From IMG/VR virus record IMGVR_UViG_3300022871_000009, positions 1 to 64,000 of that record: a stretch of 64,000 nt of DNA, one strand, 5' to 3'. Below, one piece after another: positions 1-64,000 of this stretch. The notes under the pieces are model-generated. The model was not told the DNA's origin, did no database searches, and worked only from the letters and a program-made list of their open reading frames with translations. Origin of the DNA: a virus. Lineage: Duplodnaviria; Heunggongvirae; Uroviricota; Caudoviricetes. The position numbers and the translations under genes are program-made. Positions within the stretch are counted from its first letter, which is position 1, and every line of letters begins with the position of its first letter.

Positions 1-244
1 TGATTTTTTCAGAATGAAAATTACAAGTAGTGCAATCGTGTAAATAAATATTATGTGTGTCTAAACAATCTGCTAAGTATTTTATTGCTTCAATTATTTT
101 ATCTTGGTTCATATTATAATTGGGTTACTAATAAACAATCGCCTACACCTAAAGTCGAAACAGTTAGGATAGAGTTTGCTAGCTAAACTCGTCCTATTGC
201 GTAACAACCCATGCTTGTCCGGGTGCAGGAGACTATCTACTATT

Positions 245-715
245 TTAGTATAAATCTTCACTAAATAAAGTGTTACCCCTATACCCATCTAGGTCAACAG
301 ACTTCCAACTTACTTCATTCATCAACTTACGACCTTCTTCTCTTCCTACAAATCTATTCTTTCCTGTCATAAAACCCTGTTCAATTTCTTTCCAATCTTT
401 TCTATCTGGTCTGCCTGCTCTATTAGCAAAACAATCTCCGTGTCGGTGTCCGCGGATTATCCGCTGACCACTAGGTGTTTCAAATTTTATTGCAGCACAG
501 ATACAAATTTCTTTCTCTTTCTTAAAATAGTCCCAATAACCAAACTTCTTTCCGTACTCTCTCCATTGAGATACACCCATTGGCAACTCCACTCTTTTCT
601 CAACCAAATAACCTATCTGTCTTTCCAAATCAGCTAACAAGAGCCATCGTTCGGCACGGTTTTTAGTGCCGAACTCAGCACCCTTAAGTCTTTCAATTAT
701 ATTTTCTATTTTCAT
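245..715 (-). CDS. hypothetical protein (basic, His/Cys motif RGHRHGDCF)
   Basis: 156-aa ORF. No family recognised by eye. Sits in a minus-strand run of tightly abutting genes. Confidence 0.4.
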   Translation of the reverse strand: MKIENIIERLKGAEFGTKNRAERWLLLADLERQIGYLVEKRVELPMGVSQWREYGKKFGYWDYFKKEKEICICAAIKFETPSGQRIIRGHRHGDCFANRAGRPDRKDWKEIEQGFMTGKNRFVGREEGRKLMNEVSWKSVDLDGYRGNTLFSEDLY

Positions 716-1080
716 ACTCTCTCATGTTTGTTCCACTCTTCACGGCTAATACCGTTGTGGACTCTTTTAACTTTTATATTTATTTTTGCTAGGTCTACAT
801 CACAATCATCAAACGCTAAGTCAACACTATCACTCTTAGATTTAACTCGTATCTGTGCTTCCAGACCAAGCTTCTCAGCCCAAGTCTTCGCCCAATCAAT
901 ACCAGAGCTACTCCAGATAACCATTGTGTGACCTTGTGCTTGAAACCATTTGTACACCTCAATTGTTTCATAGTTTGGTGTGTCTCTGTCGAAACCAGTA
1001 ACAACTGCTGGTACGATTAGAGTATCATCCACATCAAACGCTATTGTCAGTTTTTTCTTGTTCATATTTTTTAGTATCAT
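712..1080 (-). CDS. HAD-superfamily phosphatase-like protein
   Basis: N-terminal FDVDDTL matches HAD motif I (DxDxT). 4-bp overlap with the upstream gene. Confidence 0.55.
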   Translation of the reverse strand: MILKNMNKKKLTIAFDVDDTLIVPAVVTGFDRDTPNYETIEVYKWFQAQGHTMVIWSSSGIDWAKTWAEKLGLEAQIRVKSKSDSVDLAFDDCDVDLAKINIKVKRVHNGISREEWNKHERV

Positions 1081-1585
1081 AACGAGCGTTCTGATATTTT
1101 CTTTGATAAGCTCGATATTTTTCAGTCCTATGATATTTATTAAGACGCTCCTTTACATTTTTCTTTTGATAATATTCTTTTCTATATTTCTTTGCTTCAG
1201 CGGTTGCATTCCTTTTTTTACTATAACATATAGAACACAATCCCATACTAATATGCCTTCTGTCTGACTTCCCACATTCTATGCAAACATCCAATTCATA
1301 AACAGGTGACCACATCATTTTTTTCTTTCTCATACACTCGTCACAAGTTGTAAGACAACCACCATCACCTCGATAAACATTTCCACCAGAACCTTCAGTA
1401 AATTGAACACCACACTTGTGACAGTTATATTTTTGAGCATATCTGGTACGCCCAAGTTCACCAGAATCATGAAGTACTTGGCTCACCCTCTGCCTGCTTA
1501 AACCATATTTGTCAGCAACTACCTGCAAAGTATGCCCAGCGGCATACAACGCACACATGTCTTGATTTCTCTTTTTTAGATTCAT
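1034..1585 (-). CDS. HTH (sigma-70 region-4-like) plus multi-CxxC zinc-ribbon regulatory protein
   Basis: ALYAAGHTLQVVADKYGLSRQRVSQVL resembles a sigma region 4.2 HTH. Four CxxC pairs follow (CHKCG, CDEC, CIECG, CSICY). The likely true start is the ATG at 1585, 1 nt after the Fic stop; the tracked ORF extends to 1654. Confidence 0.5.
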   Translation of the reverse strand: MNLKKRNQDMCALYAAGHTLQVVADKYGLSRQRVSQVLHDSGELGRTRYAQKYNCHKCGVQFTEGSGGNVYRGDGGCLTTCDECMRKKKMMWSPVYELDVCIECGKSDRRHISMGLCSICYSKKRNATAEAKKYRKEYYQKKNVKERLNKYHRTEKYRAYQRKYQNARYDTKKYEQEKTDNSV

Positions 1586-1586
1586 A

Positions 1587-2108
1587 TTAACGAAACCAAT
1601 AATAATAAGCTTTCTGTTGGGGGTGAAACTCTGTTTCATTTTTAGCCCAACCACGAATCACGTCAACAGGTAATCCTACACGTAGTCTCAAAAGGTTATA
1701 AAATATTCTACCAACTCTTCCGTTACCATCCTCAAATGGGTGAATCCTTTCAAACATTATATGATTCGATTTAACCAACTCCTTCAAACCAACAGCCCCT
1801 CGCATGCAAGACAACTTATTAAAATCTTTACAGAAATTAGCCACTTCACATTTGAGTAAATTACTACTGATAAATCTCTTACAATCTCCACCTATCCAAA
1901 CATCACACTCTCGGAACTTCCCAGCAATTCTAGGGTTTATATTTTTCAACAAATAGTTGTGTACTCTCAGAACATCACTAACTTTGATATCTCTCTTTTG
2001 CTTATCAATCCATGTCCATGCCTTCTCGGCGTCTTTCATAGACCTTTCGCTGTATTCACGCTCAATCCAGTTAGATTGCTCAAGAAAGTAGCTTACTTCA
2101 TCTTGCAT
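1587..2108 (-). CDS. Fic/Doc family protein (putative AMPylase)
   Basis: Canonical Fic motif HPFEDGNGRVGR (HxFx[D/E]GNGRxxR). Confidence 0.75.
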   Translation of the reverse strand: MQDEVSYFLEQSNWIEREYSERSMKDAEKAWTWIDKQKRDIKVSDVLRVHNYLLKNINPRIAGKFRECDVWIGGDCKRFISSNLLKCEVANFCKDFNKLSCMRGAVGLKELVKSNHIMFERIHPFEDGNGRVGRIFYNLLRLRVGLPVDVIRGWAKNETEFHPQQKAYYYWFR

Positions 2109-2995
2109 AAACTTTCTTTTAGTATTTTAGTTAACACTTTTTTAAATCTTTTTTTAGGGTTGTACTTCAGAACATAACCAGCTTTTAGAATGTTCGCGAA
2201 CGAATAAGAAATGTCTTCTTTCTGAGCAGGGATTCTATCGAAATTACACCAAATCTTTTTCTTCTCACATATCTTGGTGAAAATCTTTTCCATTTCATCC
2301 AACGTGATTACCTCTGCCCCACCAAGATGGAACACTCTAGCAATCTCTGGACTCTCAGAACTATAATCTGGCATTTTCTTTACCAACGAGCACACACCTT
2401 CCACCAAGTCTCCAACGTAGGTGTAGCCACGAGCTGATTTACCATCCCCATAAAAAGGGATTTCTTTTCCACTATTTATTTTCTCTATCCATTTGTAAAC
2501 TACCATATCTTTTCTACCATTTTCGCCATACACAGAGAATGGTCTTACAATAAACCAATTCAAGTCACTATTCTTCACAAGCATTTCTCCTGTCACCTTT
2601 GTTACTCCATAATTTGAAATTGGATTATACGGAGCACACTCTGCCAACCCTTTTTCGCTGTCACTATTTCCACCCAATACAGATGAACTGCTAAAGAAAA
2701 TAAGATTATCACAACCATGCTTTTCGCAGGCGCTAATCACGTTAGCAGTACCTTCGATGTTTGTGCTGATATATTCACTTGGATATTCGATACTCTTCAA
2801 AACTCCAGCTCTAGCTGCTAAATGGATTACAGCATCGAATTGACCCTCACCCATCACTTTGTCCAAATTGAACTTATCACGAGTGTCATCACCATCAACA
2901 ATATCATAACCGGTAACATCGTAGCCTTGTTTTTTTAATTGTTGGACAAGGCGTGTTCCAATGAAACCATGGTGCCCAGTTACTAATATTTTCAT
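2093..2995 (-). CDS. NAD-dependent sugar epimerase/dehydratase (UDP-glucose 4-epimerase-like)
   Basis: N-terminal Rossmann MKILVTGHHGFIGTRL. Catalytic YxxxK (YGVTK). Length 300 aa. Confidence 0.75.
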   Translation of the reverse strand: MKILVTGHHGFIGTRLVQQLKKQGYDVTGYDIVDGDDTRDKFNLDKVMGEGQFDAVIHLAARAGVLKSIEYPSEYISTNIEGTANVISACEKHGCDNLIFFSSSSVLGGNSDSEKGLAECAPYNPISNYGVTKVTGEMLVKNSDLNWFIVRPFSVYGENGRKDMVVYKWIEKINSGKEIPFYGDGKSARGYTYVGDLVEGVCSLVKKMPDYSSESPEIARVFHLGGAEVITLDEMEKIFTKICEKKKIWCNFDRIPAQKEDISYSFANILKAGYVLKYNPKKRFKKVLTKILKESLCKMK

Positions 2996-2997
2996 AT

Positions 2998-3165
2998 TTA
3001 TTTCTTTAACACATCTTCTAATTTAATACTTTTTCCACAGAACTCACATTTACCAGCACTGATAGTTTTCCCAGTAATAATCTTACTGCAATGTGGACAG
3101 GCAAGACCGCTCCTAGCAGGAGCTTCTTCTGGTTCTTCATACCACTTTTGTTTTGCTTTTGTCAT
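2998..3165 (-). CDS. small zinc-ribbon protein (55 aa), not in the ORF track
   Basis: Manual translation: MTKAKQKWYEEPEEAPARSGLACPHCSKIITGKTISAGKCEFCGKSIKLEDVLKK. Two CxxC pairs. Fills the 170-bp gap between flanking genes exactly (3-4 nt spacers). Confidence 0.4.
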   Translation of the reverse strand: MTKAKQKWYEEPEEAPARSGLACPHCSKIITGKTISAGKCEFCGKSIKLEDVLKK

Positions 3166-3169
3166 ATTG

Positions 3170-3586
3170 TTATATCAGTGTTTGTTGTGGTGAATATTCA
3201 TCCACTTTTAAATATTTCTCTCGTCTACCTTTTTGTAATCTTGACCCATTTTCATCATAGATATCCCACCATTTCTTTTCTAAAAACCTCTGCATTTCAT
3301 ATCCACCATAGCTCCAGTTCCAACCAATTTGTTTGAATAAATTAAACGGAGCTGACCACTTTTCAACATTATCCCCATCGTAAATTTCTACCACGTTACA
3401 ATTAGTTTTTTTCAATTCATCATAAACTTCCAAACTAATTCCGTATGCTTTATACTTTCTTAAAAAATGAATTGAACTACGAACGTATTTTATAAATACG
3501 CCAGTGTCAGTCAAATCTCCTACACTCACGGAACGACGCTTCTTTCCTTTGCCCAGAATGATTCTAAATTGTTTTACTACTTTCAT
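3170..3586 (-). CDS. hypothetical protein, early gene behind a consensus promoter
   Basis: ORF. Likely ATG start at 3586 (MKVVKQ...). The track shows a GTG at 3592. Confidence 0.45.
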   Translation of the reverse strand: MKVVKQFRIILGKGKKRRSVSVGDLTDTGVFIKYVRSSIHFLRKYKAYGISLEVYDELKKTNCNVVEIYDGDNVEKWSAPFNLFKQIGWNWSYGGYEMQRFLEKKWWDIYDENGSRLQKGRREKYLKVDEYSPQQTLI

Positions 3587-3597
3587 AAGCACTTACT

Positions 3598-3626
3598 ATT
3601 ATACCATACTTACTATGACTTGTCAA
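3598..3626 (-). promoter_or_regulatory. sigma70-like promoter (TTGACA-17-TATAAT) with palindromic -35 context
   Basis: Reverse complement reads CACTTGACAAGTcatagtaagtaTGGTATAAT. Same 30-mer architecture as the promoters at 8692 and 12032. Confidence 0.55.
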
Positions 3627-3629
3627 GTG

Positions 3630-3893
3630 TTAGTAAGTATCCAGATTTAATTTAGCAATTCTAGCCGCTATTGAAGCTCTTTTTCTCCAATCAGATTCAT
3701 TCTCCATTTGAACTTGAAGTATGGGGACAATGCCTCCCGCTACGGCTTCCGCTTCCATCCCAGCGGTCCGCGTACCGGAGAAAAGAGGTTTTTCAGACAA
3801 TTTAGCGTTCTCAGTCTCATTCTCAGCAGCCTCTGAGGCCTCCATTTTGGCTCTTTCAGAGGCGATAGGGTCGTAATTGGGCATAGATACCAT
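3630..3893 (-). CDS. hypothetical protein
   Basis: 87-aa ORF, acidic, Ala/Glu-rich. Confidence 0.4.
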   Translation of the reverse strand: MVSMPNYDPIASERAKMEASEAAENETENAKLSEKPLFSGTRTAGMEAEAVAGGIVPILQVQMENESDWRKRASIAARIAKLNLDTY

Positions 3894-3923
3894 TTTTAAA
3901 AATTAAGGTGCTTCTAGGGCATT

Positions 3924-5678
3924 TTAACTAACTATTTTTCCGCCAAATTCTTTTACCACTAATTTAGCTAGTTTGTTGTCTTCTCGAACGCTGTCCATTT
4001 CAGTTCCTCTCATCCATTCGCCAAGCTTCTTGTAGTCCCCAGTTTCTGAATCAAATTCAACTTCAACCATTCCCTCGCCATTTGGATTCCTGGCTTTTGG
4101 GATAAAGAATTTGGTTTTGTATTGTTTATGCTTCTCTTCCTTGCTAACTGACCTGTCTCTCCACAAACTAATCACGTAGTTAGCGTTCTGCACAATTGAA
4201 ATACTGTCTTTGAAACTATCGAGTGTAGGCTTCTTGCCTTCTAGTTTCTTGTAGTGAACAACGAGCAATATTCTCGCCCCTGTCCTACGTTGCAAGGTTC
4301 TAAGTCGAATCATTATTCGCTCAATGTAATCTGCTTTACTTCCGCTCTTTGCAAACAAATCGAAGTAATGCAAATGGTCCACAAGGAACATTCCCACACC
4401 TTGGGAGGCTTGTCTTTCTATCAACTCCTCGAGCAAATCAATGTTCATCATGCTATCAACTTTCGCAAACATGATATTCTCGTTCAGCAATTCGTAGCGT
4501 GCTTCTTCCAGATATCCTTTATAATTTTTATCAGTGATTTCGTTACGACGATATTCGTTCCAGTGATAATTCACAGAAGTTGCTCCCTCGTATTTTTTCT
4601 TAATTTGTCCTAGTTTGAAATACAAAGCCTTAATCCCATAGTCTTCAAGTCGGTCCTCGAGCGCATAGACTGCGCATTTGTTCTTCTTGCTTGCTTTATA
4701 AATTACGTTTGTAGCAAATGTTGTTTTTCCAGTTCCCGACTCTCCACCAATTACCACCAACTCGCCTGGGAAAATCCCGGTAAGCTGTTCGTCCAACCAA
4801 TCATATCCGAAGCTGACAATATCTTCTGACTTTGTGTTTCTTAATTCTTTAATTCCCAAGTCTAGAACAGAACTCATATCGAGAAACTCAACGTTATCAG
4901 CTTCAGCTTTTACATCTGCGTTGCTGATGTCTGGAGAATAATTCTTGTCTTTCGAATCAGCTGTCCTACCACGGAATTCTTTTTTACAAATACTATTAAA
5001 AGTTACTCTGAGTTCACTCTCAGGCAACGGAGGTACGTTTGATAAATTCCACTTCTGAACCGTAGGCCACACCATGGATTCCCACTCCCTAGGATTGATT
5101 GAACGAATCAATTTTCCTATGAACTGGGCTGCGGCGTTATTTCGTCCGCCTGATGAAACTCCACTAGAAACTTCGGCCCAATTCGTTTGAGGTAATTCTG
5201 CAGGCATTGGAACTGGGCTGAGGGAAACACCGAAGAATTCTTTTGGAAAATCAACCATGTCTTCATCGAAAGTTGACCACTCGTAGTGTTCTCCACTTGC
5301 GTGCAACGATGGTGGGGCTACTACATAGCCGCCTTCTCCACGAATATCTGTCAGCTCTTTGATACGAGCTTTGTTCCCAACACCCTCGCAATAATTATAA
5401 TAATAATGCCAACCACCCCCACCAGTTTTGACGATTTTAGTCATTGGCAAACCTTTGGTGTCTCCACCTTTTTCAACGTCAATGACTGTAATCCCAGAAA
5501 TTTTCCCTGTGATTATTCCGATATTTGCATCAGGGAATTTCGTCCACCACGCTTCGACTTCTTCTGCGGTTGCACGACGTTTTTGAAATTCTAACCAAGA
5601 GACCATCGGTAGTTTGTTCTTCCCAACGGGAATTACCGAGTAGCCTTGTGATAAATATTCTAGTGCGTATTTCTTCAT
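3924..5678 (-). CDS. bifunctional primase-polymerase (Prim-Pol N-terminal domain) / DnaB-like helicase
   Basis: N-terminal Prim-Pol-like region (YSVIPV...GGGGWHYYYNY). C-terminal P-loop GESGTGKTTFATNV, then a RecA/DnaB-like helicase fold with Walker B LFLVDHL. Confidence 0.8.
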   Translation of the reverse strand: MKKYALEYLSQGYSVIPVGKNKLPMVSWLEFQKRRATAEEVEAWWTKFPDANIGIITGKISGITVIDVEKGGDTKGLPMTKIVKTGGGGWHYYYNYCEGVGNKARIKELTDIRGEGGYVVAPPSLHASGEHYEWSTFDEDMVDFPKEFFGVSLSPVPMPAELPQTNWAEVSSGVSSGGRNNAAAQFIGKLIRSINPREWESMVWPTVQKWNLSNVPPLPESELRVTFNSICKKEFRGRTADSKDKNYSPDISNADVKAEADNVEFLDMSSVLDLGIKELRNTKSEDIVSFGYDWLDEQLTGIFPGELVVIGGESGTGKTTFATNVIYKASKKNKCAVYALEDRLEDYGIKALYFKLGQIKKKYEGATSVNYHWNEYRRNEITDKNYKGYLEEARYELLNENIMFAKVDSMMNIDLLEELIERQASQGVGMFLVDHLHYFDLFAKSGSKADYIERIMIRLRTLQRRTGARILLVVHYKKLEGKKPTLDSFKDSISIVQNANYVISLWRDRSVSKEEKHKQYKTKFFIPKARNPNGEGMVEVEFDSETGDYKKLGEWMRGTEMDSVREDNKLAKLVVKEFGGKIVS

Positions 5679-5682
5679 ATTT

Positions 5683-6969
5683 TTATAAGTTTACGTATTT
5701 TAGATATCCGCCTTCCTTCATCATGAAGTCGTACATGCTGTAGCGGTGCAGTTGATAGCCATTGCCATTTGCTGTGCGGTTTAGAATCTCTTTGGCATAT
5801 TTTGAAATGGCATTCTGCCATTGCGATTTTGAAATCCCTATTCCCTGCCAGTAGGTCGCTGTTAACTCTGTCGGACCGAGAACGGAAGGGAAAAGCCCCA
5901 AGTCATAAACCGACTGATTCAAGCAGTCAGCCACCTCAAGACGTTTCATTGCTTCGGTGCCAGCAAAATGGTTCCAGTTCTTGATAGCTTCGTTGAGCGT
6001 GAATCCAGTTGCAGATGTTATCTCGCCCCGTTCAGGACTGGCCGTTGTGGAAGCGTTGATTTTATCTCGGGTGGTATTCATGGACCGCTTTTGGTCCGCC
6101 AGGTTTCTTTGGTGCCAAGTAGATACAGCTGACTTCCACTTCTTCATTCGATTCGACCCAATCATCCAATCCTTAGATTCGTAGTGGTGCCAGAAACTGG
6201 TTGCGTCGATTTCTGTGTATTTGCTTTCTTTCAAATATTCTTCAACATCTTCGATTGTGGGTTTGATAAAACCATTTGAGAACTTCTTCCTTTTGGCCCC
6301 ACCCTCCCGCGCGCAAATCCTATTCTCTAAAGAGGGTTCTTTCTTTTGTTTAGTTTCTTTTGTTGTTATCAGGGCTGATAACACCCTGTTATCAGGGCTG
6401 ATAACACCCCCCCCATTTTTGGGTAGTGAGACCGTTTTGAGAGCACCCCTGTTTTCCGCTAAGCTATCATCTTTTTCGCATAAGTGAGACCGTTCTGATA
6501 ACACCCGTGAGACCGTTTTGATAACACCCCCATTTGCTGTTTTTTCATCATTCTCAAAAGTGCTATTCTCTTCATTTTCGCCTAAGGTTAGCGGAAAAGC
6601 GGTATTTTGGGCAGAATTGACTTTCTTCTTCTCTAGAACGACCCATTTTTCACTGTATTTTATGAATTTTAAGCTGTTTATCTTATGATTTTTAGCGTCT
6701 TTTTTCTCACGCACTACTTCTACTATACCCTTAGCTTCTAGTGAACGTAGAACTCTTGGGATGTTTTGGCGCATTATTCCTGTCTGCTCAGACAACTGAG
6801 ATAGGGCTATGTAATCTTCTTTTTTGTCCCAACCATACGTCTTCCTTATTATAGCCAAAACTATTCTAAATTCAACATTAGACAACTTCACCATGCAGAG
6901 GTCGTCTATAATTTCATTGGCTATTCTAGTGTAGCCATTTTCTAATTGTGCACCGTGAGCGTCTGACAT
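5683..6969 (-). CDS. phage replication initiator, lambda O-like N-terminal wHTH domain
   Basis: N-terminus (GYTRIANEIIDDL...VEFRIVLAIIRKTYGWDKKEDYIALSQLSEQTGIMRQNIPRVLRSLEAKGIV) closely matches the replication protein O N-terminal family. DNA iterons lie in the central linker. Confidence 0.8.
   Translation of the reverse strand: MSDAHGAQLENGYTRIANEIIDDLCMVKLSNVEFRIVLAIIRKTYGWDKKEDYIALSQLSEQTGIMRQNIPRVLRSLEAKGIVEVVREKKDAKNHKINSLKFIKYSEKWVVLEKKKVNSAQNTAFPLTLGENEENSTFENDEKTANGGVIKTVSRVLSERSHLCEKDDSLAENRGALKTVSLPKNGGGVISPDNRVLSALITTKETKQKKEPSLENRICAREGGAKRKKFSNGFIKPTIEDVEEYLKESKYTEIDATSFWHHYESKDWMIGSNRMKKWKSAVSTWHQRNLADQKRSMNTTRDKINASTTASPERGEITSATGFTLNEAIKNWNHFAGTEAMKRLEVADCLNQSVYDLGLFPSVLGPTELTATYWQGIGISKSQWQNAISKYAKEILNRTANGNGYQLHRYSMYDFMMKEGGYLKYVNL
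6365..6530. promoter_or_regulatory. candidate replication origin: five iterons with core TGA(T/G)A(A/G)CACCC inside the initiator gene
   Basis: Cores at 6376, 6399, 6438, 6496 and 6519. Two 23-bp tandem copies each contain the palindrome GTTATCAGGGCTGATAAC. Three copies of GTGAGACCGTT(T/C)TGATAACACCC. The arrangement matches ori-lambda lying inside the O gene. Confidence 0.6.
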
Positions 6970-6972
6970 AGT

Positions 6973-7380
6973 TTATTCTTCATTTTTCTCTGAGTTTGGC
7001 ATGAAAGCCTTGTTAAGACAAAATTTGTCTTTGCGCATTTTTATATAATCCATCTTATATAGGTAGTTGATATTTTTGAGCGTTCTGTATCTAGTCATTC
7101 CTGGTCGCTCTTTTAGACCTTTGCTCTTGAGGTCTTTTAATCTAAATTTGCGGGCCTGTTGATACGTCTCAGGAATTGACAAACACACTTTCGTGTCCTG
7201 AAACATGTCAGCAATATGTCTTGTCTGCACACTATGTAGTCTCTCTCTATAATCAATGTAGTCGTATGTTGTTTTTTTCATATTCATAAAATAAAAAATC
7301 CCTTGTAAGTGTCCACGACCCAAATGGTCGCCATGTCTATACAACGCCCAATTGGGAGTGCGCGCTTGAGAAGCGGACAT
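6973..7380 (-). CDS. hypothetical protein
   Basis: 135-aa ORF. Confidence 0.4.
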   Translation of the reverse strand: MSASQARTPNWALYRHGDHLGRGHLQGIFYFMNMKKTTYDYIDYRERLHSVQTRHIADMFQDTKVCLSIPETYQQARKFRLKDLKSKGLKERPGMTRYRTLKNINYLYKMDYIKMRKDKFCLNKAFMPNSEKNEE

Positions 7381-7440
7381 TTACAAGAGATTACATAGAC
7401 ATTTGGAATAAATTGTTAGTTCGTAGTCATTATACCACGA

Positions 7441-7782
7441 TTAATCCTTTTTGTCAAGTTCTTCTTTCTCCTCCTTAGGAGCGGAGCGAAAAGCTTGGTT
7501 GATTTTGTTGTTAGGATTTTTGTATTCGTTCATCACCATTGACTTCAGGCTCCACAAATTTGTAATTAGAGCTCTTGGGTCAACTTTCAACTTGCCTTGC
7601 CAGAATTCATTGACTGATTTAGACAACTCATCTGTTGGCTCAAAATTGAAATATCCAACTGGATTACGCTTCTCCCCTTCTATCTGGTAGTCTACTCTGA
7701 CAATATCAAATTTAAGAGTCACGAGTGTTGTTGCTAGGTAAATGTCCCTAGTAGAAAAAGTAGTCTTTTCCTTATTTTCCAT
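7441..7782 (-). CDS. hypothetical protein
   Basis: 113-aa ORF preceded by a promoter-like motif. Confidence 0.45.
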   Translation of the reverse strand: MENKEKTTFSTRDIYLATTLVTLKFDIVRVDYQIEGEKRNPVGYFNFEPTDELSKSVNEFWQGKLKVDPRALITNLWSLKSMVMNEYKNPNNKINQAFRSAPKEEKEELDKKD

Positions 7783-7815
7783 ATGATTTTATATTATTTT
7801 TTATATTCCGACCCT

Positions 7816-7844
7816 ATTATAGCATAAGTCCCTATTTACTATCA
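7816..7844 (-). promoter_or_regulatory. promoter with conserved extended -10 element AGGACTTATGCTATAAT
   Basis: Reverse complement TGATAG-17-TATAAT. A 16-nt block identical to the sites at 8632, 41388 and 55114. Confidence 0.45.
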
Positions 7845-7983
7845 GATACAAGCAAGACACGAAATAGCAGATGTAGAAGCACCCTGGACGAAAAGGATTT
7901 TGTGTCTTGCTATCATTCGCTTAAAAAAGCGACGCTGTTTGCACCTTTTCTATCTCATCGTATCTTCCTTGTAGCTGGTAGTT

Positions 7984-7999
7984 GTAAAGTACATTCACC
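7984..7999. repeat. 16-bp direct repeat TGTAAAGTACATTCAC, copy 1
   Basis: Exact second copy at 8403..8418. The two copies flank the small gene 8135..8359. Confidence 0.5.
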
Positions 8000-8134
8000 C
8001 AATCTCTATTAACTATGACCATGAAGTCCCAATATAAATTAGGCAATTACAGTCAATAGAGTTAGATGTAATTATACACACCAATTAACAAAATTGGATG
8101 AATATACTCTTAAAGCTCAGGGTCAAAGAATTAA

Positions 8135-8359
8135 TTATTCCTCTAGTGTTCCATCTGGATAAACATCTTCACTGCACACACAATGCCTCCAGAAAGCGTT
8201 AATACAATGACCAAAATCGTCTCTTGCCATATCTTTGACTGCTTTCTCTTGTCTCTCGTTGAGACCTATACCCTCTATTATGGTTAATATTTTTCCCTCT
8301 AAAAACTTGACTTGACCAGATGATTGGTCATAACTTAATAGTTTAGTTTTAACTTTCAT
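8135..8359 (-). CDS. hypothetical protein
   Basis: 74-aa ORF. Confidence 0.4.
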   Translation of the reverse strand: MKVKTKLLSYDQSSGQVKFLEGKILTIIEGIGLNERQEKAVKDMARDDFGHCINAFWRHCVCSEDVYPDGTLEE

Positions 8360-8402
8360 ACTTTACTTGACTTAACTTGACCCTGAATTGTAAAAGAACT
8401 AC

Positions 8403-8418
8403 TGTAAAGTACATTCAC
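8403..8418. repeat. 16-bp direct repeat TGTAAAGTACATTCAC, copy 2
   Basis: Exact match to 7984..7999. Confidence 0.5.
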
Positions 8419-8510
8419 AGACCGCACAATATACAGATAGCAGTCAGCACACCTAGGATACCCCAGGTCCACAGTACTACTCCTAAATTGCCGTCATATC
8501 TCTCTCTCAT
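8415..8510 (-). CDS. possible 31-aa hydrophobic micro-protein
   Basis: Manual translation MRERYDGNLGVVLWTWGILGVLTAICILCGL. About 120 nt downstream of the minus-strand promoter at 8632. No SD sequence. Confidence 0.2.
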   Translation of the reverse strand: MRERYDGNLGVVLWTWGILGVLTAICILCGL

Positions 8511-8631
8511 AATAAATATTATACTGTACCCCTAAAAAGGGGAGTGTAGGTCAACAACTAGTCATAACCGGCTCAGCCTATCTTCCTTTCGTTTTGTCGG
8601 ATACAGACAAATATCTACTATCTTTGACTAC

Positions 8632-8661
8632 ATTATAGCATAAGTCCTACCTAATTGTCAA
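8632..8661 (-). promoter_or_regulatory. promoter TTGACA-18-TATAAT carrying the AGGACTTATGCTATAAT element
   Basis: Reverse complement TTGACAattaggtAGGACTTATGCTATAAT. Divergent from the plus-strand promoter at 8692. Confidence 0.5.
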
Positions 8662-8691
8662 CCTGTTTTTAGACCCTGTGGATAGTAACAC

Positions 8692-8720
8692 TTGACAAGT
8701 TTTCAGTGCTATGGTATAAT
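8692..8720 (+). promoter_or_regulatory. consensus sigma70 promoter (TTGACA-17-TGGTATAAT)
   Basis: CACTTGACAAGTtttcagtgctaTGGTATAAT. Perfect hexamers, extended -10 TG, 17-nt spacer. Confidence 0.6.
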
Positions 8721-8750
8721 GTAGTTAACATTTATTCAAAAGGTCGAATC

Positions 8751-9239
8751 ATGAATAATATACTAATTCAAAAGGAGAAGGTAAAATATAAATATAAATT
8801 TATGAACAATAATACTTTGGTAGTTTCACTACCTAATGGATTGAAAATCTCAGGATTTACATCTGAATCACAAGCAATGAGAGTTGCACGTGGTGCTGAA
8901 TTATCAGAAGGTGTACCTGTAGCTATAAAGGAAAAGAAACTTGGCAGACCTGTAGGAAGTAAGTCAAAAAAGCGTAAGAAATCTTCTAGAGCGTCTTGGT
9001 CCCCAGAAGAAGCAAACTTCATCCTAGACAACCTAGACCAATCAAGCGCTTTCATGAAAAGAACGTTCCTAGCAAATAAACATACAAAAAATGCTATCGC
9101 TGCTCGTTTCTACAACATGAGACAATACATGCTAACTGGTGACGAGGCTTTGTCACGTCAACTAGATTCTTATAGCAGAAGTCGAATTAACGCCCTTAGA
9201 GAAGAAAGTCCATCTGGAGAAAAACTTCCACTGTTCTAA
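8751..9239 (+). CDS. basic DNA-binding protein with AT-hook-like motif (KKLGRPVGSKSKKRKK)
   Basis: The track ORF starts at 8706, but the promoter -10 lies inside that extension. The ATG at 8751 (MNNILIQ...) sits a proper distance from the promoter. Confidence 0.5.
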   Translation: MNNILIQKEKVKYKYKFMNNNTLVVSLPNGLKISGFTSESQAMRVARGAELSEGVPVAIKEKKLGRPVGSKSKKRKKSSRASWSPEEANFILDNLDQSSAFMKRTFLANKHTKNAIAARFYNMRQYMLTGDEALSRQLDSYSRSRINALREESPSGEKLPLF

Positions 9240-9250
9240 ACTAGTTAAGT

Positions 9251-10099
9251 ATGTTTGAACGAAAAAGACCATTGATTAGTATCATACTTCCATGTTGGTT
9301 TACAAAAGAGCAACATGGAAAGTATGGTAAACACGAGACATTCTGGTTTGCTACCAAATGTCTAGAAAGACTCATCGCTGTGACTCCGAAAGACTCCTAC
9401 GAAATAATCATGATTGATAACGGGAGTACTCTTTCAGATGAAGACATTGAGCACGAGGTACAACAACTTATGCTAGGAGCTCCACCTGTGGTTTTCCCGG
9501 CTTATTCTCCCTCAGACTATTGGGCAAAAGCAGATATCCTAATTCGCAATCAACAGAATCTAGGATTTGCACCTGCCTGTAATCAGGGGTTCGCTATCGC
9601 ACGCGGTGAGTACATTTGTTGCCTCAATGACGATATATTAGTTTGGGAAAACTGGGAGACGGCTCTAATCGAGGCATTAGCACTCGAAGTAGAACCTGCA
9701 CCTGGTATTGTTATGCCAGCGCTAATGCGCGAAACGCGTGTAGCCACGGAAGCAATTGAAACCAAAGAAATCGACTTGAAAACTAACGCAAACAAGTTCG
9801 GCCCAGGGGCTGAGTTTGGCTCTCTCTGGTTCTGTAAAAAAGAGCTGTTAGACGAGTTAGTTGTAAAAGACGGCTATGTATTCGATGAGAACTTTAAACT
9901 CGGTATGGGGGAAGATAGAGACCTCTGGGACAGAGTTAGAGTTCTAGGTTACGAGACATATAGAACCCACAACACAAGAGTATTCCACCAAGGCAACATG
10001 ACTATCGGAAAAGTTTCTGATAGAAAAGAATACACCACAAAAAACAGGGAGTACTTAGAGACAAAAAGGAAGGCCCGCGGACAGAGGGAAGAAATTTAA
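9251..10099 (+). CDS. family 2 glycosyltransferase (GT-A fold)
   Basis: N-terminal ISIILPCW...IIMIDNGS pattern plus a DxD-like CLNDD. Confidence 0.7.
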   Translation: MFERKRPLISIILPCWFTKEQHGKYGKHETFWFATKCLERLIAVTPKDSYEIIMIDNGSTLSDEDIEHEVQQLMLGAPPVVFPAYSPSDYWAKADILIRNQQNLGFAPACNQGFAIARGEYICCLNDDILVWENWETALIEALALEVEPAPGIVMPALMRETRVATEAIETKEIDLKTNANKFGPGAEFGSLWFCKKELLDELVVKDGYVFDENFKLGMGEDRDLWDRVRVLGYETYRTHNTRVFHQGNMTIGKVSDRKEYTTKNREYLETKRKARGQREEI

Positions 10100-10110
10100 T
10101 TAGGAAGCTT

Positions 10111-10332
10111 ATGAAAAACAAACTAGTTTCCTTAAATGAATTGGCAACGAAACTGAAGGTCAATAAGTCAACATTGCACTTCTATCAGCGTTCCGGTCTT
10201 ATAAAGCCTATAGAAACTTGCGGTAGAATGCACATCTTTGATGGGGCACCTACCCTAAAGAGGCTTAAGGAAATAATAAAATACAAAAAAGAAGGACTAA
10301 AATTAGAACAAATAAAAAAGAAATTGAAATGA
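10111..10332 (+). CDS. MerR-like HTH protein
   Basis: LNELATKLKVNKSTLHFYQRSGLIKP matches the MerR N-terminal HTH pattern. 73 aa. 4-bp overlap with the SNF2 gene. Confidence 0.45.
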   Translation: MKNKLVSLNELATKLKVNKSTLHFYQRSGLIKPIETCGRMHIFDGAPTLKRLKEIIKYKKEGLKLEQIKKKLK

Positions 10333-12035
10333 TAATATCCAAAAAGCCGACAACTAAATTCAAATACGAATTTGACTTTGACTTTTCTTACGATGTTCTC
10401 ACTATCTGCCGAGCTATCAAAATGAGACACGGCGCTGCCAACATGAATTTCAATGGAGGTAAATGGCGCTTTAATAATCTCGCTATCTTAGACGAACTTA
10501 AAAAAGTTTTTCCATCAATCAAAATTGATGTGTCTATGCATAATGATATGAAGCAATATAGTAGAGACAAAGAAGAGAAGCAAGACAAGATTGAAAGAGC
10601 TCATGAAATTAAAAAAGCTGTTGCTTCTGATTTGGATATTACTGGAATTAAAGGAGAACTCTACCCATATCAAAAACTAGGCGTAGAGTTCTTCATTAAT
10701 AACGGCGGACGTGGTATATTAGCTGATACAATGGGGCTTGGAAAGACTTTACAGACTCTGGCTTATATAGTGCATGCAAAGAAAAAGAAGACTATCGTAA
10801 TTTGCCCAGCGAGTGTTAAATATTCTTGGGAAAGCGAGGTCAAAAAATGGACGAAACTAAAATCAAAAGTTTTGAACAGTAAAGATTTTAGTGAGTTTAA
10901 TACTGAGGTATTTTCAGGGCATGATGTCTTTATCATAAATTACGATTTGATAAGAAAGTTTCTACCGAAACTACTTGCACTGAGGTGGGACTGCATGGTT
11001 TGTGATGAATTTCATTACATTAAAAACTCTGCGGCTCTCAGAACTAAAGCTACTAAGAAACTGGGCGGTCAGATTGAATCAATCTTACTTCTCAGTGGTA
11101 CTCCAATACTGAACAGACCAGTAGAATTGTTTAATGGATTGAACGTGTTAGAACCTACGGTGTGGAATGATTATTATCAGTACACATCAAGGTACTGTGG
11201 AGCTTATCAGGGACACTTTGGCTGGGATGCCCGTGGGGCTACTCACATAGATGAGTTGCAACAAAAAACTTCTCACTATTTCCTAAGAAGAAATAAAGAT
11301 GAAGTTTTGAGTGAGCTTCCTCCAAAAAGATTCATGGATAATCCTGTAGAGTTGGAAGCTGAAGTTCAGTCTAAATATAGATTGGCAGAAACAGCTTTCA
11401 TAAAATATTTACGAGAAGTAAAAAAGAAAAAAATATCAGAAAGTTCTGCTAACGAGCAGGCATACAAATTAGCTAGACTAAATGAACTGCGCCAATTGGC
11501 TTCAGAAGGAAAGGTCTACGCGGCCAAAGAAATCATAGAGAATGTAATTGATAATGGAGAAAAGATATTGGTTTTCTCAGCTTTCAACAAACCACTAGAG
11601 GACCTCAAAGAATACTTCGGAGATTCTGCTATAATTCTCACCGGCAAAACAAGTAGTGAAGACCGCAGAGATATCATAGAAAAATTTCAGAAAGATAAAA
11701 AAACTAAAATATTCTTAGGAGGAATCAAAAGCGCTGGTGTTGGAATAACATTAACTGCCGCTTCTAGTGTGTTGTTTGTTGACTACAGTTGGGTCCCTGC
11801 TGACCATGCTCAAGCTGTAGACAGGGCTCATAGGATTGGTCAAAAAGCTGACAGTATCTCTGTATACCAATTGTACTCAAAGGACACTATAGATGAGTAC
11901 ATGATGGAAACTATCAAACGTAAAGAGAAGATATTCAACCAACTTATTAACGGTGTTGGCAGCGAAGAAAAACAAACTAAACTGAGCATGGTCGGAGACG
12001 TAATAAAAAGTTTCGAACAGAAGTTATGCACTTGA
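10329..12035 (+). CDS. SNF2-family DNA-dependent ATPase/helicase
   Basis: Motif I ILADTMGLGKTLQ. Motif II DEFHYIKN. C-terminal helicase motifs (GGIKSAGVGITLT, VDRAHRIGQ). Confidence 0.85.
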   Translation: MIISKKPTTKFKYEFDFDFSYDVLTICRAIKMRHGAANMNFNGGKWRFNNLAILDELKKVFPSIKIDVSMHNDMKQYSRDKEEKQDKIERAHEIKKAVASDLDITGIKGELYPYQKLGVEFFINNGGRGILADTMGLGKTLQTLAYIVHAKKKKTIVICPASVKYSWESEVKKWTKLKSKVLNSKDFSEFNTEVFSGHDVFIINYDLIRKFLPKLLALRWDCMVCDEFHYIKNSAALRTKATKKLGGQIESILLLSGTPILNRPVELFNGLNVLEPTVWNDYYQYTSRYCGAYQGHFGWDARGATHIDELQQKTSHYFLRRNKDEVLSELPPKRFMDNPVELEAEVQSKYRLAETAFIKYLREVKKKKISESSANEQAYKLARLNELRQLASEGKVYAAKEIIENVIDNGEKILVFSAFNKPLEDLKEYFGDSAIILTGKTSSEDRRDIIEKFQKDKKTKIFLGGIKSAGVGITLTAASSVLFVDYSWVPADHAQAVDRAHRIGQKADSISVYQLYSKDTIDEYMMETIKRKEKIFNQLINGVGSEEKQTKLSMVGDVIKSFEQKLCT

Positions 12036-12060
12036 CAAGTTTAGAGTAATATGGTATAAT
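12032..12060 (+). promoter_or_regulatory. consensus sigma70 promoter (TTGACA-17-TGGTATAAT)
   Basis: CACTTGACAAGTttagagtaataTGGTATAAT, followed by AAAAGGTCGA as at 8737. Confidence 0.6.
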
Positions 12061-12116
12061 AGTTACATAACAAAAAGGTCGACATATAATTAATAACAGA
12101 AATAACCAAAGAAATT

Positions 12117-12737
12117 ATGTCAATATTTTCAGACGAAAATAAAGTATCTGGAAGCTGGGCTTCCTTTAAAGTAGTAGGAGACAAAGTAGAAGGTACACTT
12201 ATAGACAAGCGAACCACTTTCAATAAATTGAGTGGAAAAGACCAAATAATCTACGAGTTGAAAGACTCAGAGGATAATATAATCCTCGTTGGTGGTAAAC
12301 CTGCCGTAGATGCACAAATGAAACACGTTAGGTTAGGTCAGATTGTAGGATTTGAGTTCACAGAAGAACGTAAAGCTACAGTACCTGGTCATAGCCCTAC
12401 CAAGATTATCCAAATATTCGCCAACGTTAAAGTTGTAGACGAAGAATGGTTAGCAGTTCAAGAAGCTGCAAAAGAACTTGGTGGAACTGTCACTCAATCT
12501 CCTGCAGATGGTTCAGAGGAACCAAGTTACGAACCTGTAGAAGATAAAGTTGAAGAACCTGAAGTACCTGATTTTTCAGAAGGTGCCTCACAAGCAGAAG
12601 AAATTAATACTCTCGCAAAAGCTAAATTAGGTGCCGAAACTGATGCTGACGTACAAGCAAAAGTAATGGAGAGCACTAAACTTGCCTTTATCGAAGATAA
12701 TTATACTGCGATTCTAGAAGCTCTTAAAAAATTGTAA
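12117..12737 (+). CDS. hypothetical acidic protein, probably a highly expressed early protein
   Basis: 206 aa. The C-terminal half is very acidic (EEPSYEPVEDKVEEPEVPDFSEGASQAEE). Directly downstream of a consensus promoter. Confidence 0.5.
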   Translation: MSIFSDENKVSGSWASFKVVGDKVEGTLIDKRTTFNKLSGKDQIIYELKDSEDNIILVGGKPAVDAQMKHVRLGQIVGFEFTEERKATVPGHSPTKIIQIFANVKVVDEEWLAVQEAAKELGGTVTQSPADGSEEPSYEPVEDKVEEPEVPDFSEGASQAEEINTLAKAKLGAETDADVQAKVMESTKLAFIEDNYTAILEALKKL

Positions 12738-12738
12738 A

Positions 12739-12768
12739 CCCAAACTCAAACGACTTGTCGTTTGGGTA
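12739..12768 (+). terminator. stem-loop after the 12117..12737 gene
   Basis: CCCAAACtcAAACGACttGTCGTTTGGG inverted repeat. No clear U-tract. Confidence 0.35.
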
Positions 12769-13206
12769 GTGTCGCCCTGCCTAAGGTGGTTCCCCCTCCT
12801 TTCTGCCTGGGTAATCAGGCGATACTACTTAAACTATAATTTACTGAGTGTTGGGTTGGCTGAATAAACTCTTCGATAGGGAGTTAAAGCACAGCGAAAG
12901 TGGCATAGGAGTCATCATTAGCTGATTAGCAAGACAATTACAATTATGTAAAATGTACTATCGCGAAGAGCCTGTAAATAAACTGAATCAGGCCAGTTTC
13001 TACAAAAACACATTTTTGCTTCCTCCTAGGTTGGGTGAAGGTGTGAGGGACTGTTGGGCAAGTTCTGACTGCGTTGTCGGAAGCCCAGGTGAGCAGGGTA
13101 GGCCCTGTGTAGCCTAAATAAATAAAAGCTGAATAACGACTTGCTATGCAGGAAACCATAATCCTGTACCAAGCACTTAGTAAATTATATCTAGAAATAT
13201 TAAAGT

Positions 13207-13713
13207 ATGCCTACCGGTATCTACAAACGTAAATCATGTACATCCACAACAAAAATTAAAATAGGGAACGCCAACATAGGAAAAAAGAATGGTGTATATA
13301 AGCATGGCATGGTAAAAACAAAATTTTATAGGCATTGGAGAATAATGAAAAGTAGATGTTCTGATAAAAATAGACCGTCCTATTACAATAAGGTATCTGT
13401 TTGCAAAGAATGGACCGATTTTCTAAAATTTAAAGAAGATACACATAAATCATATATTAACCATGTAAAAATGTTTGGAGAGGCTAACACAACTCTAGAC
13501 AGAATTGATGGAAACGAAAACTATCACAAAGACAACTGTAGGTGGGCAACAAAAGAGTTGCAGGCTAATAACAGAAAAAATACGTTATTCTTTAAATTAG
13601 ATGATAAAAAATATACTATAAGAGATTTATCTAAATTAACTGGAATAACTTATAAAAATTTATTTAACAGATTGGTCGTTCACAAATGGCTAATTAGTAA
13701 AGCAATTAAATAA
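13207..13713 (+). CDS. free-standing HNH homing endonuclease (HNH_3/NUMOD-like)
   Basis: TLDRIDGNENYHKDNCRWATKELQANN matches the HNH_3 signature. Basic N-terminal region. Confidence 0.65.
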   Translation: MPTGIYKRKSCTSTTKIKIGNANIGKKNGVYKHGMVKTKFYRHWRIMKSRCSDKNRPSYYNKVSVCKEWTDFLKFKEDTHKSYINHVKMFGEANTTLDRIDGNENYHKDNCRWATKELQANNRKNTLFFKLDDKKYTIRDLSKLTGITYKNLFNRLVVHKWLISKAIK

Positions 13714-13714
13714 T

Positions 13715-14749
13715 ATGATGGGCGTAATCGGGGATATGCATTTACGTGAAAAACTTGGATATGCTGATTATCTACCTGATAAGCGTATCCCAGAAAAAGA
13801 AGCTGTTCTGAAATTTATCAGAAAGAAGTTTGAGAAATGCGATTCAATAGTATTTGTAGGTGACCAGCTTAACAGCAGGAACAACATATCAGAAGTAATT
13901 AGAGGATTCGTGCAGTTTGTAGAAACGTTCAATGATAAGAAAGTTTACATACTTGCAGGTAATCATGAGAAAAAAGGAGACGGTAAAAGTGCCATAGATT
14001 TCATGCGGGAGATAGACAAACCCAACTGGACGATAATCACAGACGATATACTCGTCACAGATATGAATGGTATAAAAGGAGCGTTCTGTCCATACTTCTA
14101 TAAGACAGAACTAGAAGTTGATACAAATGAAAAAGGTGCTAAAAAATTAATGAAAAAACTGGAAGCGGCTGGTGAAGCAGATATAATATTCCACCACCAC
14201 GCTGTGACTGACACTACTACAGAGGGAGGTACTCCGACCAGTATATTTGATGAGATAGTCCTATCTAGAAAAGCTCTTGAAAAGAAATACAAACTAGTAG
14301 TTGGAGGTCATGTACACAAACCTCAGATAGTAGATAAAACTATTGTAACTGGAAGTGTGTTTACACATGACGCTGGAGAGGTAGAGAAATCAATCTACAT
14401 AATTGATGAGAAGACATTGAAGGTAGAAACTATCAACTTACCTGTGAGACCTATATATAAGTTGGTTGACCCAACTGAAGAAGAGATAGGTAAACTGAGT
14501 GACAATGGAATAGCTAAAGTAGAACTAAAGAAAAAGTTGAATGCTAATAAGTTGATGGCTCTAAAAGAATTACTAGAAAAGAAACTGGATGCCTACGTTC
14601 TTCTAGAGAACTATGAAAAAGAAAGAAAGAAAGTTCATTTCGAAGAAGGCATGTTAGACTTCAGCATAGAGAACTTGCTGATAGAATACGCAAAACAAAA
14701 TAAAATCCCTAAAGGGAAGTTATTAACAGCATGGGAAACCATTAAGTAG
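13715..14749 (+). CDS. sbcD: SbcD/Mre11-like metallophosphoesterase nuclease
   Basis: Calcineurin-like motifs GDMHL, VFVGDQLN, LAGNHE and GGHVHKPQ in canonical order. Confidence 0.75.
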   Translation: MMGVIGDMHLREKLGYADYLPDKRIPEKEAVLKFIRKKFEKCDSIVFVGDQLNSRNNISEVIRGFVQFVETFNDKKVYILAGNHEKKGDGKSAIDFMREIDKPNWTIITDDILVTDMNGIKGAFCPYFYKTELEVDTNEKGAKKLMKKLEAAGEADIIFHHHAVTDTTTEGGTPTSIFDEIVLSRKALEKKYKLVVGGHVHKPQIVDKTIVTGSVFTHDAGEVEKSIYIIDEKTLKVETINLPVRPIYKLVDPTEEEIGKLSDNGIAKVELKKKLNANKLMALKELLEKKLDAYVLLENYEKERKKVHFEEGMLDFSIENLLIEYAKQNKIPKGKLLTAWETIK

Positions 14750-14755
14750 AACTGT

Positions 14756-14920
14756 ATGGCTAGAAAGATATACAACAAAATAATGTCTCTGAAAGCACTT
14801 CCATGTGCTCTTGGTTTGCACAGGTGGGTAAAACTTTCTATCCCAAAAGTTGGACAGAATAGCAGAGTGCATAAAGGTCGATGTACACATATCTGCTCAA
14901 AATGTTATAAATTAAAATAA
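14756..14920 (+). CDS. possible 54-aa Cys-rich small protein, not in the ORF track
   Basis: Manual translation MARKIYNKIMSLKALPCALGLHRWVKLSIPKVGQNSRVHKGRCTHICSKCYKLK. Fills the gap between the sbcD-like gene and the SPFH gene. Confidence 0.3.
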   Translation: MARKIYNKIMSLKALPCALGLHRWVKLSIPKVGQNSRVHKGRCTHICSKCYKLK

Positions 14921-14928
14921 AATAAAAT

Positions 14929-16278
14929 ATGTATATATTAATTGGACTAGGTGTAGTCTTTGTACTAGTAGTACTATTCTTGGCCACCTACAAAGTAGTT
15001 GACCCAAATGAGGCTCACATCGTAGTTAAGTTCGGTAGTGGTAGGAAGCTATATGCTCCTAAATCACAAGATGCAGAAGGTAAAGAAATACCTTCTAAAA
15101 CAAGTTACTTCTTTATCCCAAGATTGATGACAAGGGAAATTCTTCCTTTGACTAATGTGAAGATGAACATTCCAGAGATTCATTTGAATGATATCGAAGT
15201 TGCCCCTTTCGTGTGTGATGTAATTGCATGGATTCACGTTGATAATCCTATCATCGCCGCAGAAAGATTAAACGTTAATCATCCAGAAGGAACCTTCGGC
15301 TCATTAGGCGAGGACCTTAAAGGTATCGTACACGCTGTAGCTCGTGAGGTTGCTATGAGACAAGAGATTCTACAAATCTTACGTGATAGAAAAACCTTTT
15401 CAGAATCAGTTAGTAAAGCTGTAGACGGGGTTCTAAAATCATGGGGTGTAGAGTTAATTAACTTGGAAGTTATCGACATCAAAGATGATGCTTCAAAAAC
15501 TTCTAGAGTTATCGCTGATTACGAAAGTATCAGAAAAGTAAAAGTTAACACAGAAGCTCGTAAAGAGAATTCTGGACGTGATAGAGAAGCTGTAGTAGTA
15601 GAACAAGAGAATAGAGAGGCTGCTGAAATCGCTACTGCTGAAGCTGAAGAGAACTTAAGAAAAAGACAAATTAGTAAAGATAAAGAAATTGGTATTTCTG
15701 AACAGCAACAAGCAACAGAGGTTGCTAGAGCTGCTGAAATTGCCAATGAACAACGAGTTTCTGCAGAGAAGACTTTGCAAGTTGGTTTAGCTGCAGTTAC
15801 AAAGGAAGCTACCATTGAGGAAGCCCTTGGTCAAGGTGAAGCAGTTAAAATTAAAGGTGAAAAAGAAGCAGAAGTTATTACTCTAACAGGTAAAGCTCAA
15901 GGTAGTGCTATCGAGGCGAAAGGTCTTGCTGATGCCGTATCCAAAGATAAGATGGCAGAAGCTATGAAGAAATTTAATGATGCTGCTACGAACATTGAGA
16001 AGATTAATGCTTGGAAAACAGTTGAAATGTCTAAATATAGTGCTCTCGGTGATGCATTGTCTAAAGCTGATTTGAAGCTTGTTTCATCAGGTAAAGGTGG
16101 TAACCTATTTGGATTCCCTCTAAACGCTGAAACTGGTGCTGACCTTGGACAAATGTCAGAAGCTATGGGTGGAGGAAATAATCCAATCCAAGGAATTGGT
16201 GACTCTATCAAGAGTGTACTAAATAACCTTGTGGGTTCTAATAAAGAAGCTCCTAAAGGCCAACAGGATAACTCATAG
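14929..16278 (+). CDS. SPFH/band-7 (flotillin-like) membrane protein
   Basis: N-terminal TM helix (ILIGLGVVFVLVVLFLA). SPFH-like core. Long Glu/Ala-rich coiled-coil C-terminal half typical of flotillins. Confidence 0.7.
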   Translation: MYILIGLGVVFVLVVLFLATYKVVDPNEAHIVVKFGSGRKLYAPKSQDAEGKEIPSKTSYFFIPRLMTREILPLTNVKMNIPEIHLNDIEVAPFVCDVIAWIHVDNPIIAAERLNVNHPEGTFGSLGEDLKGIVHAVAREVAMRQEILQILRDRKTFSESVSKAVDGVLKSWGVELINLEVIDIKDDASKTSRVIADYESIRKVKVNTEARKENSGRDREAVVVEQENREAAEIATAEAEENLRKRQISKDKEIGISEQQQATEVARAAEIANEQRVSAEKTLQVGLAAVTKEATIEEALGQGEAVKIKGEKEAEVITLTGKAQGSAIEAKGLADAVSKDKMAEAMKKFNDAATNIEKINAWKTVEMSKYSALGDALSKADLKLVSSGKGGNLFGFPLNAETGADLGQMSEAMGGGNNPIQGIGDSIKSVLNNLVGSNKEAPKGQQDNS

Positions 16279-16283
16279 AGCCT

Positions 16284-16586
16284 ATGAAAGTATTCGCAAT
16301 AAAATATTCTTTCAAGAACAAAGATGGAAATAACATGTGGGGAATGAGAATGAATGTGGCCAATGGCCTCGAGGAACTTATTTCAACCACAGAAAAAAAT
16401 CTAGAAGAAGAAGAAGATGCTATTAAAGGCAGTTTTGAACTTGATATGCATTTATCGATGAAAATGGCTAAACTTTTCGATGAAATTAAGCGTTGTTCTA
16501 AAGAAGAGAATATAGAGAAAGAAACAGTCAGTGAAATTACTGCTGACCTCAAAAACTTTGACAACTTGATTACAGATAAATATTAA
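16284..16586 (+). CDS. hypothetical protein
   Basis: 100-aa acidic ORF. Confidence 0.4.
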   Translation: MKVFAIKYSFKNKDGNNMWGMRMNVANGLEELISTTEKNLEEEEDAIKGSFELDMHLSMKMAKLFDEIKRCSKEENIEKETVSEITADLKNFDNLITDKY

Positions 16587-16590
16587 CCCT

Positions 16591-17139
16591 ATGATAGTAC
16601 TCGGATTAGACTTGTCGTTAGTTGGCACGGGTTGTGTCGTGCTTGATGACGGAAAAATGAAGACATCAAGATTAATAACAAGTAAACCGAGTGGAAAGAA
16701 TCCTAAAAAAGAGTTAGAGAGGCTCCTGGGCATATGCAAACAGATTAGCATTATAGTGGATATGCATGACCCAAAGCTAGTCTGTATCGAAGGCATCGCA
16801 TTTATGTCTCGAAATTCAGGAGCTCTCTCTCAGCTCTCAGGGTTAAATTATCTTGTAAGAAGACTCTTACATGTCAGAGGAATAGACTTCGTTATTGCAG
16901 CCCCAACAGTACTCAAGAAGTTCGTAACAGGAAAAGGAAATTCTCCAAAAGAATTCATGCTCCTAGAAACATACAAAAGATACGGTGTCTCATTCAACGA
17001 CAACAACCTCTGCGACGCCTACGGGCTAGCGAGGATTGCCGAAGCGACACTAGACGACAACCTAAAACTAACAAAATTCCAAGCGGAAACATTAATTAAC
17101 GTAAAAAACGCATATGAAGAAAGTAAAACCTGCAGCTAA
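16591..17139 (+). CDS. ruvC: RuvC-like Holliday junction resolvase
   Basis: N-terminal MIVLGLDLSLVGTGCVVLDD matches the RuvC motif (hGhDPGxxxTG) with a catalytic Asp. Length 182 aa. Confidence 0.7.
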   Translation: MIVLGLDLSLVGTGCVVLDDGKMKTSRLITSKPSGKNPKKELERLLGICKQISIIVDMHDPKLVCIEGIAFMSRNSGALSQLSGLNYLVRRLLHVRGIDFVIAAPTVLKKFVTGKGNSPKEFMLLETYKRYGVSFNDNNLCDAYGLARIAEATLDDNLKLTKFQAETLINVKNAYEESKTCS

Positions 17140-17416
17140 ACCAATGAAGAGAGTTGCAAAAAAGATTACAAAAAAGAAAGTTGCTAAAAAAGATGATGGA
17201 ATAGCATTGCTTACTAAATGGCAAGTAGATGTTGTCACTAAGTGTTTTATGGACAAAACTGCAAAAGCCATATACAAATTTAGTAAAGACACTAGCATGC
17301 CTAAAGAAATGATGCAGAAGATGCTAGAAGACGCTCCAAACGCTGCTGAACATATCGTAGAAGATATCAACACAGCAATAGCATGGGAAATTGCTAAAAA
17401 AGAAATTTTAAAATAA
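17114..17416 (+). CDS. hypothetical Lys-rich protein
   Basis: 100-aa ORF with a basic N-terminus. Confidence 0.4.
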   Translation: MKKVKPAAKPMKRVAKKITKKKVAKKDDGIALLTKWQVDVVTKCFMDKTAKAIYKFSKDTSMPKEMMQKMLEDAPNAAEHIVEDINTAIAWEIAKKEILK

Positions 17417-17420
17417 ACCT

Positions 17421-17756
17421 ATGACTGAAAAGACACCAGAAACTCCAACAGAAGCCCCAAAAGAAGCAGTAAAACAACAAGAGCTACAGGTGCACAAAAC
17501 CATCGTTCCGATGTTGTGTCCTCATTGTAGCAAAGAAATCATGGTTGCTTCTAGGTCTTATCTACCTATTGTAGAATGGGTGCTAAGACAAGAAGACTTG
17601 GATAAAGCAAAAAGCACTGTTATAGAAGAGGTGCAAAGCTCAAAACTAACTGACGAAGAGAAGAAAGAAGTAATTGAATGGTTGAGCAAAGAAGACTTTT
17701 CATTCGGTCCAGCAGAAATGGAAATGATACTTGAGAGAGTATTAAATAAGAAATAG
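17421..17756 (+). CDS. hypothetical protein with a CPHC motif
   Basis: 111-aa ORF. Confidence 0.4.
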   Translation: MTEKTPETPTEAPKEAVKQQELQVHKTIVPMLCPHCSKEIMVASRSYLPIVEWVLRQEDLDKAKSTVIEEVQSSKLTDEEKKEVIEWLSKEDFSFGPAEMEMILERVLNKK

Positions 17757-17760
17757 ACTT

Positions 17761-18591
17761 ATGAAAATATTAATCTTTGGTGCAGGATGGATAGGCAAAC
17801 TCTGTAAAGAATACTGGGGCGATGAAGCCATACTTATAGATGAGTTTATCAAAAGTCCAGGACAAGCTGGGCACTTTATAGAAAAACATAAACCAGACGC
17901 AGTGCTTAACGCTGCAGGTATAGTAGGTAAACCTAATGTAGATTGGTGTGAAGACCATCAATTCGAAACATTTGAAGGCAACACTCAGTTACCGTTATTG
18001 ATTGCAAACGCTTGCCGCAAATATGGTGTCTATATGTTACATATTGGCACTGGTTGTATCTATTACGGATACAAAGATGGAGGCTGGCTTCCAGAAGACT
18101 ATGCTAACCCTGTCGCTGTATACACTCGTACAAAATACGCCGCTGACTTAGTTCTAGCAACTCTACCTAACGTAGGTATAGCTCGTATCAGAATGCCAAT
18201 CCACTCTGTTCCTAGTCGAGCAAACTTGATTGACAAATTAGCTTCGTATCCAAAAGTTGTAGATGTAGAAAATAGCGCTACAGTTGTAGAAGACATGCAA
18301 ATGGCATTCTATAAATTGATGGAACAGAAGGTTGAGGGTATCTTCCATGTAGTGAACCCAGGTTCTATCACACACAAGGAAATCCTCAAGCTATATGAAG
18401 AACATGTAGATGAAAATCATACTAACGAATGGATTACTGCACAAGAGCTTACAGACTTAGGTCTAGCTTCAAAAACTAGGTCTAACAATGTTCTAAATAC
18501 AGAAAGTTTAGAAGAGCTCGGTATTGAAATGCGACCTATAAGAGTTGCTGTTGCAGACGCCATGGAAAAATATAGCAAACTTAAAAAATAA
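17761..18591 (+). CDS. NAD(P)-dependent sugar-nucleotide reductase/epimerase (RmlD-like)
   Basis: Rossmann MKILIFGAGWIGK. YxxxK (YTRTKYAAD). Adjacent to rmlB/rmlA. Confidence 0.55.
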   Translation: MKILIFGAGWIGKLCKEYWGDEAILIDEFIKSPGQAGHFIEKHKPDAVLNAAGIVGKPNVDWCEDHQFETFEGNTQLPLLIANACRKYGVYMLHIGTGCIYYGYKDGGWLPEDYANPVAVYTRTKYAADLVLATLPNVGIARIRMPIHSVPSRANLIDKLASYPKVVDVENSATVVEDMQMAFYKLMEQKVEGIFHVVNPGSITHKEILKLYEEHVDENHTNEWITAQELTDLGLASKTRSNNVLNTESLEELGIEMRPIRVAVADAMEKYSKLKK

Positions 18592-18596
18592 CAGCT

Positions 18597-19556
18597 ATGA
18601 AACTATTAGTAACTGGAGGGGCAGGCTTTATAGGGTCAAACTTTATCCATTACTGGATGGAGCGACACCCAGCCGATGAAATATTAAATGTAGATAAACT
18701 AACTTACGCTGGTAATTTAGACAATCTCAAAGGTGTAGACAAATTAGATAATTACACTTTTGTACAAATGGACATCTGTGACCCAAAAATGGAAAATTCA
18801 ATAAAATGGTGTGACATAGTAGTGCACTTCGCTGCTGAAACACACGTTGATAATTCCTTAGAGTCAGCAGATGCATTCATCAAAACCAACGTGAATGGAA
18901 CTTACAACATTCTAAAATACGTACAAAAATACGATAAAAGAATGCACCATATTTCTACGGATGAAGTGTTTGGCTCGCTGCCTCTGGGAACTGATGAGAA
19001 ATTTAGCGAAAATACTCCATACTCTCCTAGAAATCCTTACTCAGTTACAAAAGCTGCCGCTGATTACATGGTTAGATGTTTCCATGATACGTATGGAACA
19101 AAGATAACCATCAGCAACTGCTCTAACAACTACGGACCACGTCAGCATATAGAGAAAATGATTCCTAAAGCTATCACCAACATCTTACAAGGAAAGACAG
19201 TCCCAGTATATGGTACAGGAGAAAACGTAAGAGATTGGTTGCATGTTACAGAACATTGCCGTGCTGTAGAAGCAATAATTTACAGAGGTAGAATAGGAGA
19301 GACTTATTGTGTTGGTGGTATGGATGAGGGTATAAGCAATTTGCAGTTGGTAGAAACAATGGCTGATATGCTACAACTCGATTCAAAGGATTGTATAAAA
19401 TTTGTAAAAGACAGGGCGGGACATGACCTGAAATATGCTGTTAACTGGAATAAAATTAACGGAGAACTGGGCTGGTCCCCAACATTAGACTTTGAAACTA
19501 ATTTAGCAGACACTATTCAGTGGTATAGAGAAAACCGTTGGTGGTGGAATGAATAA
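18597..19556 (+). CDS. rmlB: dTDP-glucose 4,6-dehydratase
   Basis: MKLLVTGGAGFIGSNF...DKLTYAGNL...YSVTKAAAD. Typical RfbB sequence and length. Confidence 0.85.
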   Translation: MKLLVTGGAGFIGSNFIHYWMERHPADEILNVDKLTYAGNLDNLKGVDKLDNYTFVQMDICDPKMENSIKWCDIVVHFAAETHVDNSLESADAFIKTNVNGTYNILKYVQKYDKRMHHISTDEVFGSLPLGTDEKFSENTPYSPRNPYSVTKAAADYMVRCFHDTYGTKITISNCSNNYGPRQHIEKMIPKAITNILQGKTVPVYGTGENVRDWLHVTEHCRAVEAIIYRGRIGETYCVGGMDEGISNLQLVETMADMLQLDSKDCIKFVKDRAGHDLKYAVNWNKINGELGWSPTLDFETNLADTIQWYRENRWWWNE

Positions 19557-20313
19557 AATTATGTCAAAAGCAAAAATAAAACAATGTAAAGGTATAATTT
19601 TAGCAGGTGGTTACGGCACGAGACTAAAGCCAATGACCTCTGTTACAAATAAACATCTTCTACCTGTGTACAATAAGCCGATGATTTATTACCCAATAGA
19701 CACATTGGTTTCCGCAGGGATTAAAGATATCATGATTTTGACTGGTAGTGAGCATGCGGGAGACTTCATCAACTTACTTGGAGACGGTTCAGACTTCGGA
19801 GCAAGTTTTACCTACCGACCGCAACAAGGTGCTGGTGGAATTGCTCACGCATTGGGCCTGTGTCGTGATTTTGCAGGAGATAGCCCAATTGCTGTAATCC
19901 TAGGAGATAACATCTTTGAAGATAATATCAAATCTAGAGTTCTAGCATTTGAAAGTGATTACTCAAAAGCGTCAATCTTTCTTAAGAAAGTAATGGACCC
20001 AGAGAGATTCGGTGTTGCAGAAATAGAAGGAGATAGAGTCACTACTATTATAGAAAAACCCGAGAATCCTAAATCTAACTTCGCTGTCACTGGATTGTAT
20101 TTCTACAATAACGCAGTTTGGAATATTATAGATAGTCTAAGTCCATCAGAACGTGGTGAATACGAGATAACTGATGTAAATAGTTGGTACGTAAACAACG
20201 GTCTCATGAATCATGAGATACTAGAAGGATATTGGTCAGACGCTGGAACTCCAGATAGTTTGTACCGCTCTTCTAAATACGCCTACGAAAAAGAATATAA
20301 AAGTAAAGAATAA
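19549..20313 (+). CDS. rmlA: glucose-1-phosphate thymidylyltransferase (short form)
   Basis: GIILAGGYGTRLKPMTSVTNKHLLPVYNKPMIYYPI matches the canonical RmlA N-terminus. Confidence 0.85.
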   Translation: MNKIMSKAKIKQCKGIILAGGYGTRLKPMTSVTNKHLLPVYNKPMIYYPIDTLVSAGIKDIMILTGSEHAGDFINLLGDGSDFGASFTYRPQQGAGGIAHALGLCRDFAGDSPIAVILGDNIFEDNIKSRVLAFESDYSKASIFLKKVMDPERFGVAEIEGDRVTTIIEKPENPKSNFAVTGLYFYNNAVWNIIDSLSPSERGEYEITDVNSWYVNNGLMNHEILEGYWSDAGTPDSLYRSSKYAYEKEYKSKE

Positions 20314-20315
20314 TT

Positions 20316-22427
20316 ATGTTGGCACTCAAGGAACTACAACTTAAGAATTTTCTAAGTCATAGCGACACGAAAATTGAATTCAAACCTAACCAGAAGATGC
20401 TTATTGATGGCAAATCTGGGGCAGGTAAATCTTCAATTGTGGAGGCTATCGTTTGGGTGCTATACGGAAAAGGAAGAACTGACAATAGGTCCTTGGTAAG
20501 ACAAGGAGAAAAGTCAGGTAAAGTAGTTTTGGTGCTGAGCACGACGGAAACTGGCGAAGTTTTGAAGATAGAGAGGGAAGCAACGCTTACAGGTAAGAAC
20601 ACCCTCAAAGTCTCTAAACAGACCAAGAAGGGCAATTTCTTGCCAGTTAAGGTAAATGGTTTACGTGCATTACAAGAGCATTTAGAGACAGAGATTTTAA
20701 ACTCTTCGTATCTGTTGTTCATCAACTCTATCGTTTATCCTCAAGATAGTATAGACAGTTTTGTAAAACAAACAGCGGTCAAAAGGAAAGAGATTATACT
20801 CGAGATTGCTAATGCTCAGAATTATGATGAGTACTATGACAAAGCAAAGGAAGCTCTCGCCAAGACAATCTCTGATACTGATAAGAACGATGCACTGATT
20901 CTAAATCTACAATCTCTGATAAAAGGAGATAAACTAGAGACAACAAAAACTGACGAACTTGAAAAAGACTATGCTACAAAAAGTGCAGCGTTAGAAGTTC
21001 AAAAGAAATCTCTAGAGGAATTATCTACAGCGCTATCATCTACACTTGAAAAAAGAAACAAAGCTAACGAAGTAAAGAGCAAAATTGCAGATGCAACTAC
21101 TAACAAGAAGATTCTAGAAAGTCAGATAGAAGAGGCAAACACCTCTTTGATTGGCTTACTAACAAGAGATTTATCTGAAGAAAAAAAAGAGCTAGAGAAA
21201 CTCCCTGGGGTAAGAAAAGATTTTGATAAAATTGAACAAACAGAAGAAGCAATGAGGAAATGGGATGAAGGACTCATCAAGTTGATGAACCTCAAACCAA
21301 TAGACTTCAACTTCGATACTGATATCAACTATCTGAATGAGCAGTTGATTTCTGCGCTAAAGGTAGATAAGTTTGTTTGTCCAGAGACCAAGAAGGAATG
21401 TCCATACATGAATAAAGACAAGAACGACCATATTGAACGTTTGAAAGATAAACTGAAAAGCAAAACAGAACAAAAAACGGCATACTTGGTAGAAGAGGAA
21501 AAGTACGTTAAACAAGTTGAGACATTAGGAATCAAACCTGAAGTAGATATAGCTTCAAAAAACTTTACTACTCGTGAGTTAAAGAAACTAGAGCTACTTG
21601 AGAATGAGATAAAGAAAACAGAAGAAACAATGGAAGAGCGTAAGAAAGATTATACTGACGTGATTACACAAAATAACATTACTATTAAAAAAGTAGATGC
21701 TGATATAGAAGAGTTGAGTGGCGGATTACCAAATACGGATGTTCTAGATACCGAAATTAATACATACATCGCGAAGCAGATGAAGCTACAAGTATCTGTC
21801 AATGACTTATCTGTCGTTACATCTGATATCAAATACAAACTATCAACAGCCCAAGGGGCAGCTAAAAGAATAGAGAAGAATGAGGCGTCAGTTACTAAAC
21901 TGAAAGAAGAAAATGTTAAATTATTAGATGAAGGAGAAGGATTCAAGTTGTTAAAAGGTGCCTTCAGTCAGAATGGAGTAAAGGCAATTGTGATAGATTA
22001 TATCATCCCTCGTCTAGAAGAGAAGATAAACAACATTTTGGAGCGCCTATCCAGCTTCAGGATACGCCTAGAGACGCAAAAATCAAGCGTTAAGGGCGAT
22101 TCCACCATAGAAGGTCTCTTTATCACCATTTTCAACGAACAAGGCTTAGAATTCAATTTCGACAATTATTCAGGTGGAGAAAGACTTAAGATAATTGTAG
22201 CCATATCAGAGGCTCTGGCAGAGATTCAGAAGATTGGATTCAGAGTTCTAGATGAATTGTTTATTGGCCTTGATGAAGAGTCAACTGAGAAGTTTGTAGA
22301 AGTGATGGCCACTCTACAAGAAAGATTCGACCAAATGCTCTGTATCTCACATCTACGTAATATCAAAGATACGTTTGATGAGAAAATAGAGATTGTTAAA
22401 AATAATGGAATATCTAAAATTGCGTAA
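20316..22427 (+). CDS. sbcC: SbcC/Rad50-like ATPase
   Basis: Walker A GKSGAGKSS. Long coiled coil with a CPETKKECPY zinc-hook-like CxxC. Signature YSGGERLK. Walker B VLDELFIGLDEE. H-loop ISHL. Confidence 0.8.
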   Translation: MLALKELQLKNFLSHSDTKIEFKPNQKMLIDGKSGAGKSSIVEAIVWVLYGKGRTDNRSLVRQGEKSGKVVLVLSTTETGEVLKIEREATLTGKNTLKVSKQTKKGNFLPVKVNGLRALQEHLETEILNSSYLLFINSIVYPQDSIDSFVKQTAVKRKEIILEIANAQNYDEYYDKAKEALAKTISDTDKNDALILNLQSLIKGDKLETTKTDELEKDYATKSAALEVQKKSLEELSTALSSTLEKRNKANEVKSKIADATTNKKILESQIEEANTSLIGLLTRDLSEEKKELEKLPGVRKDFDKIEQTEEAMRKWDEGLIKLMNLKPIDFNFDTDINYLNEQLISALKVDKFVCPETKKECPYMNKDKNDHIERLKDKLKSKTEQKTAYLVEEEKYVKQVETLGIKPEVDIASKNFTTRELKKLELLENEIKKTEETMEERKKDYTDVITQNNITIKKVDADIEELSGGLPNTDVLDTEINTYIAKQMKLQVSVNDLSVVTSDIKYKLSTAQGAAKRIEKNEASVTKLKEENVKLLDEGEGFKLLKGAFSQNGVKAIVIDYIIPRLEEKINNILERLSSFRIRLETQKSSVKGDSTIEGLFITIFNEQGLEFNFDNYSGGERLKIIVAISEALAEIQKIGFRVLDELFIGLDEESTEKFVEVMATLQERFDQMLCISHLRNIKDTFDEKIEIVKNNGISKIA

Positions 22428-22428
22428 T

Positions 22429-23109
22429 ATGACAAAAGAAACAATATTAAACATAATCAGAACTAACGTAGTCCGTGGTGGTGTAGAGCAACTAATAGAA
22501 TTCTTAGAGACTTCTGATTTCTTTACCGCTCCTGCTTCTACACAGTTCCATGGTTCAACAGAAGGTGGGTTAGCAGAACATTCCTTGGCAGTATATGGTA
22601 TCCTAAAAGATAAAAATCAAGCCTTCTCACTTGGATACTCTGAAGAAACGATTGCTATTACAGGATTGCTACATGATATCTGTAAGGTCAACTTCTACAA
22701 GAAAAAAGAATTCGAATCAGCTTCTGAGCCTCAACTAAGATATCTAAAATCTTTATCTGGTACAGACTTCGCTGGTCAAAAACTAAGCAAAGGAACAGCG
22801 TCGAAATTGATAGAGCAATACAAAGGAACTAAAGCTGGTGAGATTAAAAACCTGAATGCTCCAGAGTGGATAGTAGATGACCAATTACCTATCGGTCATG
22901 GAGAAAAATCAATATTCGTTATAGAGAAGTATATCCACCTGACTGATGACGAAGCTATGGCCATAAGATGGCACATGATTTCATTCGACCCAGGCATCCA
23001 CTTTAATTATCCATCAGGTTTTCCTTTCAGACAAGCATGCGAGAAATGTAAGTTGGTGGCAGCTATCGCGACATCTGATTATGAATCTGATAAACTACTT
23101 GATAAATAA
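22429..23109 (+). CDS. HD-domain phosphohydrolase
   Basis: H...HD motif (HSLAVYG...LLHDICK). Start taken at the ATG 2 nt after the sbcC stop; the track ORF starts at 22393. Confidence 0.6.
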   Translation: MTKETILNIIRTNVVRGGVEQLIEFLETSDFFTAPASTQFHGSTEGGLAEHSLAVYGILKDKNQAFSLGYSEETIAITGLLHDICKVNFYKKKEFESASEPQLRYLKSLSGTDFAGQKLSKGTASKLIEQYKGTKAGEIKNLNAPEWIVDDQLPIGHGEKSIFVIEKYIHLTDDEAMAIRWHMISFDPGIHFNYPSGFPFRQACEKCKLVAAIATSDYESDKLLDK

Positions 23110-23113
23110 CTCT

Positions 23114-23581
23114 ATGGTCAAGAAAAACAATAAAATGAAATTACATATCAATGCGAAATTACCATTGCAACTACACATCTTTACTGTTCGACCTAAGAGT
23201 TTCTTGGATGCGACAATGCCAGAGAGGATGGAAATGGCTCTAGCATATAAAATTGAGGGAGCATATGCAAGCATGGAAGGTAATTACGGGCCTAGAATGG
23301 ATATGTACAACTTCAAACATCACGGTGGTATAGATATAGATAACATTCTAAAAGCACTTGATGGAATCCCTATATCTGGAAGCAAGAAAGTAGTACAGCC
23401 TAAAATGACTATAAAGATTGTGGACGACAACCCTACGGAAAAACGAAGCGAGAATATAGACAGCTACTTGTTCAACCTGAAGTATGTGAAAGACAAGTTT
23501 TCTAAGATTCTGACAGATACTGACAAAAAATCTCTAGACAGAATAATTAATAAGGTTGGTAAACACCTTGCTAAAAAATAA
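23114..23581 (+). CDS. hypothetical protein
   Basis: ORF. Start placed at the first ATG after the upstream stop. Confidence 0.4.
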   Translation: MVKKNNKMKLHINAKLPLQLHIFTVRPKSFLDATMPERMEMALAYKIEGAYASMEGNYGPRMDMYNFKHHGGIDIDNILKALDGIPISGSKKVVQPKMTIKIVDDNPTEKRSENIDSYLFNLKYVKDKFSKILTDTDKKSLDRIINKVGKHLAKK

Positions 23582-23585
23582 CCCT

Positions 23586-23792
23586 ATGAAACTTACAGAA
23601 GAACAATTACGAGAAGAGTTCGTAGCAAAAGCAGAGAAGTTTAAAGAAGACATGATTGCTAGATTTGATGTCGGAAGAAAGAAATACAACAACGATATCG
23701 ATGAAATTGACTACGACAAAGAGATAAAAGAAGAAGAGTTAGACGTAGCTATTTATCGAATAATGCAAGAAATTAGTCAACAAAATAACTAG
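23586..23792 (+). CDS. hypothetical protein
   Basis: ORF. Start at the MKLTEEQL ATG after the upstream stop. Confidence 0.4.
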   Translation: MKLTEEQLREEFVAKAEKFKEDMIARFDVGRKKYNNDIDEIDYDKEIKEEELDVAIYRIMQEISQQNN

Positions 23793-23793
23793 T

Positions 23794-24111
23794 ATGGAAC
23801 AACAAATAATATTAGAACGGTGGGATAAACTGAGTGATGAACAAAAATTCACTTACGTTACAGCCGTATTTAAGGAAATTAAGACTAAAGAAGACTACAA
23901 AGGTTTCGAATGGTTAGAAGGTAAAGAGCCTAATATTGGTCAAATAATGGAATTTTTAGGAAAAGATTTACTAGAAGTACAGAACGTTGGACTTATTAAT
24001 AAATGGATTGTTGGTCTACACATTGGAGGAGGAGATATAAAAGATTTTACTAACGTAGAACCAGTATATGCTCTCTGGGAAGCAGCGGAGTATAAATTAA
24101 ATAATCTATAG
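23794..24111 (+). CDS. hypothetical protein
   Basis: 105-aa ORF. Confidence 0.4.
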   Translation: MEQQIILERWDKLSDEQKFTYVTAVFKEIKTKEDYKGFEWLEGKEPNIGQIMEFLGKDLLEVQNVGLINKWIVGLHIGGGDIKDFTNVEPVYALWEAAEYKLNNL

Positions 24112-24112
24112 T

Positions 24113-24505
24113 ATGGAATTTTTAGGAGCTCTAATAATGTTAACACTACTTTTTATACCGGTAGGAGAGGCCCCGCCAGCAGGACCTGTGTTGCATGAGG
24201 AGATATTCCCAATTGAAATCAGCCTTGAAGTTGTACGTGAAGAAATTATCAAACAAGCTACCGAAGTAAGCTTCGATGTTAATTTAGCATTGTTATTAGC
24301 AGATTGCGAAAGTGATTTCGTTTACAATGTTAAGAACAAATACTCATCTGCAAAAGGTGTCTACCAATTCACTGACCCAACGTGGAAATGGATTAAAGCA
24401 GAAGGTCATCAGTATGACTATCAGGAGAATATCAAACAATTTTTAAAGTATTATCCAAAGTATCCTGGGTGGTGGAAAGAGTGTAATATAATTTTAGACA
24501 TATAA
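24113..24505 (+). CDS. small membrane-anchored lytic transglycosylase-like protein
   Basis: N-terminal TM helix. LLLADCESDF...AKGVYQFTDPTW resembles the SLT catalytic Glu-Ser and GLMQ/TW motifs. Confidence 0.45.
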   Translation: MEFLGALIMLTLLFIPVGEAPPAGPVLHEEIFPIEISLEVVREEIIKQATEVSFDVNLALLLADCESDFVYNVKNKYSSAKGVYQFTDPTWKWIKAEGHQYDYQENIKQFLKYYPKYPGWWKECNIILDI

Positions 24506-24580
24506 CTACGAAAAACAAACATGAGATTGACCACTTAGACGCTATTTATATTTACGATAAAAAATCTTAATTTAAAAAAT

Positions 24581-24946
24581 ATGACTGACTACAAAAAACT
24601 ATACGATGATTTCATAACAACGTATACCACTGGTCAAACTAGTGGAGAAGAGACTGGAGCTATGGTAGCTATGATGGCACAATGCTATTGTGAAGCCAAC
24701 ATCGAACTTGGCAGAAGCGATAGAATATTCGCAAAAGCCTACGCGATTATAGTTGATTCTATTGACGAAGCTAGCGGGAAACCGATGAGCGTTTCAAAAG
24801 CTGATGTCTTAGCCAAAGCAACAGAAGAATATTCTATTTATAGTACATCGAAAGTTCATTTACAAAATATCGAACAATGTATTAATGCACTGAAATCTTT
24901 ACAAAAAGGAATTCTAAACGAATACTCACACGTCAGCAGTATCTAA
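24581..24946 (+). CDS. hypothetical protein
   Basis: 121-aa ORF. Confidence 0.4.
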   Translation: MTDYKKLYDDFITTYTTGQTSGEETGAMVAMMAQCYCEANIELGRSDRIFAKAYAIIVDSIDEASGKPMSVSKADVLAKATEEYSIYSTSKVHLQNIEQCINALKSLQKGILNEYSHVSSI

Positions 24947-24969
24947 ATCACGCCCAAAAGCCCACACTT

Positions 24970-25221
24970 TTGGTGTTTATGGTAAACAAAAAAATTTGTC
25001 CAGTTTGTTGTGAGGAATTTGAACCGAAGGTGTCCCACCAGACATACTGCCATCGCAAGTGTTTCAAAAAAGCTTACAACAAAAATTTCAAAGTTAGCGA
25101 TAAGCCTCATTATTGCTGCCCTTGTTGTGGTGCTAAAGTTAAACTAGATTTTTTCCCAAAAAGGAATATAAAAAGATGGTTAGATTTTGAATGCCCCTCA
25201 TGTGGAAATGGAAAGAAATAA
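24970..25221 (+). CDS. zinc-ribbon protein (four CxxC pairs)
   Basis: CPVCC, CHRKC, CCPCCG and CPSCG motifs. Confidence 0.45.
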   Translation: MVFMVNKKICPVCCEEFEPKVSHQTYCHRKCFKKAYNKNFKVSDKPHYCCPCCGAKVKLDFFPKRNIKRWLDFECPSCGNGKK

Positions 25222-25223
25222 AA

Positions 25224-25249
25224 AAGAAGAATATTATTCTTCTTTTTTT
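25224..25249. terminator. bidirectional rho-independent terminator between convergent genes
   Basis: AAGAAGAATA/TATTCTTCTT stem flanked by A-run and T-run. Overlaps the last codons (KKEE) of the minus-strand 1798-aa gene. Confidence 0.5.
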
Positions 25250-28200
25250 GATGAAAGTCCAGCAGTCATAGCCCCTAGAGTTCCCAATAACATGGTATAG
25301 AGAGGTGTTTTTCCAGAGTACCATTTTTTATCTGCACCTTGTCTCATGTTGTTTTTTACATCTTGTATAAACATGTAACTGGCTTTCTTTGCAAGTATCC
25401 TTGCTTCTTCCTTTGTTACGTCTTTTTGAGTTAGCGCTTCTAAGAACCATGTTAGTGAATTGAATTGTACTTCCTCAAGCTCTCTAGAAGTTTTCACAAA
25501 AGCAGAGTCTCCAGTGGACTCTCCAATTTCAGCACGAATAACCATATCATTTGTGTTCTCCCATGACTGTCTATCTTCAAGCCACTTTCTTTCTATTTTT
25601 TCGGAAACCCAATCAGGCAAAAATTCTTTTTTACCTGTCTCATCCCATCTATCTATAGCAGCTTTATCACTTCCTGAAAGTTTCTTGTATTCTACACCAA
25701 GTTTTTCTAACTCCGTTTTATTCTGTGGACCTGCAGTAAATTTACGAACAGCTTCATACATGTCGAACTGCTCAATTTTACTTTGTGCTTGTTTTTCAGT
25801 CATCTTGATATTTCTTCTCTTTGCATCTTTCAACATATCAGAGACCTGTTTTTCTTTGGCTGTAAACCCACCTCTTGCATATGTCCCAACCTGAATTCTA
25901 GCATTAGGATATGTTTCTTTTATACTTTTAACAAAGTTCTTCAAAACTTTAGGCAATTTATCAAATCTCTCTAGATTTACTAGTTGGCTAAGTTGAGAAA
26001 ATTCTTTAGTTACTGAAATATCATCCTTATGAAGAGTCCCGAGGGGTTTATCTATTTCAATATGTCTCCATGTTTCTTTTTTCCCACCTCTATCTAACCA
26101 TTTGTACCAGTCACTTATCGAATCTTTGATTCCCTTGAAGAACTCACTACCCATATCTTCTCCTTTGTAAAGTTGTCTACCAGAAGCAATGACTTCTTTT
26201 ATTTCAGCAGCTTGTTTATCAGGACTAACAGACTTTTTGATATTTTTTATCAACAACTCATTTTCATTGATTATATCATTTAATGTATAGTCACTTTTTT
26301 TCTTTCCGCCATATTTAGTTCTGAAATTTTTAGCAACATCGCTCTTACTGTTCGCTGTCTCTACTTTTTTACCAAGTTCTGATAACTGCTTATATAACAG
26401 GTTCTCTCTTTTCTCATTTATTCTAAGCATTTCTGTTGGAATAGCAGACTTGTTGGAGCTACCGGCTGGTTTTACAAATACAGTCATTCTTTCATCTGTT
26501 TTCCTAAATTCTACCTTATACTTTTTCTTCTGTTGTTCTGGTAACCAATTATCACCTAATCCTCCAGAGTACTCAAGGTCAGTCATTTCGAATGGTTTAA
26601 GGTACTCTTTCTGCTCTTGTAAATGGTTTTTTAATTGTTTTCTAAGTGTCTCTCTCTCAGCAAAATCAAGAATTGCTTTCTCAGTCTTATTCCCGGGAAT
26701 ATAGCGTGTTGTCACTGGAATGTCATCAACATTTTTGTTCATTATCTCAATTAACCTTTCATACTTCTGCTCAGTACTCGCCTTATTTTTTCCACCGAAC
26801 AATGTGTCCTCTGCCTTTACAAGCTTTTCTTTAATTAGTGAAAACTTGTTGTTGTATTCTTGCTTAGCTTTTTCTTTGGTCAATGTAGGAAGCTTTTCCC
26901 AATTTTGAGTTTTTTCTTCAAAAGCTTTTTTGAATTTCTTTCCAGCTGATTCTTCAGGAACTGCTATATCAACAGGATTTTTATCCTTAGTTTTGTTAAA
27001 TTTTTCAAATCTTTCTTTAGAAGATGTGATGGCTTTTTTTGCAATACTTCTAGATTCTTCTCCAGTTGCTTTTGTCTTTAAATTAAAAGCAGATTTCGGT
27101 CTTTTTTTCCAATCAACAATTCTTTCTGAAAATATATGGTCCATTGTCCCATCTTCTTTTCTTATTAACAACTTTCCACCTTGAGCCTCTTGGTTGCTTA
27201 AAATAGCTACTTCCTCATCAGATATCACTTTTTCTTTTTTTCTATCTACTTTGCCAGGGACGTACCCAAGAACTTCTCCAGAGGTTTCTGATATCGTTCC
27301 TTTTGAATCTAAACTCTTATGTCTAAGAGTAATAGTTTCTCCTGTTTTAAATGTCCCTTTCTTAGCCAACTCATCCACAAATACAGTTTCGTATCTTTTG
27401 GTTTTAAAGTTCAAACCTCTCTCTGGATTAACTATTCTTTCCGATAACAAACTAAAGTCATTCGTTTGATATTGTTTCTGTGCTTCTTTTAGAGATACCA
27501 CAGATACAATTGATTTCTTTCCATCTTTTTCAACTTGATATTTTGTTGCTATGTCTTCACCAGTTTTAAATCTAGAGGACTTTGTGGTTTCTCCATTATT
27601 TTTGTGGAAAACTACATATTGGTCTTTTCCTGTTTTATCTCCGTTTTGTGTTAATTTAGGAATTACATCACTCTTGTATTCATTCTTTATTTCTCTACCA
27701 GACGCTATAGCCTTTTTTGCAGTCTCTTTCGCTTCAACCTTCTTCTCTAATGCTTTTTTTGGTGTCACAAAACGCTCTTTAGCACCAACTATAGCTTTTT
27801 TCGCCGTCTCCTTGGCCTTCTTCTCAACCACCTTGGCTGTTTCTTTAACTGCATCCATCTTCTTTGAGAATCGTTCCTTGAATGGAATATCTTGCATAGG
27901 AAGTTGTGGTTGCTCTGGTTGTATATTTTGTGCTATCTCTCCTGTAGCCTGTCTTGTTGGTCGTCCTTGTAATTCAGCATCGTTAAACAAATACATGTTA
28001 TCTAATTTTGCTCTTTCTTCAGCAGGTAATTTTCTTAAATAACCATCTCTTTTCATTATCAAAGTATAATATCCGTCACCATTGCTATTTAGAACTCCCT
28101 CTCTTTTTAATTTTGTTATTGTATTTACGACATCTTTAATTCTAATATTTTTAGCGTTTTTGAGCATAGTTGTAGCTGTGGCTTCATTCATGTAAGACCC

Positions 28201-30630
28201 AAAAAGATTAGTCAACTTTTCATTTGCTAAACGAGGATTATCTACTAATAGTGTCTCTCTAAATTCTCTAAGGAAAGCATTGAAGAGTGCTTTACCATCC
28301 CCTTCTAGTTCGTTTGTAGGTGCAGATGGAAGACCATCTTTACCTGTATATACCTCTCTGTCAGTAGGAAGATTTTCCATGGCCGCTTTAACTTTACTTT
28401 TTTTAGTTGTAGCGTATTTTTCATTTAAGGTCTTTGCCATCTTCCAACTTTCTGCACTTGTCTGAAGCATTACGTACGGCTCAGGAGTAAATGGTCCGTC
28501 TGTTCTTATTGTTGTAATCCTAGCAGGCAAAACTTCATAACCGCTCTCTTTCATGGCGTTTACAACTGCCTCATTGTTAAATTTAGGTTCTAGTGGGGGC
28601 ATGTTCTCCAGCTTTGGATTTTTTTTGTGGTAGTTATTCATCTTCACAATTCCTTCTTCTGTAGGCCACATCCCTAATTGATATATTTCACCTTCTTTTG
28701 TCCCAAACCATTGTATATTTTTTTCGTTATACTTATTATTTTTTTGTCTATTCAGTGATAACGGTCCTCTTACTTTTTTATTTATAGCTTTGACAAACTC
28801 TGGTTCGTTTCTTATTAATCCAAAAATCATGTCACCCGATTGGCCACCAGCATTTTTATAGGCAATAATATCTTTCGCTGTAGCCGGGTTTGTATGAGAT
28901 GCCACACCTGTATTTAGTATTGTTCCAGTCGGTTCACCTTTATATTCCCCTACACTAGAAGGTTCACGTTTAAATGCGTTGAATCCTTTGGTAAAATTAG
29001 CAGCATTACTTGGTATAGCTTGGAGCTCTGCTTCTGTTAGTTTATTTGTCCTTTGAAATATAGATTTTAAGTCTTTGAATTCTTCAAGTAGTTTTTCTTC
29101 TTTTCCTAAACCACCTTTATAAAGTTGTCTGCCAGAAATAATAACTTTTCCTATCTCAGTTGCTTGTTCAGTTGGACCGACATTATTTCTGATAGTTTTT
29201 ATTAAAGCCTGATTTTCGTTTACTATATCGTCTAGTGTAGGTTTAATCTTCGATGTTATACCATATTTATGTCTAAAATTTCTAGCTATGTTGTTAGTAG
29301 CTTCTTCCATTCTTTCTGTATATTTAACACGACCAATACCATGCATGCCTACCATAAATGCAGTATTAGTAAGCGCTTCCATTGGTGTTGCACCTTCCAA
29401 TGAGGATAAAATCCACGCACCAATTGCTAAGTCAGTATATCCTTTCAAGCTTTGCCCTGGCAAAGAAAGCATCCCACCCCAAGCAGCGTCTTTAAAAAAT
29501 CTTTGAACTCTAGCTTCAAAACCTTTTTCTTCTTGTTTAGAAAGTTGACCCATTGTAGTGAACACACCTGTGTTTGCAAGTGCTTTCAAAGCAGTATTCC
29601 TCTCTAGGGTTATTCCTCCAGCTTTAAACAATTCTCCTGTTTGCCCTAATTTTTTTAACCAAGCTGGTGCTCTTTTAGCTGTCTGCAATAATTCAGGAGT
29701 TGTCTTACCTGCAGTTGCCATCTTCCTAAGTCCCAAAAATGTTTTAGCTCCTTTAACTCCTTTTTCAAATCCTAAAGTGGCCTTGGCAGCTTTTCCAAGC
29801 AATCCATAACCTAAGACAAAAGAGGCAAGAGAGCCAACGACTTCCCCACCAACTCTGGCTAGGCCAGCTCTTTTTGCTTCTTCATCCGTCTTATAAGCTT
29901 CTTTATGGCCTTCAGCAGGTATATACCCTAGACTTATTCCAGATGCAACGCCTTGCGCTGCTTCACCAACCACACCCTTAGGACCTTCTTTGAATGATTT
30001 CCACCATTCTTTTATTCCTACTTTTTGTGGTTTTAGCCACTCGGAGGCTTTATTTTCCGCAGTAGCCAAATCAGTTTGACCTTTTTCATCTAGATATATG
30101 TCATCTACATTTCTGTCTTCCCAGTTAAGTTGCATTACACGTGCCTCATTTATTGTAATTTTATCGTTATAATATAAAGCTTGTGCTACAGCACCGACTT
30201 TAGTTTTTATTGCATGGTCAGCTTTTTTCAATACTACTTTGTTTTCGTTGCTATCTTCTCCCCCAGCCCACAAAGGTACAGTATGGTCTACTTCGTAGTT
30301 CCAACTTGGTAAACCACCTCTTAACATCGCAGTATTTGCTGGATTATCTTCTCGCCACTCTTTTATCAAATTTTGAGATTTACCTTTTTCAGTAACGAAT
30401 TTTCCACCTGACAGAGGTTTAACTTCAATATCTTCTATCGGTACTTCTTTTTGCATGGACCTTATATCCAAATTAAAAGGATTCTTCTGTGCATCTGCTT
30501 CTGTACCCAAAGACCCAGCGGATGAATTGCCGCTAGGCTGTGTATCAAAACCATACCTAGTCTTGATTTCTTGGAAATCAGTATTTAATCTACCGAGGAT
30601 TTCTGATAAATCTGGTTGTTTAAATTCCAT
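25234..30630 (-). CDS. 1798-aa Lys-rich virion-associated protein (tape-measure/ejection-protein candidate) with HNH-like motif and internal duplication
   Basis: HNH-like VDHTVPLWAGGEDSNENKVVLKKADH near the N-terminus. About 60-aa duplicated segment (DDIVNENQALIKTIRNN...GRQLYKGG versus NDIINENELLIKNIKKS...GRQLYKGE). Sits in the structural gene block. Confidence 0.5.
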   Translation of the reverse strand: MEFKQPDLSEILGRLNTDFQEIKTRYGFDTQPSGNSSAGSLGTEADAQKNPFNLDIRSMQKEVPIEDIEVKPLSGGKFVTEKGKSQNLIKEWREDNPANTAMLRGGLPSWNYEVDHTVPLWAGGEDSNENKVVLKKADHAIKTKVGAVAQALYYNDKITINEARVMQLNWEDRNVDDIYLDEKGQTDLATAENKASEWLKPQKVGIKEWWKSFKEGPKGVVGEAAQGVASGISLGYIPAEGHKEAYKTDEEAKRAGLARVGGEVVGSLASFVLGYGLLGKAAKATLGFEKGVKGAKTFLGLRKMATAGKTTPELLQTAKRAPAWLKKLGQTGELFKAGGITLERNTALKALANTGVFTTMGQLSKQEEKGFEARVQRFFKDAAWGGMLSLPGQSLKGYTDLAIGAWILSSLEGATPMEALTNTAFMVGMHGIGRVKYTERMEEATNNIARNFRHKYGITSKIKPTLDDIVNENQALIKTIRNNVGPTEQATEIGKVIISGRQLYKGGLGKEEKLLEEFKDLKSIFQRTNKLTEAELQAIPSNAANFTKGFNAFKREPSSVGEYKGEPTGTILNTGVASHTNPATAKDIIAYKNAGGQSGDMIFGLIRNEPEFVKAINKKVRGPLSLNRQKNNKYNEKNIQWFGTKEGEIYQLGMWPTEEGIVKMNNYHKKNPKLENMPPLEPKFNNEAVVNAMKESGYEVLPARITTIRTDGPFTPEPYVMLQTSAESWKMAKTLNEKYATTKKSKVKAAMENLPTDREVYTGKDGLPSAPTNELEGDGKALFNAFLREFRETLLVDNPRLANEKLTNLFGSYMNEATATTMLKNAKNIRIKDVVNTITKLKREGVLNSNGDGYYTLIMKRDGYLRKLPAEERAKLDNMYLFNDAELQGRPTRQATGEIAQNIQPEQPQLPMQDIPFKERFSKKMDAVKETAKVVEKKAKETAKKAIVGAKERFVTPKKALEKKVEAKETAKKAIASGREIKNEYKSDVIPKLTQNGDKTGKDQYVVFHKNNGETTKSSRFKTGEDIATKYQVEKDGKKSIVSVVSLKEAQKQYQTNDFSLLSERIVNPERGLNFKTKRYETVFVDELAKKGTFKTGETITLRHKSLDSKGTISETSGEVLGYVPGKVDRKKEKVISDEEVAILSNQEAQGGKLLIRKEDGTMDHIFSERIVDWKKRPKSAFNLKTKATGEESRSIAKKAITSSKERFEKFNKTKDKNPVDIAVPEESAGKKFKKAFEEKTQNWEKLPTLTKEKAKQEYNNKFSLIKEKLVKAEDTLFGGKNKASTEQKYERLIEIMNKNVDDIPVTTRYIPGNKTEKAILDFAERETLRKQLKNHLQEQKEYLKPFEMTDLEYSGGLGDNWLPEQQKKKYKVEFRKTDERMTVFVKPAGSSNKSAIPTEMLRINEKRENLLYKQLSELGKKVETANSKSDVAKNFRTKYGGKKKSDYTLNDIINENELLIKNIKKSVSPDKQAAEIKEVIASGRQLYKGEDMGSEFFKGIKDSISDWYKWLDRGGKKETWRHIEIDKPLGTLHKDDISVTKEFSQLSQLVNLERFDKLPKVLKNFVKSIKETYPNARIQVGTYARGGFTAKEKQVSDMLKDAKRRNIKMTEKQAQSKIEQFDMYEAVRKFTAGPQNKTELEKLGVEYKKLSGSDKAAIDRWDETGKKEFLPDWVSEKIERKWLEDRQSWENTNDMVIRAEIGESTGDSAFVKTSRELEEVQFNSLTWFLEALTQKDVTKEEARILAKKASYMFIQDVKNNMRQGADKKWYSGKTPLYTMLLGTLGAMTAGLSSKKEE

Positions 30631-30634
30631 AATT

Positions 30635-32986
30635 TTATAAGCTTAACATGCTGTTCGCTATATTTGATGAAAGAGAATTTAGTAAATCGTTGTCACTTAG
30701 GGCAAGTAGGTTGGTGAATGTATTTTTAGGTTCTGTGCCATCTGCTACTTGGGAAACGTGAAAATCAAACAATGGGTATGCCCAATCCCCTAGTTCTCCT
30801 TTGTAACTATCCATAAATGACTGTTTGTCAGAGCTTGTTTTAGCTTTCCCCCAACCAGTACCTGATAAATTCTTCATAGCGTCTCTCAATTTACTAACTT
30901 TGTTCTCCATTCCTGCAAAATACTCTTTCATACCGCCAGTAATAGCTCCTCCTACAATAGAGCTGAAGTTTGACCAATCTCTGTCCAATTCCGCAAATGA
31001 CACCTCGTCTTTTTCCTCTATAGCAGTTGTCAAATAATCTCTGTAAACTTTTGTATACTTTCCAAGTTCGTCAACAAAGTTTCCCGTGCTAGCTTTTTCT
31101 TGAATATTTTTTGCACTGATACTATTAAACTTAAATTTGACATCCTCTCTTGGAAGACTGTACGCATCTGCTCTATTAGCAACTACATATGGGTCATATG
31201 ACTCGAAGTACATAGTGCCGTCCTCATTTTCTGTGACACCTAGTATGCTTTTAGTCATTTCGTTAAAACTAATAGTTTTGTAATCTGTTTTTACCCCAGA
31301 CAACTCTGCCGTTAGGGCGTAGTTTTTAAGTGTATTAGCGACTTGGGTTGCTTCAGCGTTAGCTACTTCGTATTCCCATCTTATATCATCTCTCGCTGCT
31401 TCTGTCTTTCCTTCTACGTTTGTATACATCTCTCCTAGCATATTACGAAGATTCTGATACGACTCAGCTGTAATCGCGGATTCGTCTTGGTACAAAGCTT
31501 CAGCTTTTTGATAAGAAGATTCATATAGATTTTGAGCAGCTTGCATTTGGTCATTATAATAACTGACTGAGGTATTAGCGAAATCGATGTAATTCTGTGT
31601 TTGACGTCCCTTGAGCATTGTTAGGTAAGTAGTGTAGTTGCCCATTCTTTTTGCAATGTGAGGATTAGACAAATCCATACTAACTGCGAGGTCTTTTGCT
31701 TGTTCAAGCATCCCATCAATTTTACCTAGGTACTCATCTTTACCTCTAATGTATGATTTGACATCTTTTTCTAATGTTAAACCTTGATTTTGTAAACTAG
31801 TCAACCTTGCCAATTGGGTATCTAGTTGGAAAGCAGTTTTTGTTTCGTCTCTCAATTGTTTTAGCTGGTCTGATAACAATCCAGAAGTAGGCATTGAGTC
31901 TATTACTTCCTGTGGAAGATTGAGATTTTTAAGTATCTCTTTATTACCTAACGCCATGGTTATCCATGTTTCAGCTCCTAACCCTAGTGTTACTGCATCA
32001 TAAATATCTGCAACTCTTGTCCTAGTTGCAGAGTCAAGACCATTAAACCAGGCTGCCCTCTCATTAACGTCCATGTTGTTTATAGCATCGTAGTTGGCGC
32101 TCTCGATTTGTAATTGTTGTTCAGGAGTAAGCTCTTCAGGATTTTCAATTGCATCTTCAACAAACATTTCTCCTGTCTCTGGGTCAGCTACTATTATAGC
32201 AGGTTTGTTCGATACTTCTGCTTCAGGTGAATCACTTGGCATTAACTTCCCTAACCATCTAGTCAGAGGTGTATCCATTGTTGGCATGTTCATCTTCTCA
32301 ATTTCAAATTTAGGTCTATCCTCACTAAATGCCGCATCCCAAAGATTTCTTTTTGTTTGATTGTTGGTTCTGATAGCTTCTACTCCTACGTCCAATAAGG
32401 CTTTTGCATCCCCGCCAATTTCTTCCCTGACTAAAGAGGGAATCTTTGACATATTATTAAGGGCTTTTGCTGTCCAGTTATATGCATCACCTGCCCTCGA
32501 GGTATTGTTTATTTGAGGCACCATGCCCATTAGGCTAAAAGCACTCTTTACAGGGGCACCGGGGATTAATGACGTTTCGGGGGAACCAACGAGGTGGTCG
32601 ATAGTTTTTATAAATTTAGTTTGCTTAGGCGGGATTGGCGCTGTAACATCAGGAGCCACTGACGTGGGGGCTGGTTGTGGAGCATTCTCTATTCTAGGTC
32701 CAGCTGCAGCAGGAGCTGCAGATTGGGATGGAGTCATAAAACTGTTAAATGGCGAAGAAGCTTGAGAGCTATAACCAGGTCCACCCATACCATCAGGAAT
32801 TCCAGAATTTCTTTGGTTCGTCATCAATATAGACCTAAGTACGGATTTCGCCTTGGTCCTTTTAGTACTACCGATAGGCGCTTTCCAAGCTTCGGATAAT
32901 ACATTTGAGAGTTTTTTATTCCCCATCAAAGTTTTTAAAGCTGTAGATTTTGCCGTATTCAATTGTTTATTTGCATCTGGAATCAT
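30635..32986 (-). CDS. hypothetical virion protein (783 aa) with Pro/Ala-rich C-terminal region
   Basis: ORF in the structural block. Confidence 0.45.
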   Translation of the reverse strand: MIPDANKQLNTAKSTALKTLMGNKKLSNVLSEAWKAPIGSTKRTKAKSVLRSILMTNQRNSGIPDGMGGPGYSSQASSPFNSFMTPSQSAAPAAAGPRIENAPQPAPTSVAPDVTAPIPPKQTKFIKTIDHLVGSPETSLIPGAPVKSAFSLMGMVPQINNTSRAGDAYNWTAKALNNMSKIPSLVREEIGGDAKALLDVGVEAIRTNNQTKRNLWDAAFSEDRPKFEIEKMNMPTMDTPLTRWLGKLMPSDSPEAEVSNKPAIIVADPETGEMFVEDAIENPEELTPEQQLQIESANYDAINNMDVNERAAWFNGLDSATRTRVADIYDAVTLGLGAETWITMALGNKEILKNLNLPQEVIDSMPTSGLLSDQLKQLRDETKTAFQLDTQLARLTSLQNQGLTLEKDVKSYIRGKDEYLGKIDGMLEQAKDLAVSMDLSNPHIAKRMGNYTTYLTMLKGRQTQNYIDFANTSVSYYNDQMQAAQNLYESSYQKAEALYQDESAITAESYQNLRNMLGEMYTNVEGKTEAARDDIRWEYEVANAEATQVANTLKNYALTAELSGVKTDYKTISFNEMTKSILGVTENEDGTMYFESYDPYVVANRADAYSLPREDVKFKFNSISAKNIQEKASTGNFVDELGKYTKVYRDYLTTAIEEKDEVSFAELDRDWSNFSSIVGGAITGGMKEYFAGMENKVSKLRDAMKNLSGTGWGKAKTSSDKQSFMDSYKGELGDWAYPLFDFHVSQVADGTEPKNTFTNLLALSDNDLLNSLSSNIANSMLSL

Positions 32987-32992
32987 ATTTAT

Positions 32993-33637
32993 TTAGTTTA
33001 AAAATCTAGTAGGATTAATATATTTATTGTACATATCTACCACTCTGTAATCTAAGTGACTTCCAGTTCCTCCACTATTACTATAAGTAGACCCGGTATT
33101 TCCCATTGTACCATAAAGCTGTCCTCTCTTAAGAGTATCTCCAGCTTTAACGTAAGCTTGGTTGAGATGGCTATACCTGTGTAGATTCCCATCTGCATCT
33201 TTTACTAAAACATAATTGCCATATCCTTTATCTCCCTGTTTTTTTCCTGACATAATTCCAGTTACTGTACCTCCGACTGTGGAGTAAAGAGGTGTTCCTA
33301 TCTTGTTTCCAATATCAATACCAGGGTGAACTTTTTCAAACTTAGTTGAACCTTCATAAGGCACAGAAACAGTACCTACGTTAGGGACGGATGACCCATA
33401 TTTTAGAGCTACCTGCTTAGAAAGTCCCCCATATTTACTTGTATCAAAAGCTTTAGGAGAAATCCTCGATTGAGGCATTCCAGTAGGTGCTGCTTGTGGT
33501 TGTTGCTGTGGTTTCTGTTTAGGCAAAGATTGTCCAATCCTAATAGCAGCCGCAGCCATTGGCTGTATAGCTCCGCTCAGATTATTGTAAGATGTTTTTT
33601 GCGATAGTGCCATATTTTTATTATTATAAGTAGCCAA
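32993..33637 (-). CDS. M23-family peptidase (peptidoglycan endopeptidase)
   Basis: HPGIDIG (HxxxD) ... GNTGSTYSNSGGTGSHLDY (HxH) M23 signature. Confidence 0.75.
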   Translation of the reverse strand: MATYNNKNMALSQKTSYNNLSGAIQPMAAAAIRIGQSLPKQKPQQQPQAAPTGMPQSRISPKAFDTSKYGGLSKQVALKYGSSVPNVGTVSVPYEGSTKFEKVHPGIDIGNKIGTPLYSTVGGTVTGIMSGKKQGDKGYGNYVLVKDADGNLHRYSHLNQAYVKAGDTLKRGQLYGTMGNTGSTYSNSGGTGSHLDYRVVDMYNKYINPTRFLN

Positions 33638-35837
33638 TCTTAGAGCCTTCTGGCGCAGCGCCTAAGCTCTTGTATTTTCTCTTGGTTGTTAAATAATCAA
33701 CTTGACTTTGAGGAACCACTCTTTTTCTTCCATCTCTTTCTAAAAGAGAATAATTGGAAGTGTTAGTTGGTACTTTTGTATTTTTAGTTACTGGTATTTC
33801 TGGGGTCTTTTGATTTTCAAGTGAATTCATAGTAGGCATTTTATAAGTTTGTCCAGCGTTTATCTGGTCTGGATTCTTTATAGTTGCAGCATTAGCTTTT
33901 TGTATCGCGTCTACTGTCGTTCCATATTTTCTTGCTAAAGCTGATAAAGTATCTCCTGATTGAACCTTATAATCAGAATAAGAAGGAGTTTCTGATTGTG
34001 ATTGAGATTGTTGTTGAGATTGTGAATCTTGAGTTCCTATTTCATTCGGAGACTTGTACCCTTGAGGTGCATCTTGGTAAATAGTTTCTTCAAATGTCTC
34101 AACAGGTGTTTCAGTGGTTGTGTCACCAGGTGTATCTCCATATATAGACCCTTCTGGGATATGACTAGAAAGACCATCAATCTTTGTAAAAGCTGCTCCA
34201 GCTTTCTCTGCCTCTCTTGCTTTTTGTGCCATGAGCATTTGTTGTTGATAGCCTGTTTTCTCTGTTGAGTAGTCGAATTTTTTAGCATACATGGTCTTAT
34301 ATATCTGGCTTCTATAATTACCAGATTCATCAAGCATCGTGTCATGTACTAATTTTATCTCTTCATCAGACATATCTGGGTAGAGTTGTTTTAGATTGTC
34401 TATATTATAAAATTGCTTAGTTTCATCACTAGGAATAAGTCCCCAATCTTTAGCAGTTTGTGGGTCTTTACTAATAAAATCTTGTATTTCTTCAGGTGTT
34501 CCAGCAGTCAACAAGTGATTTCTGTGTGCTGATTGCTCTTCATCTAACTTAGTTTCACGCAATATTTCATTACTACTTCTTACATCAGAAAGATAATTAT
34601 CCATGGCTTTGTTAAATAAACCACTTTGGCCAACTCCACGTTGCCCAAAAGAAGACGTCATTTCTTGGAACTGACCCCAAGCGCTTTTAGCATCAGCAGA
34701 TAACCTTAGACCATAAGTTTTTTCTAGGTCTTTTCTAAATGTATCCCATTGATTTTGTGCCAAAGCAGCATCTTGTTCAGTTTGGGATTCAGCTTGTTGC
34801 ATCATGATGTCATACCATGCTGCTTGTATCTTTTCTGCCTCTTCTTTAAATTCTGGAGAAGTCCAATCAACAGGTTCAACTAGAGTCTTAAAAGCTTCAG
34901 CAGGAATTTGAAAAAGGGGATTATTAAATAATTCACTATCAAATCCAGCAAGGTCCATAGGAGGCATTAGATTAGCGTCAGCACGAGATTTTTGACCATC
35001 AGTAGTTTTAGCCCATTGTTCGGCTGGGGCTGTTTCATGAATACCCTTAATATCATTATAAACAGCATTGCCCTGGTTAGACAATTCTACTGCTTTTATG
35101 TCTCTATATACATCAGCTAAATTGTACCCTCCATATGTCATTGCATTTACGTATTTTGCAAGTTGGCCATCATCCATCACAGTTTCATTAAAAGTTTCTT
35201 GAGATATAGCTCCACTATTTTTTAAATCTGTTAATTTAAAACTTATCAAACTTGCTGCCAACTTCTCGTACGATGAGTCTTTTTTTGTCTGTCCATATAA
35301 ACCTACAAGTCCACTTAAATTAGATTTCGTTTGTGGCTCTTTTAGAGCAGTTCCGTCTGACCTTACTTGATATTCAGGTCCTAGCCATAGACCTTCAAAA
35401 ACATCCTGATGAGCATCCCTAACTGTTGTCTCAAGCTCATTTATATTATCAGTGACATCTTTCGGGTTTAGATTAAAATAATTTGCTACAGCTTCTATAG
35501 ATTCAAATGGACGATATTCTTTGTTCCCTTGGTCAAATACCCAAAGAGTTCCACTATTATCATCAGTGAAATCTATGATTGCCAAGTTAGCCCCTCTAAA
35601 CTCAAATCGGTACATACTTGGGTCAAATGGTGCAGGGACTTCTGTAGATTCGATAGTTTTCCCATCTTTGTCAGTTTCAGGTTCTGCTGACATAGCTACT
35701 TTCTCTCCAGGTTGTATCATACCTGGATTAGCTTGATATTGGGGATTCAATGCTAACAACTGAGACACTGTTATGCCATTTGCTTTCGCAATTTTCCACA
35801 AAGAGTCGCCTTGTTGTACTGTATATTCTGTAGGCAT
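33624..35837 (-). CDS. protein with N- and C-terminal LysM domains
   Basis: YTVQQGDSLWKIAKANGITVSQLLALNP and YKVQSGDTLSALARKYGTTVDAIQKAN match the LysM consensus. Confidence 0.7.
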   Translation of the reverse strand: MPTEYTVQQGDSLWKIAKANGITVSQLLALNPQYQANPGMIQPGEKVAMSAEPETDKDGKTIESTEVPAPFDPSMYRFEFRGANLAIIDFTDDNSGTLWVFDQGNKEYRPFESIEAVANYFNLNPKDVTDNINELETTVRDAHQDVFEGLWLGPEYQVRSDGTALKEPQTKSNLSGLVGLYGQTKKDSSYEKLAASLISFKLTDLKNSGAISQETFNETVMDDGQLAKYVNAMTYGGYNLADVYRDIKAVELSNQGNAVYNDIKGIHETAPAEQWAKTTDGQKSRADANLMPPMDLAGFDSELFNNPLFQIPAEAFKTLVEPVDWTSPEFKEEAEKIQAAWYDIMMQQAESQTEQDAALAQNQWDTFRKDLEKTYGLRLSADAKSAWGQFQEMTSSFGQRGVGQSGLFNKAMDNYLSDVRSSNEILRETKLDEEQSAHRNHLLTAGTPEEIQDFISKDPQTAKDWGLIPSDETKQFYNIDNLKQLYPDMSDEEIKLVHDTMLDESGNYRSQIYKTMYAKKFDYSTEKTGYQQQMLMAQKAREAEKAGAAFTKIDGLSSHIPEGSIYGDTPGDTTTETPVETFEETIYQDAPQGYKSPNEIGTQDSQSQQQSQSQSETPSYSDYKVQSGDTLSALARKYGTTVDAIQKANAATIKNPDQINAGQTYKMPTMNSLENQKTPEIPVTKNTKVPTNTSNYSLLERDGRKRVVPQSQVDYLTTKRKYKSLGAAPEGSKIGYL

Positions 35838-35839
35838 AT

Positions 35840-36259
35840 TTAATTTTTATTAGTTTTTAATATTTTAATTTCAGTAACTAGTCCATCTATCTGCTGCTGC
35901 ATATCATTGCACCTGTTAGCAAACAAGAGATAAAGGTCTTGTTTACTTTCGTACATTCCTATCATCTGTCCTTCTCTGATTTCTTTCGGTTTGAGTCCAA
36001 GTGTTGGTAATTCTTTCGGTGGAGTAACTCTTTTTCTGTCAACTAATTCTGCTTCTGGCATATCGTCTAAAGGGTCAAAAGTTTCAGGGTCAAAGTCTTC
36101 AGTTGTTTTAGGATTCATCATTCCATCTATGAATGAGTCATAAGCTACCTTCCTTTCTTGGAGGGGTTTATCTTTATCTGCAAAAACTTTTTCTAAATTT
36201 TCTGAATCTTGTCTCATATTATAATACTCCTGATAAATCAAATTGACCTTTCCATCCAT
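35840..36259 (-). CDS. hypothetical protein
   Basis: 139-aa ORF. Confidence 0.4.
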   Translation of the reverse strand: MDGKVNLIYQEYYNMRQDSENLEKVFADKDKPLQERKVAYDSFIDGMMNPKTTEDFDPETFDPLDDMPEAELVDRKRVTPPKELPTLGLKPKEIREGQMIGMYESKQDLYLLFANRCNDMQQQIDGLVTEIKILKTNKN

Positions 36260-38216
36260 TTATATAGCCCCTGAATCCTTTTGTAGAACCATCATAATAA
36301 AGTATCTGACCGCTGGATGATGGATTATATGTGTAACCAGTCTGTAAATAAACTTTTTGTACGTAGATTGAGTCCCAATAATACGATGATGAACCTAAAT
36401 CGTAAATGCTACTAGAAGACGGTCTAAAATCTTGATGACTCTCTACATAACCTTGATATCTGTCATACAAATCATCCACATAAATTCTACTAGCACTTAC
36501 TCCATACCAATATTTAGAGGTAGTTCCTAAATTGTATGTCCCTGAAGATGAAGGGAATAAATCATCATGTAGATTTATATACCCCAAACCGTCCTCGTCA
36601 TACAAATCTTTGACATAAAGTGTCTTAGTATGTGCGTAATATATATATCCATAGTCGAAATATGTTGAAGTAAATCCATTTCCCAAATAGACTGTTCCAG
36701 AACCAGGATATAATGATTGTACGTTTGAACCTCCCAAGTATGCCCATGTAGCCGAACCATCTGAGCTATATTTTAAAAATTGACTACTAGAACCTCCAGA
36801 AGGTACGTGCTTATAACCGGAACTAGTCAAATGACTTATTGTACCACTAGTGGTAATTGTTCCGCCTGTGATAGCTCCTGACGTGGCTACAGAGGTTACT
36901 GAGCCGCTTCCTACCGGAGAGCCATTATACCAGAGTGCTCCACCGTTATCATATGCATAACCAGTTCCACCCAAATAAAGTCTTGACCAATATTGCGTAT
37001 TATTTCCTAAATATTTTCCTGTAGCATTCGGTCTTAAATTATTAAAAGATACAATATCAGAACTTGCTCCAGCGATGAATTTTATGTCGCCACCAGTAGT
37101 ATCCGCGTGATAGGTACTAAGCGTTAAATCACCAACATCAACTACAACTAAAGCATCAAAACTTGTTCCGACAGTGTATCCAGTTCCCGCCGAACTCATT
37201 GCAATTAAGTTTATATCAGCAACAGATGTTTGTAGAGAACTTGCGTATGACACTCCAGCCACAGCCTCTAACCCCTGAAATACGCCAACGATAGCATTAG
37301 CAGCATTGTAGATTGTTATCTTATTGCTTGCCATTACTACACGTTGTCCTGACGATGCTGTTTGAACCGTACCACCTGTAATGGTAGTACTTGTGACAGT
37401 AGAAGCAGAAATTGCCCCAGCAAATGTAGCATTTCCATTAGTAGCATCAATAGAGAATGTAACTGACCCAGCATTCGCCCCGACAATTCCTTTTCTGTAA
37501 ACCACCACACCAGAACCTCCTGTCACTGCACCAGTAGAGGTATTCCATGCTATGCTTCCAGCTTTAACTGCTCCAGCGTAATTTGTTGTACCAAAGTTGA
37601 AATCAGATAAAATCTTTTTTGAGCTAGTGTCTAATCTTACATTAATTAAATCAGTAATTAGTATTGCGCTAGCGTTTATAGCATCAGCCAAAGCTTGGCC
37701 GCTTCTGCCGTGAATATGAACAGATGAAAACGCAGCGTCGCCGCTCTTCAAAATGTAAGCATCTGCATTAGCATGGTCGGAGGCCCAGTCTGAAACTGTA
37801 CAACCCCACCATGTGTCACCGGTTACTGCTACATGGAAGCTATCAGAAGTTGTATCTGCATCTGGGATATTTATAGCACTCGCTTGAATTGTGCCTTCAA
37901 TTACAGCATTACTAGCATAGAAATCTCTACATTCGATATATCCACTGAGCCCATCTATCAGGAAGCCACGTGCCTTTGGTTGATAATTCTTTGATTTAAT
38001 CCAAGAACCTATCCATAGATTTTCGAAACTCTCACCCTCTAATGCACTACTCGCTATCTGACTTGGGTCTGATACAGCTAAATTCTGAGCAGCCAAAGCG
38101 CCCTCAAGGTTTAAATTGGGGTCAGCTTCTCCTGGAAGTATAGATTCAGACCTCTCAAGTGAGTTGTCATAAGGGCTATCTATACCTGTGTAGTTGTAAT
38201 CATTTGCTGTCCCCAT
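36219..38216 (-). CDS. tail-fibre-like protein
   Basis: Gly/Ser/Thr/Ala-rich, beta-rich composition. C-terminal repeated DLYD...PSSS..Y.LG..S.YW modules. Confidence 0.45.
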   Translation of the reverse strand: MGTANDYNYTGIDSPYDNSLERSESILPGEADPNLNLEGALAAQNLAVSDPSQIASSALEGESFENLWIGSWIKSKNYQPKARGFLIDGLSGYIECRDFYASNAVIEGTIQASAINIPDADTTSDSFHVAVTGDTWWGCTVSDWASDHANADAYILKSGDAAFSSVHIHGRSGQALADAINASAILITDLINVRLDTSSKKILSDFNFGTTNYAGAVKAGSIAWNTSTGAVTGGSGVVVYRKGIVGANAGSVTFSIDATNGNATFAGAISASTVTSTTITGGTVQTASSGQRVVMASNKITIYNAANAIVGVFQGLEAVAGVSYASSLQTSVADINLIAMSSAGTGYTVGTSFDALVVVDVGDLTLSTYHADTTGGDIKFIAGASSDIVSFNNLRPNATGKYLGNNTQYWSRLYLGGTGYAYDNGGALWYNGSPVGSGSVTSVATSGAITGGTITTSGTISHLTSSGYKHVPSGGSSSQFLKYSSDGSATWAYLGGSNVQSLYPGSGTVYLGNGFTSTYFDYGYIYYAHTKTLYVKDLYDEDGLGYINLHDDLFPSSSGTYNLGTTSKYWYGVSASRIYVDDLYDRYQGYVESHQDFRPSSSSIYDLGSSSYYWDSIYVQKVYLQTGYTYNPSSSGQILYYDGSTKGFRGYINGWKGQFDLSGVL

Positions 38217-38218
38217 AA

Positions 38219-39973
38219 TTATACTTGATTTTCTGTTTCAGAAGTCTCCTCGTAAACAACTGCCATACGGGAGATTTTACATTTCTTCTTAGTGAAATCT
38301 CTTATACTTATTTTTATCCGTCTACATCTTGGTGGTTGAGCTTGTTCAGAATCTTTGCTTGTAACTTTGAGTATTGCACATCCTTTATTAATGTTTCCTT
38401 TTATCTGATAAAAGGGTTCATTGTCTAGAGAAACAAAACACTCCATTCCACTTCCTCGTTCAACTTCTACAATTATGCTATGCACACGAGAGAAGTTCTC
38501 AAAATTTTGTGCTAATGTTAAGTTTTCTGTATCTATTCTGAAAGGAATCTCTTCACCACTGTCTTGTTCTGTATTGAATAATTCATAAATATTGTATTTT
38601 GAATCTTTAGAAGCGTATTCTAACCTATCTGGATTATCATCAGCAATGTAAGTAGCGAATATCGTAGCATCAATTTCTGTGTGTACATACCAATTCTCTT
38701 GGCGCATGTTGTATTCTAGACATACATCAGAAAGTGTTTTATCTATTGAGCCGTCGGGGTTGTATAGAGTCACATCTCCAATAGCGAAGAACACGCTCTC
38801 TCCTTTTTTACCTGCGGCGGCCGCCTCTAAGCCTGCTATGGTAGCTCCATCAATATACTTTTGTACTTTAGCTGACATTAATTTAGGAACACTACCATTT
38901 GTAGCGAATATACCCGTGTAATGAAGGAACCAAAGTCCCCCGAGTGTTTTGACAAAGCCGAAGTCAGACACACACCCTATACCTAGGTCTAAATTCTGTA
39001 AATTGTAATCATTCCATATGGCGAGGTTATTCTTATTCGCGATAACCATCATGTTCCCTATATTTGTGAGCATCTTGATGCTATCATTCTGATTTCCAGT
39101 TAGATAAAAAGTGTCGTATTCTTTTACAGGAGCTCCACTAGGAGAGTTGTTTACCCATCTGAATATCTTTTTCCCTATAAAAGTATTATTTACCCACAAC
39201 TCATCTGCACTTAAAATTGCGCTACTAGTAGCGCTGACAGTAATTGTGTTTTCTGTCTTGGCTGTTATAGTAAGCGTTTCAATCAGGCTCCCGCCCCTAT
39301 ACACCTGCAAAGTATCAGTTGAGTGTATATAAGTTGTATCAGTCACTTCTATACTTGTCACTCCTGCAACATGGTCTCCGCTCACTAAAGCCACAACGCC
39401 AAGCGGTGTGGACGATTGTTGTATACCATTCTTTTTTCTTGTTGAGCTAATATAGATATCAGCAATATATAATCTATCTTTATAAAAATTTACTTTATAT
39501 CCTTTAGGACTGTTATATAGATGTCCAGCCGCAATTGTTGAGGTGACAACAGTAGTTCCGTCAGATTCTATGTATCTATTAGCATCATTTCCATTTACAA
39601 TAAAACAGTTCTCCTCTGCAAATGTGTGGGATGTGTTGGCTGCTGTCAAGCCAGTTCCCCCAGTACCTAAGATTGTCCATGCTCCTGTAGCTCCAGCGTA
39701 ATAAATCGATACCACAGCTCCAACAGTACTACAACGATAAAAACCATTATTAGTGGAATTCTCGAAATAAAACAATCCGTAATTAGCCGTAGCGGCTATT
39801 TCACTCCCTAATCTTCTTGTGCCACCACGCTTCTCTATGGTACCTATCTCTTCTGACCTAGCATTCTCTATATACTTTAATTCATTTTTCTTCCCAATAT
39901 TAGAACCGACAAGAGAGTTAACTCCGTCAAAATACGAGATTTCCATTCTTTTCATTGAGCTTTTAGTAGCCAT
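38219..39973 (-). CDS. hypothetical structural protein (584 aa)
   Basis: ORF in the structural block. Confidence 0.4.
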   Translation of the reverse strand: MATKSSMKRMEISYFDGVNSLVGSNIGKKNELKYIENARSEEIGTIEKRGGTRRLGSEIAATANYGLFYFENSTNNGFYRCSTVGAVVSIYYAGATGAWTILGTGGTGLTAANTSHTFAEENCFIVNGNDANRYIESDGTTVVTSTIAAGHLYNSPKGYKVNFYKDRLYIADIYISSTRKKNGIQQSSTPLGVVALVSGDHVAGVTSIEVTDTTYIHSTDTLQVYRGGSLIETLTITAKTENTITVSATSSAILSADELWVNNTFIGKKIFRWVNNSPSGAPVKEYDTFYLTGNQNDSIKMLTNIGNMMVIANKNNLAIWNDYNLQNLDLGIGCVSDFGFVKTLGGLWFLHYTGIFATNGSVPKLMSAKVQKYIDGATIAGLEAAAAGKKGESVFFAIGDVTLYNPDGSIDKTLSDVCLEYNMRQENWYVHTEIDATIFATYIADDNPDRLEYASKDSKYNIYELFNTEQDSGEEIPFRIDTENLTLAQNFENFSRVHSIIVEVERGSGMECFVSLDNEPFYQIKGNINKGCAILKVTSKDSEQAQPPRCRRIKISIRDFTKKKCKISRMAVVYEETSETENQV

Positions 39974-39974
39974 A

Positions 39975-41366
39975 CTAGATTATTATACTTTCTGATGGTG
40001 TCCAGGAATCTAAATTACTGTTTCTTTTGATTGATGTAGTTTTCATGCGTCCAATTGCCATGTTGAATGACTCAAGTGACATTGCAGCATCGTTTCTACC
40101 TAATTTCGGAGCAGCTCTAAACATCATGTAATCGACAAGGCAAAAATGATTGTTCTCTGGCAAATCAATAGTATCGTACATTGAAGTCAGTTCGGCCCCT
40201 TTTTGTATGTATCTGATTGTATAAGTACTGGTTGCTGTCGGGGTAGGTGTGAAGCCAATATAGGCTCCTCTTAGATAGTATTTTATTGTATTGGCTGAAT
40301 CTTCATCATAAGCAGAAACTCCACTTAATTTTATAGCAGATAAAGAGACTTTATCTCCAGAATCTACTATGGAGAGCAAATCAGAGAAACTGTCTGGAAG
40401 TGCGTATTCCTTTGTTCCACTAATAATTGACAGGTCATATTCGTCAGAACCAGTATATTCTCTATTTACTAGATTTAATTCGTTTCTTGCTATCGCATAT
40501 GCTTCACTTAGCCAAGCAAAAGCATCCTCATTGGTGACAAGTTTAAGCTGTTTGTTGTTTAATAAACTGAAAAAATTCTCGATTATAGAGGATGCGGAGT
40601 TAGAATCGAAACCACCATACGGAATAGCATTTGAATTCTGCGAGGAAGACTCTGTATAAGAATTATAAAATGTAAACCAGCCAAAACCAGTTGAATTATC
40701 TGCGTCTCTGACAGATGTCAGAAATAACGATGTATCAATATCTAGATAATTTGTAAGTACATTTATATATCCAGTGCCTATTGTCTTATCACTTTCTACT
40801 ACACCAGACCCATTATCTATCTCAAAATATTTTTCTCTTACTGTTGTAACTACATAAGACCCCTTATTATTATCATCAAAATTTTCGCCATTTATTACTA
40901 TGGTATAACCATCTTGTACGTATTTATCTATTTCAGGGTTTGTACCGGTATCATCATATGTGTACCTCATTAGTGAGCCAGAAGGGTTTGTTATGTCGAA
41001 TTGTGTAGTCTCGTCTCCTAAAACAACTGTATCTCTAACTGGGTCGGTAGATGAGAAAGTTGCTGTAGTTGTGTGGAAAAACCTTACTTGGTCGTAATGT
41101 ATAATTGTGACTTTTGTACTTTCACTATGAGGGAAGCTAGTCGCGATATTTATAGTTAAAGTGTCAGAAGCACGTGTTATAGCTGTGACTCTTCTTATTT
41201 CTGCGTAAGCAGAGCCAAATTCACCTATTAAAATAAAGTCATTTGGTCTATATTCCTCGCTATTTGTAACAACCAAAGAAGTTTCACCTGATTGGTAATT
41301 AGCACTCAAATGAGAATATTTAGCATTTTGAGTTAGATTTCGATTATCTGCTGTCAATGTAGGCAT
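39975..41366 (-). CDS. hypothetical structural protein (463 aa)
   Basis: ORF preceded by the conserved promoter element. Confidence 0.4.
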   Translation of the reverse strand: MPTLTADNRNLTQNAKYSHLSANYQSGETSLVVTNSEEYRPNDFILIGEFGSAYAEIRRVTAITRASDTLTINIATSFPHSESTKVTIIHYDQVRFFHTTTATFSSTDPVRDTVVLGDETTQFDITNPSGSLMRYTYDDTGTNPEIDKYVQDGYTIVINGENFDDNNKGSYVVTTVREKYFEIDNGSGVVESDKTIGTGYINVLTNYLDIDTSLFLTSVRDADNSTGFGWFTFYNSYTESSSQNSNAIPYGGFDSNSASSIIENFFSLLNNKQLKLVTNEDAFAWLSEAYAIARNELNLVNREYTGSDEYDLSIISGTKEYALPDSFSDLLSIVDSGDKVSLSAIKLSGVSAYDEDSANTIKYYLRGAYIGFTPTPTATSTYTIRYIQKGAELTSMYDTIDLPENNHFCLVDYMMFRAAPKLGRNDAAMSLESFNMAIGRMKTTSIKRNSNLDSWTPSESIII

Positions 41367-41387
41367 ATTTTTCCTTTAATTATTTAT

Positions 41388-41417
41388 ATTATAGCATAAG
41401 TCCTCTTCTTTCTATCA
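41388..41417 (-). promoter_or_regulatory. promoter TGATAG-18-TATAAT with the AGGACTTATGCTATAAT element
   Basis: Reverse complement TGATAGaaagaagAGGACTTATGCTATAAT, 22 nt upstream of the 463-aa gene. Overlaps the stop region of the giant gene. Confidence 0.45.
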
Positions 41418-44400
41418 CTAAAATCCATAGTATCCTCCTCCAAAGACTCCTTGTGTGGATATTCCTCCACGTCTTCCTAGTGTTTCTAAACCACCAGTTA
41501 TCTCCATGTCTTCTATATAGAAACTTATTGTCGATGTGCTGGAACTGGTAGAACTAGATGTACTTGATGAAGTTGATGAACTAGTAGAACTTGAGGTGCT
41601 TGAAGAAGTCGAGCTAGTTGAGCTAGATGTACTTGAACTTGTAGAGCTAGATGTGGATGAACTTGTAGAGCTAGATGTGGATGAACTTGTAGATGACGTA
41701 CTAGAAGATGTACTAGAGCTTGTAGAACTAGAGGTAGAGCTAGATGTGGATGAACTTGTAGAACTAGAGGTAGAGCTAGATGTGGATGAACTTGTAGAAC
41801 TGGAAGTAGAGCTAGATGTGGATGAACTTGTACTGGATGACGTACTAGAAGATGTTGAGCTAGATGTTGAACTTGATGTAGAACTAGAAGTTGATGAGCT
41901 TGTGCTAGAAGAAGTACTAGACGATGTTGAGCTAGATGTCGAACTAGAAGTACTAGATGATGTGCTAGAGCTAGTAGAACTGGATGTACTAGATGATGTA
42001 GATGAAGTACTAGAACTAGTAGAACTAGAAGTACTCAAACTTGTAGAACTAGATGTTGAGGAAGTGCTTGAACTAGTAGAGCTAGAAGTAGAAGAACTAG
42101 TACTAGAGGTAGAACTAGAAGTGCTTGAACTAGTAGAGCTAGAAGTAGAAGAAGTAGAACTGGATGTGGAACTAGAAGTAGAAGAGCTTGTAGAACTTGT
42201 ACTAGATGATGTACTAGAGCTAGTAGAGCTAGAAGTAGAAGAGCTTGTAGAACTTGATGTACTAGAAGAAGTACTAGAGCTAGTAGAGCTAGAAGTAGAA
42301 GAGCTTGTAGAACTTGATGTACTAGAACTGGTAGAGGAGCTAGTAGAGCTTGATGTACTAGAACTAGTAGAGCTTGATGTACTAGAACTAGTAGAGCTTG
42401 ATGTTGATGATGATGTACTAGAACTAGTACTAGAACTAGTTGACGATGATGTTGAAGAACTAGTAGAACTTGATGTGCTAGAACTAGTGGAACTTGACGT
42501 GCTAGAACTAGTGCTAGAGCTAGTTGATGATGATGTAGATGATGAAGTACTACTAGACGTGCTTGAACTAGTAGAACTAGTAGAACTCGATGTACTTGAA
42601 GTTGACGAACTAGTAGAACTAGAAGTAGATGAACTAGTAGAACTAGAAGTAGATGAAGTTGTTGTTTCCGCTAACCTTCTCTTGTAATTCCCCCATGTTA
42701 AATCTCCTACATTACCATCAGGAATAAAACTGTCTTTAACTGTAGAACTGAATCCAGAATGCTGATAGACGTTACACCCAACGGGAATAAATATTGAGTA
42801 ATTAGTAGAATAAAAATCATTTTTGTCTAAAGTGAGGCCACCAGGCAAGGTAGAAGGAGTATTAAATGTGTCTGCTATTGTAGAAGTATAACCAGAGTGT
42901 CTATATACTTTATCCGACCCTCCGTCGATACTGAATAAGCGAGCAACATTTACTGTAAAACCTTTTGGCGAGCTGCTAGGAGAAGAAAAACTATCACTGA
43001 CTGTAGATGAAAAACCATTGTGAACGTATATTTTGTCAGTACCATTATCTATACTATAGAAATTTGTATAATCAATAGTTACACCTTGAGGACTGTCACT
43101 AGGCGAAGAAAAACTGCTAAGTATAGTAGAAGTGAAACCAGAATGTCTGTATATAACATCGGAAGAACTATCTCCACTATAGACATCTCCCAAGAATGTA
43201 AGGCCATATGGAGATGTACTTGGACTACTGAAACTATCAATTACAGTGGAAGAGAACCCAGAATATTTATAAATTTTGTCATCAGAATACTGAACGCCCA
43301 TCAAATTCTCGTATAGTGTGGTTGTTGTAGAAGTACTAGAAGAAGTAGAACTAGAAGTACTAGACGAAGTAGATGATGTACTAGAACTGGTAGAACTAGA
43401 TGTTGATGAGGTTGTCTCAAACCTAGCGTCACCGCCCCAGGCGATACCACCTAAGTTCCCAGTTGGCTGAGCAAAACTATCTAAAATTGTAGAAGTAAAT
43501 CTGTTATATTTGACAAAATCAGACACTGAACTTCCATAGGTATCATTTGCATCTCGTGCAACGCTAGAACGGACAGTAGCAAATGAATCAGAAATTGTTG
43601 AAGTAAAACCTGAATGGCGATATATTCCATATTCAACAGAAAGAGTAGCTCCACCTGAATACAGTCTATAAAGATTACTCTCTAATCCAGAAGGATATGG
43701 TATTATTGTTCCGAAACTATCTAAAATTGTAGAAGTAAATCCTGAATGTTTATAAATTTTAGCTGTATTTTTATCTACACTATATAAATCACCAGGTTCA
43801 GTCATAGTTAATTTTACATACCGAGTCGATGGCGAAGAGAAACTATCAATCATTGTAGTAGAAAAACCAGAGTGTTTATAAATTATATTTAATCCAGCAT
43901 CCCCACTGTACATTAATTTATCTTTCCAAGAAAGTCCAGCAGGTATGTTTGCTGATGGCACCGTAAAACTATCTAAAATAGTAGAACTAAAACCAGAATA
44001 TCTAAAAAATAAATCACCATAAACATGCACTGAATAAAAGTCGTCATTCAATAGTGTTGTACTAGAGGAAGTAGAACTAGATGTGGAACTAGTAGAAGAA
44101 CTAGTAGAGCTAGAAGTAGAAGAACTTGTCGAACTCGATGTTGATGATGAAGTAGACGAAGATGTAGATGATGTTGAGCTAGAAGTACTAGAAGAAGTCG
44201 AACTAGTTGAGCTAGATGTTGAAGAACTAGTAGAACTTGTGGTAGTTATTGCTAATCTTTTTACATAGTTCTCCCAGGCAAGACCAAAATTATTTGTTGC
44301 TGTTCTGAACACATCTAAAATTGTAGAACTAAATCCTGAATGTTTATATGCTTTTCTGTAACTAGCACTTCGTGGGTTAAAAATAGTGCTGTAAAAGTCT

Positions 44401-47400
44401 ATACTATCAGTTGTAAACCCACCAGGCCGTGTCCCTGGAGCAGCGAAACTATCTGATATCGTTGATGTGAATCCTGAATGTCTATACATTCTATCACTAC
44501 CGTCAATCAGACTAAACAACCTATACTTATTTACCGCTATATCTCTAGGATTGATAGCTTCAGCCGCAAAACTATCAGAAATTGTTGAAGAAAAACCGCT
44601 GTGGATGTAAATTTTTTCAGTGGTCAAGTCAGTGCTATACATCCTGTCTCTATCCGCTTCTAAGCCGTATGTTTCACTAGCAGCAGCAGCAAAATTATCA
44701 AGTAGTGTAGAACTAAATCCTGAAAAGTGATAAATAAGGTTGGTATTGTAGTTAGTACTATATAAATCTTTATTAAATGCTACACCTAACGAGCCAATTG
44801 CACTAACACCCCCTAAGCTCTCTAAAATAGTAGAACTAAATCCTGAATATTTGTAGATAATAGAAGGGGATATCGCTATCAAATTATCATCATACAATAT
44901 AGAGGTTGAACTTGATGTAGATGAACTTGTAGAACTTGATGTTGATGAGGTTGAAGAACTTGTGCTTGAACTTGTAGAACTTGATGTTGATGAAGTACTA
45001 GAACTTGTTGAACTAGAGGTTGAGCTAGATGTGCTAGAAGATGTACTAGAAGAAGTAGAACTAGAAGTACTAGAAGTACTAGAACTAGTAGAACTAGAAG
45101 TACTAGAACTTGTTGAACTAGAAGTTGATGATGAAGTTGATGAACTAGTAGAACTAGTAGAACTTGATGTACTAGAAGAAGTAGAAGAACTAGTTGAAGA
45201 AGTACTAGAAGAAGTAGAACTTGATGTACTAGAAGAAGTACTAGAAGTAGAAGAACTAGTTGAAGAAGTAGAAGTTGAACTAGATGTACTTGATGTACTA
45301 GAAGAAGTTGAGCTTGAAGTAGATGAGCTCGTTGAAGAAGTACTAGAACTTGTAGAACTAGATGTTGATGAACTTGTTGAAGATGTACTAGAACTTGTTG
45401 AACTAGAAGTACTAGAAGTGCTAGACGAAGTTGATGAACTTGTAGAACTAGAAGTAGATGAACTTGTAGAACTAGAAGTAGATGATGAAGTACTCGATGA
45501 GGTACTAGAACTTGTTGAACTAGAAGTACTAGAAGAAGTTGAACTAGATGTTGATGAACTTGTAGAACTAGAAGTAGATGAACTTGTAGAACTAGAAGTA
45601 GATGAACTTGTAGAACTAGAAGTACTTGAAGAAGTACTGGAAGTAGACGAACTAGTCGAACTAGATGTAGAAGATGAAGTTGAACTAGAAGTTGACGAAC
45701 TTGTTGAACTAGAAGTAGAAGAACTGGTAGAAGAAGTACTAGAACTTGTGCTTGAACTTGTAGAACTAGAAGTGCTTGAACTTGTAGAACTAGAAGTGCT
45801 TGAACTTGTTGAACTAGAAGTTGAACTTGTACTTGATGACGTACTAGAAGACGTACTAGAACTTGTAGAGCTAGATGTGCTTGATGACGTACTAGAGCTA
45901 GTTGAACTAGATGTAGAACTAGAAGTTGATGAGCTCGTGCTAGAAGAAGTAGAACTAGAAGTAGATGAACTTGTAGAACTAGTAGAACTAGAAGTAGATG
46001 AGCTCGTGCTTGATGATGTACTAGAAGACGTACTAGAACTTGTTGAACTAGATGTTGAAGAACTTGTACTTGATGATGTAGATGAACTAGTACTAGAAGA
46101 AGTAGAACTTGATGTAGAAGAACTTGTAGAAGATGTTGTGCTAATTTCTCTACTCCAAATATTATCCCATTCTACTCCTAATAGATATTCAGGTGTACCA
46201 TCGAATGAATCCATTATAGTAGTACTAAATCCTGCGTGTTTATAGGAATAGGCACTATTACCATCTGTAGTATATATGTGATACCCATCAAATGTTAAAC
46301 CAGCAATATCTGGAGTGACAGCTGCCATGCTATTTAAGACAGTAGAACTAAAACCAGAATGTTTATATACTTTTTCTGTTGCATCGTCAGCGGAATAAAT
46401 ATTTTTTCCGTCTAATGTTATATCTAACGAACCACTACTAGGAGTTGAGAAACTGTTTAAAATTGTAGAACTAAAACCAGAATGCCTATATAAGACATCG
46501 CTGTCTATATCTCCAGAATAAATTCTATCGTCTCCCCAAGTTAACCCCCACGGTTTAATTGAAGGAGAAGAAAAACTATCTGAAACAGTTGAACTAAAAC
46601 CAGAATGTTTAAATATTCTATTAAGACCGACATCAGATGTATAGGAATCTTCTCCATCAGAAGTAACGCCAAAACCATACGAAGATGGGGAACTAAAACT
46701 ATCAGTAATTGTGGATGAAAAACCTGAATATTTGAATACCTCTGTGTTCCAGTAGTATCCTATTCCAATATAATTATTTGTTTCTAATCTTCCACCATAA
46801 TCCATGTAGTCGATGCCAGAACCTTGGTTGGCTACACCTGTAAAGCTATCCAAAACAGTAGATGTAAATCCAGAATGTTTGTAGAATTCGTCAGGAGATT
46901 GCTCAGCGGTAATAAAATGTTGGCCAGTGTAAGTAAGTCCTGTACGTGAGCCAACTGCTGCGAAACTCTCTAAGATTGTTGATGTAAATCCAGAATGTTT
47001 GTAAACTTTATCTATGCCTGTATCTGTACTATATAAGTCAGTTGCATCGTAGGTTAAATCGTATGGGTTCAAATTTGGACTAGAAAAACTATCACTAATC
47101 GTAGATGAGTAACCGCTGTGTTTATAAATTTGGTCTGATACACCGTCTGTGCTATATAATGTATCTTTTTGAACTGTCAAACCTCTAGGGTCAGCAGATG
47201 GTGATGCAAAACTATCTAAAATTGTAGATGTAAATCCAGAATGTTGATATATATATCCTGCCAAATCTCCTGACAAAATATATTTGCTATCCCATGTTAC
47301 ACCACGAGGAGCAGTACTTGGAGTTGAAAAACTATCTACTACTGTAGAACTGAATCCTGAATATTTGTATACCTTACTACTAATAGCGTTATCATCAATC

Positions 47401-50400
47401 TCTATTAATTCGTCGAATATAATTGTGGTAGAGGAACTAGTTGAACTAGAAGTAGAAGAACTAGTTGAAGATGTGCTTGATGATGTGCTAGAACTTGTAG
47501 AGCTAGATGTTGAACTTGATGTACTAGAACTAGTTGAACTTGAAGTACTAGAAGTACTAGATGATGTACTAGAAGAAGTACTAGAAGTAGAAGAACTAGT
47601 AGAACTAGAAGTACTAGATGATGTAGAGGATGTACTAGAACTAGTTGAACTAGAAGTAGAAGAACTAGTAGAACTTGTACTAGACGATGTACTAGAAGTT
47701 GAAGTAGAGGAACTAGTTGAACTAGTAGAACTAGAAGTTGATGAACTAGTAGAACTGGAAGTACTAGATGTACTTGATGATGTAGAACTAGATGTACTTG
47801 ATGAAGTTGATGAGCTAGTAGAACTAGATGTACTAGAAGATGTACTCGAACTAGTAGAGCTAGAAGTAGATGATGTTGATGAACTAGTAGAACTAGATGT
47901 AGATGATGATGTACTAGAACTTGTAGAACTTGATGTGCTGGATGTAGTTTCAGCTGTTCTTGACCAATAATCTTCCCATGTAATGCCACGGCTATCGGTC
48001 CCAATTGCCGATGTATCTATTGTGTCTATAATTGTAGAAGAAAAACCTCTGTGCTTATTAACACCGTAGTCTTTTGTATTATAAAGATTTTTTCCATCCC
48101 ATGTGATACCGACCCCAGTGGCACCCTCAAAACTATCTACAACAGTAGAACTAAATCCAGAGTATTTGAAAATAGCTGCATCAGGAAGATTCTGAGCATA
48201 TATATTTGCTCCATCCATTGTTATATCTGCAGGTAAGAATTGTGTAAATGAATCTAGAATAGTAGAACTAAACCCAGAATGTCTGTATATTTTATCCCAA
48301 TAATCAGAACTATAAATTCTTTCATCTCCGTAAACAACACCCCAAACTGACTTAGGCATGCCGAAACTATCTAAAATAGTAGAGCTAAATCCAGAATGGT
48401 GATATATGTCACGTGTAGAATAATTAGCACTATAAATATCAAAGCCATCGTACGAAAGTCCTGAAGGACTAGTAGAAGGAGAGCCGAATGAATCTAACAC
48501 TGTTGATGAGAATCCACTAAATTTATATATCTTATCAGTATCATCGTTAGTCATCATTAAATTTTCGATGCCGAGTCTCTTTCCTATACTTTCATATTCT
48601 ATACCTGTAGGTGTAGTTGAAGGAGTACTAAAACTACTCACAATTGTTGATGTAAATCCTGAATGTTTGTACATTTTTCCTGGAGGACCACTTGCATAAA
48701 TATCTCCTTCTTTCAAAGTAATGCCGACTGATGGGAAGTTAGCCAGATTGGTAAAACTACCCAATATAGTTGATGTGAATCCTGAATGTTTGTAGACTGT
48801 TTCTGTAAAGTAATCTGAACTATACGTATCATCCCCATCTTGTGTGATACCAGTAGGTGCATTTGAAGGGCTGTTGAAGCTGTCAGAGATAGTAGTAGAG
48901 AACCCAGAATGCTGGTAAAGTTTTCCAGCAGTATAATCTACACTATAAATATTTACTGTATCATGTGTTAATCCTCTTGGGGCAATTGATGGGCTGCTAA
49001 AACTATCTAAGATAACCGAACTAAACCCAGAATGTTTATACATTTTTGTGACTAACATGTCCATGTCAGAATCAGAACTGTAAGCATTTACGCCGTCCCA
49101 AGTTACGCCCTCTGGCACAGGAGAAGGACTGCTAAAACTGTCAGAAATTGTGGAAGAGAATCCTACATGTCTGTAAAGTTTTCCGCTAATAGAATCTGCA
49201 CTCAAGAAGTTATCAAACAAAATTGTTGTCGAACTGGAAGTTGATGAGCTTGTGCTAGAAGAAGTCGAACTAGAAGTTGAAGAGCTTGTAGAACTAGAAG
49301 TAGAGGAAGTAGTAGAAGAACTTGTTGAGCTAGAAGTAGAGGAGCTAGTTGAACTAGAGGTAGAGGAGCTAGTCGAACTAGTTGAACTAGATGTACTAGA
49401 AGAAGTGCTAGAGCTTGTTGAGCTAGAGGTACTAGAAGAAGTAGAACTTGTAGAACTAGAAGTTGATGAACTTGTGCTAGAACTAGTAGAACTAGAAGTA
49501 CTTGTTGTAGTTGTTGTGCCTACTCTAGATGAGTAATGACCCCAAGTGATGTCAAAATCATAATCGCTAGGAATGAAACTATCTAATATTGTAGATGAAA
49601 AACCAGAGTGTTTATAATCCAATCTAGATTCACTAACCCATGGTAAAGCATTAGTAGAATAAATATATTTTCCATCGTATGCCAATCCACGAGGCATTGA
49701 AGACGGAGATGCGAAGCTACTTTGGATTGTAGAAGTAAATCCAGAATGTTGATAAATTTTATCAGAAGCAGTATCTGTACTAAATAATCTATATTTATTA
49801 GAAGTAAGTCCATTCGGAGCGCTTGATGGACTGCTAAAACTGTCTGCAATTGTGGAACTAAACCCTAAATGTTGGTATATCTTATCTGAAACATAATCAC
49901 TACTAAATAAAGCAGTATCATTTATAGTTACACCACCCAGATATCCACTTGGAGAACTAAAACTATCTAGAATTGTTGTTGAAAAACCAGAGTGTTTGTA
50001 CACTGCGTCATTAGTACTTACAAAATCACCAGCTGTATAAAGATACGTTTTGTCTTTAGTAACTCCAGTTGTATATAGAGCAGCTGCAAAACTATCTTTC
50101 ACTGTAGAAGAAAATCCAGAATATTTATAAACATTATGGACATCTCCAGTATTTAGTCCAATCGAAATTAAATCGTCTAATAGAGAAGTGGAACTAGATG
50201 TACTAGAAGAAGTTGAACTAGATGTACTAGAACTGGTAGAAGATGATGTGGATGAACTAGTAGAGCTAGTACTTGAACTAGTAGAGCTAGTAGAAGATGA
50301 AGTACTAGAAGAAGTTGAACTAGAAGTACTAGAAGTAGTAGTTGTAGAATAAAATGAAACTCTTTTATTATAGTTATCCCAAGTAAATCCATAAATAGAA

Positions 50401-52412
50401 GGATTAAAGTAAAATGATAATGAATCTAATATAGTTGTACTAAATCCTGCGTGTTTATACGCATATCGTGTTACTGCATCACTAGAATAAAAATTATTTT
50501 TATTAGTTGTTAGTGCTGTTGTATAATTAGCAGGGGGTTTAAGATAATCTTTAAGTGTTGATGAAAAACCAGAATGTTTATATATTTTGTCAGACACATT
50601 ATCAGTACTATATAAATTATAATAATCTAATGTAACATCTTTTAAATTTATGCTAGGAGATGAAAAACTATTTAAAACTGTGGATGAAAAACCAGAATAA
50701 TGATATATTCTTCCACGGTCAGGTGCACAAAAAAGTGCACCGTTTATTGCTAAACCTCTCACAACACGAGTATTAGAACCAGAGAAACTATCCAGTACAG
50801 TTGTACTAAATCCAGAATGTTTGTAAATTTGGTGACTAATTCCAGTTTCTCTAGAATATAAATAATTTAAATCTTTAGTAACTCCGTTAGATGATGATTC
50901 TACAGTAGGAGGAATTATAGATTCAATAACTGTAGTAGAAAAACCACTAAACTTATAAATTAATTTATCAGAACACGCAGCAATCAAATTATCTAGAAAT
51001 AATGATGTACTTGAACTAGTGGAGCTAGACGTTGACGAACTTGTTGAACTTGTAGAAGAACTAGTAGAACTCGTAGAACTAGATGTACTAGAACTTGTTG
51101 AAGAACTAGAAGTAGATAAGCTAGTCGAACTAGAAGTGGATGAACTAGTCGAACTAGAAGTGGATGAACTAGTAGAACTAGAAGTTGAGGAACTAGTAGA
51201 ACTCGATGTTGAGGAACTAGTAGAACTTGATGTAGAACTTGATGTACTAGAAGAAGTCGAACTAGAAGTAGACGAGCTAGTAGAACTAGTAGAGCTTGAT
51301 GTTGAGGAGCTAGTAGAACTTGAAGTGCTAGAAGATGTACTAGAACTAGTAGAGCTAGAAGTTGAAGACGACGTACTCGATGTTGAAGAACTAGTAGAAC
51401 TAGATGTTGAAGAGCTAGTAGAACTTGATGTTGAAGAGCTAGTAGAACTTGATGTTGAAGAGCTAGTAGAACTTGATGTAGAAGATGATGTACTTGAAGA
51501 AGTCGAACTAGAAGTAGAAGAACTAGTTGACGATGTACTGGAAGAAGTCGAACTAGAAGTAGATGAGCTAGTTGACGATGTACTCGAAGAAGTCGAACTA
51601 GATGTACTAGAGCTAGTAGAACTAGTAGAAGAACTAGTAGATGATGAAGTAGAAGATGTGGTATATCTAGCTGCAGCATCCTGCCATGAGGCTGCTGTAG
51701 AATAGGTTGATGAGTCAAAACTATCTAAAATTGTGGATGAAAATCCTGCATGTTTATAAACATCTCCAGGTGTAAAGTCAGAACTAAAAATATTAGTTCC
51801 ATCACCAGACATATCACCAATGTTGTCACCTGGTGAAGAGAAACTATCGGTAATTGTAGTAGAGAATCCAGAATGTTTAAATAATGAATCAGGAGTATTA
51901 CCATCTGCGCTATAAAAAATTCCAGATACATATGTAAAGCCCTCTGGTCTAGTAGAAGGGCCAGTAAAACTATCTAACACCGTAGAACTGAATCCATCAT
52001 GTTTATATATTTTACTAAGAGACACATCTGTACTATAAGTATTAGTCCCATCATCTGTGACAGCATACGTTTCTGTGCCTGGAGCTGAAAAGCTGTCGCT
52101 AATTGTAGTAGAAAATCCTGAATGTTTATAGACTCTTTCCGAATTCGCATCTGCAGACAAAACACCAGTAGTTGAATATTCAACTCCAAAAGGAAAAGTA
52201 CTTGGAGTAGAAAAACTATCTATTATTGTAGAACTGAATCCAGAATACTTATAAATTTGTTGGAGTGAGTATTCAGAAGTAATTGTATTATTACTATCTC
52301 CAGCAGCTTTAGACACCTCTTCATTATCAACAAAAAGATTACCTTTAATTGCTTCAAGGTAATCTTCGTCTGATAACTCGTCTGAATTTTTATGGTCGAG
52401 GTGGTCCGTCAT
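41418..52412 (-). CDS. giant 3664-aa modular fibre protein
   Basis: About 50 copies of a 38-42-aa repeat around (I/V)YKHSGFSSTILDSF...P.G(L/V)T.DG.N.YS.D. They fall into blocks of 5,5,5,10,10,5,5,5. Each block is capped by a (L/I)TW(D/E).Y..R motif and followed by an (SSST)n tract of about 30 to over 300 residues. One continuous ORF. Confidence 0.7.
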   Translation of the reverse strand: MTDHLDHKNSDELSDEDYLEAIKGNLFVDNEEVSKAAGDSNNTITSEYSLQQIYKYSGFSSTIIDSFSTPSTFPFGVEYSTTGVLSADANSERVYKHSGFSTTISDSFSAPGTETYAVTDDGTNTYSTDVSLSKIYKHDGFSSTVLDSFTGPSTRPEGFTYVSGIFYSADGNTPDSLFKHSGFSTTITDSFSSPGDNIGDMSGDGTNIFSSDFTPGDVYKHAGFSSTILDSFDSSTYSTAASWQDAAARYTTSSTSSSTSSSTSSTSSSTSSSTSSSTSSTSSSTSSSTSSSTSSTSSSTSSSTSSSTSSSTSSSTSSSTSSSTSSSTSSSTSSSTSSSTSSSTSSTSSSTSSSTSSSTSSSTSSSTSSSTSSSTSSTSSSTSSSTSSSTSSSTSSSTSSSTSSSTSSSTSSSTSSSTSSSTSSSTSSSTSLSTSSSSTSSSTSSSTSSTSSSTSSTSSSTSSSTSSSTSLFLDNLIAACSDKLIYKFSGFSTTVIESIIPPTVESSSNGVTKDLNYLYSRETGISHQIYKHSGFSTTVLDSFSGSNTRVVRGLAINGALFCAPDRGRIYHYSGFSSTVLNSFSSPSINLKDVTLDYYNLYSTDNVSDKIYKHSGFSSTLKDYLKPPANYTTALTTNKNNFYSSDAVTRYAYKHAGFSTTILDSLSFYFNPSIYGFTWDNYNKRVSFYSTTTTSSTSSSTSSSTSSSTSSTSSSTSSTSSSTSSSTSSSTSSSTSSSTSSSTSLLDDLISIGLNTGDVHNVYKYSGFSSTVKDSFAAALYTTGVTKDKTYLYTAGDFVSTNDAVYKHSGFSTTILDSFSSPSGYLGGVTINDTALFSSDYVSDKIYQHLGFSSTIADSFSSPSSAPNGLTSNKYRLFSTDTASDKIYQHSGFTSTIQSSFASPSSMPRGLAYDGKYIYSTNALPWVSESRLDYKHSGFSSTILDSFIPSDYDFDITWGHYSSRVGTTTTTSTSSSTSSSTSSSTSSSTSSTSSSTSSSTSSSTSSSTSSSTSSTSSSTSSSTSSSTSSSTSSSTTSSTSSSTSSSTSSSTSSSTSSSTSSSTTILFDNFLSADSISGKLYRHVGFSSTISDSFSSPSPVPEGVTWDGVNAYSSDSDMDMLVTKMYKHSGFSSVILDSFSSPSIAPRGLTHDTVNIYSVDYTAGKLYQHSGFSTTISDSFNSPSNAPTGITQDGDDTYSSDYFTETVYKHSGFTSTILGSFTNLANFPSVGITLKEGDIYASGPPGKMYKHSGFTSTIVSSFSTPSTTPTGIEYESIGKRLGIENLMMTNDDTDKIYKFSGFSSTVLDSFGSPSTSPSGLSYDGFDIYSANYSTRDIYHHSGFSSTILDSFGMPKSVWGVVYGDERIYSSDYWDKIYRHSGFSSTILDSFTQFLPADITMDGANIYAQNLPDAAIFKYSGFSSTVVDSFEGATGVGITWDGKNLYNTKDYGVNKHRGFSSTIIDTIDTSAIGTDSRGITWEDYWSRTAETTSSTSSSTSSSTSSSTSSSTSSSTSSTSSSTSSSTSSSTSSSTSSSTSSSTSSSTSSSTSSTSSSTSSSTSSSTSSTSSSTSTSSTSSSTSSTSSSTSSSTSSSTSSTSSSTSSSTSSSTSSTSSSTSSSTSSTSSSTSSSTSSSTSSSTSSSTSSSTSSTSSSTSSSTSSSTTIIFDELIEIDDNAISSKVYKYSGFSSTVVDSFSTPSTAPRGVTWDSKYILSGDLAGYIYQHSGFTSTILDSFASPSADPRGLTVQKDTLYSTDGVSDQIYKHSGYSSTISDSFSSPNLNPYDLTYDATDLYSTDTGIDKVYKHSGFTSTILESFAAVGSRTGLTYTGQHFITAEQSPDEFYKHSGFTSTVLDSFTGVANQGSGIDYMDYGGRLETNNYIGIGYYWNTEVFKYSGFSSTITDSFSSPSSYGFGVTSDGEDSYTSDVGLNRIFKHSGFSSTVSDSFSSPSIKPWGLTWGDDRIYSGDIDSDVLYRHSGFSSTILNSFSTPSSGSLDITLDGKNIYSADDATEKVYKHSGFSSTVLNSMAAVTPDIAGLTFDGYHIYTTDGNSAYSYKHAGFSTTIMDSFDGTPEYLLGVEWDNIWSREISTTSSTSSSTSSSTSSSTSSSTSSSTSSSTSSSTSSSTSSSTSSSTSSSTSSSTSSTSSSTSSSTSSSTSSSTSSSTSSSTSSSTSSSTSSSTSSSTSSSTSSSTSSTSSSTSSSTSSSTSSSTSSSTSSSTSSSTSSTSSSTSSSTSSSTSSSTSSSTSSSTSSSTSSTSSSTSSSTSSSTSSSTSSSTSSSTSSSTSSSTSSSTSSSTSSSTSSSTSSSTSSSTSSSTSSSTSSSTSSSTSSTSSSTSSSTSSTSSSTSSSTSSSTSSTSSSTSSSTSSSTSSTSSSTSTSSTSSSTSSTSSSTSSSTSSSTSSTSSSTSSSTSSSTSSTSSSTSSSTSSSTSSSTSSSTSSSTSSTSSSTSSSTSSSTSSSTSSSTSSSTSSTSSSTSSSTSSSTSSTSSSTSSSTSSSTSILYDDNLIAISPSIIYKYSGFSSTILESLGGVSAIGSLGVAFNKDLYSTNYNTNLIYHFSGFSSTLLDNFAAAASETYGLEADRDRMYSTDLTTEKIYIHSGFSSTISDSFAAEAINPRDIAVNKYRLFSLIDGSDRMYRHSGFTSTISDSFAAPGTRPGGFTTDSIDFYSTIFNPRSASYRKAYKHSGFSSTILDVFRTATNNFGLAWENYVKRLAITTTSSTSSSTSSSTSSTSSSTSSSTSSTSSSTSSSTSSSTSSSTSSSTSSSTSSTSSSTSSSTTLLNDDFYSVHVYGDLFFRYSGFSSTILDSFTVPSANIPAGLSWKDKLMYSGDAGLNIIYKHSGFSTTMIDSFSSPSTRYVKLTMTEPGDLYSVDKNTAKIYKHSGFTSTILDSFGTIIPYPSGLESNLYRLYSGGATLSVEYGIYRHSGFTSTISDSFATVRSSVARDANDTYGSSVSDFVKYNRFTSTILDSFAQPTGNLGGIAWGGDARFETTSSTSSSTSSSTSSTSSSTSSSTSSSTSTTTTLYENLMGVQYSDDKIYKYSGFSSTVIDSFSSPSTSPYGLTFLGDVYSGDSSSDVIYRHSGFTSTILSSFSSPSDSPQGVTIDYTNFYSIDNGTDKIYVHNGFSSTVSDSFSSPSSSPKGFTVNVARLFSIDGGSDKVYRHSGYTSTIADTFNTPSTLPGGLTLDKNDFYSTNYSIFIPVGCNVYQHSGFSSTVKDSFIPDGNVGDLTWGNYKRRLAETTTSSTSSSTSSSTSSSTSSSTSSTSSSTSSTSSSTSSSTSSSTSSSTSSSTSSSTSSSTSSSTSSSTSSSTSSSTSSSTSSSTSSSTSSSTSSSTSSSTSSSTSSSTSSSTSSSTSSSTSSSTSSSTSSSTSSSTSSSTSSSTSSSTSSSTSSSTSSTSSSTSSSTSSSTSSTSSSTSSSTSSSTSSTSSSTSSSTSSSTSSTSSSTSLSTSSSTSSSTSSTSSSTSSSTSSSTSSSTSSSTSSSTSSSTSSSTSSSTSSSTSSSTSSSTSSSTSSSTSSSTSSSTSSSTSSSTSSSTSSSTSSSTSSSTSSSTSSSTSSSTSSTSSSTSSSTSSSTSSSTSSSTSSSTSSTSSSTSSSTSSSTSSSTSSSTSSSTSTISFYIEDMEITGGLETLGRRGGISTQGVFGGGYYGF
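41521..42660. repeat. (AGT/AGA/ACT)n low-complexity DNA encoding the C-terminal (SSST)n tract (approximate bounds)
   Basis: Imperfect triplet repeats. Produces a spurious antisense E/L/V-rich ORF at 41536..42687. Confidence 0.7.
44890..46150. repeat. (SSST)n-encoding triplet-repeat tract (approximate)
   Basis: Same repeat class. Spurious antisense ORF 44962..46245. Confidence 0.7.
47425..47950. repeat. (SSST)n-encoding triplet-repeat tract (approximate)
   Basis: Same repeat class. Spurious ORFs 47284..47970 (+) and 47405..48004 (-). Confidence 0.7.
50990..51660. repeat. (SSST)n-encoding triplet-repeat tract (approximate)
   Basis: Same repeat class. Spurious ORFs 51019..51705 and 50993..51718. 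Shorter tracts lie near 43320-43430, 44070-44260, 49225-49510 and 50190-50340. Confidence 0.7.
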
Positions 52413-53802
52413 AACTTGGACGCTGTGACGTTACCTTCAGTAGAAGGTCGTTCACGCTTTTAATGTCCAAGGTTTTCATATGTTTACAAAGTAAACCGAA
52501 ATGAGTATATAGTTTGTATCCCAATTTCTGGGCTTGTTGTGAAAATACAAAATCTTCTGAATATTCGACAGTTCCGTTAGAATGGTAGGTAAAGTAAAAT
52601 GGTCTATCCATCTTCTCTAAAACCTCTCTCTTAATCATAAACATTCCACCTGTGACTACATCAGTCTCTTCGACTCCAGAACCGTAATACGGCCTGTATT
52701 TGCCCTCTGAGTCGTATCTGTGAGCCACTGGTATAGGTGCCATAAGCCCATCATCATCAACTTTCGTCGTTAGACAGGTTGGGGCCACTACGTCCTTATC
52801 AGCTTTGATAAGTTCTCTCAGTGTCTCTAAAGGAGGAATAATATCATTATCAATCATCACAAGATAATCAAAATAATCTTCTAGAAAGCTTTTTACAATA
52901 AAGTTCCGGGCATTATCCAATGGAAACATGTGTGACGCAGGGAATATCTTAACGACAAACTCTGGGTCGTGTGTCCATTGAATCAGCCTCATGGCCAGTT
53001 CAATATGTAATTTACCATCTGCTGTAGGTAGGCCTATGAAAATCCTAGGCTTTTCGCCTAGCTCATCTTTCCACTTAGCACGGTGTTTATTATATTGGCC
53101 AACAGCATACTTCTTAGAGTAGTCGACATCGTGGTCGAACAATTCTCTAAAAGCAGCTGAACCATAATGATACATGAACGAGCTTCGCACGGCTCCAATT
53201 TTGTAACCAAGCTTTTTCACTCTAAGACATATATCATTGTCATCGCCACCACCAGTACCAAATCTCTCGTCTAAGATGTGTCCTTCTCCCAAACCGAATT
53301 CTTTATTATGAGAAACCAGTTTATCAACTACTTCTCTTGTCATTGGGACACACACACCTTTTACCTCAGGAGCCTCTTCTATGCCGCCGAGATGAGAGTA
53401 TTCAATACTTTGTTTACTATCGGCCTCGCCTATTAGCGGTGCCAATATACCGTACTCTGGATTTTTCTTAAACGCTTCAACGATTTTCTCTATCCAACCT
53501 GGAACGCAGACAACGTCTGAATTCAAAAGAACTACATATTCACTATCGGGGGATACTTTAGCAAAACCTGCATTTATGGCACCGGTGTAACCCTTAGCTT
53601 CTTCATGATAGACTGACGCTGCAAAGGTATACTTTGATAACATCTCTTTCATCTCATCATCTTTTCCGTCTTGGACAATGATGAGCTCTAAGTTTGGGGT
53701 GTAACCGAATACGCTTTCAATCGCTACTCTGGTCAAATCAGGTCTAAACCTGACTGGCATTATTATTGAAACCCTCGGAAATGAATTTAAAATTTCCTTC
53801 AT
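52390..53802 (-). CDS. tandem two-domain glycosyltransferase (two GT-A/GT2-like halves)
   Basis: N-terminal half SIIMPVRFRPDLTRVAIESV...IIVQDG (GT2). Second half IFIGLPTADGKLH...VMIDNDIIPP. Immediately upstream of the giant fibre gene, with overlapping stop and start. Confidence 0.6.
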   Translation of the reverse strand: MKEILNSFPRVSIIMPVRFRPDLTRVAIESVFGYTPNLELIIVQDGKDDEMKEMLSKYTFAASVYHEEAKGYTGAINAGFAKVSPDSEYVVLLNSDVVCVPGWIEKIVEAFKKNPEYGILAPLIGEADSKQSIEYSHLGGIEEAPEVKGVCVPMTREVVDKLVSHNKEFGLGEGHILDERFGTGGGDDNDICLRVKKLGYKIGAVRSSFMYHYGSAAFRELFDHDVDYSKKYAVGQYNKHRAKWKDELGEKPRIFIGLPTADGKLHIELAMRLIQWTHDPEFVVKIFPASHMFPLDNARNFIVKSFLEDYFDYLVMIDNDIIPPLETLRELIKADKDVVAPTCLTTKVDDDGLMAPIPVAHRYDSEGKYRPYYGSGVEETDVVTGGMFMIKREVLEKMDRPFYFTYHSNGTVEYSEDFVFSQQAQKLGYKLYTHFGLLCKHMKTLDIKSVNDLLLKVTSQRPSYDGPPRP

Positions 53803-54274
53803 ATGCTTTTATTTCATTTATTTCATATAGGACATCATCATAGATATGTGAATTAACAATGATGTCTTGATTATACTCGCCAATCTGCCGAAGAGGCTGA
53901 ATTCGTGATTGGTGAGCCACATACCAAAAACCCATATCCCTTAATATCGGATATGTGCTTGCGGTAATTTGAAACCCAGGTGCTCTAAACCCGAATTTGT
54001 TAGGTAGGAGTGACGATAGTCTGCCATAAGATTCTTTTATTAATTCTTCGCGATTATCTCGCTCACATTCAGGTGGGTCGTCGTGCAACCAACCATGAAT
54101 TCCTACCTCTACCCAGTCTTTATTTTTAACTAGCCAGTTCTCAATCAATGAGTCCACTTCTCCAGCTATAGGAAAGACTGTAACTTTAAAATCTGGACGA
54201 ACTATTTTAAACTCCTCCAGTTTGTACAAATTACTAATGTATCTCTTTGATATATCATCAACAGTGAAATACAT
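53744..54274 (-). CDS. hypothetical protein (possible carbohydrate deacetylase-like)
   Basis: 176-aa ORF. Weak by-eye resemblance only (GIHGWLHDD). Confidence 0.3.
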   Translation of the reverse strand: MYFTVDDISKRYISNLYKLEEFKIVRPDFKVTVFPIAGEVDSLIENWLVKNKDWVEVGIHGWLHDDPPECERDNREELIKESYGRLSSLLPNKFGFRAPGFQITASTYPILRDMGFWYVAHQSRIQPLRQIGEYNQDIIVNSHIYDDVLYEINEIKAYEGNFKFISEGFNNNASQV

Positions 54275-54280
54275 AACTAG

Positions 54281-54730
54281 TTAGGCTTGTTTTGCTTGTC
54301 TTTTTACTTTAGCTTCAGAAATTCTGTCTGAGAATCTCTTGTTGTAACTGACACCCTTTACATCTTTAGATGGGTCAATAGCGTCAAGTTCATCAGTTGT
54401 GAATTCAAGACCTAGTTGACTTTTTATAGTCAAACGTTTAATCTTTGCTTCGTCAGTGATTTGTTCTGATAACTCTTCGTTATCATTTGAAAACGCGATA
54501 GCTTCTATTTCTGACATATCAGAAACTCTATCTTTGTCGCCAAGTATAGTTTTCCAATCGACACCGTCTCTTATTTCTAGTAACAAATCTGTTGATTTGA
54601 TACCTTCTGCAGATTCTTCTTCTGCATACAAGTGGTCTGTAATAAAAGGTTCTAGGCTACTATATCCAGAAGGATATTTCATGCCGCCTTCACCATGGGG
54701 TAGGCTTATCTTGATGTAGTTCATACACAA
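54281..54730 (-). CDS. hypothetical protein
   Basis: 149-aa ORF. Confidence 0.4.
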   Translation of the reverse strand: MCMNYIKISLPHGEGGMKYPSGYSSLEPFITDHLYAEEESAEGIKSTDLLLEIRDGVDWKTILGDKDRVSDMSEIEAIAFSNDNEELSEQITDEAKIKRLTIKSQLGLEFTTDELDAIDPSKDVKGVSYNKRFSDRISEAKVKRQAKQA

Positions 54731-54747
54731 ATTAAATTAAATGAATA

Positions 54748-55071
54748 TTATTTTTTGTCTTTTTCTTCATCTTTCTCTTCTTCATCTAGTATAAGTAGAA
54801 TTTTTCCAGCTACGAGTGGACCGTAAGCTTTATCAGTCTCTACCATCTTTTTTACTTTTTTAATGTCTGCTTTGTCTATGTCTACTACTTCTTCTGTATA
54901 AAAGCGTTGAGCTAAAACGTAAATTTTGACTTTCTCCATTTCGTAACCGCTTTGTCTTGGTGCTAAAAGGATATTAGCCATAGCCATACCCACAGTTAGG
55001 ACTTCTCCGTCTGGGGATTTTAGTGCTTCTCCCTTGAAACTTGTTATCTCCTCGTTTGTTCTAATCTTCAT
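54748..55071 (-). CDS. hypothetical protein
   Basis: 107-aa ORF downstream of the conserved promoter element. Confidence 0.4.
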   Translation of the reverse strand: MKIRTNEEITSFKGEALKSPDGEVLTVGMAMANILLAPRQSGYEMEKVKIYVLAQRFYTEEVVDIDKADIKKVKKMVETDKAYGPLVAGKILLILDEEEKDEEKDKK

Positions 55072-55113
55072 ATATTTTGAGATTAAGTTAATAAAATTTT
55101 TTAATCTAGTGAT

Positions 55114-55145
55114 ATTATAGCATAAGTCCTTATCTTCTCGTCTAC
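55114..55145 (-). promoter_or_regulatory. promoter-like site with the AGGACTTATGCTATAAT element
   Basis: Reverse complement ...gagaagatAAGGACTTATGCTATAAT. -35 is weak. Confidence 0.4.
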
Positions 55146-55537
55146 ATTTTTTCCCTAAGCATGGTAGAAGATATGTCTTTTGTGTAAGGGAGGTAAATTA
55201 CAGGCGGGCCCAAGCCTTCACCAGTGTAGTTACCCTTCCAGTCATCTCCGACAAATAACACGTCTGCATCGTATTTATCAATAGCATCTGTCTTGCTGAA
55301 GTCGCGAGACTGGATATCTATTCCATCTATAACATTTATAGTCTCTAGGTGTGCTCGTCTAGTATGAAAATCTAACGGAGGCTCATATCCTTTGTGAGCA
55401 CGAATGTACTCATCGCTAGACATACAAACAATCAACTTCTCACAATACCTCTTTGCTTCTATGAATAGGTTGATATGTCCGTAGTGTAGCGGAGAGAAAG
55501 CTCCGAAAGTTAGTCCAACTTTATATTTTGCATGCAT
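55142..55537 (-). CDS. cytidylyltransferase-family nucleotidyltransferase (glycerol-3-phosphate/choline-phosphate cytidylyltransferase-like)
   Basis: GAFSPLHYGH (HxGH motif). Fits the short approximately 130-aa CTP_transf_like proteins. Probable start at MHAKYKVG; the track ORF extends to 55594. Confidence 0.6.
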   Translation of the reverse strand: MHAKYKVGLTFGAFSPLHYGHINLFIEAKRYCEKLIVCMSSDEYIRAHKGYEPPLDFHTRRAHLETINVIDGIDIQSRDFSKTDAIDKYDADVLFVGDDWKGNYTGEGLGPPVIYLPYTKDISSTMLREKM

Positions 55538-56924
55538 AATATTGACTTGTACAAGCCCTGCGAGACCAGGCCATAGGCCCATAAATAGGCTCACTCCACG
55601 TTTTTCCGTAGTTAGACTCTAGATATTCGTCCACAGGGTTAGGAATTAAGTACCCTTTTCCATCATATTTTATCATTTTTGCATTTTCGAACCACTCTTT
55701 TGGATGTTTTGCACAGAACTTCTGCCGCTTTCTACCCTTGAGAATGTTCATTGTGGCGTCATCTTCATCATAATAGATGGGGTCTAGGTCATTTCTTACC
55801 CCATATTTCTTGAAACTTAGAGTCCTAACGTAGGTTTCTGGGCTTTCATACCCATCTTTTTTCTTTACTCTAGGTATATCCTTTTTTATCTTTATATCAG
55901 TAAAGCCAGCTTTTGCGAACACATTCACATCAATTTTGTGCGTATCTCTAGCATCTATGATGAAATCATTATCCCAGTCATATTTCAGAATGTCTCCGTC
56001 TCTCACTATGCCTAGGCATGTCCCGAAAGCTAAAAAGTGTTTTACCCCCATTTTGTCTAGCAAATCGCTAGTTTCCCTGAGTGCTTTCTTGGCATTCTCA
56101 CGACCAACAGGCACACGCTTGTCTCCTCCACGAAGGTAGTCCTCTACAGTCATATCAGGCTCGCGCCTGAACGTGTCTCTTACTTCTTGTGGGTGCATCT
56201 CAGTAACTGGCTTAGGTAGACGCCAAAGAGCCTCGGAGTTGCGTGAGTTTCCCTTCCAATGGTCATTTCGCCAGTTTCGTTTTTCTATAGTAAGACTACA
56301 CAAATGTGTCAATGTTCTTGTGTCACCCATTCTGTCCTGTTTTGTAAGAGGATGGTAATTGCAAGCAGTTCTATAAGGAATAGCAGTTAACTCAGTAAAA
56401 AACTTAAAAATACGGGTATGCCCTGTCATGCTTTTATTGTGGATTGTCATCATATCACCGAAGACATCTACAGGTTTCATTGTTAAAGCTTTTTTTGTCT
56501 TATCAGCCCAAAACTTCTCAAGTAACTCAGGTAAGTGGTCATTAAATATCTCGTCAGAATCAGGCCAAATCAACATATCTACTTTCTCTCCACCTTTTTC
56601 AACGTCCCTCATATACTGGAATACTGTCTCTCTTATTGGCCCCTGCAGGGGTTTAAACCTGTGGAAAAGACCTCTGCGTGAAGATTCCTGCTCTGGAGTT
56701 GCTCTGGGCAACCCCGAATGAGCTATTCTGATTCTATCTGGATATCTGTCCTTATATTCCTGAACAATCTTCATTGTAGTTTCGTCTTCGTTATCTATCA
56801 TAAGCAATACCCAATCACACCATTTTAATAAGTTCGGGATTGAGTGATGTAAAATACCACCACATCTAGCGACAAGGGTAGCTCCCACGATATTTATATC
56901 TTGTAAAAAATCTCTATGCTTCAT
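55521..56924 (-). CDS. fusion protein: GT-A-like glycosyltransferase N-terminal domain plus LicD-family phosphotransferase C-terminal domain
   Basis: C-terminal FLAFGTCLGIVRDGDILKYDWDNDFII matches the LicD nucleotidyltransferase-fold motif (GTxLGxxRxxxxIPWDDDxD). The N-terminal region resembles a GT2 fold. Confidence 0.55.
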   Translation of the reverse strand: MKHRDFLQDINIVGATLVARCGGILHHSIPNLLKWCDWVLLMIDNEDETTMKIVQEYKDRYPDRIRIAHSGLPRATPEQESSRRGLFHRFKPLQGPIRETVFQYMRDVEKGGEKVDMLIWPDSDEIFNDHLPELLEKFWADKTKKALTMKPVDVFGDMMTIHNKSMTGHTRIFKFFTELTAIPYRTACNYHPLTKQDRMGDTRTLTHLCSLTIEKRNWRNDHWKGNSRNSEALWRLPKPVTEMHPQEVRDTFRREPDMTVEDYLRGGDKRVPVGRENAKKALRETSDLLDKMGVKHFLAFGTCLGIVRDGDILKYDWDNDFIIDARDTHKIDVNVFAKAGFTDIKIKKDIPRVKKKDGYESPETYVRTLSFKKYGVRNDLDPIYYDEDDATMNILKGRKRQKFCAKHPKEWFENAKMIKYDGKGYLIPNPVDEYLESNYGKTWSEPIYGPMAWSRRACTSQYYACKI

Positions 56925-57481
56925 GTTATTGTTTTTAATTTAGTCTCGTGATGACATTCCATACATAATGTTTTTCCGTTGTTTAGATTCCATAATTCAT
57001 TACACTGCAAAGCATCTTCAATTGAGTTAATATTGTTATCTATTATAATATCTATAAACCTTTTGATATGATGTGCTTCCAAATTACCTCCATGTTTTTC
57101 ACACTCAACACATGTGTAATTATCTCTCCTAAATACCTTATTTCTCCACTCAAAATATTTTGGGATATTTCTTATAGCTTTAGTCAACTTAGTTTTTCCT
57201 CCTCTCCAATTTGGGTGTTTTTCTCTAGCATGCTGCCCCTTTTTAAAATGAGTTCTGCCAGTATTTAATTGAGCATGCCCTCTCTGGAATCCCTCAACTT
57301 TCTTGTGTTTTCTTTTACTATTAGCTGAACCTATTCTTTCTTTATGTATTTTAGATAATTTTCTATTTCTGATACTCCTGTAAAAACAATTGCGACTACA
57401 ATACTTAGCTTGCTTTCTAGAAGATGGATAAAAACTAAATTTTTTACCGCATATCCTACATTTTACCTGTTCTTTTTTCAT
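56921..57481 (-). CDS. free-standing HNH endonuclease with zinc fingers
   Basis: CVECEKHGGNLEAHHIKRF...NLNNGKTLCMECHHETK HNH signature plus N-terminal CxxC pairs. Confidence 0.6.
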   Translation of the reverse strand: MKKEQVKCRICGKKFSFYPSSRKQAKYCSRNCFYRSIRNRKLSKIHKERIGSANSKRKHKKVEGFQRGHAQLNTGRTHFKKGQHAREKHPNWRGGKTKLTKAIRNIPKYFEWRNKVFRRDNYTCVECEKHGGNLEAHHIKRFIDIIIDNNINSIEDALQCNELWNLNNGKTLCMECHHETKLKTIT

Positions 57482-57489
57482 GCAAATTA

Positions 57490-58686
57490 CTAATATCGTT
57501 TATGATGGAAAATAAAAGTAGGTTTATTAGTACAAATAAAATTTTCTGTTCCCTCCCCATCGAAAATCTTGTGCATGAAATCGAAGTCGTACGTGACTTG
57601 TCTAGTATCCTGAAAATATCCATATTTAATGAAGTGGTCTTTTCTGTACAACAAACAACCTAAATCTATTCCCTGTCTACCGAAATGAGTTTGTTTTATC
57701 CGATTGTAAGTAGACTCTGGCTTCTTACCAATCAGTCTCATCCAGCAATAAGGAATTTTACCAGTAGTCATTTCAGCTTCTACCATTGATTGTAAATGCT
57801 CTGGAGTCCATTCGTTATCATCATCTAAGAAAACAATACGGTCATATTTAGCTATCATCGCACCAATATTTCTGGAGTATAGGCCAAATCTACCACGTGT
57901 TTCTTCTACGTCTACAAAAGATACGTCTATTCCTTGTTCAAGAAGATAATCCTTACCTAACCGATACCATTCGCGTATTTCTTTTTGTCCATCATTTACA
58001 ATTATCCATTCAAAATCTTCAAATGATTGTCTCATAATAGAAGCTACAACCGCCCCCATGTTTTCAGCCCTAAAAGCGGCTGTGACGATAGATACTTTTA
58101 TGTTTTGCTTGATAGGTACGAACTTGAGCATAGACTGTCTAAAACAGCCGTTTTTGCCCACCAGGGTGACGTTCCAGCCAGTTGCTAGCTCTTTTATCTC
58201 GTCTATTATATAACTGAATCTTTTTGTCTCGCTATCTTCAGTAGGGTTGTTTTTTGAATCACCCATAGAGATAGAAGCATAAAACTTCCCATCAGCATTC
58301 ATTACAGGAAGGAGATTATCCAAACACTCCTTAATTTTATCTTTTACTAAGTGTGTGAATACAGACTTTGCAATTACGTAATCAAATTTTCTTTCTTTAA
58401 ATGAAGAAAAATCGAAGTTATCTGTATGAACTAGGTTAGGTCTGTTTCTACGCTGGTTTTTATCCATTTCCTTCTCTACACCAGCATCAAGTAGCCACTG
58501 GTGCTTTTCAACACCGTGATAGTTCCCTGGGTCAAGATAATCTATAAAGTGAACTCCCGCCCTTAGAGACCCGCAACCGATATCCAAAAACTTATGATAA
58601 GGTTGCAAACCTTCCTCCTTGAGAAAATCTATTTGTTTCTTGCCAGCTTCCTCCCAGTTGCCGCCAACGTATTTTCTGTGGTCCAT
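57490..58686 (-). CDS. bifunctional class I SAM methyltransferase (N-terminal) / GT2 glycosyltransferase (C-terminal)
   Basis: FLDIGCGSLRAG matches SAM motif I. C-terminal VSIVTAAFRAENMGAVVASIMRQSFEDFEWIIVNDG matches the GT2 start. Confidence 0.6.
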   Translation of the reverse strand: MDHRKYVGGNWEEAGKKQIDFLKEEGLQPYHKFLDIGCGSLRAGVHFIDYLDPGNYHGVEKHQWLLDAGVEKEMDKNQRRNRPNLVHTDNFDFSSFKERKFDYVIAKSVFTHLVKDKIKECLDNLLPVMNADGKFYASISMGDSKNNPTEDSETKRFSYIIDEIKELATGWNVTLVGKNGCFRQSMLKFVPIKQNIKVSIVTAAFRAENMGAVVASIMRQSFEDFEWIIVNDGQKEIREWYRLGKDYLLEQGIDVSFVDVEETRGRFGLYSRNIGAMIAKYDRIVFLDDDNEWTPEHLQSMVEAEMTTGKIPYCWMRLIGKKPESTYNRIKQTHFGRQGIDLGCLLYRKDHFIKYGYFQDTRQVTYDFDFMHKIFDGEGTENFICTNKPTFIFHHKRY

Positions 58687-58687
58687 A

Positions 58688-59278
58688 TTATTTTCCTTCA
58701 GCTATACCTTCATGGCCATAACGGATTAGGTCATCTTTGTAGTATGGCTTATGAATTTTATAAATTATTCCTAGACCTGATTTTGATAGTGGCAAAGCAG
58801 ACTTTGGATAGTCAACTTCATCCCAAAAGAATCGTACTACGCCTTTATGAGGCCAAAGTACATCATGCATGAGGATTATTCCACCTTCCTTCACAAAAGG
58901 CTCAAAACGTTCATAATCGGCCTTCACGCCTTCGTAAGAGTGGTCTCCATCTATAAGTAGTACATCTATTTCCTTGTCCCATGGCAGAGTTTTAGAATCT
59001 CCTTGCATAAACTCCCAATGCTTCTTTAGCTCTGGGTCTTTCACAACTCCAGTACAATCCTCGATATCCATGCTATACAACTTAAGATTCTTATGTCCTC
59101 TGTCGTGTATACCATGTAGGAAGGCCAATGTGCTTGTACCCCATCTTGTTCCAATTTCTAAAATTGTACGCGCACCTTTTTTATAGTCAGTAGCGACTGA
59201 GTAAAGTAGTGGTACGAATCCTCCCATATTAGCTCCCTTACGTTTTACGTCGTTTAACTCTTGTGGGTAGTTTTCCAT
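58688..59278 (-). CDS. class I SAM-dependent methyltransferase (O-methyltransferase/Methyltransf_24-like)
   Basis: ILEIGTRWGTSTLAF...LIDGDHSYEGVKAD pattern. Confidence 0.55.
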   Translation of the reverse strand: MENYPQELNDVKRKGANMGGFVPLLYSVATDYKKGARTILEIGTRWGTSTLAFLHGIHDRGHKNLKLYSMDIEDCTGVVKDPELKKHWEFMQGDSKTLPWDKEIDVLLIDGDHSYEGVKADYERFEPFVKEGGIILMHDVLWPHKGVVRFFWDEVDYPKSALPLSKSGLGIIYKIHKPYYKDDLIRYGHEGIAEGK

Positions 59279-59289
59279 ATTTTATCTTT

Positions 59290-60030
59290 TTATTTAAAAA
59301 TTCTCTCACCATCCAATGGCTTATTAGTCATTAAATCTATTTGTGGGTATGGTTTTTCTTCCAATGCTTGACCACGTCTCCATGTCCCAGTTCCATGTTT
59401 TTCTGTCTTTATTTTATATCCCTTATCTTTACCATAGCCTAAATGGTTACACCACAAATCTGATGCCCATCCAGCTTCTTTCCCAATTTTGCGTATTAAA
59501 GATGTGAAACCAAACTCTTCATAGTGCTTCTTGCCAAAACCACCAGCTTCCAGTATGTCATCTAATCTCTGGATTCTGAAATAACTAGCTAATCCTTTTC
59601 TAGCTGGTGTTATATCAGAATCGAGCCAATTCATATTAGGTATTCTTTGTATTCTACAACTTATACCACCATATTCTGGATATTTTTTCATTAAAAAAAT
59701 CAACTGGTCAACAACATCTGGTTTTAAAGATGGGATGATAATATCGTCAAAGGTCGTTATGAAATATTCAGATTTTACATATTTTAAACCCTCATCCCAT
59801 GCGACAGAGATGCCTCTGTACCCTTTCCCATTATTATTTAGTAGAGTACTTACAACTTTTTTTTCAACCATCTCTTCCAAAAATTCAAATGTTCCATCAC
59901 TTGATAAATCGTCAGTTACTATAAGGTTAACTCTACTAAAAGGTATAATTCTTTTTGTTAGTTCTTCTATACATTTTTTTGTAAACTCCAACCTATTACA
60001 CGTCATTAATATAATATCTATTTTATTCAT
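59290..60030 (-). CDS. family 2 glycosyltransferase
   Basis: IDIILMTCNRLEFTKKCIE...IVTDDLSSDGT. Confidence 0.65.
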   Translation of the reverse strand: MNKIDIILMTCNRLEFTKKCIEELTKRIIPFSRVNLIVTDDLSSDGTFEFLEEMVEKKVVSTLLNNNGKGYRGISVAWDEGLKYVKSEYFITTFDDIIIPSLKPDVVDQLIFLMKKYPEYGGISCRIQRIPNMNWLDSDITPARKGLASYFRIQRLDDILEAGGFGKKHYEEFGFTSLIRKIGKEAGWASDLWCNHLGYGKDKGYKIKTEKHGTGTWRRGQALEEKPYPQIDLMTNKPLDGERIFK

Positions 60031-60034
60031 ATAA

Positions 60035-61348
60035 TTATCTTTTTTTAGCTACGATTAAAGCGACAAATTTACTAGGATTATTTTTCTCAACGTGGCAAGA
60101 ACGTATAACTCTCATGCCGAGCAGTCTCCTAAGCATTAGGTTAAGTGTATTCAGCCCAAGGTTAGCCTTGTGCCCGTTGTATATTATGTACTTGGGTTTT
60201 ATTTCTCCATCAGGGACTGCGATAGCTAGTACCCCCCCTGGTTTTAAAACTCTTTTCCATTCTGCTATTGCAGCCACAGTATCTGGTAAATGTTCCAACA
60301 AATGTGAACTAACAATGAAATCAAGTTCGTTATCTTTAAACATCCACAAATCTGTACAATCTCCTACAATATCTACGTTATCATGAGGATATACATCCAT
60401 ACCCATGGCATTTTCGTGGCATTTCATAAAACCACAGCCTAAGTCCAACCCTTTCCCTGTTTCACAGTATTTTGATAGTTCAATCTGCTCGGCAATCAAT
60501 CTTTTTCTAGCATTACCAGCTCTATCATCTCTGCCCCAATAATCGTAATATGCTTGCCTCCTCTTATGTTCCTCACTGTCTCTTACTGTGTTTATTTTAA
60601 GAGGAATATTAGTCCTCTTGTCTATTTCTGGATATGGTTGCTCTTTGTTTTGAAATACACGTTCTTCAGCATAAGTATGATAATCAGTAAACCCAGTTTT
60701 GAACCCCTTATTATCTACAAAACCGATATGAGACGCATAGACCTTAGTAGCCATTCCAACTTTTTTTCCAGTCTTCTTAACTTTATCTGAAAAAGTATGA
60801 GACTCCCAATGAGGTCTATTTGAAAAACCGATATGTTCCAGCATGTCTCTACCAGTTATTCTAAAAACAGCAGGACATGCTGTGTCAGAAGGAATTATTT
60901 TAGAAAATTCATCGATATCTCTCCTTCTTGTTCTTTCTATTCTCATAGAGACAGCGCCATAATCTACGTTATCCTCCAATAGATGAATCATTCCTTCCAG
61001 CCAACATGGTCTCAAATCTGGCGGCAACAAATCATCTTGAGTTTGAACTACCAGGTCGCTTATTTTCCCTTTTAACTTACTATTAGCATAATTATATAAA
61101 AATTTGTAACCTGCAGCTTGGCCACCATTATCCTCTGCAACAACAAAATCATACACATACCCCCAACTTTTAGCCTGTTTTAGATATCTTGTAGTGTCAT
61201 TATCATTTTTATTATTATTGACAATCCACAATCTAAACGGATAACGTGTTCTTTCGTATATATGTTTTACTGTTCTTTTAAGTAAATGAAGTCTGTTATA
61301 TGTTACCAAAAAAATATCTACAAAGTCTTTGTTTTCTATTTTTTCCAT
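60035..61348 (-). CDS. bifunctional GT2 glycosyltransferase (N-terminal) / class I SAM methyltransferase (C-terminal)
   Basis: N-terminal VDIFLVTYNRLHLLKRTV matches GT2. C-terminal GLDLGCGFMKCHENAMGMDV...LKPGGVLAIAVP matches SAM MTase motifs I and post-I. Confidence 0.6.
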   Translation of the reverse strand: MEKIENKDFVDIFLVTYNRLHLLKRTVKHIYERTRYPFRLWIVNNNKNDNDTTRYLKQAKSWGYVYDFVVAEDNGGQAAGYKFLYNYANSKLKGKISDLVVQTQDDLLPPDLRPCWLEGMIHLLEDNVDYGAVSMRIERTRRRDIDEFSKIIPSDTACPAVFRITGRDMLEHIGFSNRPHWESHTFSDKVKKTGKKVGMATKVYASHIGFVDNKGFKTGFTDYHTYAEERVFQNKEQPYPEIDKRTNIPLKINTVRDSEEHKRRQAYYDYWGRDDRAGNARKRLIAEQIELSKYCETGKGLDLGCGFMKCHENAMGMDVYPHDNVDIVGDCTDLWMFKDNELDFIVSSHLLEHLPDTVAAIAEWKRVLKPGGVLAIAVPDGEIKPKYIIYNGHKANLGLNTLNLMLRRLLGMRVIRSCHVEKNNPSKFVALIVAKKR

Positions 61349-61349
61349 A

Positions 61350-61976
61350 TTATAATATTTTATCTTTTTTTCTGTAATTATCTAACGCTTCTAAAGGTCT
61401 CAAATTATCTAGAGACCAACAGGACTCAAACTCATCATCATCTACTGAGGAATAATTAAATTTAGAGTCAGGAATTATGTGGTCAATATTCCACTCCCCC
61501 CTATTAAATCCATAATTATCCCAAGACATCCATGATTCAAATTTTGATTCTAAATTTTTAATAAGGTCATCTATGGTATAAGGCAGAATATCAAAAGTAG
61601 GCACCCCTTTTTTAGACAATAATCTTTTTTTAAGTCTATTTCTAACCAACCAAGATACCGTATATCTAAGCTTAAAATGTGGATTATTCTTATTTCTATG
61701 ATAATATCTTCTCCTACTCTCTTTTATTCCTCCCTTGTAATTCATCTTGTCCCTACAAACTAATGAACAATAATTATGTTTATTCTCTCTCAACTTAGAT
61801 GGTATACGTAACAATTCTTCGCCGCAGGAATCACATTGAACCTTTTGCACTTTAACCTGTGCTCTATGCTTGCATTTCCTTGAACAATATTTTCTTTTTT
61901 TTAATAATGACCTTTGAACATAAAAACTTTTTCCACAAAAAATACAGACCTTATTTGCTCCAGCACGATTATTCAT
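61350..61976 (-). CDS. free-standing HNH-like endonuclease with zinc fingers
   Basis: CIFCGKSF...CSRKC...CDSCGEE...CSLVC zinc knuckles. NIDHIIPDSKF HNH-like core. Confidence 0.5.
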   Translation of the reverse strand: MNNRAGANKVCIFCGKSFYVQRSLLKKRKYCSRKCKHRAQVKVQKVQCDSCGEELLRIPSKLRENKHNYCSLVCRDKMNYKGGIKESRRRYYHRNKNNPHFKLRYTVSWLVRNRLKKRLLSKKGVPTFDILPYTIDDLIKNLESKFESWMSWDNYGFNRGEWNIDHIIPDSKFNYSSVDDDEFESCWSLDNLRPLEALDNYRKKDKIL

Positions 61977-63402
61977 AGAGCACAGGTGCTAACATTTTAT
62001 GATATATAGCATCGAAACTGTGGGTGCTCCAAACCTTTCTGAATTGTTTGTCAGGTTTATTTGATTCTAACTGTCCGATAATAATCTTAGCCAATCTATC
62101 GAAGGCCTGAGGGTCTCGCTCTGCGTAGTGCATGCTCTTCAAAGAAGTGAAAGGGTGCTTGAGCACAGCATTAGTATCTACGAAATCAAACAAACAAGGT
62201 AAATCTTCGTTAATAACTAGTAAGTTTTTAGCCATAGAAGCTTCCAGCAATACATTGCTACACACCTCCGCTATGGTAGGGAATACAAACAAGTTAGATA
62301 TTTGCATTAATTGTGCTACGACTTTATTTGGAACCTCAGTAAGAGTATCGTAGCCGTCATCACTGAGCAAGCTAGTAAACACAAAATCAGTCTCATCAAG
62401 ACCGTGCACTTCTCTAGCAAATTTTAATTTATCTTCAATTTCGTCTACTCTTCGTCTGCCGTTTGAATTGCAGACAATTAGAGCGACATTCTTGCCCTGT
62501 CTCTTAAGAGCTCCGAATGTAGCTATTACAGAATTTAGACCTTTGGCATCCATTCTTGTGGTACAGATAGGATATGTCTGGATGACATCTTTCTCCCACA
62601 ATCTCATCTTGTCGCTGACCATCCTAGTCGTAGGATGCCAATCAAACATTAGTGATGGGTCTTTCTCGTTAAAAATCACACGCACATCGCTATCTCTTAC
62701 TCCGATGTTTCTAGCAAAACCACCAACATCTGCATAGTTCATATAGACATACTTTGTGTTGTCCATTCTGAAATCAATCGGTCTGCCCACTCCAGAACGG
62801 GCCCAGTGTAGCCATTTAATAGGAACTCCACATTCTCTTATAGCTTCTCGGTATGTTATACAATCGTCTATATAAAAATCATGAGTTATAGCGATATCGA
62901 AATCATTTGTAAGCGCACTCCTGAGCATATCAATCATCCTAGTCTTTGCATCCTCATCAACTATACCCTTCTCACGCTTGAATTTAGGTACCACAGGGCG
63001 CATTTCACACCCAATGTCTAATGTACTGCCTTCTTGTGTAAAAAAAACAACCTCGTGCCCATAATGCTGTAACATCTTGATTTGATTCTTTACAGCACGC
63101 CCAGGAGAATAGCTATCAGGGCATCTGTTAAAATGCGTAATTATAGCTATCTTCAGAGGTTTCTCATTTTCAAGAGCCTCAGGCGCTTTAGTTATTGGCA
63201 CAGGTTGTTCTGGTTTTATTCCAAGTGACCTGACAGCATGGTCTAGTGAAGGGATTATATCGTCTCTAGGGAATTCTTCTTGTACTGCATAGTGAGCCAA
63301 GTTATTCTCCTCTTTACTAGGGTCTTTGATTGTAGCAGTTATAAAATAACTGCCAGAGTTCTTTGCTGCCTGGATTATACTGTCTATGTTGCTATTATTC
63401 AT
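61969..63402 (-). CDS. hypothetical protein, possible glycosyltransferase (GT-B-like)
   Basis: 477-aa ORF at the end of the GT island. No firm motif. Confidence 0.3.
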   Translation of the reverse strand: MNNSNIDSIIQAAKNSGSYFITATIKDPSKEENNLAHYAVQEEFPRDDIIPSLDHAVRSLGIKPEQPVPITKAPEALENEKPLKIAIITHFNRCPDSYSPGRAVKNQIKMLQHYGHEVVFFTQEGSTLDIGCEMRPVVPKFKREKGIVDEDAKTRMIDMLRSALTNDFDIAITHDFYIDDCITYREAIRECGVPIKWLHWARSGVGRPIDFRMDNTKYVYMNYADVGGFARNIGVRDSDVRVIFNEKDPSLMFDWHPTTRMVSDKMRLWEKDVIQTYPICTTRMDAKGLNSVIATFGALKRQGKNVALIVCNSNGRRRVDEIEDKLKFAREVHGLDETDFVFTSLLSDDGYDTLTEVPNKVVAQLMQISNLFVFPTIAEVCSNVLLEASMAKNLLVINEDLPCLFDFVDTNAVLKHPFTSLKSMHYAERDPQAFDRLAKIIIGQLESNKPDKQFRKVWSTHSFDAIYHKMLAPVLYE

Positions 63403-63465
63403 ATTTCATTTTATTTACTCTTTTTCCTTCTGTATTATACCTCAAAAAACGTGTTTTGTCAAGTT

Positions 63466-63735
63466 CTATTTTTTCTTTTTGATAAGAGAAAGGAACGGTC
63501 CGACTCTCTTAAGTATAACTTCGTATGTACCTACGGCACTAAACACAGTTGCTGCAAATATCTTCAATGCATCTACTGAAATAGGGTAAACTTGTTGTAG
63601 TAGTGTGTAACCGAGTGCTATCACGAATAAACCTAGGTAGATACTCTTAAATGTAGCTTCTGAACCGAACTTTATAGACAATTTTTTGTACCCTTCCATT
63701 AGGATAGAAAGAATTATACCAAGTAGTATTTCCAT
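63466..63735 (-). CDS. holin-like small membrane protein
   Basis: 89 aa. 2-3 predicted TM helices. KKKK C-terminus. Adjacent to a PG-binding-domain gene. Confidence 0.4.
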   Translation of the reverse strand: MEILLGIILSILMEGYKKLSIKFGSEATFKSIYLGLFVIALGYTLLQQVYPISVDALKIFAATVFSAVGTYEVILKRVGPFLSLIKKKK

Positions 63736-63740
63736 ATGCT

Positions 63741-64000
63741 CTAGTTATTGAATAAATCGTTTAATTTTTTACGAGTAGTCCTCCCAACAAAACCAGTACC
63801 ATGAGAGAGATTCCACGGATGTAGTATCTCTTTGGAGTAAGCTTCTTGGAATAGATTGACAGATTTCATAGTTATCCCGCCATAATATCCTGTACAAACG
63901 ATATTTGATGGGAAAAATTTGAGGTATTTTAGACAGCACTGTAACATCCTGACATCTTCGTTCCTAGCTCCTACTTTCAAATCTTTGCTGAATTTATACT
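63741..64000 (-). CDS. endolysin C-terminal fragment (PG_binding_1-like peptidoglycan-binding domain); gene continues past the window end
   Basis: VRMLQCCLKYLKFF...GYYGGITMKSVNLFQEAY resembles a PG-binding domain. The reading frame stays open upstream to position 64000, so the N-terminal catalytic part lies outside the window. Confidence 0.45.
   Translation of the reverse strand, partial: YKFSKDLKVGARNEDVRMLQCCLKYLKFFPSNIVCTGYYGGITMKSVNLFQEAYSKEILHPWNLSHGTGFVGRTTRKKLNDLFNN

Follow-up and report, generated by a model that had tools for sequence, protein, structure and literature searches.

A probable lambda-O-type replication origin within the gene for its initiator in a Caudoviricetes genome

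The window, by which is meant the whole 64,000-nucleotide (64 kb) stretch of DNA analysed here, carries on its minus strand a gene for an O-like replication initiator (5683..6969, 428 aa). The protein consists of an N-terminal Phage_rep_O winged helix, a linker that appears disordered and whose coding sequence holds the candidate origin, then a middle domain that is conserved and a C-terminal region specific to the lineage. The winged helix (aa 7-96, encoded by 6682..6951, minus strand) is the presumed reader of the repeats described below. Pfam PF04492 (Phage_rep_O) recognises it with E=4.8e-25 and a score of 88 bits, where the cut-off is 28.7; the initiator also matches PHROG 678, 'replication initiation O-like' (E=3.8e-31), and in a tblastn search it matches annotated O proteins of lambdoid phages. 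A fold search with the N-terminus returned CodY/MarR winged helices and N-terminal domains of plasmid Rep proteins (5kbj, 4pql), all weak, with E of at least 0.008. The same search with the full model gave no match for domains other than the N-terminus, and the middle and C-terminal parts could be assigned to no family by sequence searches of Pfam and PDB.

In the AF2 model, pLDDT is 86-96 over aa 12-115, below 50 over aa 125-208 and 87-96 over aa 232-300. The segment encoding the repeats is thus predicted to be a disordered linker between two confident domains, just 3' of the part coding for the DNA-binding domain. In homolog alignments this segment is variable and gapped, and its length differs from one homolog to another; the probability that 116 linker codons stay open by chance is ~4e-4. 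The Phage_rep_O match and the predicted disorder bear out the proposal of the sequence-only reading that the array lies inside the linker-coding part of a lambda-O-like initiator gene.

A promoter-like site at 7429..7457 (minus strand), a 12/12 match to TTGACA-17-TATAAT with TG in a consensus scan, lies upstream of an open reading frame (6973..7380) and of the initiator gene. The next gene in the operon (3924..5678, minus strand) encodes a primase-helicase, a fusion of Prim-Pol, PriCT_1 and DnaB-like helicase domains (PF09250, 4e-27; PF08708, 9.5e-9; PF03796, 5.7e-23; PHROG 239, 'DNA primase/helicase'), and presumably supplies the enzyme that the opened origin recruits. Downstream of the initiator, the Prim-Pol, PriCT_1 and DnaB_C fusion stands in place of a lambda P-like loader gene. 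The element, whose genome is low in GC, also encodes SbcCD-like proteins and further helicases.

Cumulative GC-skew, suggested earlier as a check on the origin, does not single out the array. Its minimum near 8-10 kb coincides with the point where gene blocks transcribed in opposite directions part, and throughout the window skew follows gene strand or composition (a Ser/Thr-rich giant ORF reverses it); being confounded by gene orientation, it is uninformative here. Since the window is part of a genome, another origin may exist outside it.

The array itself comprises five 23-nt units at 6364-6529 (ORF nt 441-606, aa 147-202), all on the minus strand. In the sense direction these are B3 (6507..6529, GGGTGTTATCAAAACGGTCTCAC, ORF nt 441-463), B2 (6484..6506, GGGTGTTATCAGAACGGTCTCAC, ORF nt 464-486), B1 (6426..6448, GGGTGCTCTCAAAACGGTCTCAC, ORF nt 522-544), A2 (6387..6409, GGGTGTTATCAGCCCTGATAACA, ORF nt 561-583) and A1 (6364..6386, ORF nt 584-606), the last being the one nearest to the A-rich tract. 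Exact matches to the core TGAKARCACCC number five in 64 kb (6376, 6399, 6438, 6496 and 6519), all within the array and all as first proposed. With up to one mismatch allowed there are seven matches against 2.4 expected, a number reached in 0/100 shuffles; the two additional ones carry one mismatch and are distant from the array. The search for more degenerate units yielded a single 2-mismatch match, at 6264-6274 (minus strand); it sits within conserved protein-coding sequence and was taken as chance.

Two subtypes of unit can be told apart. A1 and A2 are identical (TGTTATCAGGGCTGATAACACCC), with a GTTATC-N6-GATAAC inverted repeat and a perfect palindrome, GTTATCAG-GG-CTGATAAC, whose exact sequence is confined to these two units; the claim of two 23-bp copies with an inverted repeat therefore holds. 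The B units share the consensus GTGAGACCGTTyTGAkArCACCC, and exact copies of their second arm, GTGAGACCGTT, are found in the three B units only. B1 keeps this arm intact and is changed at two positions of the shared arm, where it has TGAGAGC and not the TGATAAC assigned to it before. The B units had also been described as longer than the A units, but all five align as 23-mers. Dyad symmetry is full in A1 and A2, whereas B1-B3 have a weak outer symmetry only (GTGnnA...TnnCAC) and a different second arm. Within 6300-6560 the half-site TGATAAC/GTTATCA is present six times, where its density in the window predicts 0.08. Single-strand folding allows hairpins from the A1-A2 palindromes (z=-2.7), but these follow from the dyad symmetry of the units and add no further information. 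A structured RNA was considered as well and rejected, as an Rfam scan of 5000-9000 gave nothing credible.

Are the repeats kept for the peptide or for the DNA? The five units use two codon phases, three being read in one frame (GGVIKTVS from B3, GALKTVSL, and GGVISPDN from A2) and two in another (RVLSERSH from B2, RVLSALIT from A1). The 23-nt period shifts the frame, so that identical DNA encodes different peptides: the identical pair A1/A2 and the nearly identical pair B2/B3 are each translated in two frames. The repeats are therefore conserved as DNA rather than as peptide. The linker peptide, repetitive in the sequence-only reading, is so in part only.

Abutting A1 is an A-rich tract (6336..6363, minus strand; sense ACAAAAGAAACTAAACAAAAGAAAGAAC), a candidate unwinding element. 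It holds two copies of ACAAAAGA, at 6356-6363 and 6342-6349 (minus strand), 14 nt apart, so that directly after the last unit in the sense direction stands a ACAAAAGA-N6-ACAAAAGA pair (6342-6363). Nowhere else in 64 kb does this pair occur (0.00 expected). The tract has an AT content of 70-72%, and its duplex stability, at the 79th-87th percentile of the window, makes it only moderately unstable; less stable stretches occur within 1-2 kb, e.g. at 6650-6695, 7037-7077 and 7767-7807. It is bounded by a GC-rich block at 6296..6316 (sense TTGCGCGCGGGAGGGTGGGGC), which at the 0-2nd percentile is among the most stable 40-mers of the window and may limit the extent of duplex opening.

Close relatives of the whole protein were found neither in IMG/VR nor in GTDB genomes; the searches returned only a truncated identical protein (P0001) and two relatives at 31-33% identity. 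The closest relatives are L001 (GCA_017973815.1 contig) and L002 (ERZ27251083 contig), at 31-33% identity, which share the order of winged helix, linker and middle domain. Their proteins are shorter (236 and 251 aa vs 428) and are without the C-terminal region, aa 300-428. In both, the corresponding part of the linker carries about five repeats in several frames, and an A-rich sense tract with motifs resembling ACAAAAGA comes after them. The repeat sequences differ from those of the window, being GGTGTTACACAAAAwGATAAC in L001 and GGGTTGTTAAAACAAC-type palindromes in L002, although L001 and the window units have a TGTTA-N10-TAACA geometry in common. As in the initiator gene, the architecture is that of a single ORF in the relatives P0002 and P0003. 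There is no near-identical DNA in the phage collection searched. An exact search of IMG/VR gave two single matches to the A palindrome, judged compatible with chance, and no match to the exact B unit.

A wider comparison covered metagenomes and viral contigs, from which 97 distinct O-like genes were taken; in each the densest repeat cluster was sought within -1500..+2500 nt. The cluster is centred at +250..+560 in 82 of the 86 loci with at least three copies and in 65/65 with at least four, where chance would give ~12%; the array described here is centred near +520. The modal iteron spacing in the family is 23 nt, matching A1-A2 and B2-B3, and iteron copies stand in at least two codon phases in 68 of 82 related genes. 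The arms and spacing of the A units (GTTATC-N6-GATAAC) recur in the iterons of 12-20 of 150 family members. The array here starts ~100 nt deeper into the gene than the family norm, and is without the upstream iteron pair that many relatives have within the domain-coding part.

The motif ACAAAAGA is equally placed in the family. Its frequency per locus is 0.42, 0.72 and 0.20 in the +350, +400 and +450 bins against ~0.005-0.01 elsewhere, and the dominant distance between copies is 14-15 nt. The enrichment after the repeats was replicated in 46 of 53 further genes, from genomes of many bacterial phyla. T-K-[D/E] tripeptides at this site use ACA-AAA codons in 97% of cases against 20% expected, a codon bias which indicates that the motif is conserved as DNA. 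About 150 diverse O-like genes show this layout of iterons with an A-rich tract after them.

What, then, is the function of the block at 6336-6529? The most probable answer, to which a likelihood of roughly 85% is given, is that it is a lambda-O-type replication origin lying within the gene that encodes its initiator. This reading is based on repeats that are real and confined to the array, a host gene of the Phage_rep_O family, conservation at the DNA level and a position and spacing typical of the family, as well as on units encoding a linker predicted to be disordered and a ACAAAAGA pair that abuts A1, such a pair also following iteron 4 of lambda. Weighing against it are the modest instability of the A-rich tract beside less stable stretches nearby, the incomplete symmetry of three units, the deeper start of the array with no upstream iteron pair, and a GC skew that does not point to this site. 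The array had been likened to the topology of ori-lambda inside O, and each hallmark that can be tested at the sequence level is found, except for full dyad symmetry, seen in A1 and A2 only.

By analogy with lambda, binding, unwinding, helicase recruitment and firing might proceed as follows. With the promoter-like site lying upstream of the initiator gene, transcription from it (near 7440) would both make the initiator and cross the origin. The N-terminal winged helix would then bind the five 23-nt units, probably as dimers on A1 and A2 and less symmetrically on B1-B3, where one arm is kept and the second differs. The nucleoprotein complex, together with negative supercoiling, could open the A-rich tract with its ACAAAAGA pair (6336-6363), the opening being bounded perhaps by the GC-rich block (6296-6316). 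The middle and/or C-terminal part of the initiator might in turn recruit the primase-helicase fusion encoded immediately downstream, whereby forks would be established.

The lambda model does not explain the conserved second arm, GTGAGACCGTT, of the B units. Could the two subtypes serve two binding modes, or two factors? A units would then take initiator dimers and serve origin opening, and B units, with the shared arm plus GTGAGACCGTT, would take a monomer, or the initiator and a second protein, perhaps for control; a parallel is offered by the iterons and inverted-repeat operators of plasmid Rep proteins. There are indeed two distinct classes, each conserved internally; the B arm is invariant in 3/3 B copies despite the divergence of the shared arm in B1, and the A units adjoin the A-rich tract, as do the two lambda iterons that are enough for unwinding (PMC7466680). 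Yet the Pfam matches and the AF2 model show one recognisable DNA-binding domain only in the protein, the B units with their weak outer symmetry may be imperfect dimer sites, as lambda iterons are imperfect too, and last or outer iterons with a degenerate arm occur in relatives also. Such a division of labour is considered rather unlikely, and it would refine the origin model, not exclude it.

Far less probable is a mainly regulatory role of the repeats as initiator sites, i.e. in autoregulation, titration, or as a roadblock or attenuator before the primase-helicase gene, with replication starting elsewhere by, for example, a primase-helicase-specific or recombination-dependent route. Iterons of plasmids and of lambda have control roles too, and lambda iterons, when cloned, silence theta replication (PMC3349717); recombination-dependent replication could be supported by the SbcCD-like proteins and the additional helicases, and the modest instability of the A-rich tract would also fit. 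However, the conserved ACAAAAGA pair, which in lambda marks the unwinding tract, follows the array in register, the full layout of iterons and A-rich tract recurs across the family, and a regulatory role would supplement an origin role, not replace it. Most improbable of all is that the repeats arose through slippage or duplication within a linker of low complexity and are kept because their peptide is tolerated or needed, with no function as DNA: in favour are the predicted disorder of the linker and its unequal length in homologs, and perfect tandem 23-mers could be recent duplications, but the frame change with each 23-nt period argues against peptide selection, the units have dyad symmetry, B1 has a perfect GTGAGACCGTT arm at 58 nt from B2, and position, spacing and arm sequence are alike in many independent genes.

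Taken as an origin, the block places a likely replication start and a compact operon of initiator and primase-helicase in an element without close relatives in the collections searched, which is of use in annotating this genome, in building a minimal replicon and in reading coverage profiles. The design, inverted-repeat iterons at ~23-nt spacing in the initiator gene followed by in-register ACAAAAGA repeats, extends far beyond the lambdoid coliphages, as O-like genes with it belong to genomes of many bacterial phyla. The ACAAAAGA repeat at 14-15 nt, a criterion derived here from lambda and about 150 family members, can serve as a simple rule by which to predict origins from sequence in uncultivated phages and prophages.

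A bolder suggestion, put forward tentatively and with the odds somewhat against it, is that ACAAAAGA every 14-15 nt after the last iteron is a sequence-specific element used by all O-type initiators, whatever the host phylum. It might, for example, be read as single-stranded DNA by the initiator or the incoming helicase during opening, as are the DnaA-trios in bacterial oriC. Were this so, ACAAAAGA would be more than a generic A+T-rich tract, and the origin described here would combine a lineage-specific part, the two iteron subtypes, with a universal one. In lambda this conserved nucleotide motif, with its possible role in origin opening, takes the form of two ACA-AAA-GA codon groups after iteron 4.

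How does the locus compare with known systems? In lambda, the origin occupies +348..+474 of O (PMC3349717), with iterons at +348..+432 in codon phases 1, 3, 3 and 2 and the sequence ACACAAAAGACACTATTACAAAAGAAAAAAG after iteron 4. O dimers bind 18-19-bp inverted-repeat iterons and an adjoining 38-40-bp A+T tract opens (PMC5043065, PMC7466680, PMC3349717), the two iterons nearest the tract being enough for unwinding (PMC7466680). Ori-lambda, like the 6-iteron origins of Stx phages P27 and 933W, has an initiator with an N-terminal Phage_rep_O domain, as here, and 4-6 inverted-repeat iterons at 20-24 nt spacing in multiple frames. It lies in the initiator gene right after the part coding for the DNA-binding domain, is followed immediately by an A-rich sense tract opening with two ACAAAAGA copies, and is transcribed through from an upstream promoter (PMC3349717, PMC5043065, PMC7466680). 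Identity between lambdoid O proteins and the present initiator is limited to the N-terminal domain (~43-47% over ~80 aa). The units here are 23 nt long, of two subtypes and fully symmetric in two cases only; the array starts ~100 nt deeper, in a gene that is longer (428 aa vs 299 aa), and the ACAAAAGA copies are 14 nt apart vs 15 nt in lambda.

The replication module is not a strict lambda one, with O, a P-type loader and host DnaB; downstream of the initiator stands a Prim-Pol/DnaB-like helicase fusion where lambda has a P-type loader that borrows the host helicase. It resembles rather the P22-type pairing of an initiator with its own helicase, as phage P22 (gene 18 initiator, gene 12 DnaB-type helicase) also has an O-family initiator, a phage-encoded helicase and no loader. 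The P22 origin reportedly lies within the initiator gene. The present module differs from that of P22 in that its helicase forms one protein with a Prim-Pol primase and a PriCT_1 domain. A lambda/P22 hybrid is known in which 18-12 replaces O-P (PMC3349717). Iteron plasmids such as pPS10, F, R6K and RK2 have in common with the locus a winged-helix initiator, an array of direct repeats of ~17-23 bp and an adjoining A+T-rich unwinding element (PMC4980987, PMC5043065), but their iterons lie outside the rep gene, and their Rep proteins, which are of different families, as a rule bind iterons as monomers. The putative origin is thus an unexceptional instance, from a new genome, of a design already well known, set apart by its two unit subtypes and its primase-helicase fusion neighbour.

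The candidate origin is a block of five 23-nt units inside the gene for a lambda-O-like initiator, ORF 5683..6969(-), delimited by sequence reading of 5500-7200 and a repeat finder. Units A1 (6364-6386) and A2 (6387-6409) are identical, TGTTATCAGGGCTGATAACACCC on the + strand, and B1 (6426-6448), B2 (6484-6506) and B3 (6507-6529) have the + strand consensus GTGAGACCGTTyTGAkArCACCC. The sequence-only reading had reported five repeats with the core TGAKARCACCC, and the 64-kb window does contain five exact matches, all within the unit block; at up to one mismatch there are seven vs 2.4 expected, a number reached in 0 of 100 shuffles. An 18-nt palindrome is restricted to A1 and A2. The B units keep one arm and an A-tract centre, with a second arm that is different and invariant; exact search places the B-specific arm GTGAGACCGTT in the three B units only. 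The half-site TGATAAC/GTTATCA occurs six times within 6300-6560, where its density in the window predicts 0.08.

What surrounds the array? Along the sense strand of the gene, the minus strand of the window, the adjacent units B3 and B2 come first, followed by 35 nt, B1, 16 nt, the adjacent A2 and A1, an A-rich tract and a GC-rich block. The A-rich tract (6336-6363, sense strand ACAAAAGAAACTAAACAAAAGAAAGAAC) comes directly after A1; in lambda, ACACAAAAGACACTATTACAAAAGAAAAAAG comes directly after iteron 4. It is 70-72% AT with a modest duplex instability, at the 79th-87th percentile of the window, and the very GC-rich block beyond it (6296-6316) is among the window's most stable 40-mers. Five nucleotides downstream of the initiator gene begins that of a 584-aa primase-helicase fusion (3924-5678(-)), composed of a Prim-Pol primase-polymerase, PriCT_1 and a DnaB-like helicase (DnaB_C). 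GC skew, checked over the 64-kb window, tracks gene orientation and cannot decide the origin.

Might the array be purely regulatory? A promoter-like site of perfect consensus (7457-7429(-)) precedes both orf 6973..7380 and the initiator gene, and transcription from it would cross the array. A regulatory role may exist, but it would be additional to the origin role, not a substitute for it. The consensus scan found four such sites, the others being 8661-8632(-), 8692-8720(+) and 3626-3598(-), all with 12/12 sigma-70 consensus (TTGACA, 17-18 nt, TATAAT) and a TG extension; the first two of these sit back to back at the strand switch (~8.66-8.69 kb) and point away from each other. An Rfam search of 5000-9000 gave no support for a structured RNA at the array.

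The 428-aa initiator matches Pfam Phage_rep_O at residues 7-96 (E=4.8e-25) and PHROG 'replication initiation O-like' families; in tblastn against phage records, lambdoid phage O proteins are matched over the first 80-120 residues only. An AlphaFold2 model from an alignment of 30 sequences has a confident winged helix at aa 12-115 (pLDDT 86-96) and a confident middle domain at aa 232-300, while aa 125-208 have pLDDT <50. The five units occupy ORF nt 441-606 (aa 147-202) and are therefore coded in a linker that is predicted to be disordered. The ORF is genuinely continuous, as the chance of 116 linker codons remaining open is ~4e-4 and the N-terminal and middle domains sit in one ORF in both nearest relatives too. 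The fold of the N-terminal model is like that of CodY/MarR winged helices and of the N-terminal domains of plasmid Rep proteins, although the scores are weak. The middle domain (6070-6276(-)) is well folded, with the pattern FxKPTIEE...HYES.GW...MK.W...TW, and a Pfam search found no family for it. It is widespread in viral contigs and bacterial genomes, many matches being this domain without the O-like N-terminus (those among loci L019-L083 and L188-L242 that match aa 221-305 only), and may represent an unannotated module of replication proteins. A C8 run (G8 on sense) at 6407-6414, just upstream of A2 within the initiator gene, is a potential slippage site; slippage there would cut the protein short once the B units had been read.

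Are the repeats kept as DNA or as peptide? With a period of 23 nt, adjacent units fall in different frames: A1 is translated RVLSALIT and the identical A2 GGVISPDN, and B2 RVLSERSH and the nearly identical B3 GGVIKTVS. Identical or nearly identical DNA is thus read in different frames, so the unit sequence is kept as DNA. The linker had been described as repetitive; this holds to the extent that one frame is common to three units and a second frame to the other two, but it is not repetitive throughout as peptide. The four lambda iterons lie in codon phases 1, 3, 3 and 2, and at least two phases are represented among the iteron copies of 68/82 related genes. Retention as peptide repeats is contradicted by these reading-frame data and by the dyad symmetry.

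In a window-wide scan of clustered 11-mers, all other clusters with at least four copies fall inside a giant repetitive ORF (41.4-51.8 kb), whose repeats are coding repeats. This ORF, 41418-52412(-), encodes 3664 aa (38.6% Ser, 16.7% Thr) in which repeated, globular-looking modules are separated by long (SSST)n runs; Pfam gave no match. The DNA repeats of this ORF, with a period of 24 nt, give rise to long + strand shadow ORFs and reverse the local GC skew. Genes with PHROG hits to sugar-nucleotide epimerases, glycosyltransferases and methyltransferases are unusually many around and beside it, at 2093-2995(-), 17761-19556(+), 52390-53802(-), 60035-61348(-) and 61969-63402(-); ORF 9251-10099(+) is glycosyltransferase-like by the look of its translation only. 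The abundance of such genes nearby suggests that the giant Ser/Thr-rich protein may carry heavy glycosylation. Another very large ORF, 25234-30630(-), encodes a Lys- and Glu-rich protein of 1798 aa, for which Pfam likewise gave no match. SbcD-like and SbcC-like genes (13715-14749(+) and 20316-22427(+)) are ~5.5 kb apart, with sugar-epimerase-like genes among those between them.

The initiator has no close relatives other than an identical but truncated copy. The next best, P0002 and P0003, are 31-33% identical and lie on contigs L001 (GCA_017973815.1) and L002 (ERZ27251083). In both, the same linker holds an array of its own, five GGTGTTACACAAAAwGATAAC units in L001 and GGGTTGTTAAAACAAC-type palindromes in L002, each then followed, as in the window, by a tract that is A-rich on the sense strand and contains ACAAAAGA-like motifs; the geometry TGTTA-N10-TAACA is common to the L001 units and the A units. 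The wider family set comprises 160 loci, drawn from IMG/VR and metagenomes, that code for O-like N-terminal domains. For 97 distinct complete genes, the densest repeated-11-mer cluster was located within -1500..+2500 nt of the start codon. Its centre lies at +250..+560 in 82/86 loci with at least three copies, 65/65 with at least four and 43/43 with at least five, against a chance expectation of about 12%. Copy spacing has its mode at 23 nt (21-24 dominant), the same distance as from A1 to A2 and from B2 to B3. An inverted repeat of the form GTTATC-(A-tract)-GATAAC is seen in many iterons of the family; the A units, GTTATC-AGCCCT-GATAAC, match it in arms and spacing, and 12-20 of 150 genes have arms of this type. 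A layout common to many O-like genes (e.g. L117, L133, L100, L102, L103) has two iterons 22 nt apart, a 68-nt gap and four iterons spaced 18, 22 and 23 nt, the upstream pair sitting in the part coding the winged-helix end (ORF nt ~220-400).

A lambda-O-type origin is what a specialist would expect here once the O-like domain is seen. Of more interest are the ACAAAAGA repeats after the iterons, with nucleotide-level conservation in O-like genes of many phyla. They occur after the last iteron at 6342-6363(-) in the window, at 1120-1155 in lambda (L164) and in loci L004-L244. Counted per locus in 50-nt bins on the sense strand, copies of the exact 8-mer number 0.42 at +350, 0.72 at +400 and 0.20 at +450, compared with ~0.005-0.01 outside them and almost none on the antisense strand. 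At least one exact copy is present in 71/98 genes and at least two in 49/98; successive copies are mostly spaced 14-15 nt, and the first lies at a median of 83 nt 3' of the iteron-cluster centre. An independent GTDB set has the motif at +300..+650 in 46 of 53 genes, typically right after the last iteron; motif density in that interval is 52 times that elsewhere in these loci. Among the hosts are Omnitrophota, Burkholderiales, Dehalococcoidia, Patescibacteria, Planctomycetota, Ignavibacteriales and Enterobacterales. Across viral contigs, metagenomes and genomes of many phyla, most O-like initiator genes conserve the motif. It is kept as nucleotides: T-K-[D/E] tripeptides in the motif region use ACA-AAA in 147/152 cases (97%) vs 20% from background codon use, and about one-third of copies fall in other frames. 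The longer lambda 23-mer ACAAAAGACACTATTACAAAAGA is found, with at most one mismatch, in 24/150 genes. In the open-access literature searched, ACAAAAGA is mentioned in lambda primers only. The window has a single ACAAAAGA-N5-8-ACAAAAGA occurrence, at 6342-6363(-), vs 0.00 expected; its two copies are 14 nt apart, in two frames, begin 23 nt after the start of A1, and fit the family pattern.

Anatomy and conservation both support the earlier proposal of a candidate origin with ori-lambda topology inside an O-like gene, and the array is very probably a lambda-O-type origin, in a phage-like element that is new and otherwise unplaced. By analogy with lambda, we infer that the winged-helix domain would bind all five units, A1 and A2 forming the core pair, that the ACAAAAGA tract would then open, and that the non-DNA-binding part of the initiator would recruit the primase-helicase fusion.

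The lambda origin occupies the middle of gene O, bases 39034-39160 (PMC3349717), where O dimers bind four iterons, inverted repeats of 18-19 bp, and an A+T-rich tract of 38-40 bp opens on supercoiled DNA (PMC5043065, PMC7466680, PMC3349717). Unlike lambda, the window has two unit subtypes, its array starts ~100 nt later in a longer gene, and the partner gene encodes a primase-helicase, not a P-type loader; unlike many of its relatives, it lacks the upstream iteron pair in the domain-coding part. The pairing of initiator and primase-helicase is closer to the P22 arrangement than to that of lambda. None of these differences changes the kind of system.

Follow-up and report, generated by a model that had tools for sequence, protein, structure and literature searches.

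A clade-wide early promoter type with an invariant palindromic -35 element in an uncultivated tailed phage

The phage and its early region

The window, the whole 64,000-nucleotide stretch of DNA analysed here, begins with genes that run in two directions. Minus-strand genes from 8359 down to 245 include those for a DUF5659 protein, a RepO-like protein, a Prim-Pol/DnaB primase-helicase, an epimerase and a Fic protein; the plus-strand genes from 8751 onward encode an AT-hook protein, a family-2 glycosyltransferase (GT2), a 73-aa MerR-family protein, an SNF2 helicase and an acidic 206-aa protein, with further genes for an Mre11-like nuclease, RuvC and an SMC/Rad50-like protein. The gene content of both strands indicates an early or replication-recombination region, whose two arms diverge from a control region at about 8360-8750. 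A large block of minus-strand genes at about 25-63 kb encodes an endolysin-domain protein, proteins of 3664 and 1798 aa, and glycosyl- and methyltransferases.

The phage is assigned to an uncultivated clade with genomes of about 98 kb and an SU10-like capsid; the gene for an SU10-type major capsid protein lies just past the right edge of the window, and an identical SNF2 protein was found on contigs of up to 98.6 kb. No close cultured relative was returned by megablast among phage records, and the best protein-level match to an isolate reaches about 33% identity, in one helicase. The host search gave MAG matches scattered over unrelated taxa, no tRNA genes were found, and an Rfam scan of the window gave no match. 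Contigs from several independent samples and assemblies match the window at 100% identity for up to 21.7 kb (L144-L148, L364 and L365, compared with positions 1-22000), and the phage population appears to be clonal across samples; strain microdiversity is uninformative as a test of selection, since all strain contigs are identical to the window.

About 470 nt after the acidic gene (12738-13206) hold no convincing ORF; the HNH endonuclease gene that follows (13207-13713) has no counterpart in any relative fetched and is probably a mobile insertion. The two large minus-strand ORFs, of 3664 codons (41418-52412) and 1798 codons (25234-30630), have no PHROG match, and the GC skew at 40-52 kb has the opposite sign to that of the other minus-strand blocks.

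Promoters of the window and the motifs beside them

The 32-nt pattern CACTTGACAAGT-N11-TGGTATAAT occurs three times in the window with zero mismatches (type A; Table 1); it has 0 matches in 100 dinucleotide-preserving shuffles, which together with Markov-1 simulations rule out a chance origin. A sequence-only reading of this DNA had described three near-identical cores, each a textbook sigma70 promoter with an extended -10 and with its -35 hexamer inside an 11-bp palindrome; its coordinates ran from the -35 to the -10 hexamer. The pattern is matched exactly at all three sites, and the shared core begins 3 nt further upstream. The promoter description is well supported: all three sites match both hexamers at 12/12, have a 17-nt spacer and carry TGG ahead of the -10, they are intergenic and co-oriented with the genes they precede, and the promoter is kept at orthologous positions in relatives. 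The palindrome is likewise as described; ACTTGACAAGT is an 11-bp palindrome that holds the -35 box and is centred on -32, and its perfect form ACTTGNCAAGT is found at the three type-A sites and nowhere else in the window. The same reading named the 3170 gene, the AT-hook protein and the acidic protein as the genes downstream, which is borne out. It named an equal frequency of the motif inside coding regions as a refutation; this does not hold, as there are 0 copies in gene bodies, with two overlapping the last codons of the upstream gene. It had also placed the three genes in a probable immediate-early set, but three other promoters of the window are equally perfect and a further type exists, so that the sequence does not single these genes out. 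No further type-A copy is present in the 10 kb to the right of the window or the 0.6 kb to its left.

The leftward type-A site begins 1 nt past the stop codon (3630-3632) of an 87-aa gene. The site upstream of 8751 is the rightward half of a divergent pair, and is predicted to drive the AT-hook, GT2, MerR-like and SNF2 genes. The site directly after the SNF2 gene is predicted to drive the acidic 206-aa gene; the TGA stop codon of SNF2 (12033-12035) is the TGA within the TTGACA of this promoter, as it is in relatives such as L059, so that the coding sequence ends inside the promoter.

Across the whole window there are six perfect TTGACA-N17/18-TATAAT sites (12/12) and zero at 11/12, where Markov-1 simulations give an expectation of 0.13 and 2.5 sites, respectively; this bimodal distribution is a signature of selected promoters. 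All six are intergenic or lie on the last codons of the upstream gene, and each points at the next gene. The three that were absent from the sequence-only reading, 7457-7429, 8661-8632 and 63462-63434, are all on the minus strand. Two of these are of the generic TTGACAAAA kind (type B): the first is predicted to drive a 135-aa gene, the RepO-like gene and the primase-helicase, and the last lies upstream of a 477-aa glycosyltransferase-like gene and a cluster of glycosyl- and methyltransferase genes. The remaining site (type C) is the leftward half of the divergent pair, back to back with the rightward type-A promoter at 8692, and the two -35 boxes are 30 bp apart. Type C is marked by the exact 16-mer GGACTTATGCTATAAT, which occurs four times in the window, always on the minus strand, where no exact copies are expected; every copy lies between genes ahead of a minus-strand gene, a good -35 is missing from three of the four, and two fall in the large minus-strand block. 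This family, too, was absent from the sequence-only reading. The 16-mer is also found in the relative L369, with GACTTGTGnTATAAT variants in L058 and L061. Type C may represent a different temporal class.

Table 1. Promoters, associated motifs and first downstream genes in the window.
Feature	Position	Strand	Description
Type-A promoter	3598..3629	-	-35 3626-3621 in palindrome 3618-3628; 17-nt spacer; TGG + -10 3603-3598
Type-A promoter	8689..8720	+	palindrome 8690-8700; -35 8692-8697; -10 8715-8720
Type-A promoter	12029..12060	+	palindrome 12030-12040; directly after SNF2
Type-B perfect promoter	7429..7457	-	gaacTTGACAaaa ... cgTGgTATAAT; overlaps last codons of DUF5659 gene
Type-B perfect promoter	63434..63462	-	gaacTTGACAaaa, without TG
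Type-C promoter	8632..8661	-	perfect -35, 18-nt spacer, TTGACA ... GGACTTATGCTATAAT
Type-C promoter	7816..7845	-	CTGATA-18-GGACTTATGCTATAAT (16-mer at 7816-7831); upstream of DUF5659 gene
Type-C 16-mer GGACTTATGCTATAAT	41388..41403	-	no good -35; gap between 3664-aa ORF and 463-aa gene
Type-C 16-mer GGACTTATGCTATAAT	55114..55129	-	no good -35; upstream of 107-aa gene
Type-C 16-mer GGACTTATGCTATAAT	8632..8647	-	within type-C promoter 8632..8661
Gene	3170..3592 (alternative start 3586)	-	138-140 aa; first gene after promoter 3626
AT-hook protein gene	8751..9239	+	162 aa, carries GRPVGSKSKKRKK; first gene after promoter 8692
Acidic protein gene	12117..12737	+	206 aa, ATG 12117; first gene after promoter 12032
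9-mer AAAGGTCGA	8739..8747	+	AT-hook leader; at Shine-Dalgarno distance: AAAGG, 8 nt, ATG 8751
9-mer AAAGGTCGA	12074..12082	+	acidic-gene leader, 34 nt before ATG
9-mer AAAGGTCGA	14873..14881	+	gap between Mre11-like nuclease and Band_7 genes, 47 nt before start codon
AGTTATGCAC	12022..12031	+	one-mismatch counterpart of AGTTATCCAC at the post-SNF2 promoter

Downstream of both plus-strand type-A promoters lies the 9-mer AAAGGTCGA, which had been placed about 15 nt after them; the exact distances are 18 and 13 nt after the -10. The window holds three exact copies, all plus-strand and intergenic, and a rough expectation for a 9-mer in 128 kb is ~0.5. It is kept in the orthologous post-SNF2 leaders of L054 and L057, though the surrounding leader sequences differ, and the third copy has a counterpart in L054 at the same nuclease/Band_7 junction (L054 14815). 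On this record the 9-mer is considered to be a real element, conserved in this sub-clade. A coding role (K-G-R) is excluded at 12074, where an in-frame stop precedes, and no common RNA fold was found around the copies. The third copy has no consensus promoter upstream and lies just after a terminator-like hairpin at 14794-14809. The 9-mer also partly resembles the Spo0A box (TGTCGAA).

A second motif is found next to the -35. The DnaA-box-like TTATCCAC(A), often AGTTATCCACAG, adjoins -35 boxes in L037, L058, L059, L060, L066, L067, L068, L074 and L369; 13 of the 33 TTATCCAC copies in relatives are no more than 40 bp from a -35, against an expectation of about 0.7, and there are two fixed registers, either abutting the -35 or separated from it by a 10-nt gap. 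At the post-SNF2 promoter the DnaA-box-like AGTTATCCAC abuts the -35 in L059 and L068. The window is otherwise poor in DnaA boxes, with a single TTATNCACA overall and a TTATCCACA-type box at a -35 only as the one-mismatch AGTTATGCAC.

Conservation in related phages

The SNF2 protein has more than 1000 metagenomic homologues; related loci, labelled L plus a number, were gathered from viral and metagenome collections, a genome collection and exact-protein look-ups. They have a common layout, in which a leftward promoter precedes the DUF5659 gene, a divergent gap follows, a rightward promoter leads into GT2, MerR-like and SNF2 genes, and a second rightward promoter stands after SNF2. Both rightward promoters are kept in relatives whose SNF2 proteins are 38-62% identical and whose spacers and flanks have diverged, and they repeatedly read (c/t/g)ACTTGACAAGT; the post-SNF2 promoter is positionally conserved in at least 10 related genomes. 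Homologues of the AT-hook protein are found in L054 and L062 only, and the acidic protein is kept in 11 related loci, with other genes replacing it in some. At the level of sequence and comparison, the sites are shown to be genuine promoters for the host primary-sigma RNA polymerase, of a clade-wide type with -35 TTGACA, a 17-bp spacer, a TRTG-type extended -10 and TATAAT; type A heads the predicted rightward early operon of the clade and is placed to restart transcription after the SNF2 gene.

The 26 loci examined (360 kb) contain 31 copies of the palindrome ACTTGNCAAGT, spread over 17 genomes, where a composition-based chance estimate is ~0.4. The palindrome always forms the -35 of a promoter with a -10 at 16-18 bp downstream, 29 of the 31 matching the -10 at 5/6 or better, and no copy away from a promoter was found in the 26 loci; as every copy has the central A, every copy contains TTGACA. 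The palindrome flanks are as invariant as the hexamers (31/31), and at -28/-27 they differ from the generic optimum. AC is the upstream dinucleotide in 26 of 26 clade promoters that have TTGACAAGT and a 17-bp spacer, and in ~56% of the other perfect promoters of those genomes. Conservation runs asymmetrically into the spacer and the -16 region, as AGT-n-TTTAG and TRTG. The leftward promoter after DUF5659 corresponds to the 7457 site of the window, and most of the same genomes have the generic TTGACAAA/AAT kind there; promoter type is thus tied to genomic position, and this link is conserved.

Phage promoters outside the clade have other flanks. Of 102 distinct generic CACTTGACA...TGGTATAAT promoters in the viral collection, 54% have AAN as the following triplet and ~6% have AGT, the preferred form being TTGACAAA. 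The dinucleotide AC precedes TTGACAAGT in 24% of 104 distinct viral cases and TTGACAAAT in 25% of 133 (Fisher p = 1.0), so a general coupling of AC with GT in phage promoters is absent; AC is merely the commonest upstream dinucleotide, equally frequent before AGT and AAT, and the 100% coupling is specific to the clade. The full 32-nt pattern has 53 exact matches in the viral collection, from roughly 15-18 unrelated phage families, among which the relatives of the window are L006/L054 and L037 only. A literature search for the 11-mer gave unrelated matches only.

The positions of start codons bear on where these promoters fire. Where an ATG opening an ORF of 40 aa or more follows the -10 of a clade promoter, the distance is exactly 6 nt in six cases and 8 nt in three, with 0-2 cases at each of the other distances from 0 to 29 nt; examples include L059 4689, L062 11701, L071, L072, L368 2281 and L370 4354. 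Transcription usually starts 7 nt after the -10, so an ATG at the predicted +1 implies leaderless mRNAs, and only firing at the predicted place makes sense of the 6- and 8-nt spacing. At promoter 3626 of the window a GTG lies 5 nt and an ATG (3586) 11 nt after the -10, and the mRNA is predicted to be near-leaderless. Many other gene starts have no Shine-Dalgarno sequence; this feature, together with the ATG at +1, may be a clue to the host.

Possible roles of the palindromic -35 element

The flanks of the -35 are invariant, off the generic optimum, specific to position and found beside perfect generic promoters, which points to a constraint other than basal recognition by the polymerase; the palindrome is, on this comparative evidence, under selection. 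The reading preferred here, given a probability of about 0.45, is that the palindrome is an operator for a probably dimeric factor that sits over the -35. The two bases on each side that complete ACTTGACAAGT would have no role in basal polymerase recognition and would instead form the site of this factor, which would compete with sigma region 4 for the -35. Since the promoter needs no activator, a dimeric factor at this position would most simply be a repressor; type-A promoters would then be switched, most likely shut off, independently of type B (TTGACAAAA) and type C (GGACTTATGCTATAAT). The sequence-only reading had also proposed an operator for a dimeric regulator; the dyad over the -35 that it relied on is upheld throughout the 17 genomes, while no cognate protein was found to complete the proposal. 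Repressor operators over -35 elements are known, examples being that of the ribbon-helix-helix protein CopG on pMV158 Pcr and the lambda-type operators; the likeness is a short dyad on the -35 of a strong promoter, where a bound protein would block sigma region 4, and the difference is that no repressor and no additional or cooperative sites were found here. The palindrome is never seen away from a promoter, which means that auxiliary operators are absent. Its half-sites are 6 bp apart centre to centre, a spacing that is unusual for helix-turn-helix dimers.

The same promoters may instead carry a palindrome that has no protein partner, with AC and AGT tuning the binding or kinetics of the polymerase and the flanks kept by selection on strength and by copy-correction between promoter copies, the symmetry being a by-product; this could well be the explanation, although it is held somewhat short of even odds. 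TTGACA, with the generic A at -29, already supplies three of the five symmetric pairs. TTGACAA by itself makes a 7-bp palindrome, and no dinucleotide is more frequent upstream in generic phage promoters than AC (24-25%). This leaves GT at -28/-27 as the one special feature, and the probability that it completes the symmetry by chance is 1/16. The palindrome always stands in one register on a -35 and never alone, and conservation reaches on into the spacer and the -16 region without regard to the symmetry, which would be expected of a whole-promoter type. Spacers are shared among the copies of a genome, with three near-identical in L068 and three identical in L071, and no regulator was found. 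An extra consensus is also seen in the early promoters of T4 (PMC2988021), and bases adjacent to the -35 alter promoter strength in B. subtilis, where randomising the 4 nt next to the -35 has a strong effect (PMC6940355). Against this, equally perfect promoters with the generic TTGACAAA flank in the same genomes indicate that GT is dispensable for the host polymerase; AGT is avoided in generic phage promoters (~6%), invariance at the level of the hexamers in all 31 copies exceeds that of a usual tuning position, and type identity follows genomic position from one genome to another. These points favor the operator, and a wider version of it, in which the palindrome serves a factor shared by the clade and types A, B and C form a three-type promoter code that times the programme by host polymerase alone, with the DnaA-box-like AGTTATCCACAG at the -35 in relatives coupling early phage transcription to the host replication initiator, is rather doubtful as a whole.

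Three other proposals are less probable. The 73-aa MerR-like protein (10111-10332) has a bona fide MerR-family DNA-binding domain (Pfam MerR_1, 4.6e-11; PDB matches to MerR, MtaN and TipAN) and its gene stands directly upstream of SNF2 in most relatives that cover the position, so it might be considered the regulator and the sites MerR-type promoters; a MerR-family protein is encoded in the operon, and the dyad is near the -35, as at MerR-regulated promoters. Such promoters have a spacer of 19-20 bp with the dyad inside it, whereas the sites here combine a 17-bp spacer with a dyad whose centre falls in the -35, and L368 (AGT) and L058 (TAT) have nearly the same recognition helix, with no covariation; the gene keeps a fixed place against SNF2, abutting or overlapping it, which suggests that the protein acts with the helicase instead, and the assignment as regulator is very unlikely. 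MerR-like and DUF5659 proteins are both present among relatives with and without the palindrome, and a search for homologues of the HTH/zinc-ribbon protein among relatives gave a single weak match. It is still harder to credit that the palindrome is a -35 shared by two back-to-back promoters that fire in opposite directions: the palindrome after SNF2 in L368 (11675-11726) does have a perfect TATAAT on both strands, 18 and 17 bp away, but a reverse -10 of at least 5/6 is present at 3 of 31 palindrome sites, against a background of 4.4%, and at 0 of the 3 window sites. Lastly, the similarity of the sites might come mainly from mobile promoter cassettes, in which the promoter is a patch of homology for swapping the downstream gene and its sequence is homogenised by recombination, as in the PeSL cassettes of T4-type phages (PMC2839356), where a repeated consensus early promoter also stands at variable-gene junctions. 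At two of the three window sites the repeated ~32-nt promoter stands at a junction beyond which the relatives carry other genes: no relative fetched has a homologue of the gene that follows promoter 3626, and the post-SNF2 promoter is followed by the acidic protein in the window, L054 and L057, by a 60-aa ORF in L058, by a Zn-ribbon ORF in L059 and by another family in L062, L137 and L065. Copies within one genome are also more alike than copies between genomes, spacers included. As the main explanation, however, cassettes are improbable, though well ahead of the two preceding proposals: the stem-loop that defines a PeSL is missing, with no terminator-like hairpin next to any of the three type-A sites and an 11-nt palindrome whose 1-nt loop cannot fold; the shared stretch is ~32 nt rather than about 100; there are three copies per genome against about 50 PeSLs; and recombination leaves the invariance of AC and GT across 17 diverged genomes unexplained. 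Exchange at these junctions is compatible, as a side effect, with both an operator and a tuned promoter.

Strong early promoter families are a known class in phages, and the feature added here is the clade-wide invariant palindrome on the -35. The early promoters of T4 (Pe), described as 'über' promoters with UP, -35, TGn and -10 elements, are similar in combining multiple near-perfect host sigma70 elements, TGn included, with an extra consensus; their use is the immediate capture of host polymerase, and they stand ahead of many small genes whose function is unknown (PMC2988021). They number dozens in T4 against 3 to 6 here, where the extra consensus is an 11-bp palindrome on the -35; in this phage no polymerase modifier, Alt-like or other, was found. 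If the palindrome is an operator, it would be a clade-wide switch acting on the -35, and a short site that is invariant in 17 genomes would be a useful handle for finding the regulator; if it is not, it provides a clean natural example of -35 flanking bases under selection at the level of the hexamers. For the early region of a phage clade without a cultured relative, the result is a well-supported promoter map, with three promoter types and a leader 9-mer, all conserved, together with near-leaderless starts.

The AT-hook protein was guessed from its sequence to be a Myb-like regulator, for which no family or fold support was obtained: it has no Pfam match at E <= 5 and no PDB sequence match, and its single-sequence AlphaFold model (pLDDT 60) has no Foldseek match below E = 0.1. 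The MerR-like gene (10111-10332) overlaps the start of SNF2 (ATGA, 10329), and its arrangement suggests that the two form a functional pair.

The control region itself contains several repeats. Runs of ACTTN pentamers at 8305-8317 and 8360-8382 (ACTTGACTTGACC; ACTTTACTTGACTTAACTTGACC) lie at and just upstream of the start of a 74-aa gene (8359-8135, minus); on the coding strand they read CAAGT TAAGT CAAGT AAAGT ATG, in which the half-site of the palindrome is reused. An exact 16-nt direct repeat, TGTAAAGTACATTCAC, has one copy in each of the two non-coding stretches of the region, at 7983-7998 and 8403-8418, a distance of 420 bp, and a 15-nt inverted repeat that is 93% complementary lies at 7851-7865/7897-7911; both the direct and the inverted repeat could be origin or regulatory elements.

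Follow-up and report, generated by a model that had tools for sequence, protein, structure and literature searches.

The window, by which we mean the whole 64,000-nt stretch of Caudoviricetes DNA that was analysed, contains a non-coding gap of 469 nt between an ORF of 206 aa upstream and an ORF of 168 aa downstream (Table 1). A sequence-only reading of the same DNA had drawn attention to an unusually long non-coding gap of about 440 bp at 12769-13206; the gap is real, and its extent is corrected here to 12738-13206. It is not the sole large gap, as had been claimed, since 7783-8705 holds no ORF longer than 74 aa and is essentially non-coding too. The two GC-rich islands described in that reading (about 12770-12830 and 13020-13115) are both borne out, the GC content reaching 0.45-0.48 at about 12700-12850 and 0.49-0.52 at about 13000-13150 where the window as a whole has 0.373, and the local hairpin sequence quoted there, GCCTGggtaatCAGGC, is found at 12805-12820. 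None of the small ORFs inside the gap, of 71 aa (minus strand), 54 aa (plus strand) and 48 aa (minus strand), has a family match; for the ORF at 12944..13159 on the minus strand, which had been judged to look non-coding, indels in the homologous region described below also disrupt the reading frames. Neither the gap nor its 2.8-kb neighbourhood matched any of 50,697 phage records in blastn searches, and ARAGORN found no tRNA or tmRNA genes. The sequence CCCTCCTT was considered as a repeated signal in the window and rejected, as it occurs once where 1.4 occurrences are expected by chance.

Table 1. Features of the gap and of its two flanking genes, in window coordinates.
Feature	Position	Strand	Remarks
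Sigma-70-like consensus promoter (putative)	12032..12060	+	TTGACA, 17 nt, TATAAT, with TG; 5' of the 206-aa gene
206-aa ORF	12117-12737		Upstream of the gap; no family match
Non-coding gap	12738-13206		Two hairpins (12744-12829), 355-nt element (12835-13189, +), 17-nt spacer before the HNH start codon
Hairpin 1	12744..12767	+	Right after the stop codon of the 206-aa gene; inverted repeat I4
Hairpin 2	12765..12829	+	Predicted fold; 11-bp base, C/U-rich top (CCCCCUCCUUU); contains GCCUGggtaatCAGGC
manA-like structured RNA element	12835..13189	+	Predicted; 355 nt; homologous to L010 3027-3376
Closing helix, 5' arm	12835..12856	+	Pairs with 13168-13189; inverted repeat I1
P2 hairpin	12859..12890	+	GC-UGAAUAA-[stem-loop]-UUAAA-GC signature internal loop; most manA-like feature
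Expanded central domain	12891..13147	+	Several covarying helices (helices 4-11); includes the second GC-rich island, 13020-13115
P5-like hairpin	13148..13167	+	GCAGG-AAACCAUAAU-CCUGU; abuts the 3' arm of the closing helix
Closing helix, 3' arm	13168..13189	+	Partner of 12835-12856
HNH endonuclease gene	13207..13713	+	168 aa, free-standing; PHROG phrog_3377, 5.4e-32

The putative promoter upstream of the 206-aa gene is assigned by consensus match only, with agreement at 12/12 consensus positions, and transcription from it could extend into the gap. Hairpin 1 had been taken for a stem-loop terminator preceding the gap. An intrinsic (rho-independent) terminator requires, on the transcribed strand, a U-tract after its GC-rich hairpin, and hairpin 1 lacks one: on the plus strand the sequence just 3' of it is GGGUAGUG, with no U-tract, and a terminator scan flags only the minus strand. 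Hairpin 2 corresponds to the first of the GC-rich islands. Downstream, the 168-aa ORF matches four further HNH PHROGs (phrog_374, 2081, 953 and 4578), and Pfam HNH and HNH_3 were not detected in it at E <= 1. The earlier description of this gene as a free-standing HNH_3 endonuclease thus stands as to HNH (PHROG, 5e-32) but not as to the HNH_3 label. Its closest protein homologues are at most 44% identical and widely scattered. Three homologue loci that were fetched (L219-L221; about 40-45% identical, among the closest found) have tight coding surroundings and lack both a large structured gap and a P2 motif.

Folding of the whole gap, compared with shuffled copies, gave z = -5.7 on the plus strand and -2.6 on the minus strand; for a 363-nt core the values were -5.6 and -4.8, respectively. 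The 38 control windows taken from the same 64 kb had a mean z of -0.84 (sd 1.6), with one further outlier among them.

Relatives of the phage were reached through the 206-aa protein, although one protein-seeded IMG/VR search with it returned no relatives. Contigs that encode the identical protein (24 read) have the same gene arrangement, and in the four whose gap DNA was compared it is 100% identical over the available sequence. In L009, L010 and L011, where the orthologue of the 206-aa protein is 64% identical, a homologous element (L010 3027-3376) follows the same two hairpins; in L010 it is succeeded by two small ORFs and then an SbcD-like gene, with no HNH gene. In L013 and L014, with an orthologue 57% identical, the upstream gene leads through hairpins 1 and 2 to SbcD within 111 nt, and neither the element nor the HNH gene is present. 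More distant relatives (L001, L138, L142 and L143) also lack a large gap. The syntenic gap of L002 holds a different HNH-like ORF together with a different region of 410 nt (z = -5.9), which has no Rfam match and no manA features. Because L010 carries the RNA without the HNH gene and L013 carries neither, the 355-nt element and the HNH gene are two separate, sporadically present insertions in a variable intergenic hotspot. Equivalents of hairpin 1 are present in L010 and L013, as is a counterpart of hairpin 2 with a CUCCUU tract in each. Since L013, which is without the rest of the gap, has both hairpins, these are ancestral features of the intergenic region, and hairpin 2 lies outside the manA-like element. 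A recurrent link between HNH gene and RNA was considered and rejected, as L219-L221 have the HNH gene without the RNA, L010 the RNA without the HNH gene, and L013 neither; the HNH gene is best regarded as an independent, free-standing insertion and no part of the RNA element.

Comparison of the element in the window with that of L010 supplied the covariation check that the sequence-only reading had proposed for related phages. The two copies are 61.6% identical (215/349 aligned positions), compared with 67% for the adjacent coding sequence, and differ by indels of 1, 1, 6, 4, 2, 3 and 2 nt, so that every reading frame is broken. The RNAalifold consensus comprises 78 pairs in 12 helices, and 78/78 are standard pairs in both copies; 17 are altered on both sides, 13 on one side (all compatible) and none is broken. 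When pairing partners were slid by 1-3 columns as a control, 34-46% of cells paired, with 0-2 double changes. The test is biased in that only two distinct sequences of the enlarged form enter it and the consensus structure was derived from the same two. Still, the absence of any disruption at 38% divergence is hard to explain otherwise than by selection on structure. The plus strand is taken as the RNA strand on three concordant grounds: the G-U pairs in the closing helix, the direction in which all of the flanking genes run, and the matches to covariance models. We therefore hold it very probable that 12835-13189 is a structured plus-strand RNA. This bears out the suggestion in the sequence-only reading that the gap might contain a structured ncRNA: the structure covaries with that of a homologue, the folding energy is exceptional and there is a resemblance to manA that is below threshold but specific.

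The element is bounded by inverted repeat I1, of 22 nt, with 86% Watson-Crick complementarity. Counting G-U pairs, the resulting closing helix has 20 pairs both in the window and in L010, of which 5 are compensatory. P5 has a competitor in an alternative helix between 12922-12933 and 13140-13151. From the 3' end of the element to the next start codon there are 17 nt in the window and 10 nt in L010. No second copy of the element was found within the window, and no direct target-site duplication was seen on reading the flanking sequence. Palindromic loop sequences occur at homologous positions, CCUAGG in the window and CUCGAG in L010; their interpretation as kissing loops was not adopted, as a local mini-hairpin explains the palindromes equally well.

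The one known family that this structure recalls is manA (RF01745), described as an orphan candidate riboswitch of T4-like cyanophages, probably cis-regulatory and located in 5' UTRs (PMC2864571; Weinberg et al. 2010). According to a July 2026 preprint, manA RNAs have a conserved core and variable peripheral helices and self-assemble through kissing loops into closed 8-, 10- and 60-mers (10.64898/2026.07.01.735769). At gathering thresholds no Rfam family matched anywhere in the window; in E-value mode below threshold (4227 families), manA was the sole recurring family. The scores of the window itself, 15.9 bits (E = 0.25) and 14.6 bits (E = 0.16), are insignificant, and its Rfam alignment puts a different internal hairpin as P5. 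The L010 element scores 29.2 bits (E = 8.7e-6) with the full model aligned and two large insertions, 79 and 97 nt being skipped as local ends in the cmscan alignment. The gathering score of manA is 55.2 bits, and all of the manA-like scores given here fall below it. In the Infernal/Rfam scan that had been recommended for this region, manA recurs below threshold, nothing appears at gathering thresholds, and no group I intron was found.

Closer inspection of the element identifies three modules in common with manA, namely the CUGAAUAA...UUAA P2 hairpin, a 3' hairpin (P5) and a closing helix. P2 reads GC-UGAAUAA-ACUCUU..GGGAGU-UAAA-GC in the window and AC-UGAAUAA-..-UAAG-GU in L010, where the manA model has aC-UGAAUAAaCUU...UAAg-Gu; the 5' loop of the element is 4 nt shorter, and both the P2 stem and its outer pair covary between the window and L010. 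Sequences 5' of P2 pair with sequences 3' of P5, as UGGGU/ACCAA in the window (one mismatch), UGGGA/UCCCA in L010 and GGGAG/CUCCC in cyanophage manA. P5 has a 5-bp stem and a loop of 10-12 nt that ends in AAU, and abuts the closing strand. Across the window, L010, L210 and L162 (both introduced below), a group of contigs with tRNA arrays and the cyanophage manA RNAs, the P5 stems covary (GCAGG/CCUGU, GUCGG/CCGGC, GCGAG/CUCGC, GGUGG/CCACC, GUGGG/CCCAC, GUUGG/CCAAC and GUAAG/CUUAC). Moreover, a positional check found the order of the modules and their abutting geometry alike in the window, L010, L210, the tRNA-array group and cyanophage manA.

Sequence-only and model-based searches delimit this likeness. 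A sequence-only nhmmer profile of six cyanophage manA RNAs detected neither the window nor L010, and with an nhmmer profile of manA the central domain shows no similarity to the P3/P4 region at the centre of manA. A model that combined the core with the long closing helix (R1) picked up long hairpins only and recovered 0 manA RNAs. A second model (R2), of an 83-position inner core built only from the window and L010, was searched in a 49-kb set and matched the P2 module in 7/8 genuine manA loci on the correct strand, each match scoring 9-14 bits and covering P2 only. MAFFT alignment of the divergent manA-like groups was too poor for a third model. Two parts of manA have no counterpart in the element. 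There is no local P1 hairpin, and cmscan forced the 5' arm of the long closing helix into its place; and where manA has its conserved P3/P4 centre (GGUGGUG, AACCA, ACUGUAG..AUGCCC), the element has an unrelated domain of about 250 nt.

Further manA-like RNAs were sought in uncultivated viral contigs of IMG/VR with a search pattern taken from P2 of the window and L010. The pattern returned 38 near-identical contigs, four of which were tested against manA and scored 48-50 bits (E ~1e-9), together with L210 (44.1 bits) and L162 (29.8 bits). A last IMG/VR pattern added L218 as a plausible relative that Rfam does not detect; L217 was rejected as a chance match in coding sequence. The tRNA-array group has a 16-mer, GGUUGGCUGAAUAAAC, identical to that of the window, and L210 and L218 have GGCUGAAUAAAC...GUUAAAGCACAG in common with it. 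Closing helices are longer than that of manA in L210, L218 and L162, at 7-12 bp for the first two (in L210, 12 positions with 11 pairs), and the P5 loop of L210 ends in AUAAU. L162 is likewise enlarged, to about 300 nt, and inspection of its sequence shows the same P5 hairpin, here set off from the closing strand by a spacer of 3 nt. Most of the IMG/VR manA-like RNAs are about 160-200 nt long, and their central regions are unlike that of the window. They are situated in tRNA or tmRNA arrays or beside terminase genes: in L202, L214, L177 and L170 the RNA lies between tRNA-Ser and tRNA-Tyr within a tRNA array, and in L162 it lies between a tRNA and the tmRNA, on the same strand. Other searches yielded little. 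The exact 14-mer GGAAACCATAATCC and the 19-base pattern TGTTGGGNTGNCTGAATAAAC, sought for more copies, gave chance matches only; in the metagenome scan, for which P2 and P5 were combined into one pattern, only the already known contig came back, the other nine loci lacking convincing similarity to the element; and a scan of genome contigs gave seven bacterial or archaeal matches, none of them manA-like, six having no manA match and one, Methanosarcina L164, having been checked with R2 alone.

Taken together, these comparisons make it likely that the element is related to manA, and it is probably homologous to it and works alike. The fuller reading, that the gap encodes a structured plus-strand ncRNA of about 355 nt which is an enlarged, divergent variant of the manA class (RF01745), we hold with somewhat less assurance but still consider the better account. 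The element is filed as an enlarged variant and not as a member of manA because of its score below the gathering value, its missing P1 and its different P3/P4 centre.

As for how such an RNA might work, the element would keep the manA frame, in which the stretches directly flanking P2 on its 5' side and P5 on its 3' side pair to close a multi-helix junction, and would depart from it in a closing helix of about 20 bp and in a multi-helix domain of about 250 nt that takes the place of P3/P4. Because no canonical terminator lies between the promoter at 12032-12060 and the element, we infer that it is co-transcribed with the upstream gene. A helix of about 20 bp is the kind of substrate that RNase III cleaves, and the element may be freed from the transcript by cleavage of an RNase III type within its long closing helix. 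It may then act as a stand-alone folded RNA, not as a leader for the HNH gene, and may form a self-assembling particle like the canonical manA RNAs, with the HNH gene as an independent endonuclease insertion into the same variable hotspot. On balance we lean towards a stand-alone RNA over a cis-acting leader, because the relatives sit in tRNA or tmRNA arrays and because the downstream genes differ, HNH in the window and a small ORF in L010. A place in tRNA/tmRNA arrays fits an RNA that is stable, processed and trans-acting; it does not fit a leader, and it hints at a tie to translation or host takeover.

The alternative that holds up best is a cis-acting, riboswitch-like leader, which would sense a ligand or protein and control translation of, or read-through into, the HNH or SbcD gene. 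The original description of manA as a probable cis-regulatory riboswitch candidate in 5' UTRs (PMC2864571) points this way, as do the short distances of 17 nt (window) and 10 nt (L010) to the next start codon. In L218, moreover, a promoter-like TTGACA lies just 5' of the manA-like RNA and an ORF lies downstream, and the pairing of 12922-12933 with 13140-13151 in competition with P5 means that the RNA could switch conformation. Against this, the genes that a leader would control are unrelated in the two copies, HNH in the window and small ORFs in L010, and the relatives within tRNA/tmRNA arrays have no ORF to regulate. No terminator/anti-terminator or Shine-Dalgarno-sequestering element was found, and the phage hardly uses Shine-Dalgarno motifs, which precede 4/40 genes. 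The regulatory leader that the sequence-only reading had listed among its candidates has thus become less likely, on account of the differing downstream genes and of the relatives in tRNA/tmRNA arrays without a downstream ORF, and we consider it improbable, if the foremost of the alternatives.

A genuine structured RNA unrelated to manA, with the CUGAAUAA...UUAA hairpin as a recurrent local motif of independent origin, is less probable again. It would account for the insignificant manA score of the window itself and for the central two thirds of the element, which lack similarity and are blank in nhmmer; the syntenic gap of L002, with its different and equally foldable 410-nt region devoid of manA features, also speaks for it. 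It accounts poorly for the fit of L010 to the full manA model at E = 8.7e-6, for three modules whose order and abutting geometry match those of manA, and for the existence of intermediates, namely L210 at 44 bits, the tRNA-array group at 48-50 and L162 at 30.

Much less credible is a DNA-level element with 22-bp inverted repeats, be it a miniature mobile element, a site for replication or packaging, or a region that the HNH enzyme recognizes. The terminal repeats at 12835-12856 and 13168-13189, the sporadic presence among relatives, the adjoining homing-type endonuclease gene and the good folding of the minus strand of the core (z = -4.8) would all be in keeping with it. However, the repeat is only 86% Watson-Crick, full pairing requires G-U pairs that form on the plus strand alone, the internal helices covary throughout, and the structure-aware match is to an RNA family (manA, with L010); nor is there a second copy in the window or a direct target-site duplication in the flanks. 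The group I intron-like element tied to the homing endonuclease that the sequence-only reading had offered, degenerate or active, or any other HNH-associated ribozyme, can be set aside as extremely improbable, since its only support is a structured region adjoining an HNH gene, while even at E <= 10 no intron or ribozyme model matches, neither flanking ORF is split or incomplete, and the RNA is found without the HNH gene and the HNH family without the RNA.

On the preferred reading of an enlarged manA variant, several consequences would follow. The enlarged variant and the relatives in tRNA/tmRNA arrays would extend the range of manA past the T4-like cyanophages, the variant having the same core but new peripheral helices, and together they would argue against a simple riboswitch role for manA, which has been an orphan RNA since 2010 and for which the 2026 preprint reports RNA-only cages. 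For annotation, the gap would count as a gene in its own right and the adjacent HNH gene as an unrelated insertion. More speculatively, the manA class may exceed its Rfam family: one could picture a widespread phage ncRNA that travels with tRNA/tmRNA genes in uncultivated phages, whose enlarged forms, like this one of 355 nt, might use their extra peripheral helices to build a different, multimeric RNA-only cage, and which might act in trans on host translation or defence and not as a riboswitch. We regard this broader picture as possible but doubtful.

Among known systems, group I introns with homing endonuclease genes likewise place a structured RNA beside an HNH-type gene, but here the endonuclease lies outside the RNA, the P3-P8 core is lacking (Intron_gpI, no match at E <= 10) and the flanking ORFs are intact. 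ROOL and GOLLD are large, intricately folded ncRNAs of phages and prophages that form RNA-only assemblies and often lie beside tRNA genes. The element resembles them in being large, phage-borne and folded, but it has no Rfam match to either and its architecture is different. The phage that carries it is itself distinct from the known hosts of manA. By the genes examined it is not a T4-like cyanomyovirus. Its SNF2 helicase shares no more than about 33% identity with proteins of isolated phages, the best matches including Rhodothermus and Cellulophaga phages. An assignment to the N4-like phages was dropped, the 3664-aa ORF having no PHROG match. manA is known from T4-like cyanophages, whereas the host phage of the element is not one of these and has no DNA match to deposited phages; manA is about 190 nt long with a closing helix of 5 bp, as against 355 nt and about 20 bp for the element. 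manA RNAs are phage-encoded, intergenic and on the coding strand, as the element is, and an enlarged variant built on the same frame would serve as a natural experiment on the way in which peripheral helices determine assembly geometry.

manA-like RNAs other than that of the window phage were found in viral contigs, several of them scoring below the Rfam cutoff (see table). Near-identical copies of a 179-nt manA-like RNA occur in 38 IMG/VR loci (L170, L172-L177, L179, L181-L187, L189-L191, L193-L204, L206-L209 and L212-L215), where the RNA is flanked by tRNA-Ser(GCU) and tRNA-Tyr(GUA) within a phage tRNA array; in L214, tRNA-Tyr directly adjoins it. The 4 loci tested of the 38 scored 48-50 bits on manA, with the Rfam gathering score slightly higher at 55.2, and this group would go undetected at Rfam's threshold. 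A blastn search of the 179-nt RNA against the deposited-phage collection returned no match.

Coordinates and strands of the features
Sequence	Positions	Strand	Feature
L202	1436-1614		manA-like RNA, tRNA-array group
L214	77-255		manA-like RNA, tRNA-array group
L177	916-1094	-	manA-like RNA, tRNA-array group
L182	871-1049		manA-like RNA, tRNA-array group
L170	1975-2009		P2 match, tRNA-array group
L162 (viral contig)	3964-5124	-	tRNA/manA-like RNA/tmRNA cluster
L218	100-315		Likely manA-like RNA, ~200 nt
L019 (cyanophage-like contig)	959-1147	-	Genuine manA RNA
L097 (cyanophage-like contig)	306-492	-	Genuine manA RNA
L019	2316-2331	+	Hairpin UGGAAACCAUAAUCCA
L097	2065-2082	+	Hairpin UGGAAACCAUAAUCCA
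L002 (related phage, syntenic hotspot)	8140-8551		410-nt non-coding region, two domains
Window	12765-12829		Long hairpin, CUCCUU-containing C/U-rich tract
L010 (related phage)	2971-3026		Long hairpin, CUCCUU-containing C/U-rich tract
L013 (related phage)	3610-3665		Long hairpin, CUCCUU-containing C/U-rich tract
Window	53760-54300	-	Second exceptionally foldable region (predicted)
Window	7783-8705		Second large stretch without convincing ORF (longest 74 aa)
Window	17761-19556, 9251-10099, 52390-53802, 61969-63402		Sugar-nucleotide/glycosyltransferase genes

The L162 cluster opens with tRNA-Thr, followed by a GroES-like ORF of 91 aa, a tRNA whose anticodon loop is odd, a manA-like RNA of ~300 nt scoring 29.8 bits and, last, a full tmRNA that scores 94.5 bits and has the tag peptide GETEFSSMTWEDAMSFVGAELELAA. 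L218 likely carries a further manA-like RNA, containing GGCUGAAUAAAC..GUUAAAGCACAG, with UGUUGGU/ACCAGCA as closing helix and GCGGG/CCCGC as P5 stem; a promoter-like TTGACA site lies 5' of it and terminase-region genes lie downstream. Rfam at E <= 0.1 did not detect this RNA. The two cyanophage-like contigs each carry, ~1.2-1.6 kb from the manA RNA and on the opposite strand, a hairpin with the sequence GGAAACCAUAAUCC, which also forms the core, inner stem plus loop, of the window element's P5 hairpin; the match may reflect chance or a second related module.

The syntenic hotspot of L002 holds a region that differs from the window element, both of its domains being closed by a ~20-bp helix. 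Its predicted folding is stable relative to shuffled copies (z = -5.9 on the + strand, -5.7 on the - strand), and neither Rfam nor R2, the covariance model from the window and L010 cores, matched it. Immediately upstream lies a different HNH-like ORF (7618-8139; Pfam HNH, E = 9e-4). The 410-nt region may be another unknown phage RNA. In each of the three related phages, with or without the large RNA, the hairpin with the C/U-rich tract stands 3' of the upstream gene. The tract is similar to the anti-Shine-Dalgarno sequence at the 16S rRNA 3' end; Shine-Dalgarno use is rare in the window phage (4/40 genes).

Elsewhere in the window, the second foldable region lies within or around an ORF of 176 aa that matches no family; the region gives z = -4.6 as a whole and -6.1 for 53801-54163, and has no Rfam match. 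The second stretch lacking a convincing ORF lies where gene orientation changes from leftward to rightward; it may serve as an origin or as a divergent promoter region. The sugar genes include a GDP-mannose 4,6-dehydratase, an RmlD-like reductase and a GT2 enzyme, among others, and merit mention because the manA and wcaG RNAs take their names from mannose and exopolysaccharide genes.

Follow-up and report, generated by a model that had tools for sequence, protein, structure and literature searches.

A phage RmlA-RmlB gene cassette without RmlC probably makes NDP-L-rhamnose through a bifunctional epimerase/reductase

Three adjacent genes on the plus strand of a 64,000-nucleotide stretch of tailed-phage DNA (called the window below) likely encode a complete pathway from glucose-1-phosphate to NDP-L-rhamnose. 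As judged from sequence and from a structure model, the product of the first gene, ORF1, would take the place of both RmlC and RmlD. The three genes have exactly the coordinates given in a first-pass annotation of the same DNA:
17761-18591, plus strand: ORF1, 276 aa, predicted NRS/ER (UGER)-type 3,5-epimerase/4-reductase
18597-19556, plus strand: ORF2, 319 aa, assigned as RmlB, dTDP-D-glucose 4,6-dehydratase
19549-20313, plus strand: ORF3, 254 aa, assigned as short-form RmlA-type glucose-1-phosphate thymidylyl/uridylyl-transferase
All three are co-directional, with a spacing of 5 nt between ORF1 and ORF2 and an overlap of 8 nt between ORF2 and ORF3. An alternative start of ORF3 at 19561 gives a protein of 250 aa, and this shorter call is seen in some contigs. 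The identical cassette, with its synteny, was found on at least 24 metagenome contigs.

In the proposed pathway, ORF3 would convert glucose-1-phosphate to dTDP-glucose, and possibly also to UDP-glucose, after which ORF2 would dehydrate the NDP-glucose to NDP-4-keto-6-deoxy-D-glucose. ORF1 would epimerise C3 and C5, with acid/base catalysis by Cys99 and Lys159, and would reduce C4 with NAD(P)H through Thr97-Tyr121-Lys125 to yield NDP-beta-L-rhamnose. The missing RmlC would thus be explained because ORF1 is, on this assignment, a two-in-one epimerase-reductase, and an unusual keto-sugar is not needed. Judging from the sequences, the product should be dTDP-L-rhamnose, possibly UDP-L-rhamnose. The partner enzymes ORF2 and ORF3 are of the dTDP type, but both Arabidopsis NRS/ER and Mimivirus L780 accept dTDP as well as UDP forms. 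For L780, the use of dTDP- and UDP-linked substrates is reported in PMC9614988.

The earlier reading of the locus as a cassette for nucleotide-sugar synthesis, with enzymes of the RmlA and RmlB types, holds in both profile and PDB matches, and its description of rmlA and rmlB as unambiguous is right for rmlB. ORF2 scores 421.4 bits on TIGR01181, the dTDP-glucose 4,6-dehydratase equivalog, above the cutoff of 365.1. Its PDB matches include the RmlBs 6BI4 and 1KEP at E values of about 1e-97, with 329 bits to 6BI4 versus 188 bits to the Mimivirus UGD R141 (6VLO), and it has the motifs GGAGFIG (from residue 7), TDE (121-123) and YSVTK (148-152). By these sequence measures ORF2 is a bona fide RmlB. 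For ORF3, the best PDB matches are 3HL3 and 4ECM, the short RmlA of B. anthracis (E 1.2e-80 over residues 12-246). It scores 192 bits on PF00483, shares 45% identity with E. coli RfbA across 239 aa, and carries the RmlA signature GGxGTRLxPxT as GGYGTRLKPMT at residue 20. The short form spans only positions 1-235 of the 286-position RmlA model. ORF3 falls below both RmlA equivalog cutoffs (249.6 against 360.65 for TIGR01207 and 246.7 against 320.25 for TIGR01208), so that "unambiguous" slightly overstates the certainty about its substrate. We regard ORF3 as a clear RmlA-type nucleotidyltransferase by sequence, predicted to make dTDP-glucose and possibly UDP-glucose too.

ORF1 had been called an RmlD-like Rossmann protein. 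This stands as a description, with 72 bits to Pfam RmlD_sub_bind, but not as an assignment to RmlD: the rmlD equivalog TIGR01214 gives 80.5 bits, below the cutoff of 224.05, and PRK09987 gives 28.8 against a cutoff of 308. In a phmmer search of the PDB, the best match of ORF1 is Arabidopsis NRS/ER 4QQR (E 1.6e-40, 142 bits), and Mimivirus L780 (7JID) scores 97 bits (E 7.4e-27), while the RmlDs reach at most 31 bits, with E values of 1e-6 or worse. The identity is 38.9% to NRS/ER over 239 aa and 31% to L780. In the AF2 model (pLDDT 90.7), strands and helices alternate in the Rossmann manner, and its top Foldseek matches are 7JID with a TM score of 0.87 and then 4QQR with 0.82. The dinucleotide-binding motif GxGxxG of the extended SDRs is present as GAGWIG at residues 7-12. 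In an NJ tree, a long branch lies between RmlD and the Cys/Lys clade that contains ORF1, and further motifs of this clade, PNVDWCE and RMPI, are kept in ORF1. The identification of ORF1 as RmlD is ruled out by the sub-cutoff TIGR01214 and PRK09987 scores, the closer matches to 4QQR and 7JID, and its Cys/Lys pair. By sequence and model we assign ORF1 to the NRS/ER (UGER) family, with epimerisation and reduction predicted in one active site. This family places ORF1 in sugar metabolism, against the possibility raised earlier that it is unrelated to it.

The catalytic residues agree with this assignment. The reductase triad S/T-Y-K (YxxxK) is T97, Y121 and K125 in ORF1, aligned with the triads of NRS/ER, L780 and RmlD. 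C99 and K159 align with C108 and K175 of L780, its epimerase acid/base pair, and with C115 and K183 of Arabidopsis NRS/ER, which we take, also from their alignment to L780, to be the epimerase pair of the plant enzyme. At these two positions E. coli RfbD and the RmlD of phage muut have Tyr and Thr. The columns of C99 and K159 are invariant in 119 of 119 database homologues and in all 24 viral homologues, which argues for selection on the epimerase function; the triad is likewise conserved in both sets. In L780, mutagenesis found Cys108 and Lys175 to be catalytically essential (PMC9614988).

The identity of ORF1 to characterised enzymes is only 31-39%, so both the stereochemistry at C4 and a complete 3,5-epimerisation are extrapolations. 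Altered stereochemistry occurs among SDR reductases, for example in the Tll-type enzymes. A bifunctional ORF1 might accordingly make a different L-sugar, either NDP-6-deoxy-L-talose, with the opposite configuration at C4, or the product of C3-only epimerisation as in Megavirus Mg535, a 3-epimerase/reductase relative that keeps the Cys (PMC9614988). We consider such an outcome very unlikely, since both catalytic residues and the two clade motifs are conserved in ORF1, and RmlB yields 4-keto-6-deoxy-D-glucose rather than the C5-inverted HexNAc intermediate of Mg535.

The absence of an RmlC gene, as claimed in the first-pass annotation, was borne out by every search. No match to PF00908 or a cupin family was found with Pfam among window ORFs of at least 100 aa, taken from a greedy ORF map; this map had dropped one ORF, at about 1587-2108 on the minus strand, for which the precomputed Pfam match is Fic. 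A tblastn search of the window with E. coli RfbC gave a best E value of 0.19 and no RmlC. We also built an RmlC HMM from six diverse RmlCs, with leave-one-out scores of 130-201 bits, and the best score in a six-frame search of the window (hmmsearch --max), independent of the ORF calls, was 5.5 bits. RmlC was not found in the flanks either, 9.4 kb past the right end of the window and 0.5 kb past the left end, so that no homologue contradicting the claim turned up in the window or in about 10 kb of flanking sequence. The separate RmlC that would accompany a true RmlD in its pathway or genome is thus lacking across window, flanks and related loci.

The missing RmlC had been read to mean that the product may be a dTDP-4-keto-6-deoxyhexose derivative and not dTDP-L-rhamnose. 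That inference fails because its premise, the requirement for a separate RmlC, fails: ORF1 is nearer to 4QQR and 7JID than to RmlD and keeps the Cys/Lys pair. A cassette with no epimerase at all, in which ORF1 acts purely as a 4-ketoreductase or the keto-sugar is itself the end of the pathway, would give dTDP-D-quinovose, dTDP-D-fucose or another such derivative, and would be consistent with a window devoid of RmlC and with the match of ORF1 to RmlD_sub_bind. We judge it very unlikely, because plain reductases do not have the clade-invariant Cys/Lys pair of ORF1, and the nearest characterised relatives of ORF1 are both bifunctional rhamnose synthases. Moreover, an aminotransferase, a 2,3- or 3,4-dehydratase or a C-methyltransferase for tailoring such a sugar was not found by Pfam among the window ORFs of at least 100 aa.

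On the other hand, ORF1 might be a reductase only, with the 3,5-epimerase coming in trans from a host RmlC or from elsewhere in the phage genome. The RmlC search covered about 74 kb of phage sequence, and the longest contig is 98.6 kb. In addition, rmlABCD has been reported in at least one Parcubacterium genome (PMC5220378), and the related phage L012 has no RmlB at this locus, so phages of this kind can rely on genes located elsewhere. Against this stand the conserved epimerase residues, the distance between the ORF1 family and RmlD, and the gene neighbourhoods. No RmlC lay 6-8 kb or less from the ORF1 homologue in any of the 80 CPR loci or 48 viral loci, although RmlA and RmlB mostly stand next to it (RmlB in 74 and RmlA in 57 of the CPR loci). 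Supply in trans therefore seems quite unlikely to us, and we retain the bifunctional reading of ORF1.

A second SDR gene in the window (2093-2995, minus strand) was considered as a hidden epimerase or reductase of the pathway and rejected. It encodes a generic extended SDR, similar to GalE and UDP-GlcA epimerases, with YGVTK present but no TDE motif; it reaches no family cutoff and nothing ties it to the cassette.

All three genes have their nearest relatives in Patescibacteria (CPR), at 55-70% identity. Those of ORF2 are mostly CPR lineages at 55-65%, those of ORF3 are phage L012 (72%) and Patescibacteria (70%), and ORF1 is nested inside a CPR clade in the NJ tree. One scan recovered the ORF1-type enzyme in about 350 species-level Patescibacteria genomes. 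Among 50,697 phage records, ORF1 had only 3 weak matches, at 24-27% identity, while RmlC was present in 170 deposited phage records. A scan of viral contigs with a single sequence gave one relative only, and an alignment-based scan found more. PHROGs has no family for ORF1, which scores 39 bits to the generic phrog_540, and no report of an NRS/ER from a phage or CPR bacterium was found in the part of the literature covered. The cassette was probably acquired from CPR bacteria, in which RmlA-RmlB-UGER usually occurs with no RmlC beside it. This apparent CPR derivation points to a CPR bacterium as the likely host of the phage, and the CPR-like origin of the three genes offers a lead to the host of an uncultured phage.

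When compared with known systems, ORF1 most resembles Arabidopsis thaliana NRS/ER (UER1), its best sequence match among solved structures, in fold, triad and Cys/Lys pair, and in being a stand-alone protein of about 280-300 aa. NRS/ER is a bifunctional 3,5-epimerase/4-reductase that also occurs as the C-terminal domain of RHM. It differs in acting in a eukaryote, in the plant UDP pathway after UDP-glucose 4,6-dehydratase, whereas ORF1 has bacterial-type RmlA and RmlB as partners and its clade, from phages and CPR bacteria, is known from sequences and a model. Mimivirus, with R141 (UGD) and L780 (UGER), likewise encodes a dehydratase and a bifunctional enzyme that provide rhamnose for virus-encoded glycosyltransferases, and L780 is the best structural match of ORF1, with the equivalent Cys and Lys. 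However, the Mimivirus pathway genes lie apart from one another and a review names no nucleotidyltransferase as part of the pathway, while the phage genes are contiguous; L780 shares 31% identity with ORF1; the phage dehydratase is of the RmlB type; and our sequence comes from a tailed phage, with a capsid gene of the SU10 type, and not from a giant virus.

Contiguous and co-directional dTDP-L-rhamnose genes with RmlB are also found in the Escherichia phage muut/phAPEC8 group (with RmlA in muut) and in Synechococcus phage S-B43, as rmlABCD or rmlBCD. Those cassettes differ in having a cupin RmlC together with an SDR, either of the true RmlD type or of another kind, in which the epimerase positions hold Tyr/Thr or Phe/Tyr. 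In groundwater Patescibacteriota phages, rmlB and "rmlD" were listed as AMGs without rmlC, and rhamnose enrichment on the host surface was proposed as their role (PMC12911398). These phages share the likely kind of host lineage and, by the gene names listed, the kind of AMG seen here, but the annotation was automated and the reductase was taken as a plain RmlD, the bifunctional type going unrecognised.

Surveys of rhamnose biosynthesis have described this bifunctional enzyme as confined to eukaryotes and Mimivirus (bioRxiv 10.1101/854612; PMC6556577). Our results suggest that the "plant/giant-virus" rhamnose synthase is common in Patescibacteria and is encoded by their phages as well, in combination with bacterial RmlA and RmlB. 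Annotation pipelines name the ORF1-type enzyme "RmlD" or "sugar nucleotide-binding protein". Such labels, combined with a requirement for rfbC, would likely cause CPR genomes and phage AMG sets to be scored as rhamnose-incomplete. A false lead is also removed, as the missing RmlC calls for neither an exotic keto-sugar nor DNA modification. Furthermore, one small enzyme that would do the work of RmlC and RmlD, and that probably accepts dTDP-sugars, could be useful for the chemo-enzymatic synthesis of dTDP-L-rhamnose.

The first-pass annotation proposed that the cassette supplies donor sugar to the many glycosyltransferases of the phage. This idea is plausible, and six GT-domain proteins were found with Pfam in the window. 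Most of them belong to a minus-strand glycosylation block at 52390-63402, annotated by Pfam, NCBIfam and PHROG except where stated, and one further GT2 lies in the early region:
52390-53802, minus strand: GT2 with Anp1-like domain
53744-54274, minus strand: deacetylase-like protein
55145-55618, minus strand: TagD-like cytidylyltransferase (precomputed Pfam PF01467 and HxGH motif)
55521-56924, minus strand: LicD-like protein
57490-58686, minus strand: methyltransferase with GT2
58688-59278, minus strand: Methyltransf_24/CmcI-like protein
59290-60030, minus strand: GT2
60035-61348, minus strand: GT2 with methyltransferase
61969-63402, minus strand: GT1/GT4-like protein
9251-10099, plus strand: further GT2 in the early region (PF00535, 48.6 bits), a possible consumer
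No glycosyltransferase of the window reached a rhamnosyltransferase cutoff; the best scores were 22 bits for TIGR01556, against a cutoff of 200, and 19 for RMNT_CmcI, against 23. The most likely user of the donor is the glycosyltransferase/methyltransferase block that the phage itself encodes. As for the acceptor, our guess gives the host envelope glycans about an even chance and virion proteins about one in three, with some other acceptor a minor possibility.

The block adjoins a 3,664-aa ORF and SU10-type adaptor and capsid genes. The cassette and the 11-kb GT/MT/LicD block might together form an autonomous glycosylation system in the style of giant viruses in a tailed phage of CPR bacteria, decorating the virion (for example the capsid or the 3,664-aa protein) with rhamnose or methylrhamnose glycans, but we hold this to be unlikely. 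If it were true, the RmlA-RmlB-UGER hybrid would be a widespread and overlooked prokaryotic route, from which the enzyme of eukaryotes and giant viruses may have come. DNA hypermodification, the other use suggested for the sugar, is unsupported: among window ORFs searched with Pfam there was neither a hydroxymethylase nor a gene resembling thymidylate synthase, and none of the known DNA glycosyltransferase families turned up. Its sole hint is that the CmcI-like methyltransferase partially matches the PHROG "DNA methyltransferase" at 35 bits, and we set this use aside.

The cassette lies within a dense run of plus-strand early and DNA-metabolism genes, with junctions of 2-5 nt or overlaps. This position suggests expression during infection, which would raise the supply of rhamnose donor. 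A promoter and terminator scan counted 44 promoter-like sites versus 39 expected, and its one informative result was a perfect consensus promoter at 12032-12060.

The cassette consists of three plus-strand ORFs, located exactly where the first-pass annotation had placed them:

17761-18591, plus strand: ORF1, 276 aa
18597-19556, plus strand: ORF2, 319 aa
19549-20313, plus strand: ORF3, 254 aa

ORF1 and ORF2 are separated by 5 nt, while ORF2 and ORF3 overlap by 8 nt. From homology and conserved catalytic residues, we consider it quite probable that the three ORFs encode a complete and compact pathway to an L-rhamnose donor, with three enzymes and without RmlC.

ORF1 had been described as RmlD-like. 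This label stands as far as the match to Pfam RmlD_sub_bind (72 bits) goes, but the RmlD equivalog model gave only 80.5 bits against a cutoff of 224. When ORF1 was searched against all PDB sequences, the top match was the Arabidopsis NRS/ER "3,5-epimerase/4-reductase" (4QQR, E 1.6e-40, 142 bits), followed by the Mimivirus L780 "UDP-L-rhamnose synthase" (7JID, E 7.4e-27), and the true RmlD reductases came far behind (E 1e-6 to 7e-4). An AlphaFold2 model, computed from an alignment of 31 homologues (pLDDT 90.7, pTM 0.90), had 7JID (TM 0.87) and 4QQR (TM 0.82) as its best Foldseek matches, with RmlDs ranking lower at 18-21% identity.

Both L780 and NRS/ER catalyse 3,5-epimerisation and 4-reduction in a single active site; the epimerase pair of the Arabidopsis enzyme is C115/K183, with which the alignment to L780 agrees. 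The key catalytic residues of L780 are Cys108 and Lys175, as confirmed by mutagenesis, and this enzyme accepts UDP- as well as dTDP-4-keto-6-deoxyglucose (PMC9614988). In a MAFFT alignment, Cys99 and Lys159 of ORF1 share columns with C108/K175 and C115/K183. The pair is invariant in 119/119 database homologues and in all 24 aligned viral homologues, while the two columns hold Tyr and Thr in E. coli RfbD and in the RmlD of Escherichia phage muut. A neighbour-joining tree places a long branch between the entire Cys/Lys clade and RmlD. The SDR reductase triad (T97, Y121, K125) and the nucleotide-binding motif GAGWIG are also present. With the Cys/Lys pair, the triad and this motif, ORF1 has, as far as sequence can tell, every feature of the bifunctional family, and it lies below the RmlD cutoff. 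The earlier interpretation was that the product may be a dTDP-4-keto-6-deoxyhexose derivative rather than dTDP-L-rhamnose. Its nucleotide-sugar cassette without RmlC is retained, but the keto-sugar product is not, as the PDB ranking, the Foldseek result and the Cys/Lys pair all identify ORF1 as NRS/ER-type; despite the Pfam match, a plain reductase or a keto-sugar derivative is now very unlikely.

For RmlC, the profile search proposed earlier was run on the window ORFs of at least 100 aa in a greedy ORF map, and no dTDP_sugar_isom or cupin match was found; the E threshold reached 0.1 for the small ORFs and was set at up to 0.01 for the large. The Fic-domain ORF at ~1587-2108 (minus strand) lies outside this map and scan, and its precomputed Pfam match is Fic. 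In tblastn, E. coli RfbC reached no better than E 0.19, whereas an RfbA query recovered ORF3 at 2e-60. We also built an HMM from six diverse RmlCs, for which left-out divergent RmlCs still score 130-201 bits; a six-frame hmmsearch, independent of ORF calls and with all filters off, reached at best 5.5 bits. No RmlC was found in the 9.4 kb past the right window end, which hold structural genes, among them one for an SU10-type major capsid protein, or in the 0.5 kb past the left end. The absence of RmlC is thus borne out within the sequence covered, that is, the window and these flanks, about 74 kb against the 98.6 kb of the longest contig with the exact ORF1 protein. That ORF1 acts solely as a reductase, and that an RmlC encoded in the remaining ~25 kb or elsewhere works in trans, we regard as very unlikely, the epimerase pair being invariant.

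The rmlB assignment of ORF2 is secure, with 421 bits against TIGR01181 (dTDP-glucose 4,6-dehydratase; curated cutoff 365), the motifs GGAGFIG, TDE and YSVTK, and E ~1e-97 to solved bacterial RmlBs. ORF3 is an RmlA-type nucleotidyltransferase, as indicated by PF00483 (192 bits), the signature GGYGTRLKPMT, 45% identity to E. coli RfbA and its best solved relative, the short B. anthracis RmlA 3HL3 (E 1.2e-80). Since ORF3 is itself a short form and falls under both TIGR RmlA equivalog cutoffs, the rmlA assignment holds for the enzyme type, and the exact substrates are presumptive.

In the proposed pathway, ORF3 would convert Glc-1-P and dTTP (possibly UTP) to NDP-glucose, and ORF2 would convert this to NDP-4-keto-6-deoxy-D-glucose. 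ORF1 would then epimerise C3 and C5 via Cys99/Lys159 and reduce C4 via the Tyr121 triad and NAD(P)H, giving NDP-beta-L-rhamnose. Since ORF2 and ORF3 both belong to the bacterial dTDP type, dTDP is the most likely nucleotide carrier, with UDP as a lesser possibility. The identity of ORF1 to characterised enzymes is modest (31-39%), and a different L-sugar (6-deoxy-L-talose, or the 3-epimer only) could be imagined; with both residues of the catalytic pair conserved, we hold this to be highly improbable.

The exact ORF1 protein occurs on at least 24 metagenome contigs, all with the gene order Band-7, RuvC, two small ORFs, ORF1, RmlB, RmlA, SbcC. Its nearest non-identical relatives have 58-65% identity, and those with a named source are Patescibacteria (CPR), for example Magasanikbacteria and Parcubacteria; several are already labelled "3,5-epimerase/4-reductase" by the JGI pipeline. 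For ORF2, most of the nearest relatives belong to CPR lineages (Spechtbacteria at 65%, others at 55-60%), and one is from Omnitrophica (59%). ORF3 is closest to a related phage (72%) and to Patescibacteria (70%), and a few DPANN archaea come lower in the list. When GTDB was scanned with one genome per species, about 350 genomes held close relatives of ORF1. Among the titles of the best 80, 45 are CPR, while 33 belong to a TPA MAG series and read "uncultured Gammaproteobacteria". The latter titles look like placeholder taxonomy, because these loci agree in GC content with the named CPR loci and have flanking genes in common with them (61% of segments, at a median identity of 56%). Of these best 80 loci, 74 have an RmlB-type gene and 57 an RmlA-type gene within 8 kb on either side of the ORF1 homologue, and none has RmlC there; in these bacteria the pathway therefore normally comes as three genes with RmlC missing. 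The cassette of the phage resembles a copy taken from such a host, and so the host is most likely a CPR bacterium. No close relative of the whole phage was found among 50,697 deposited phage genomes, and the window probably comes from an uncultured phage that infects a CPR bacterium. The gene content of the phage (whole window, and L145, 911-2182) includes an SU10-type major capsid protein and adaptor, a PrimPol-DnaB fusion, a RepO-like protein, an M23 peptidase and a LysM protein.

Deposited phage genomes with rhamnose genes follow the classical route, with RmlC in 170 records. For example, Escherichia phage muut has consecutive RmlB-RmlA-RmlC-RmlD, and Synechococcus phage S-B43 has RmlB-RmlC-SDR. 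Only three weak matches to ORF1 (24-27% identity) were found in the 50,697 phage records, and in PHROGs v4 it has no family, only a partial match to the generic phrog_540 (39 bits). An alignment-based scan of IMG/VR gave 48 loci, none with RmlC near the ORF1 homologue. Relatives with 46-61% identity lie on three contigs of phage size; the remaining loci are mostly at 28-42%, many on contigs >100 kb and some labelled GVMAG (giant-virus MAGs). In 21 of the 48, mostly on large contigs, an RmlA-type gene lies immediately upstream of the UGER-type gene (28-42% identity to ORF1), with no RmlB within 6 kb. Many contigs of this set (L021-L064) are 100-590 kb long; those without the GVMAG label may come from jumbo phages or giant viruses. 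In the syntenic relative L012 (IMGVR_UViG_3300032738_000260, 5971-7558), the ORF1 homologue (61%) is directly followed by RmlA (72%) and RmlB is absent from the 12.4-kb locus, so cassette content varies between related phages.

[quoted passage not shown] For Patescibacteriota phages from groundwater, a metagenomic study of 2025 includes rmlB and "rmlD", without rmlC, in its list of auxiliary genes, and proposes rhamnose enrichment on the host surface as their role (PMC12911398). In our partial coverage of the literature, we found no paper recognising the bifunctional type in CPR bacteria or phages. The enzyme type is known, but its occurrence in a tailed phage and in CPR bacteria is unusual; the main value of the result is to correct how the bifunctional rhamnose synthase is annotated and which taxonomic range it is given, and to provide a host clue for an uncultured phage.

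The users of the donor sugar are probably the phage's own glycosylation genes:

9251-10099: GT2 glycosyltransferase
52390-63402, minus strand: 11-kb glycosylation block
55145-55618, minus strand: TagD-like cytidylyltransferase ORF (HxGH motif HYGH; precomputed PF01467; phrog_7878, 88 bits)
55521-56924, minus strand: LicD-like gene

The block, found too in other contigs of the phage, adjoins a 3,664-aa ORF as well as the genes for the SU10-type adaptor and capsid. It holds four GT2-domain proteins (GT2+Anp1-like, MT+GT2 fusion, GT2, and GT2+MT fusion, MT being methyltransferase), together with GT1/GT4-like, polysaccharide-deacetylase-like, TagD-like and LicD-like proteins, in agreement with the many glycosyltransferases noted at first. 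Its Methyltransf_24 protein is CmcI-like, with a weak CmcI/rhamnosyl-O-methyltransferase match. The glycan may be destined for the host envelope, as proposed for auxiliary genes of CPR phages, or for the virion, as in giant viruses; for DNA modification, also suggested earlier, we find no support. The TagD-like ORF, which is outside the greedy map and was found via precomputed Pfam, overlaps the end of the LicD-like gene. The pair suggests CDP-activated alcohol/phosphotransfer decoration (teichoic-acid-like or phosphocholine-like) beside sugars.

The cassette starts 4 nt past the preceding gene, and an SbcC-like gene follows 2 nt past its end, within a densely packed plus-strand run of DNA-metabolism genes (12117-25221):

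12032-12060, plus strand: perfect sigma-70 consensus promoter (TTGACA, 17 nt, TATAAT, TG upstream)
13715-14749, plus strand: SbcD/Mre11-like gene
16284-16586, 17114-17416 and 17421-17756, plus strand: three small ORFs
20316-22427, plus strand: SbcC/Rad50-like gene

The promoter overlaps the final bases of an SNF2-helicase gene, with the run downstream, and no convincing plus-strand terminator was seen in the run before ~24954; both observations are weak evidence. This placement faintly suggests that the cassette is expressed together with replication and recombination genes. The SbcD- and SbcC-like genes, usually adjacent, are here 5.5 kb apart (13715-22427), with a Band-7/SPFH protein, a RuvC-like resolvase, the three small ORFs and the cassette between them; the arrangement in L012 is similar.

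Other features of the window are as follows:

~1587-2108, minus strand: Fic-domain ORF (PF02661, precomputed), following the SDR below
2093-2995, minus strand: second nucleotide-sugar SDR, 300 aa (Epimerase, 169 bits; GalE/UDP-GlcA-4-epimerase-like)
25234-30630, minus strand: uncharacterised 1,798-aa ORF
39975-41366: SU10-type adaptor gene
41418-52412, minus strand: 3,664-aa ORF, between the adaptor gene and the glycosylation block

The second SDR lacks the dehydratase TDE motif and reaches none of the curated family cutoffs. The 3,664-aa ORF has no Pfam match, and GC skew over it is positive despite its minus strand, in which other minus-strand regions differ.
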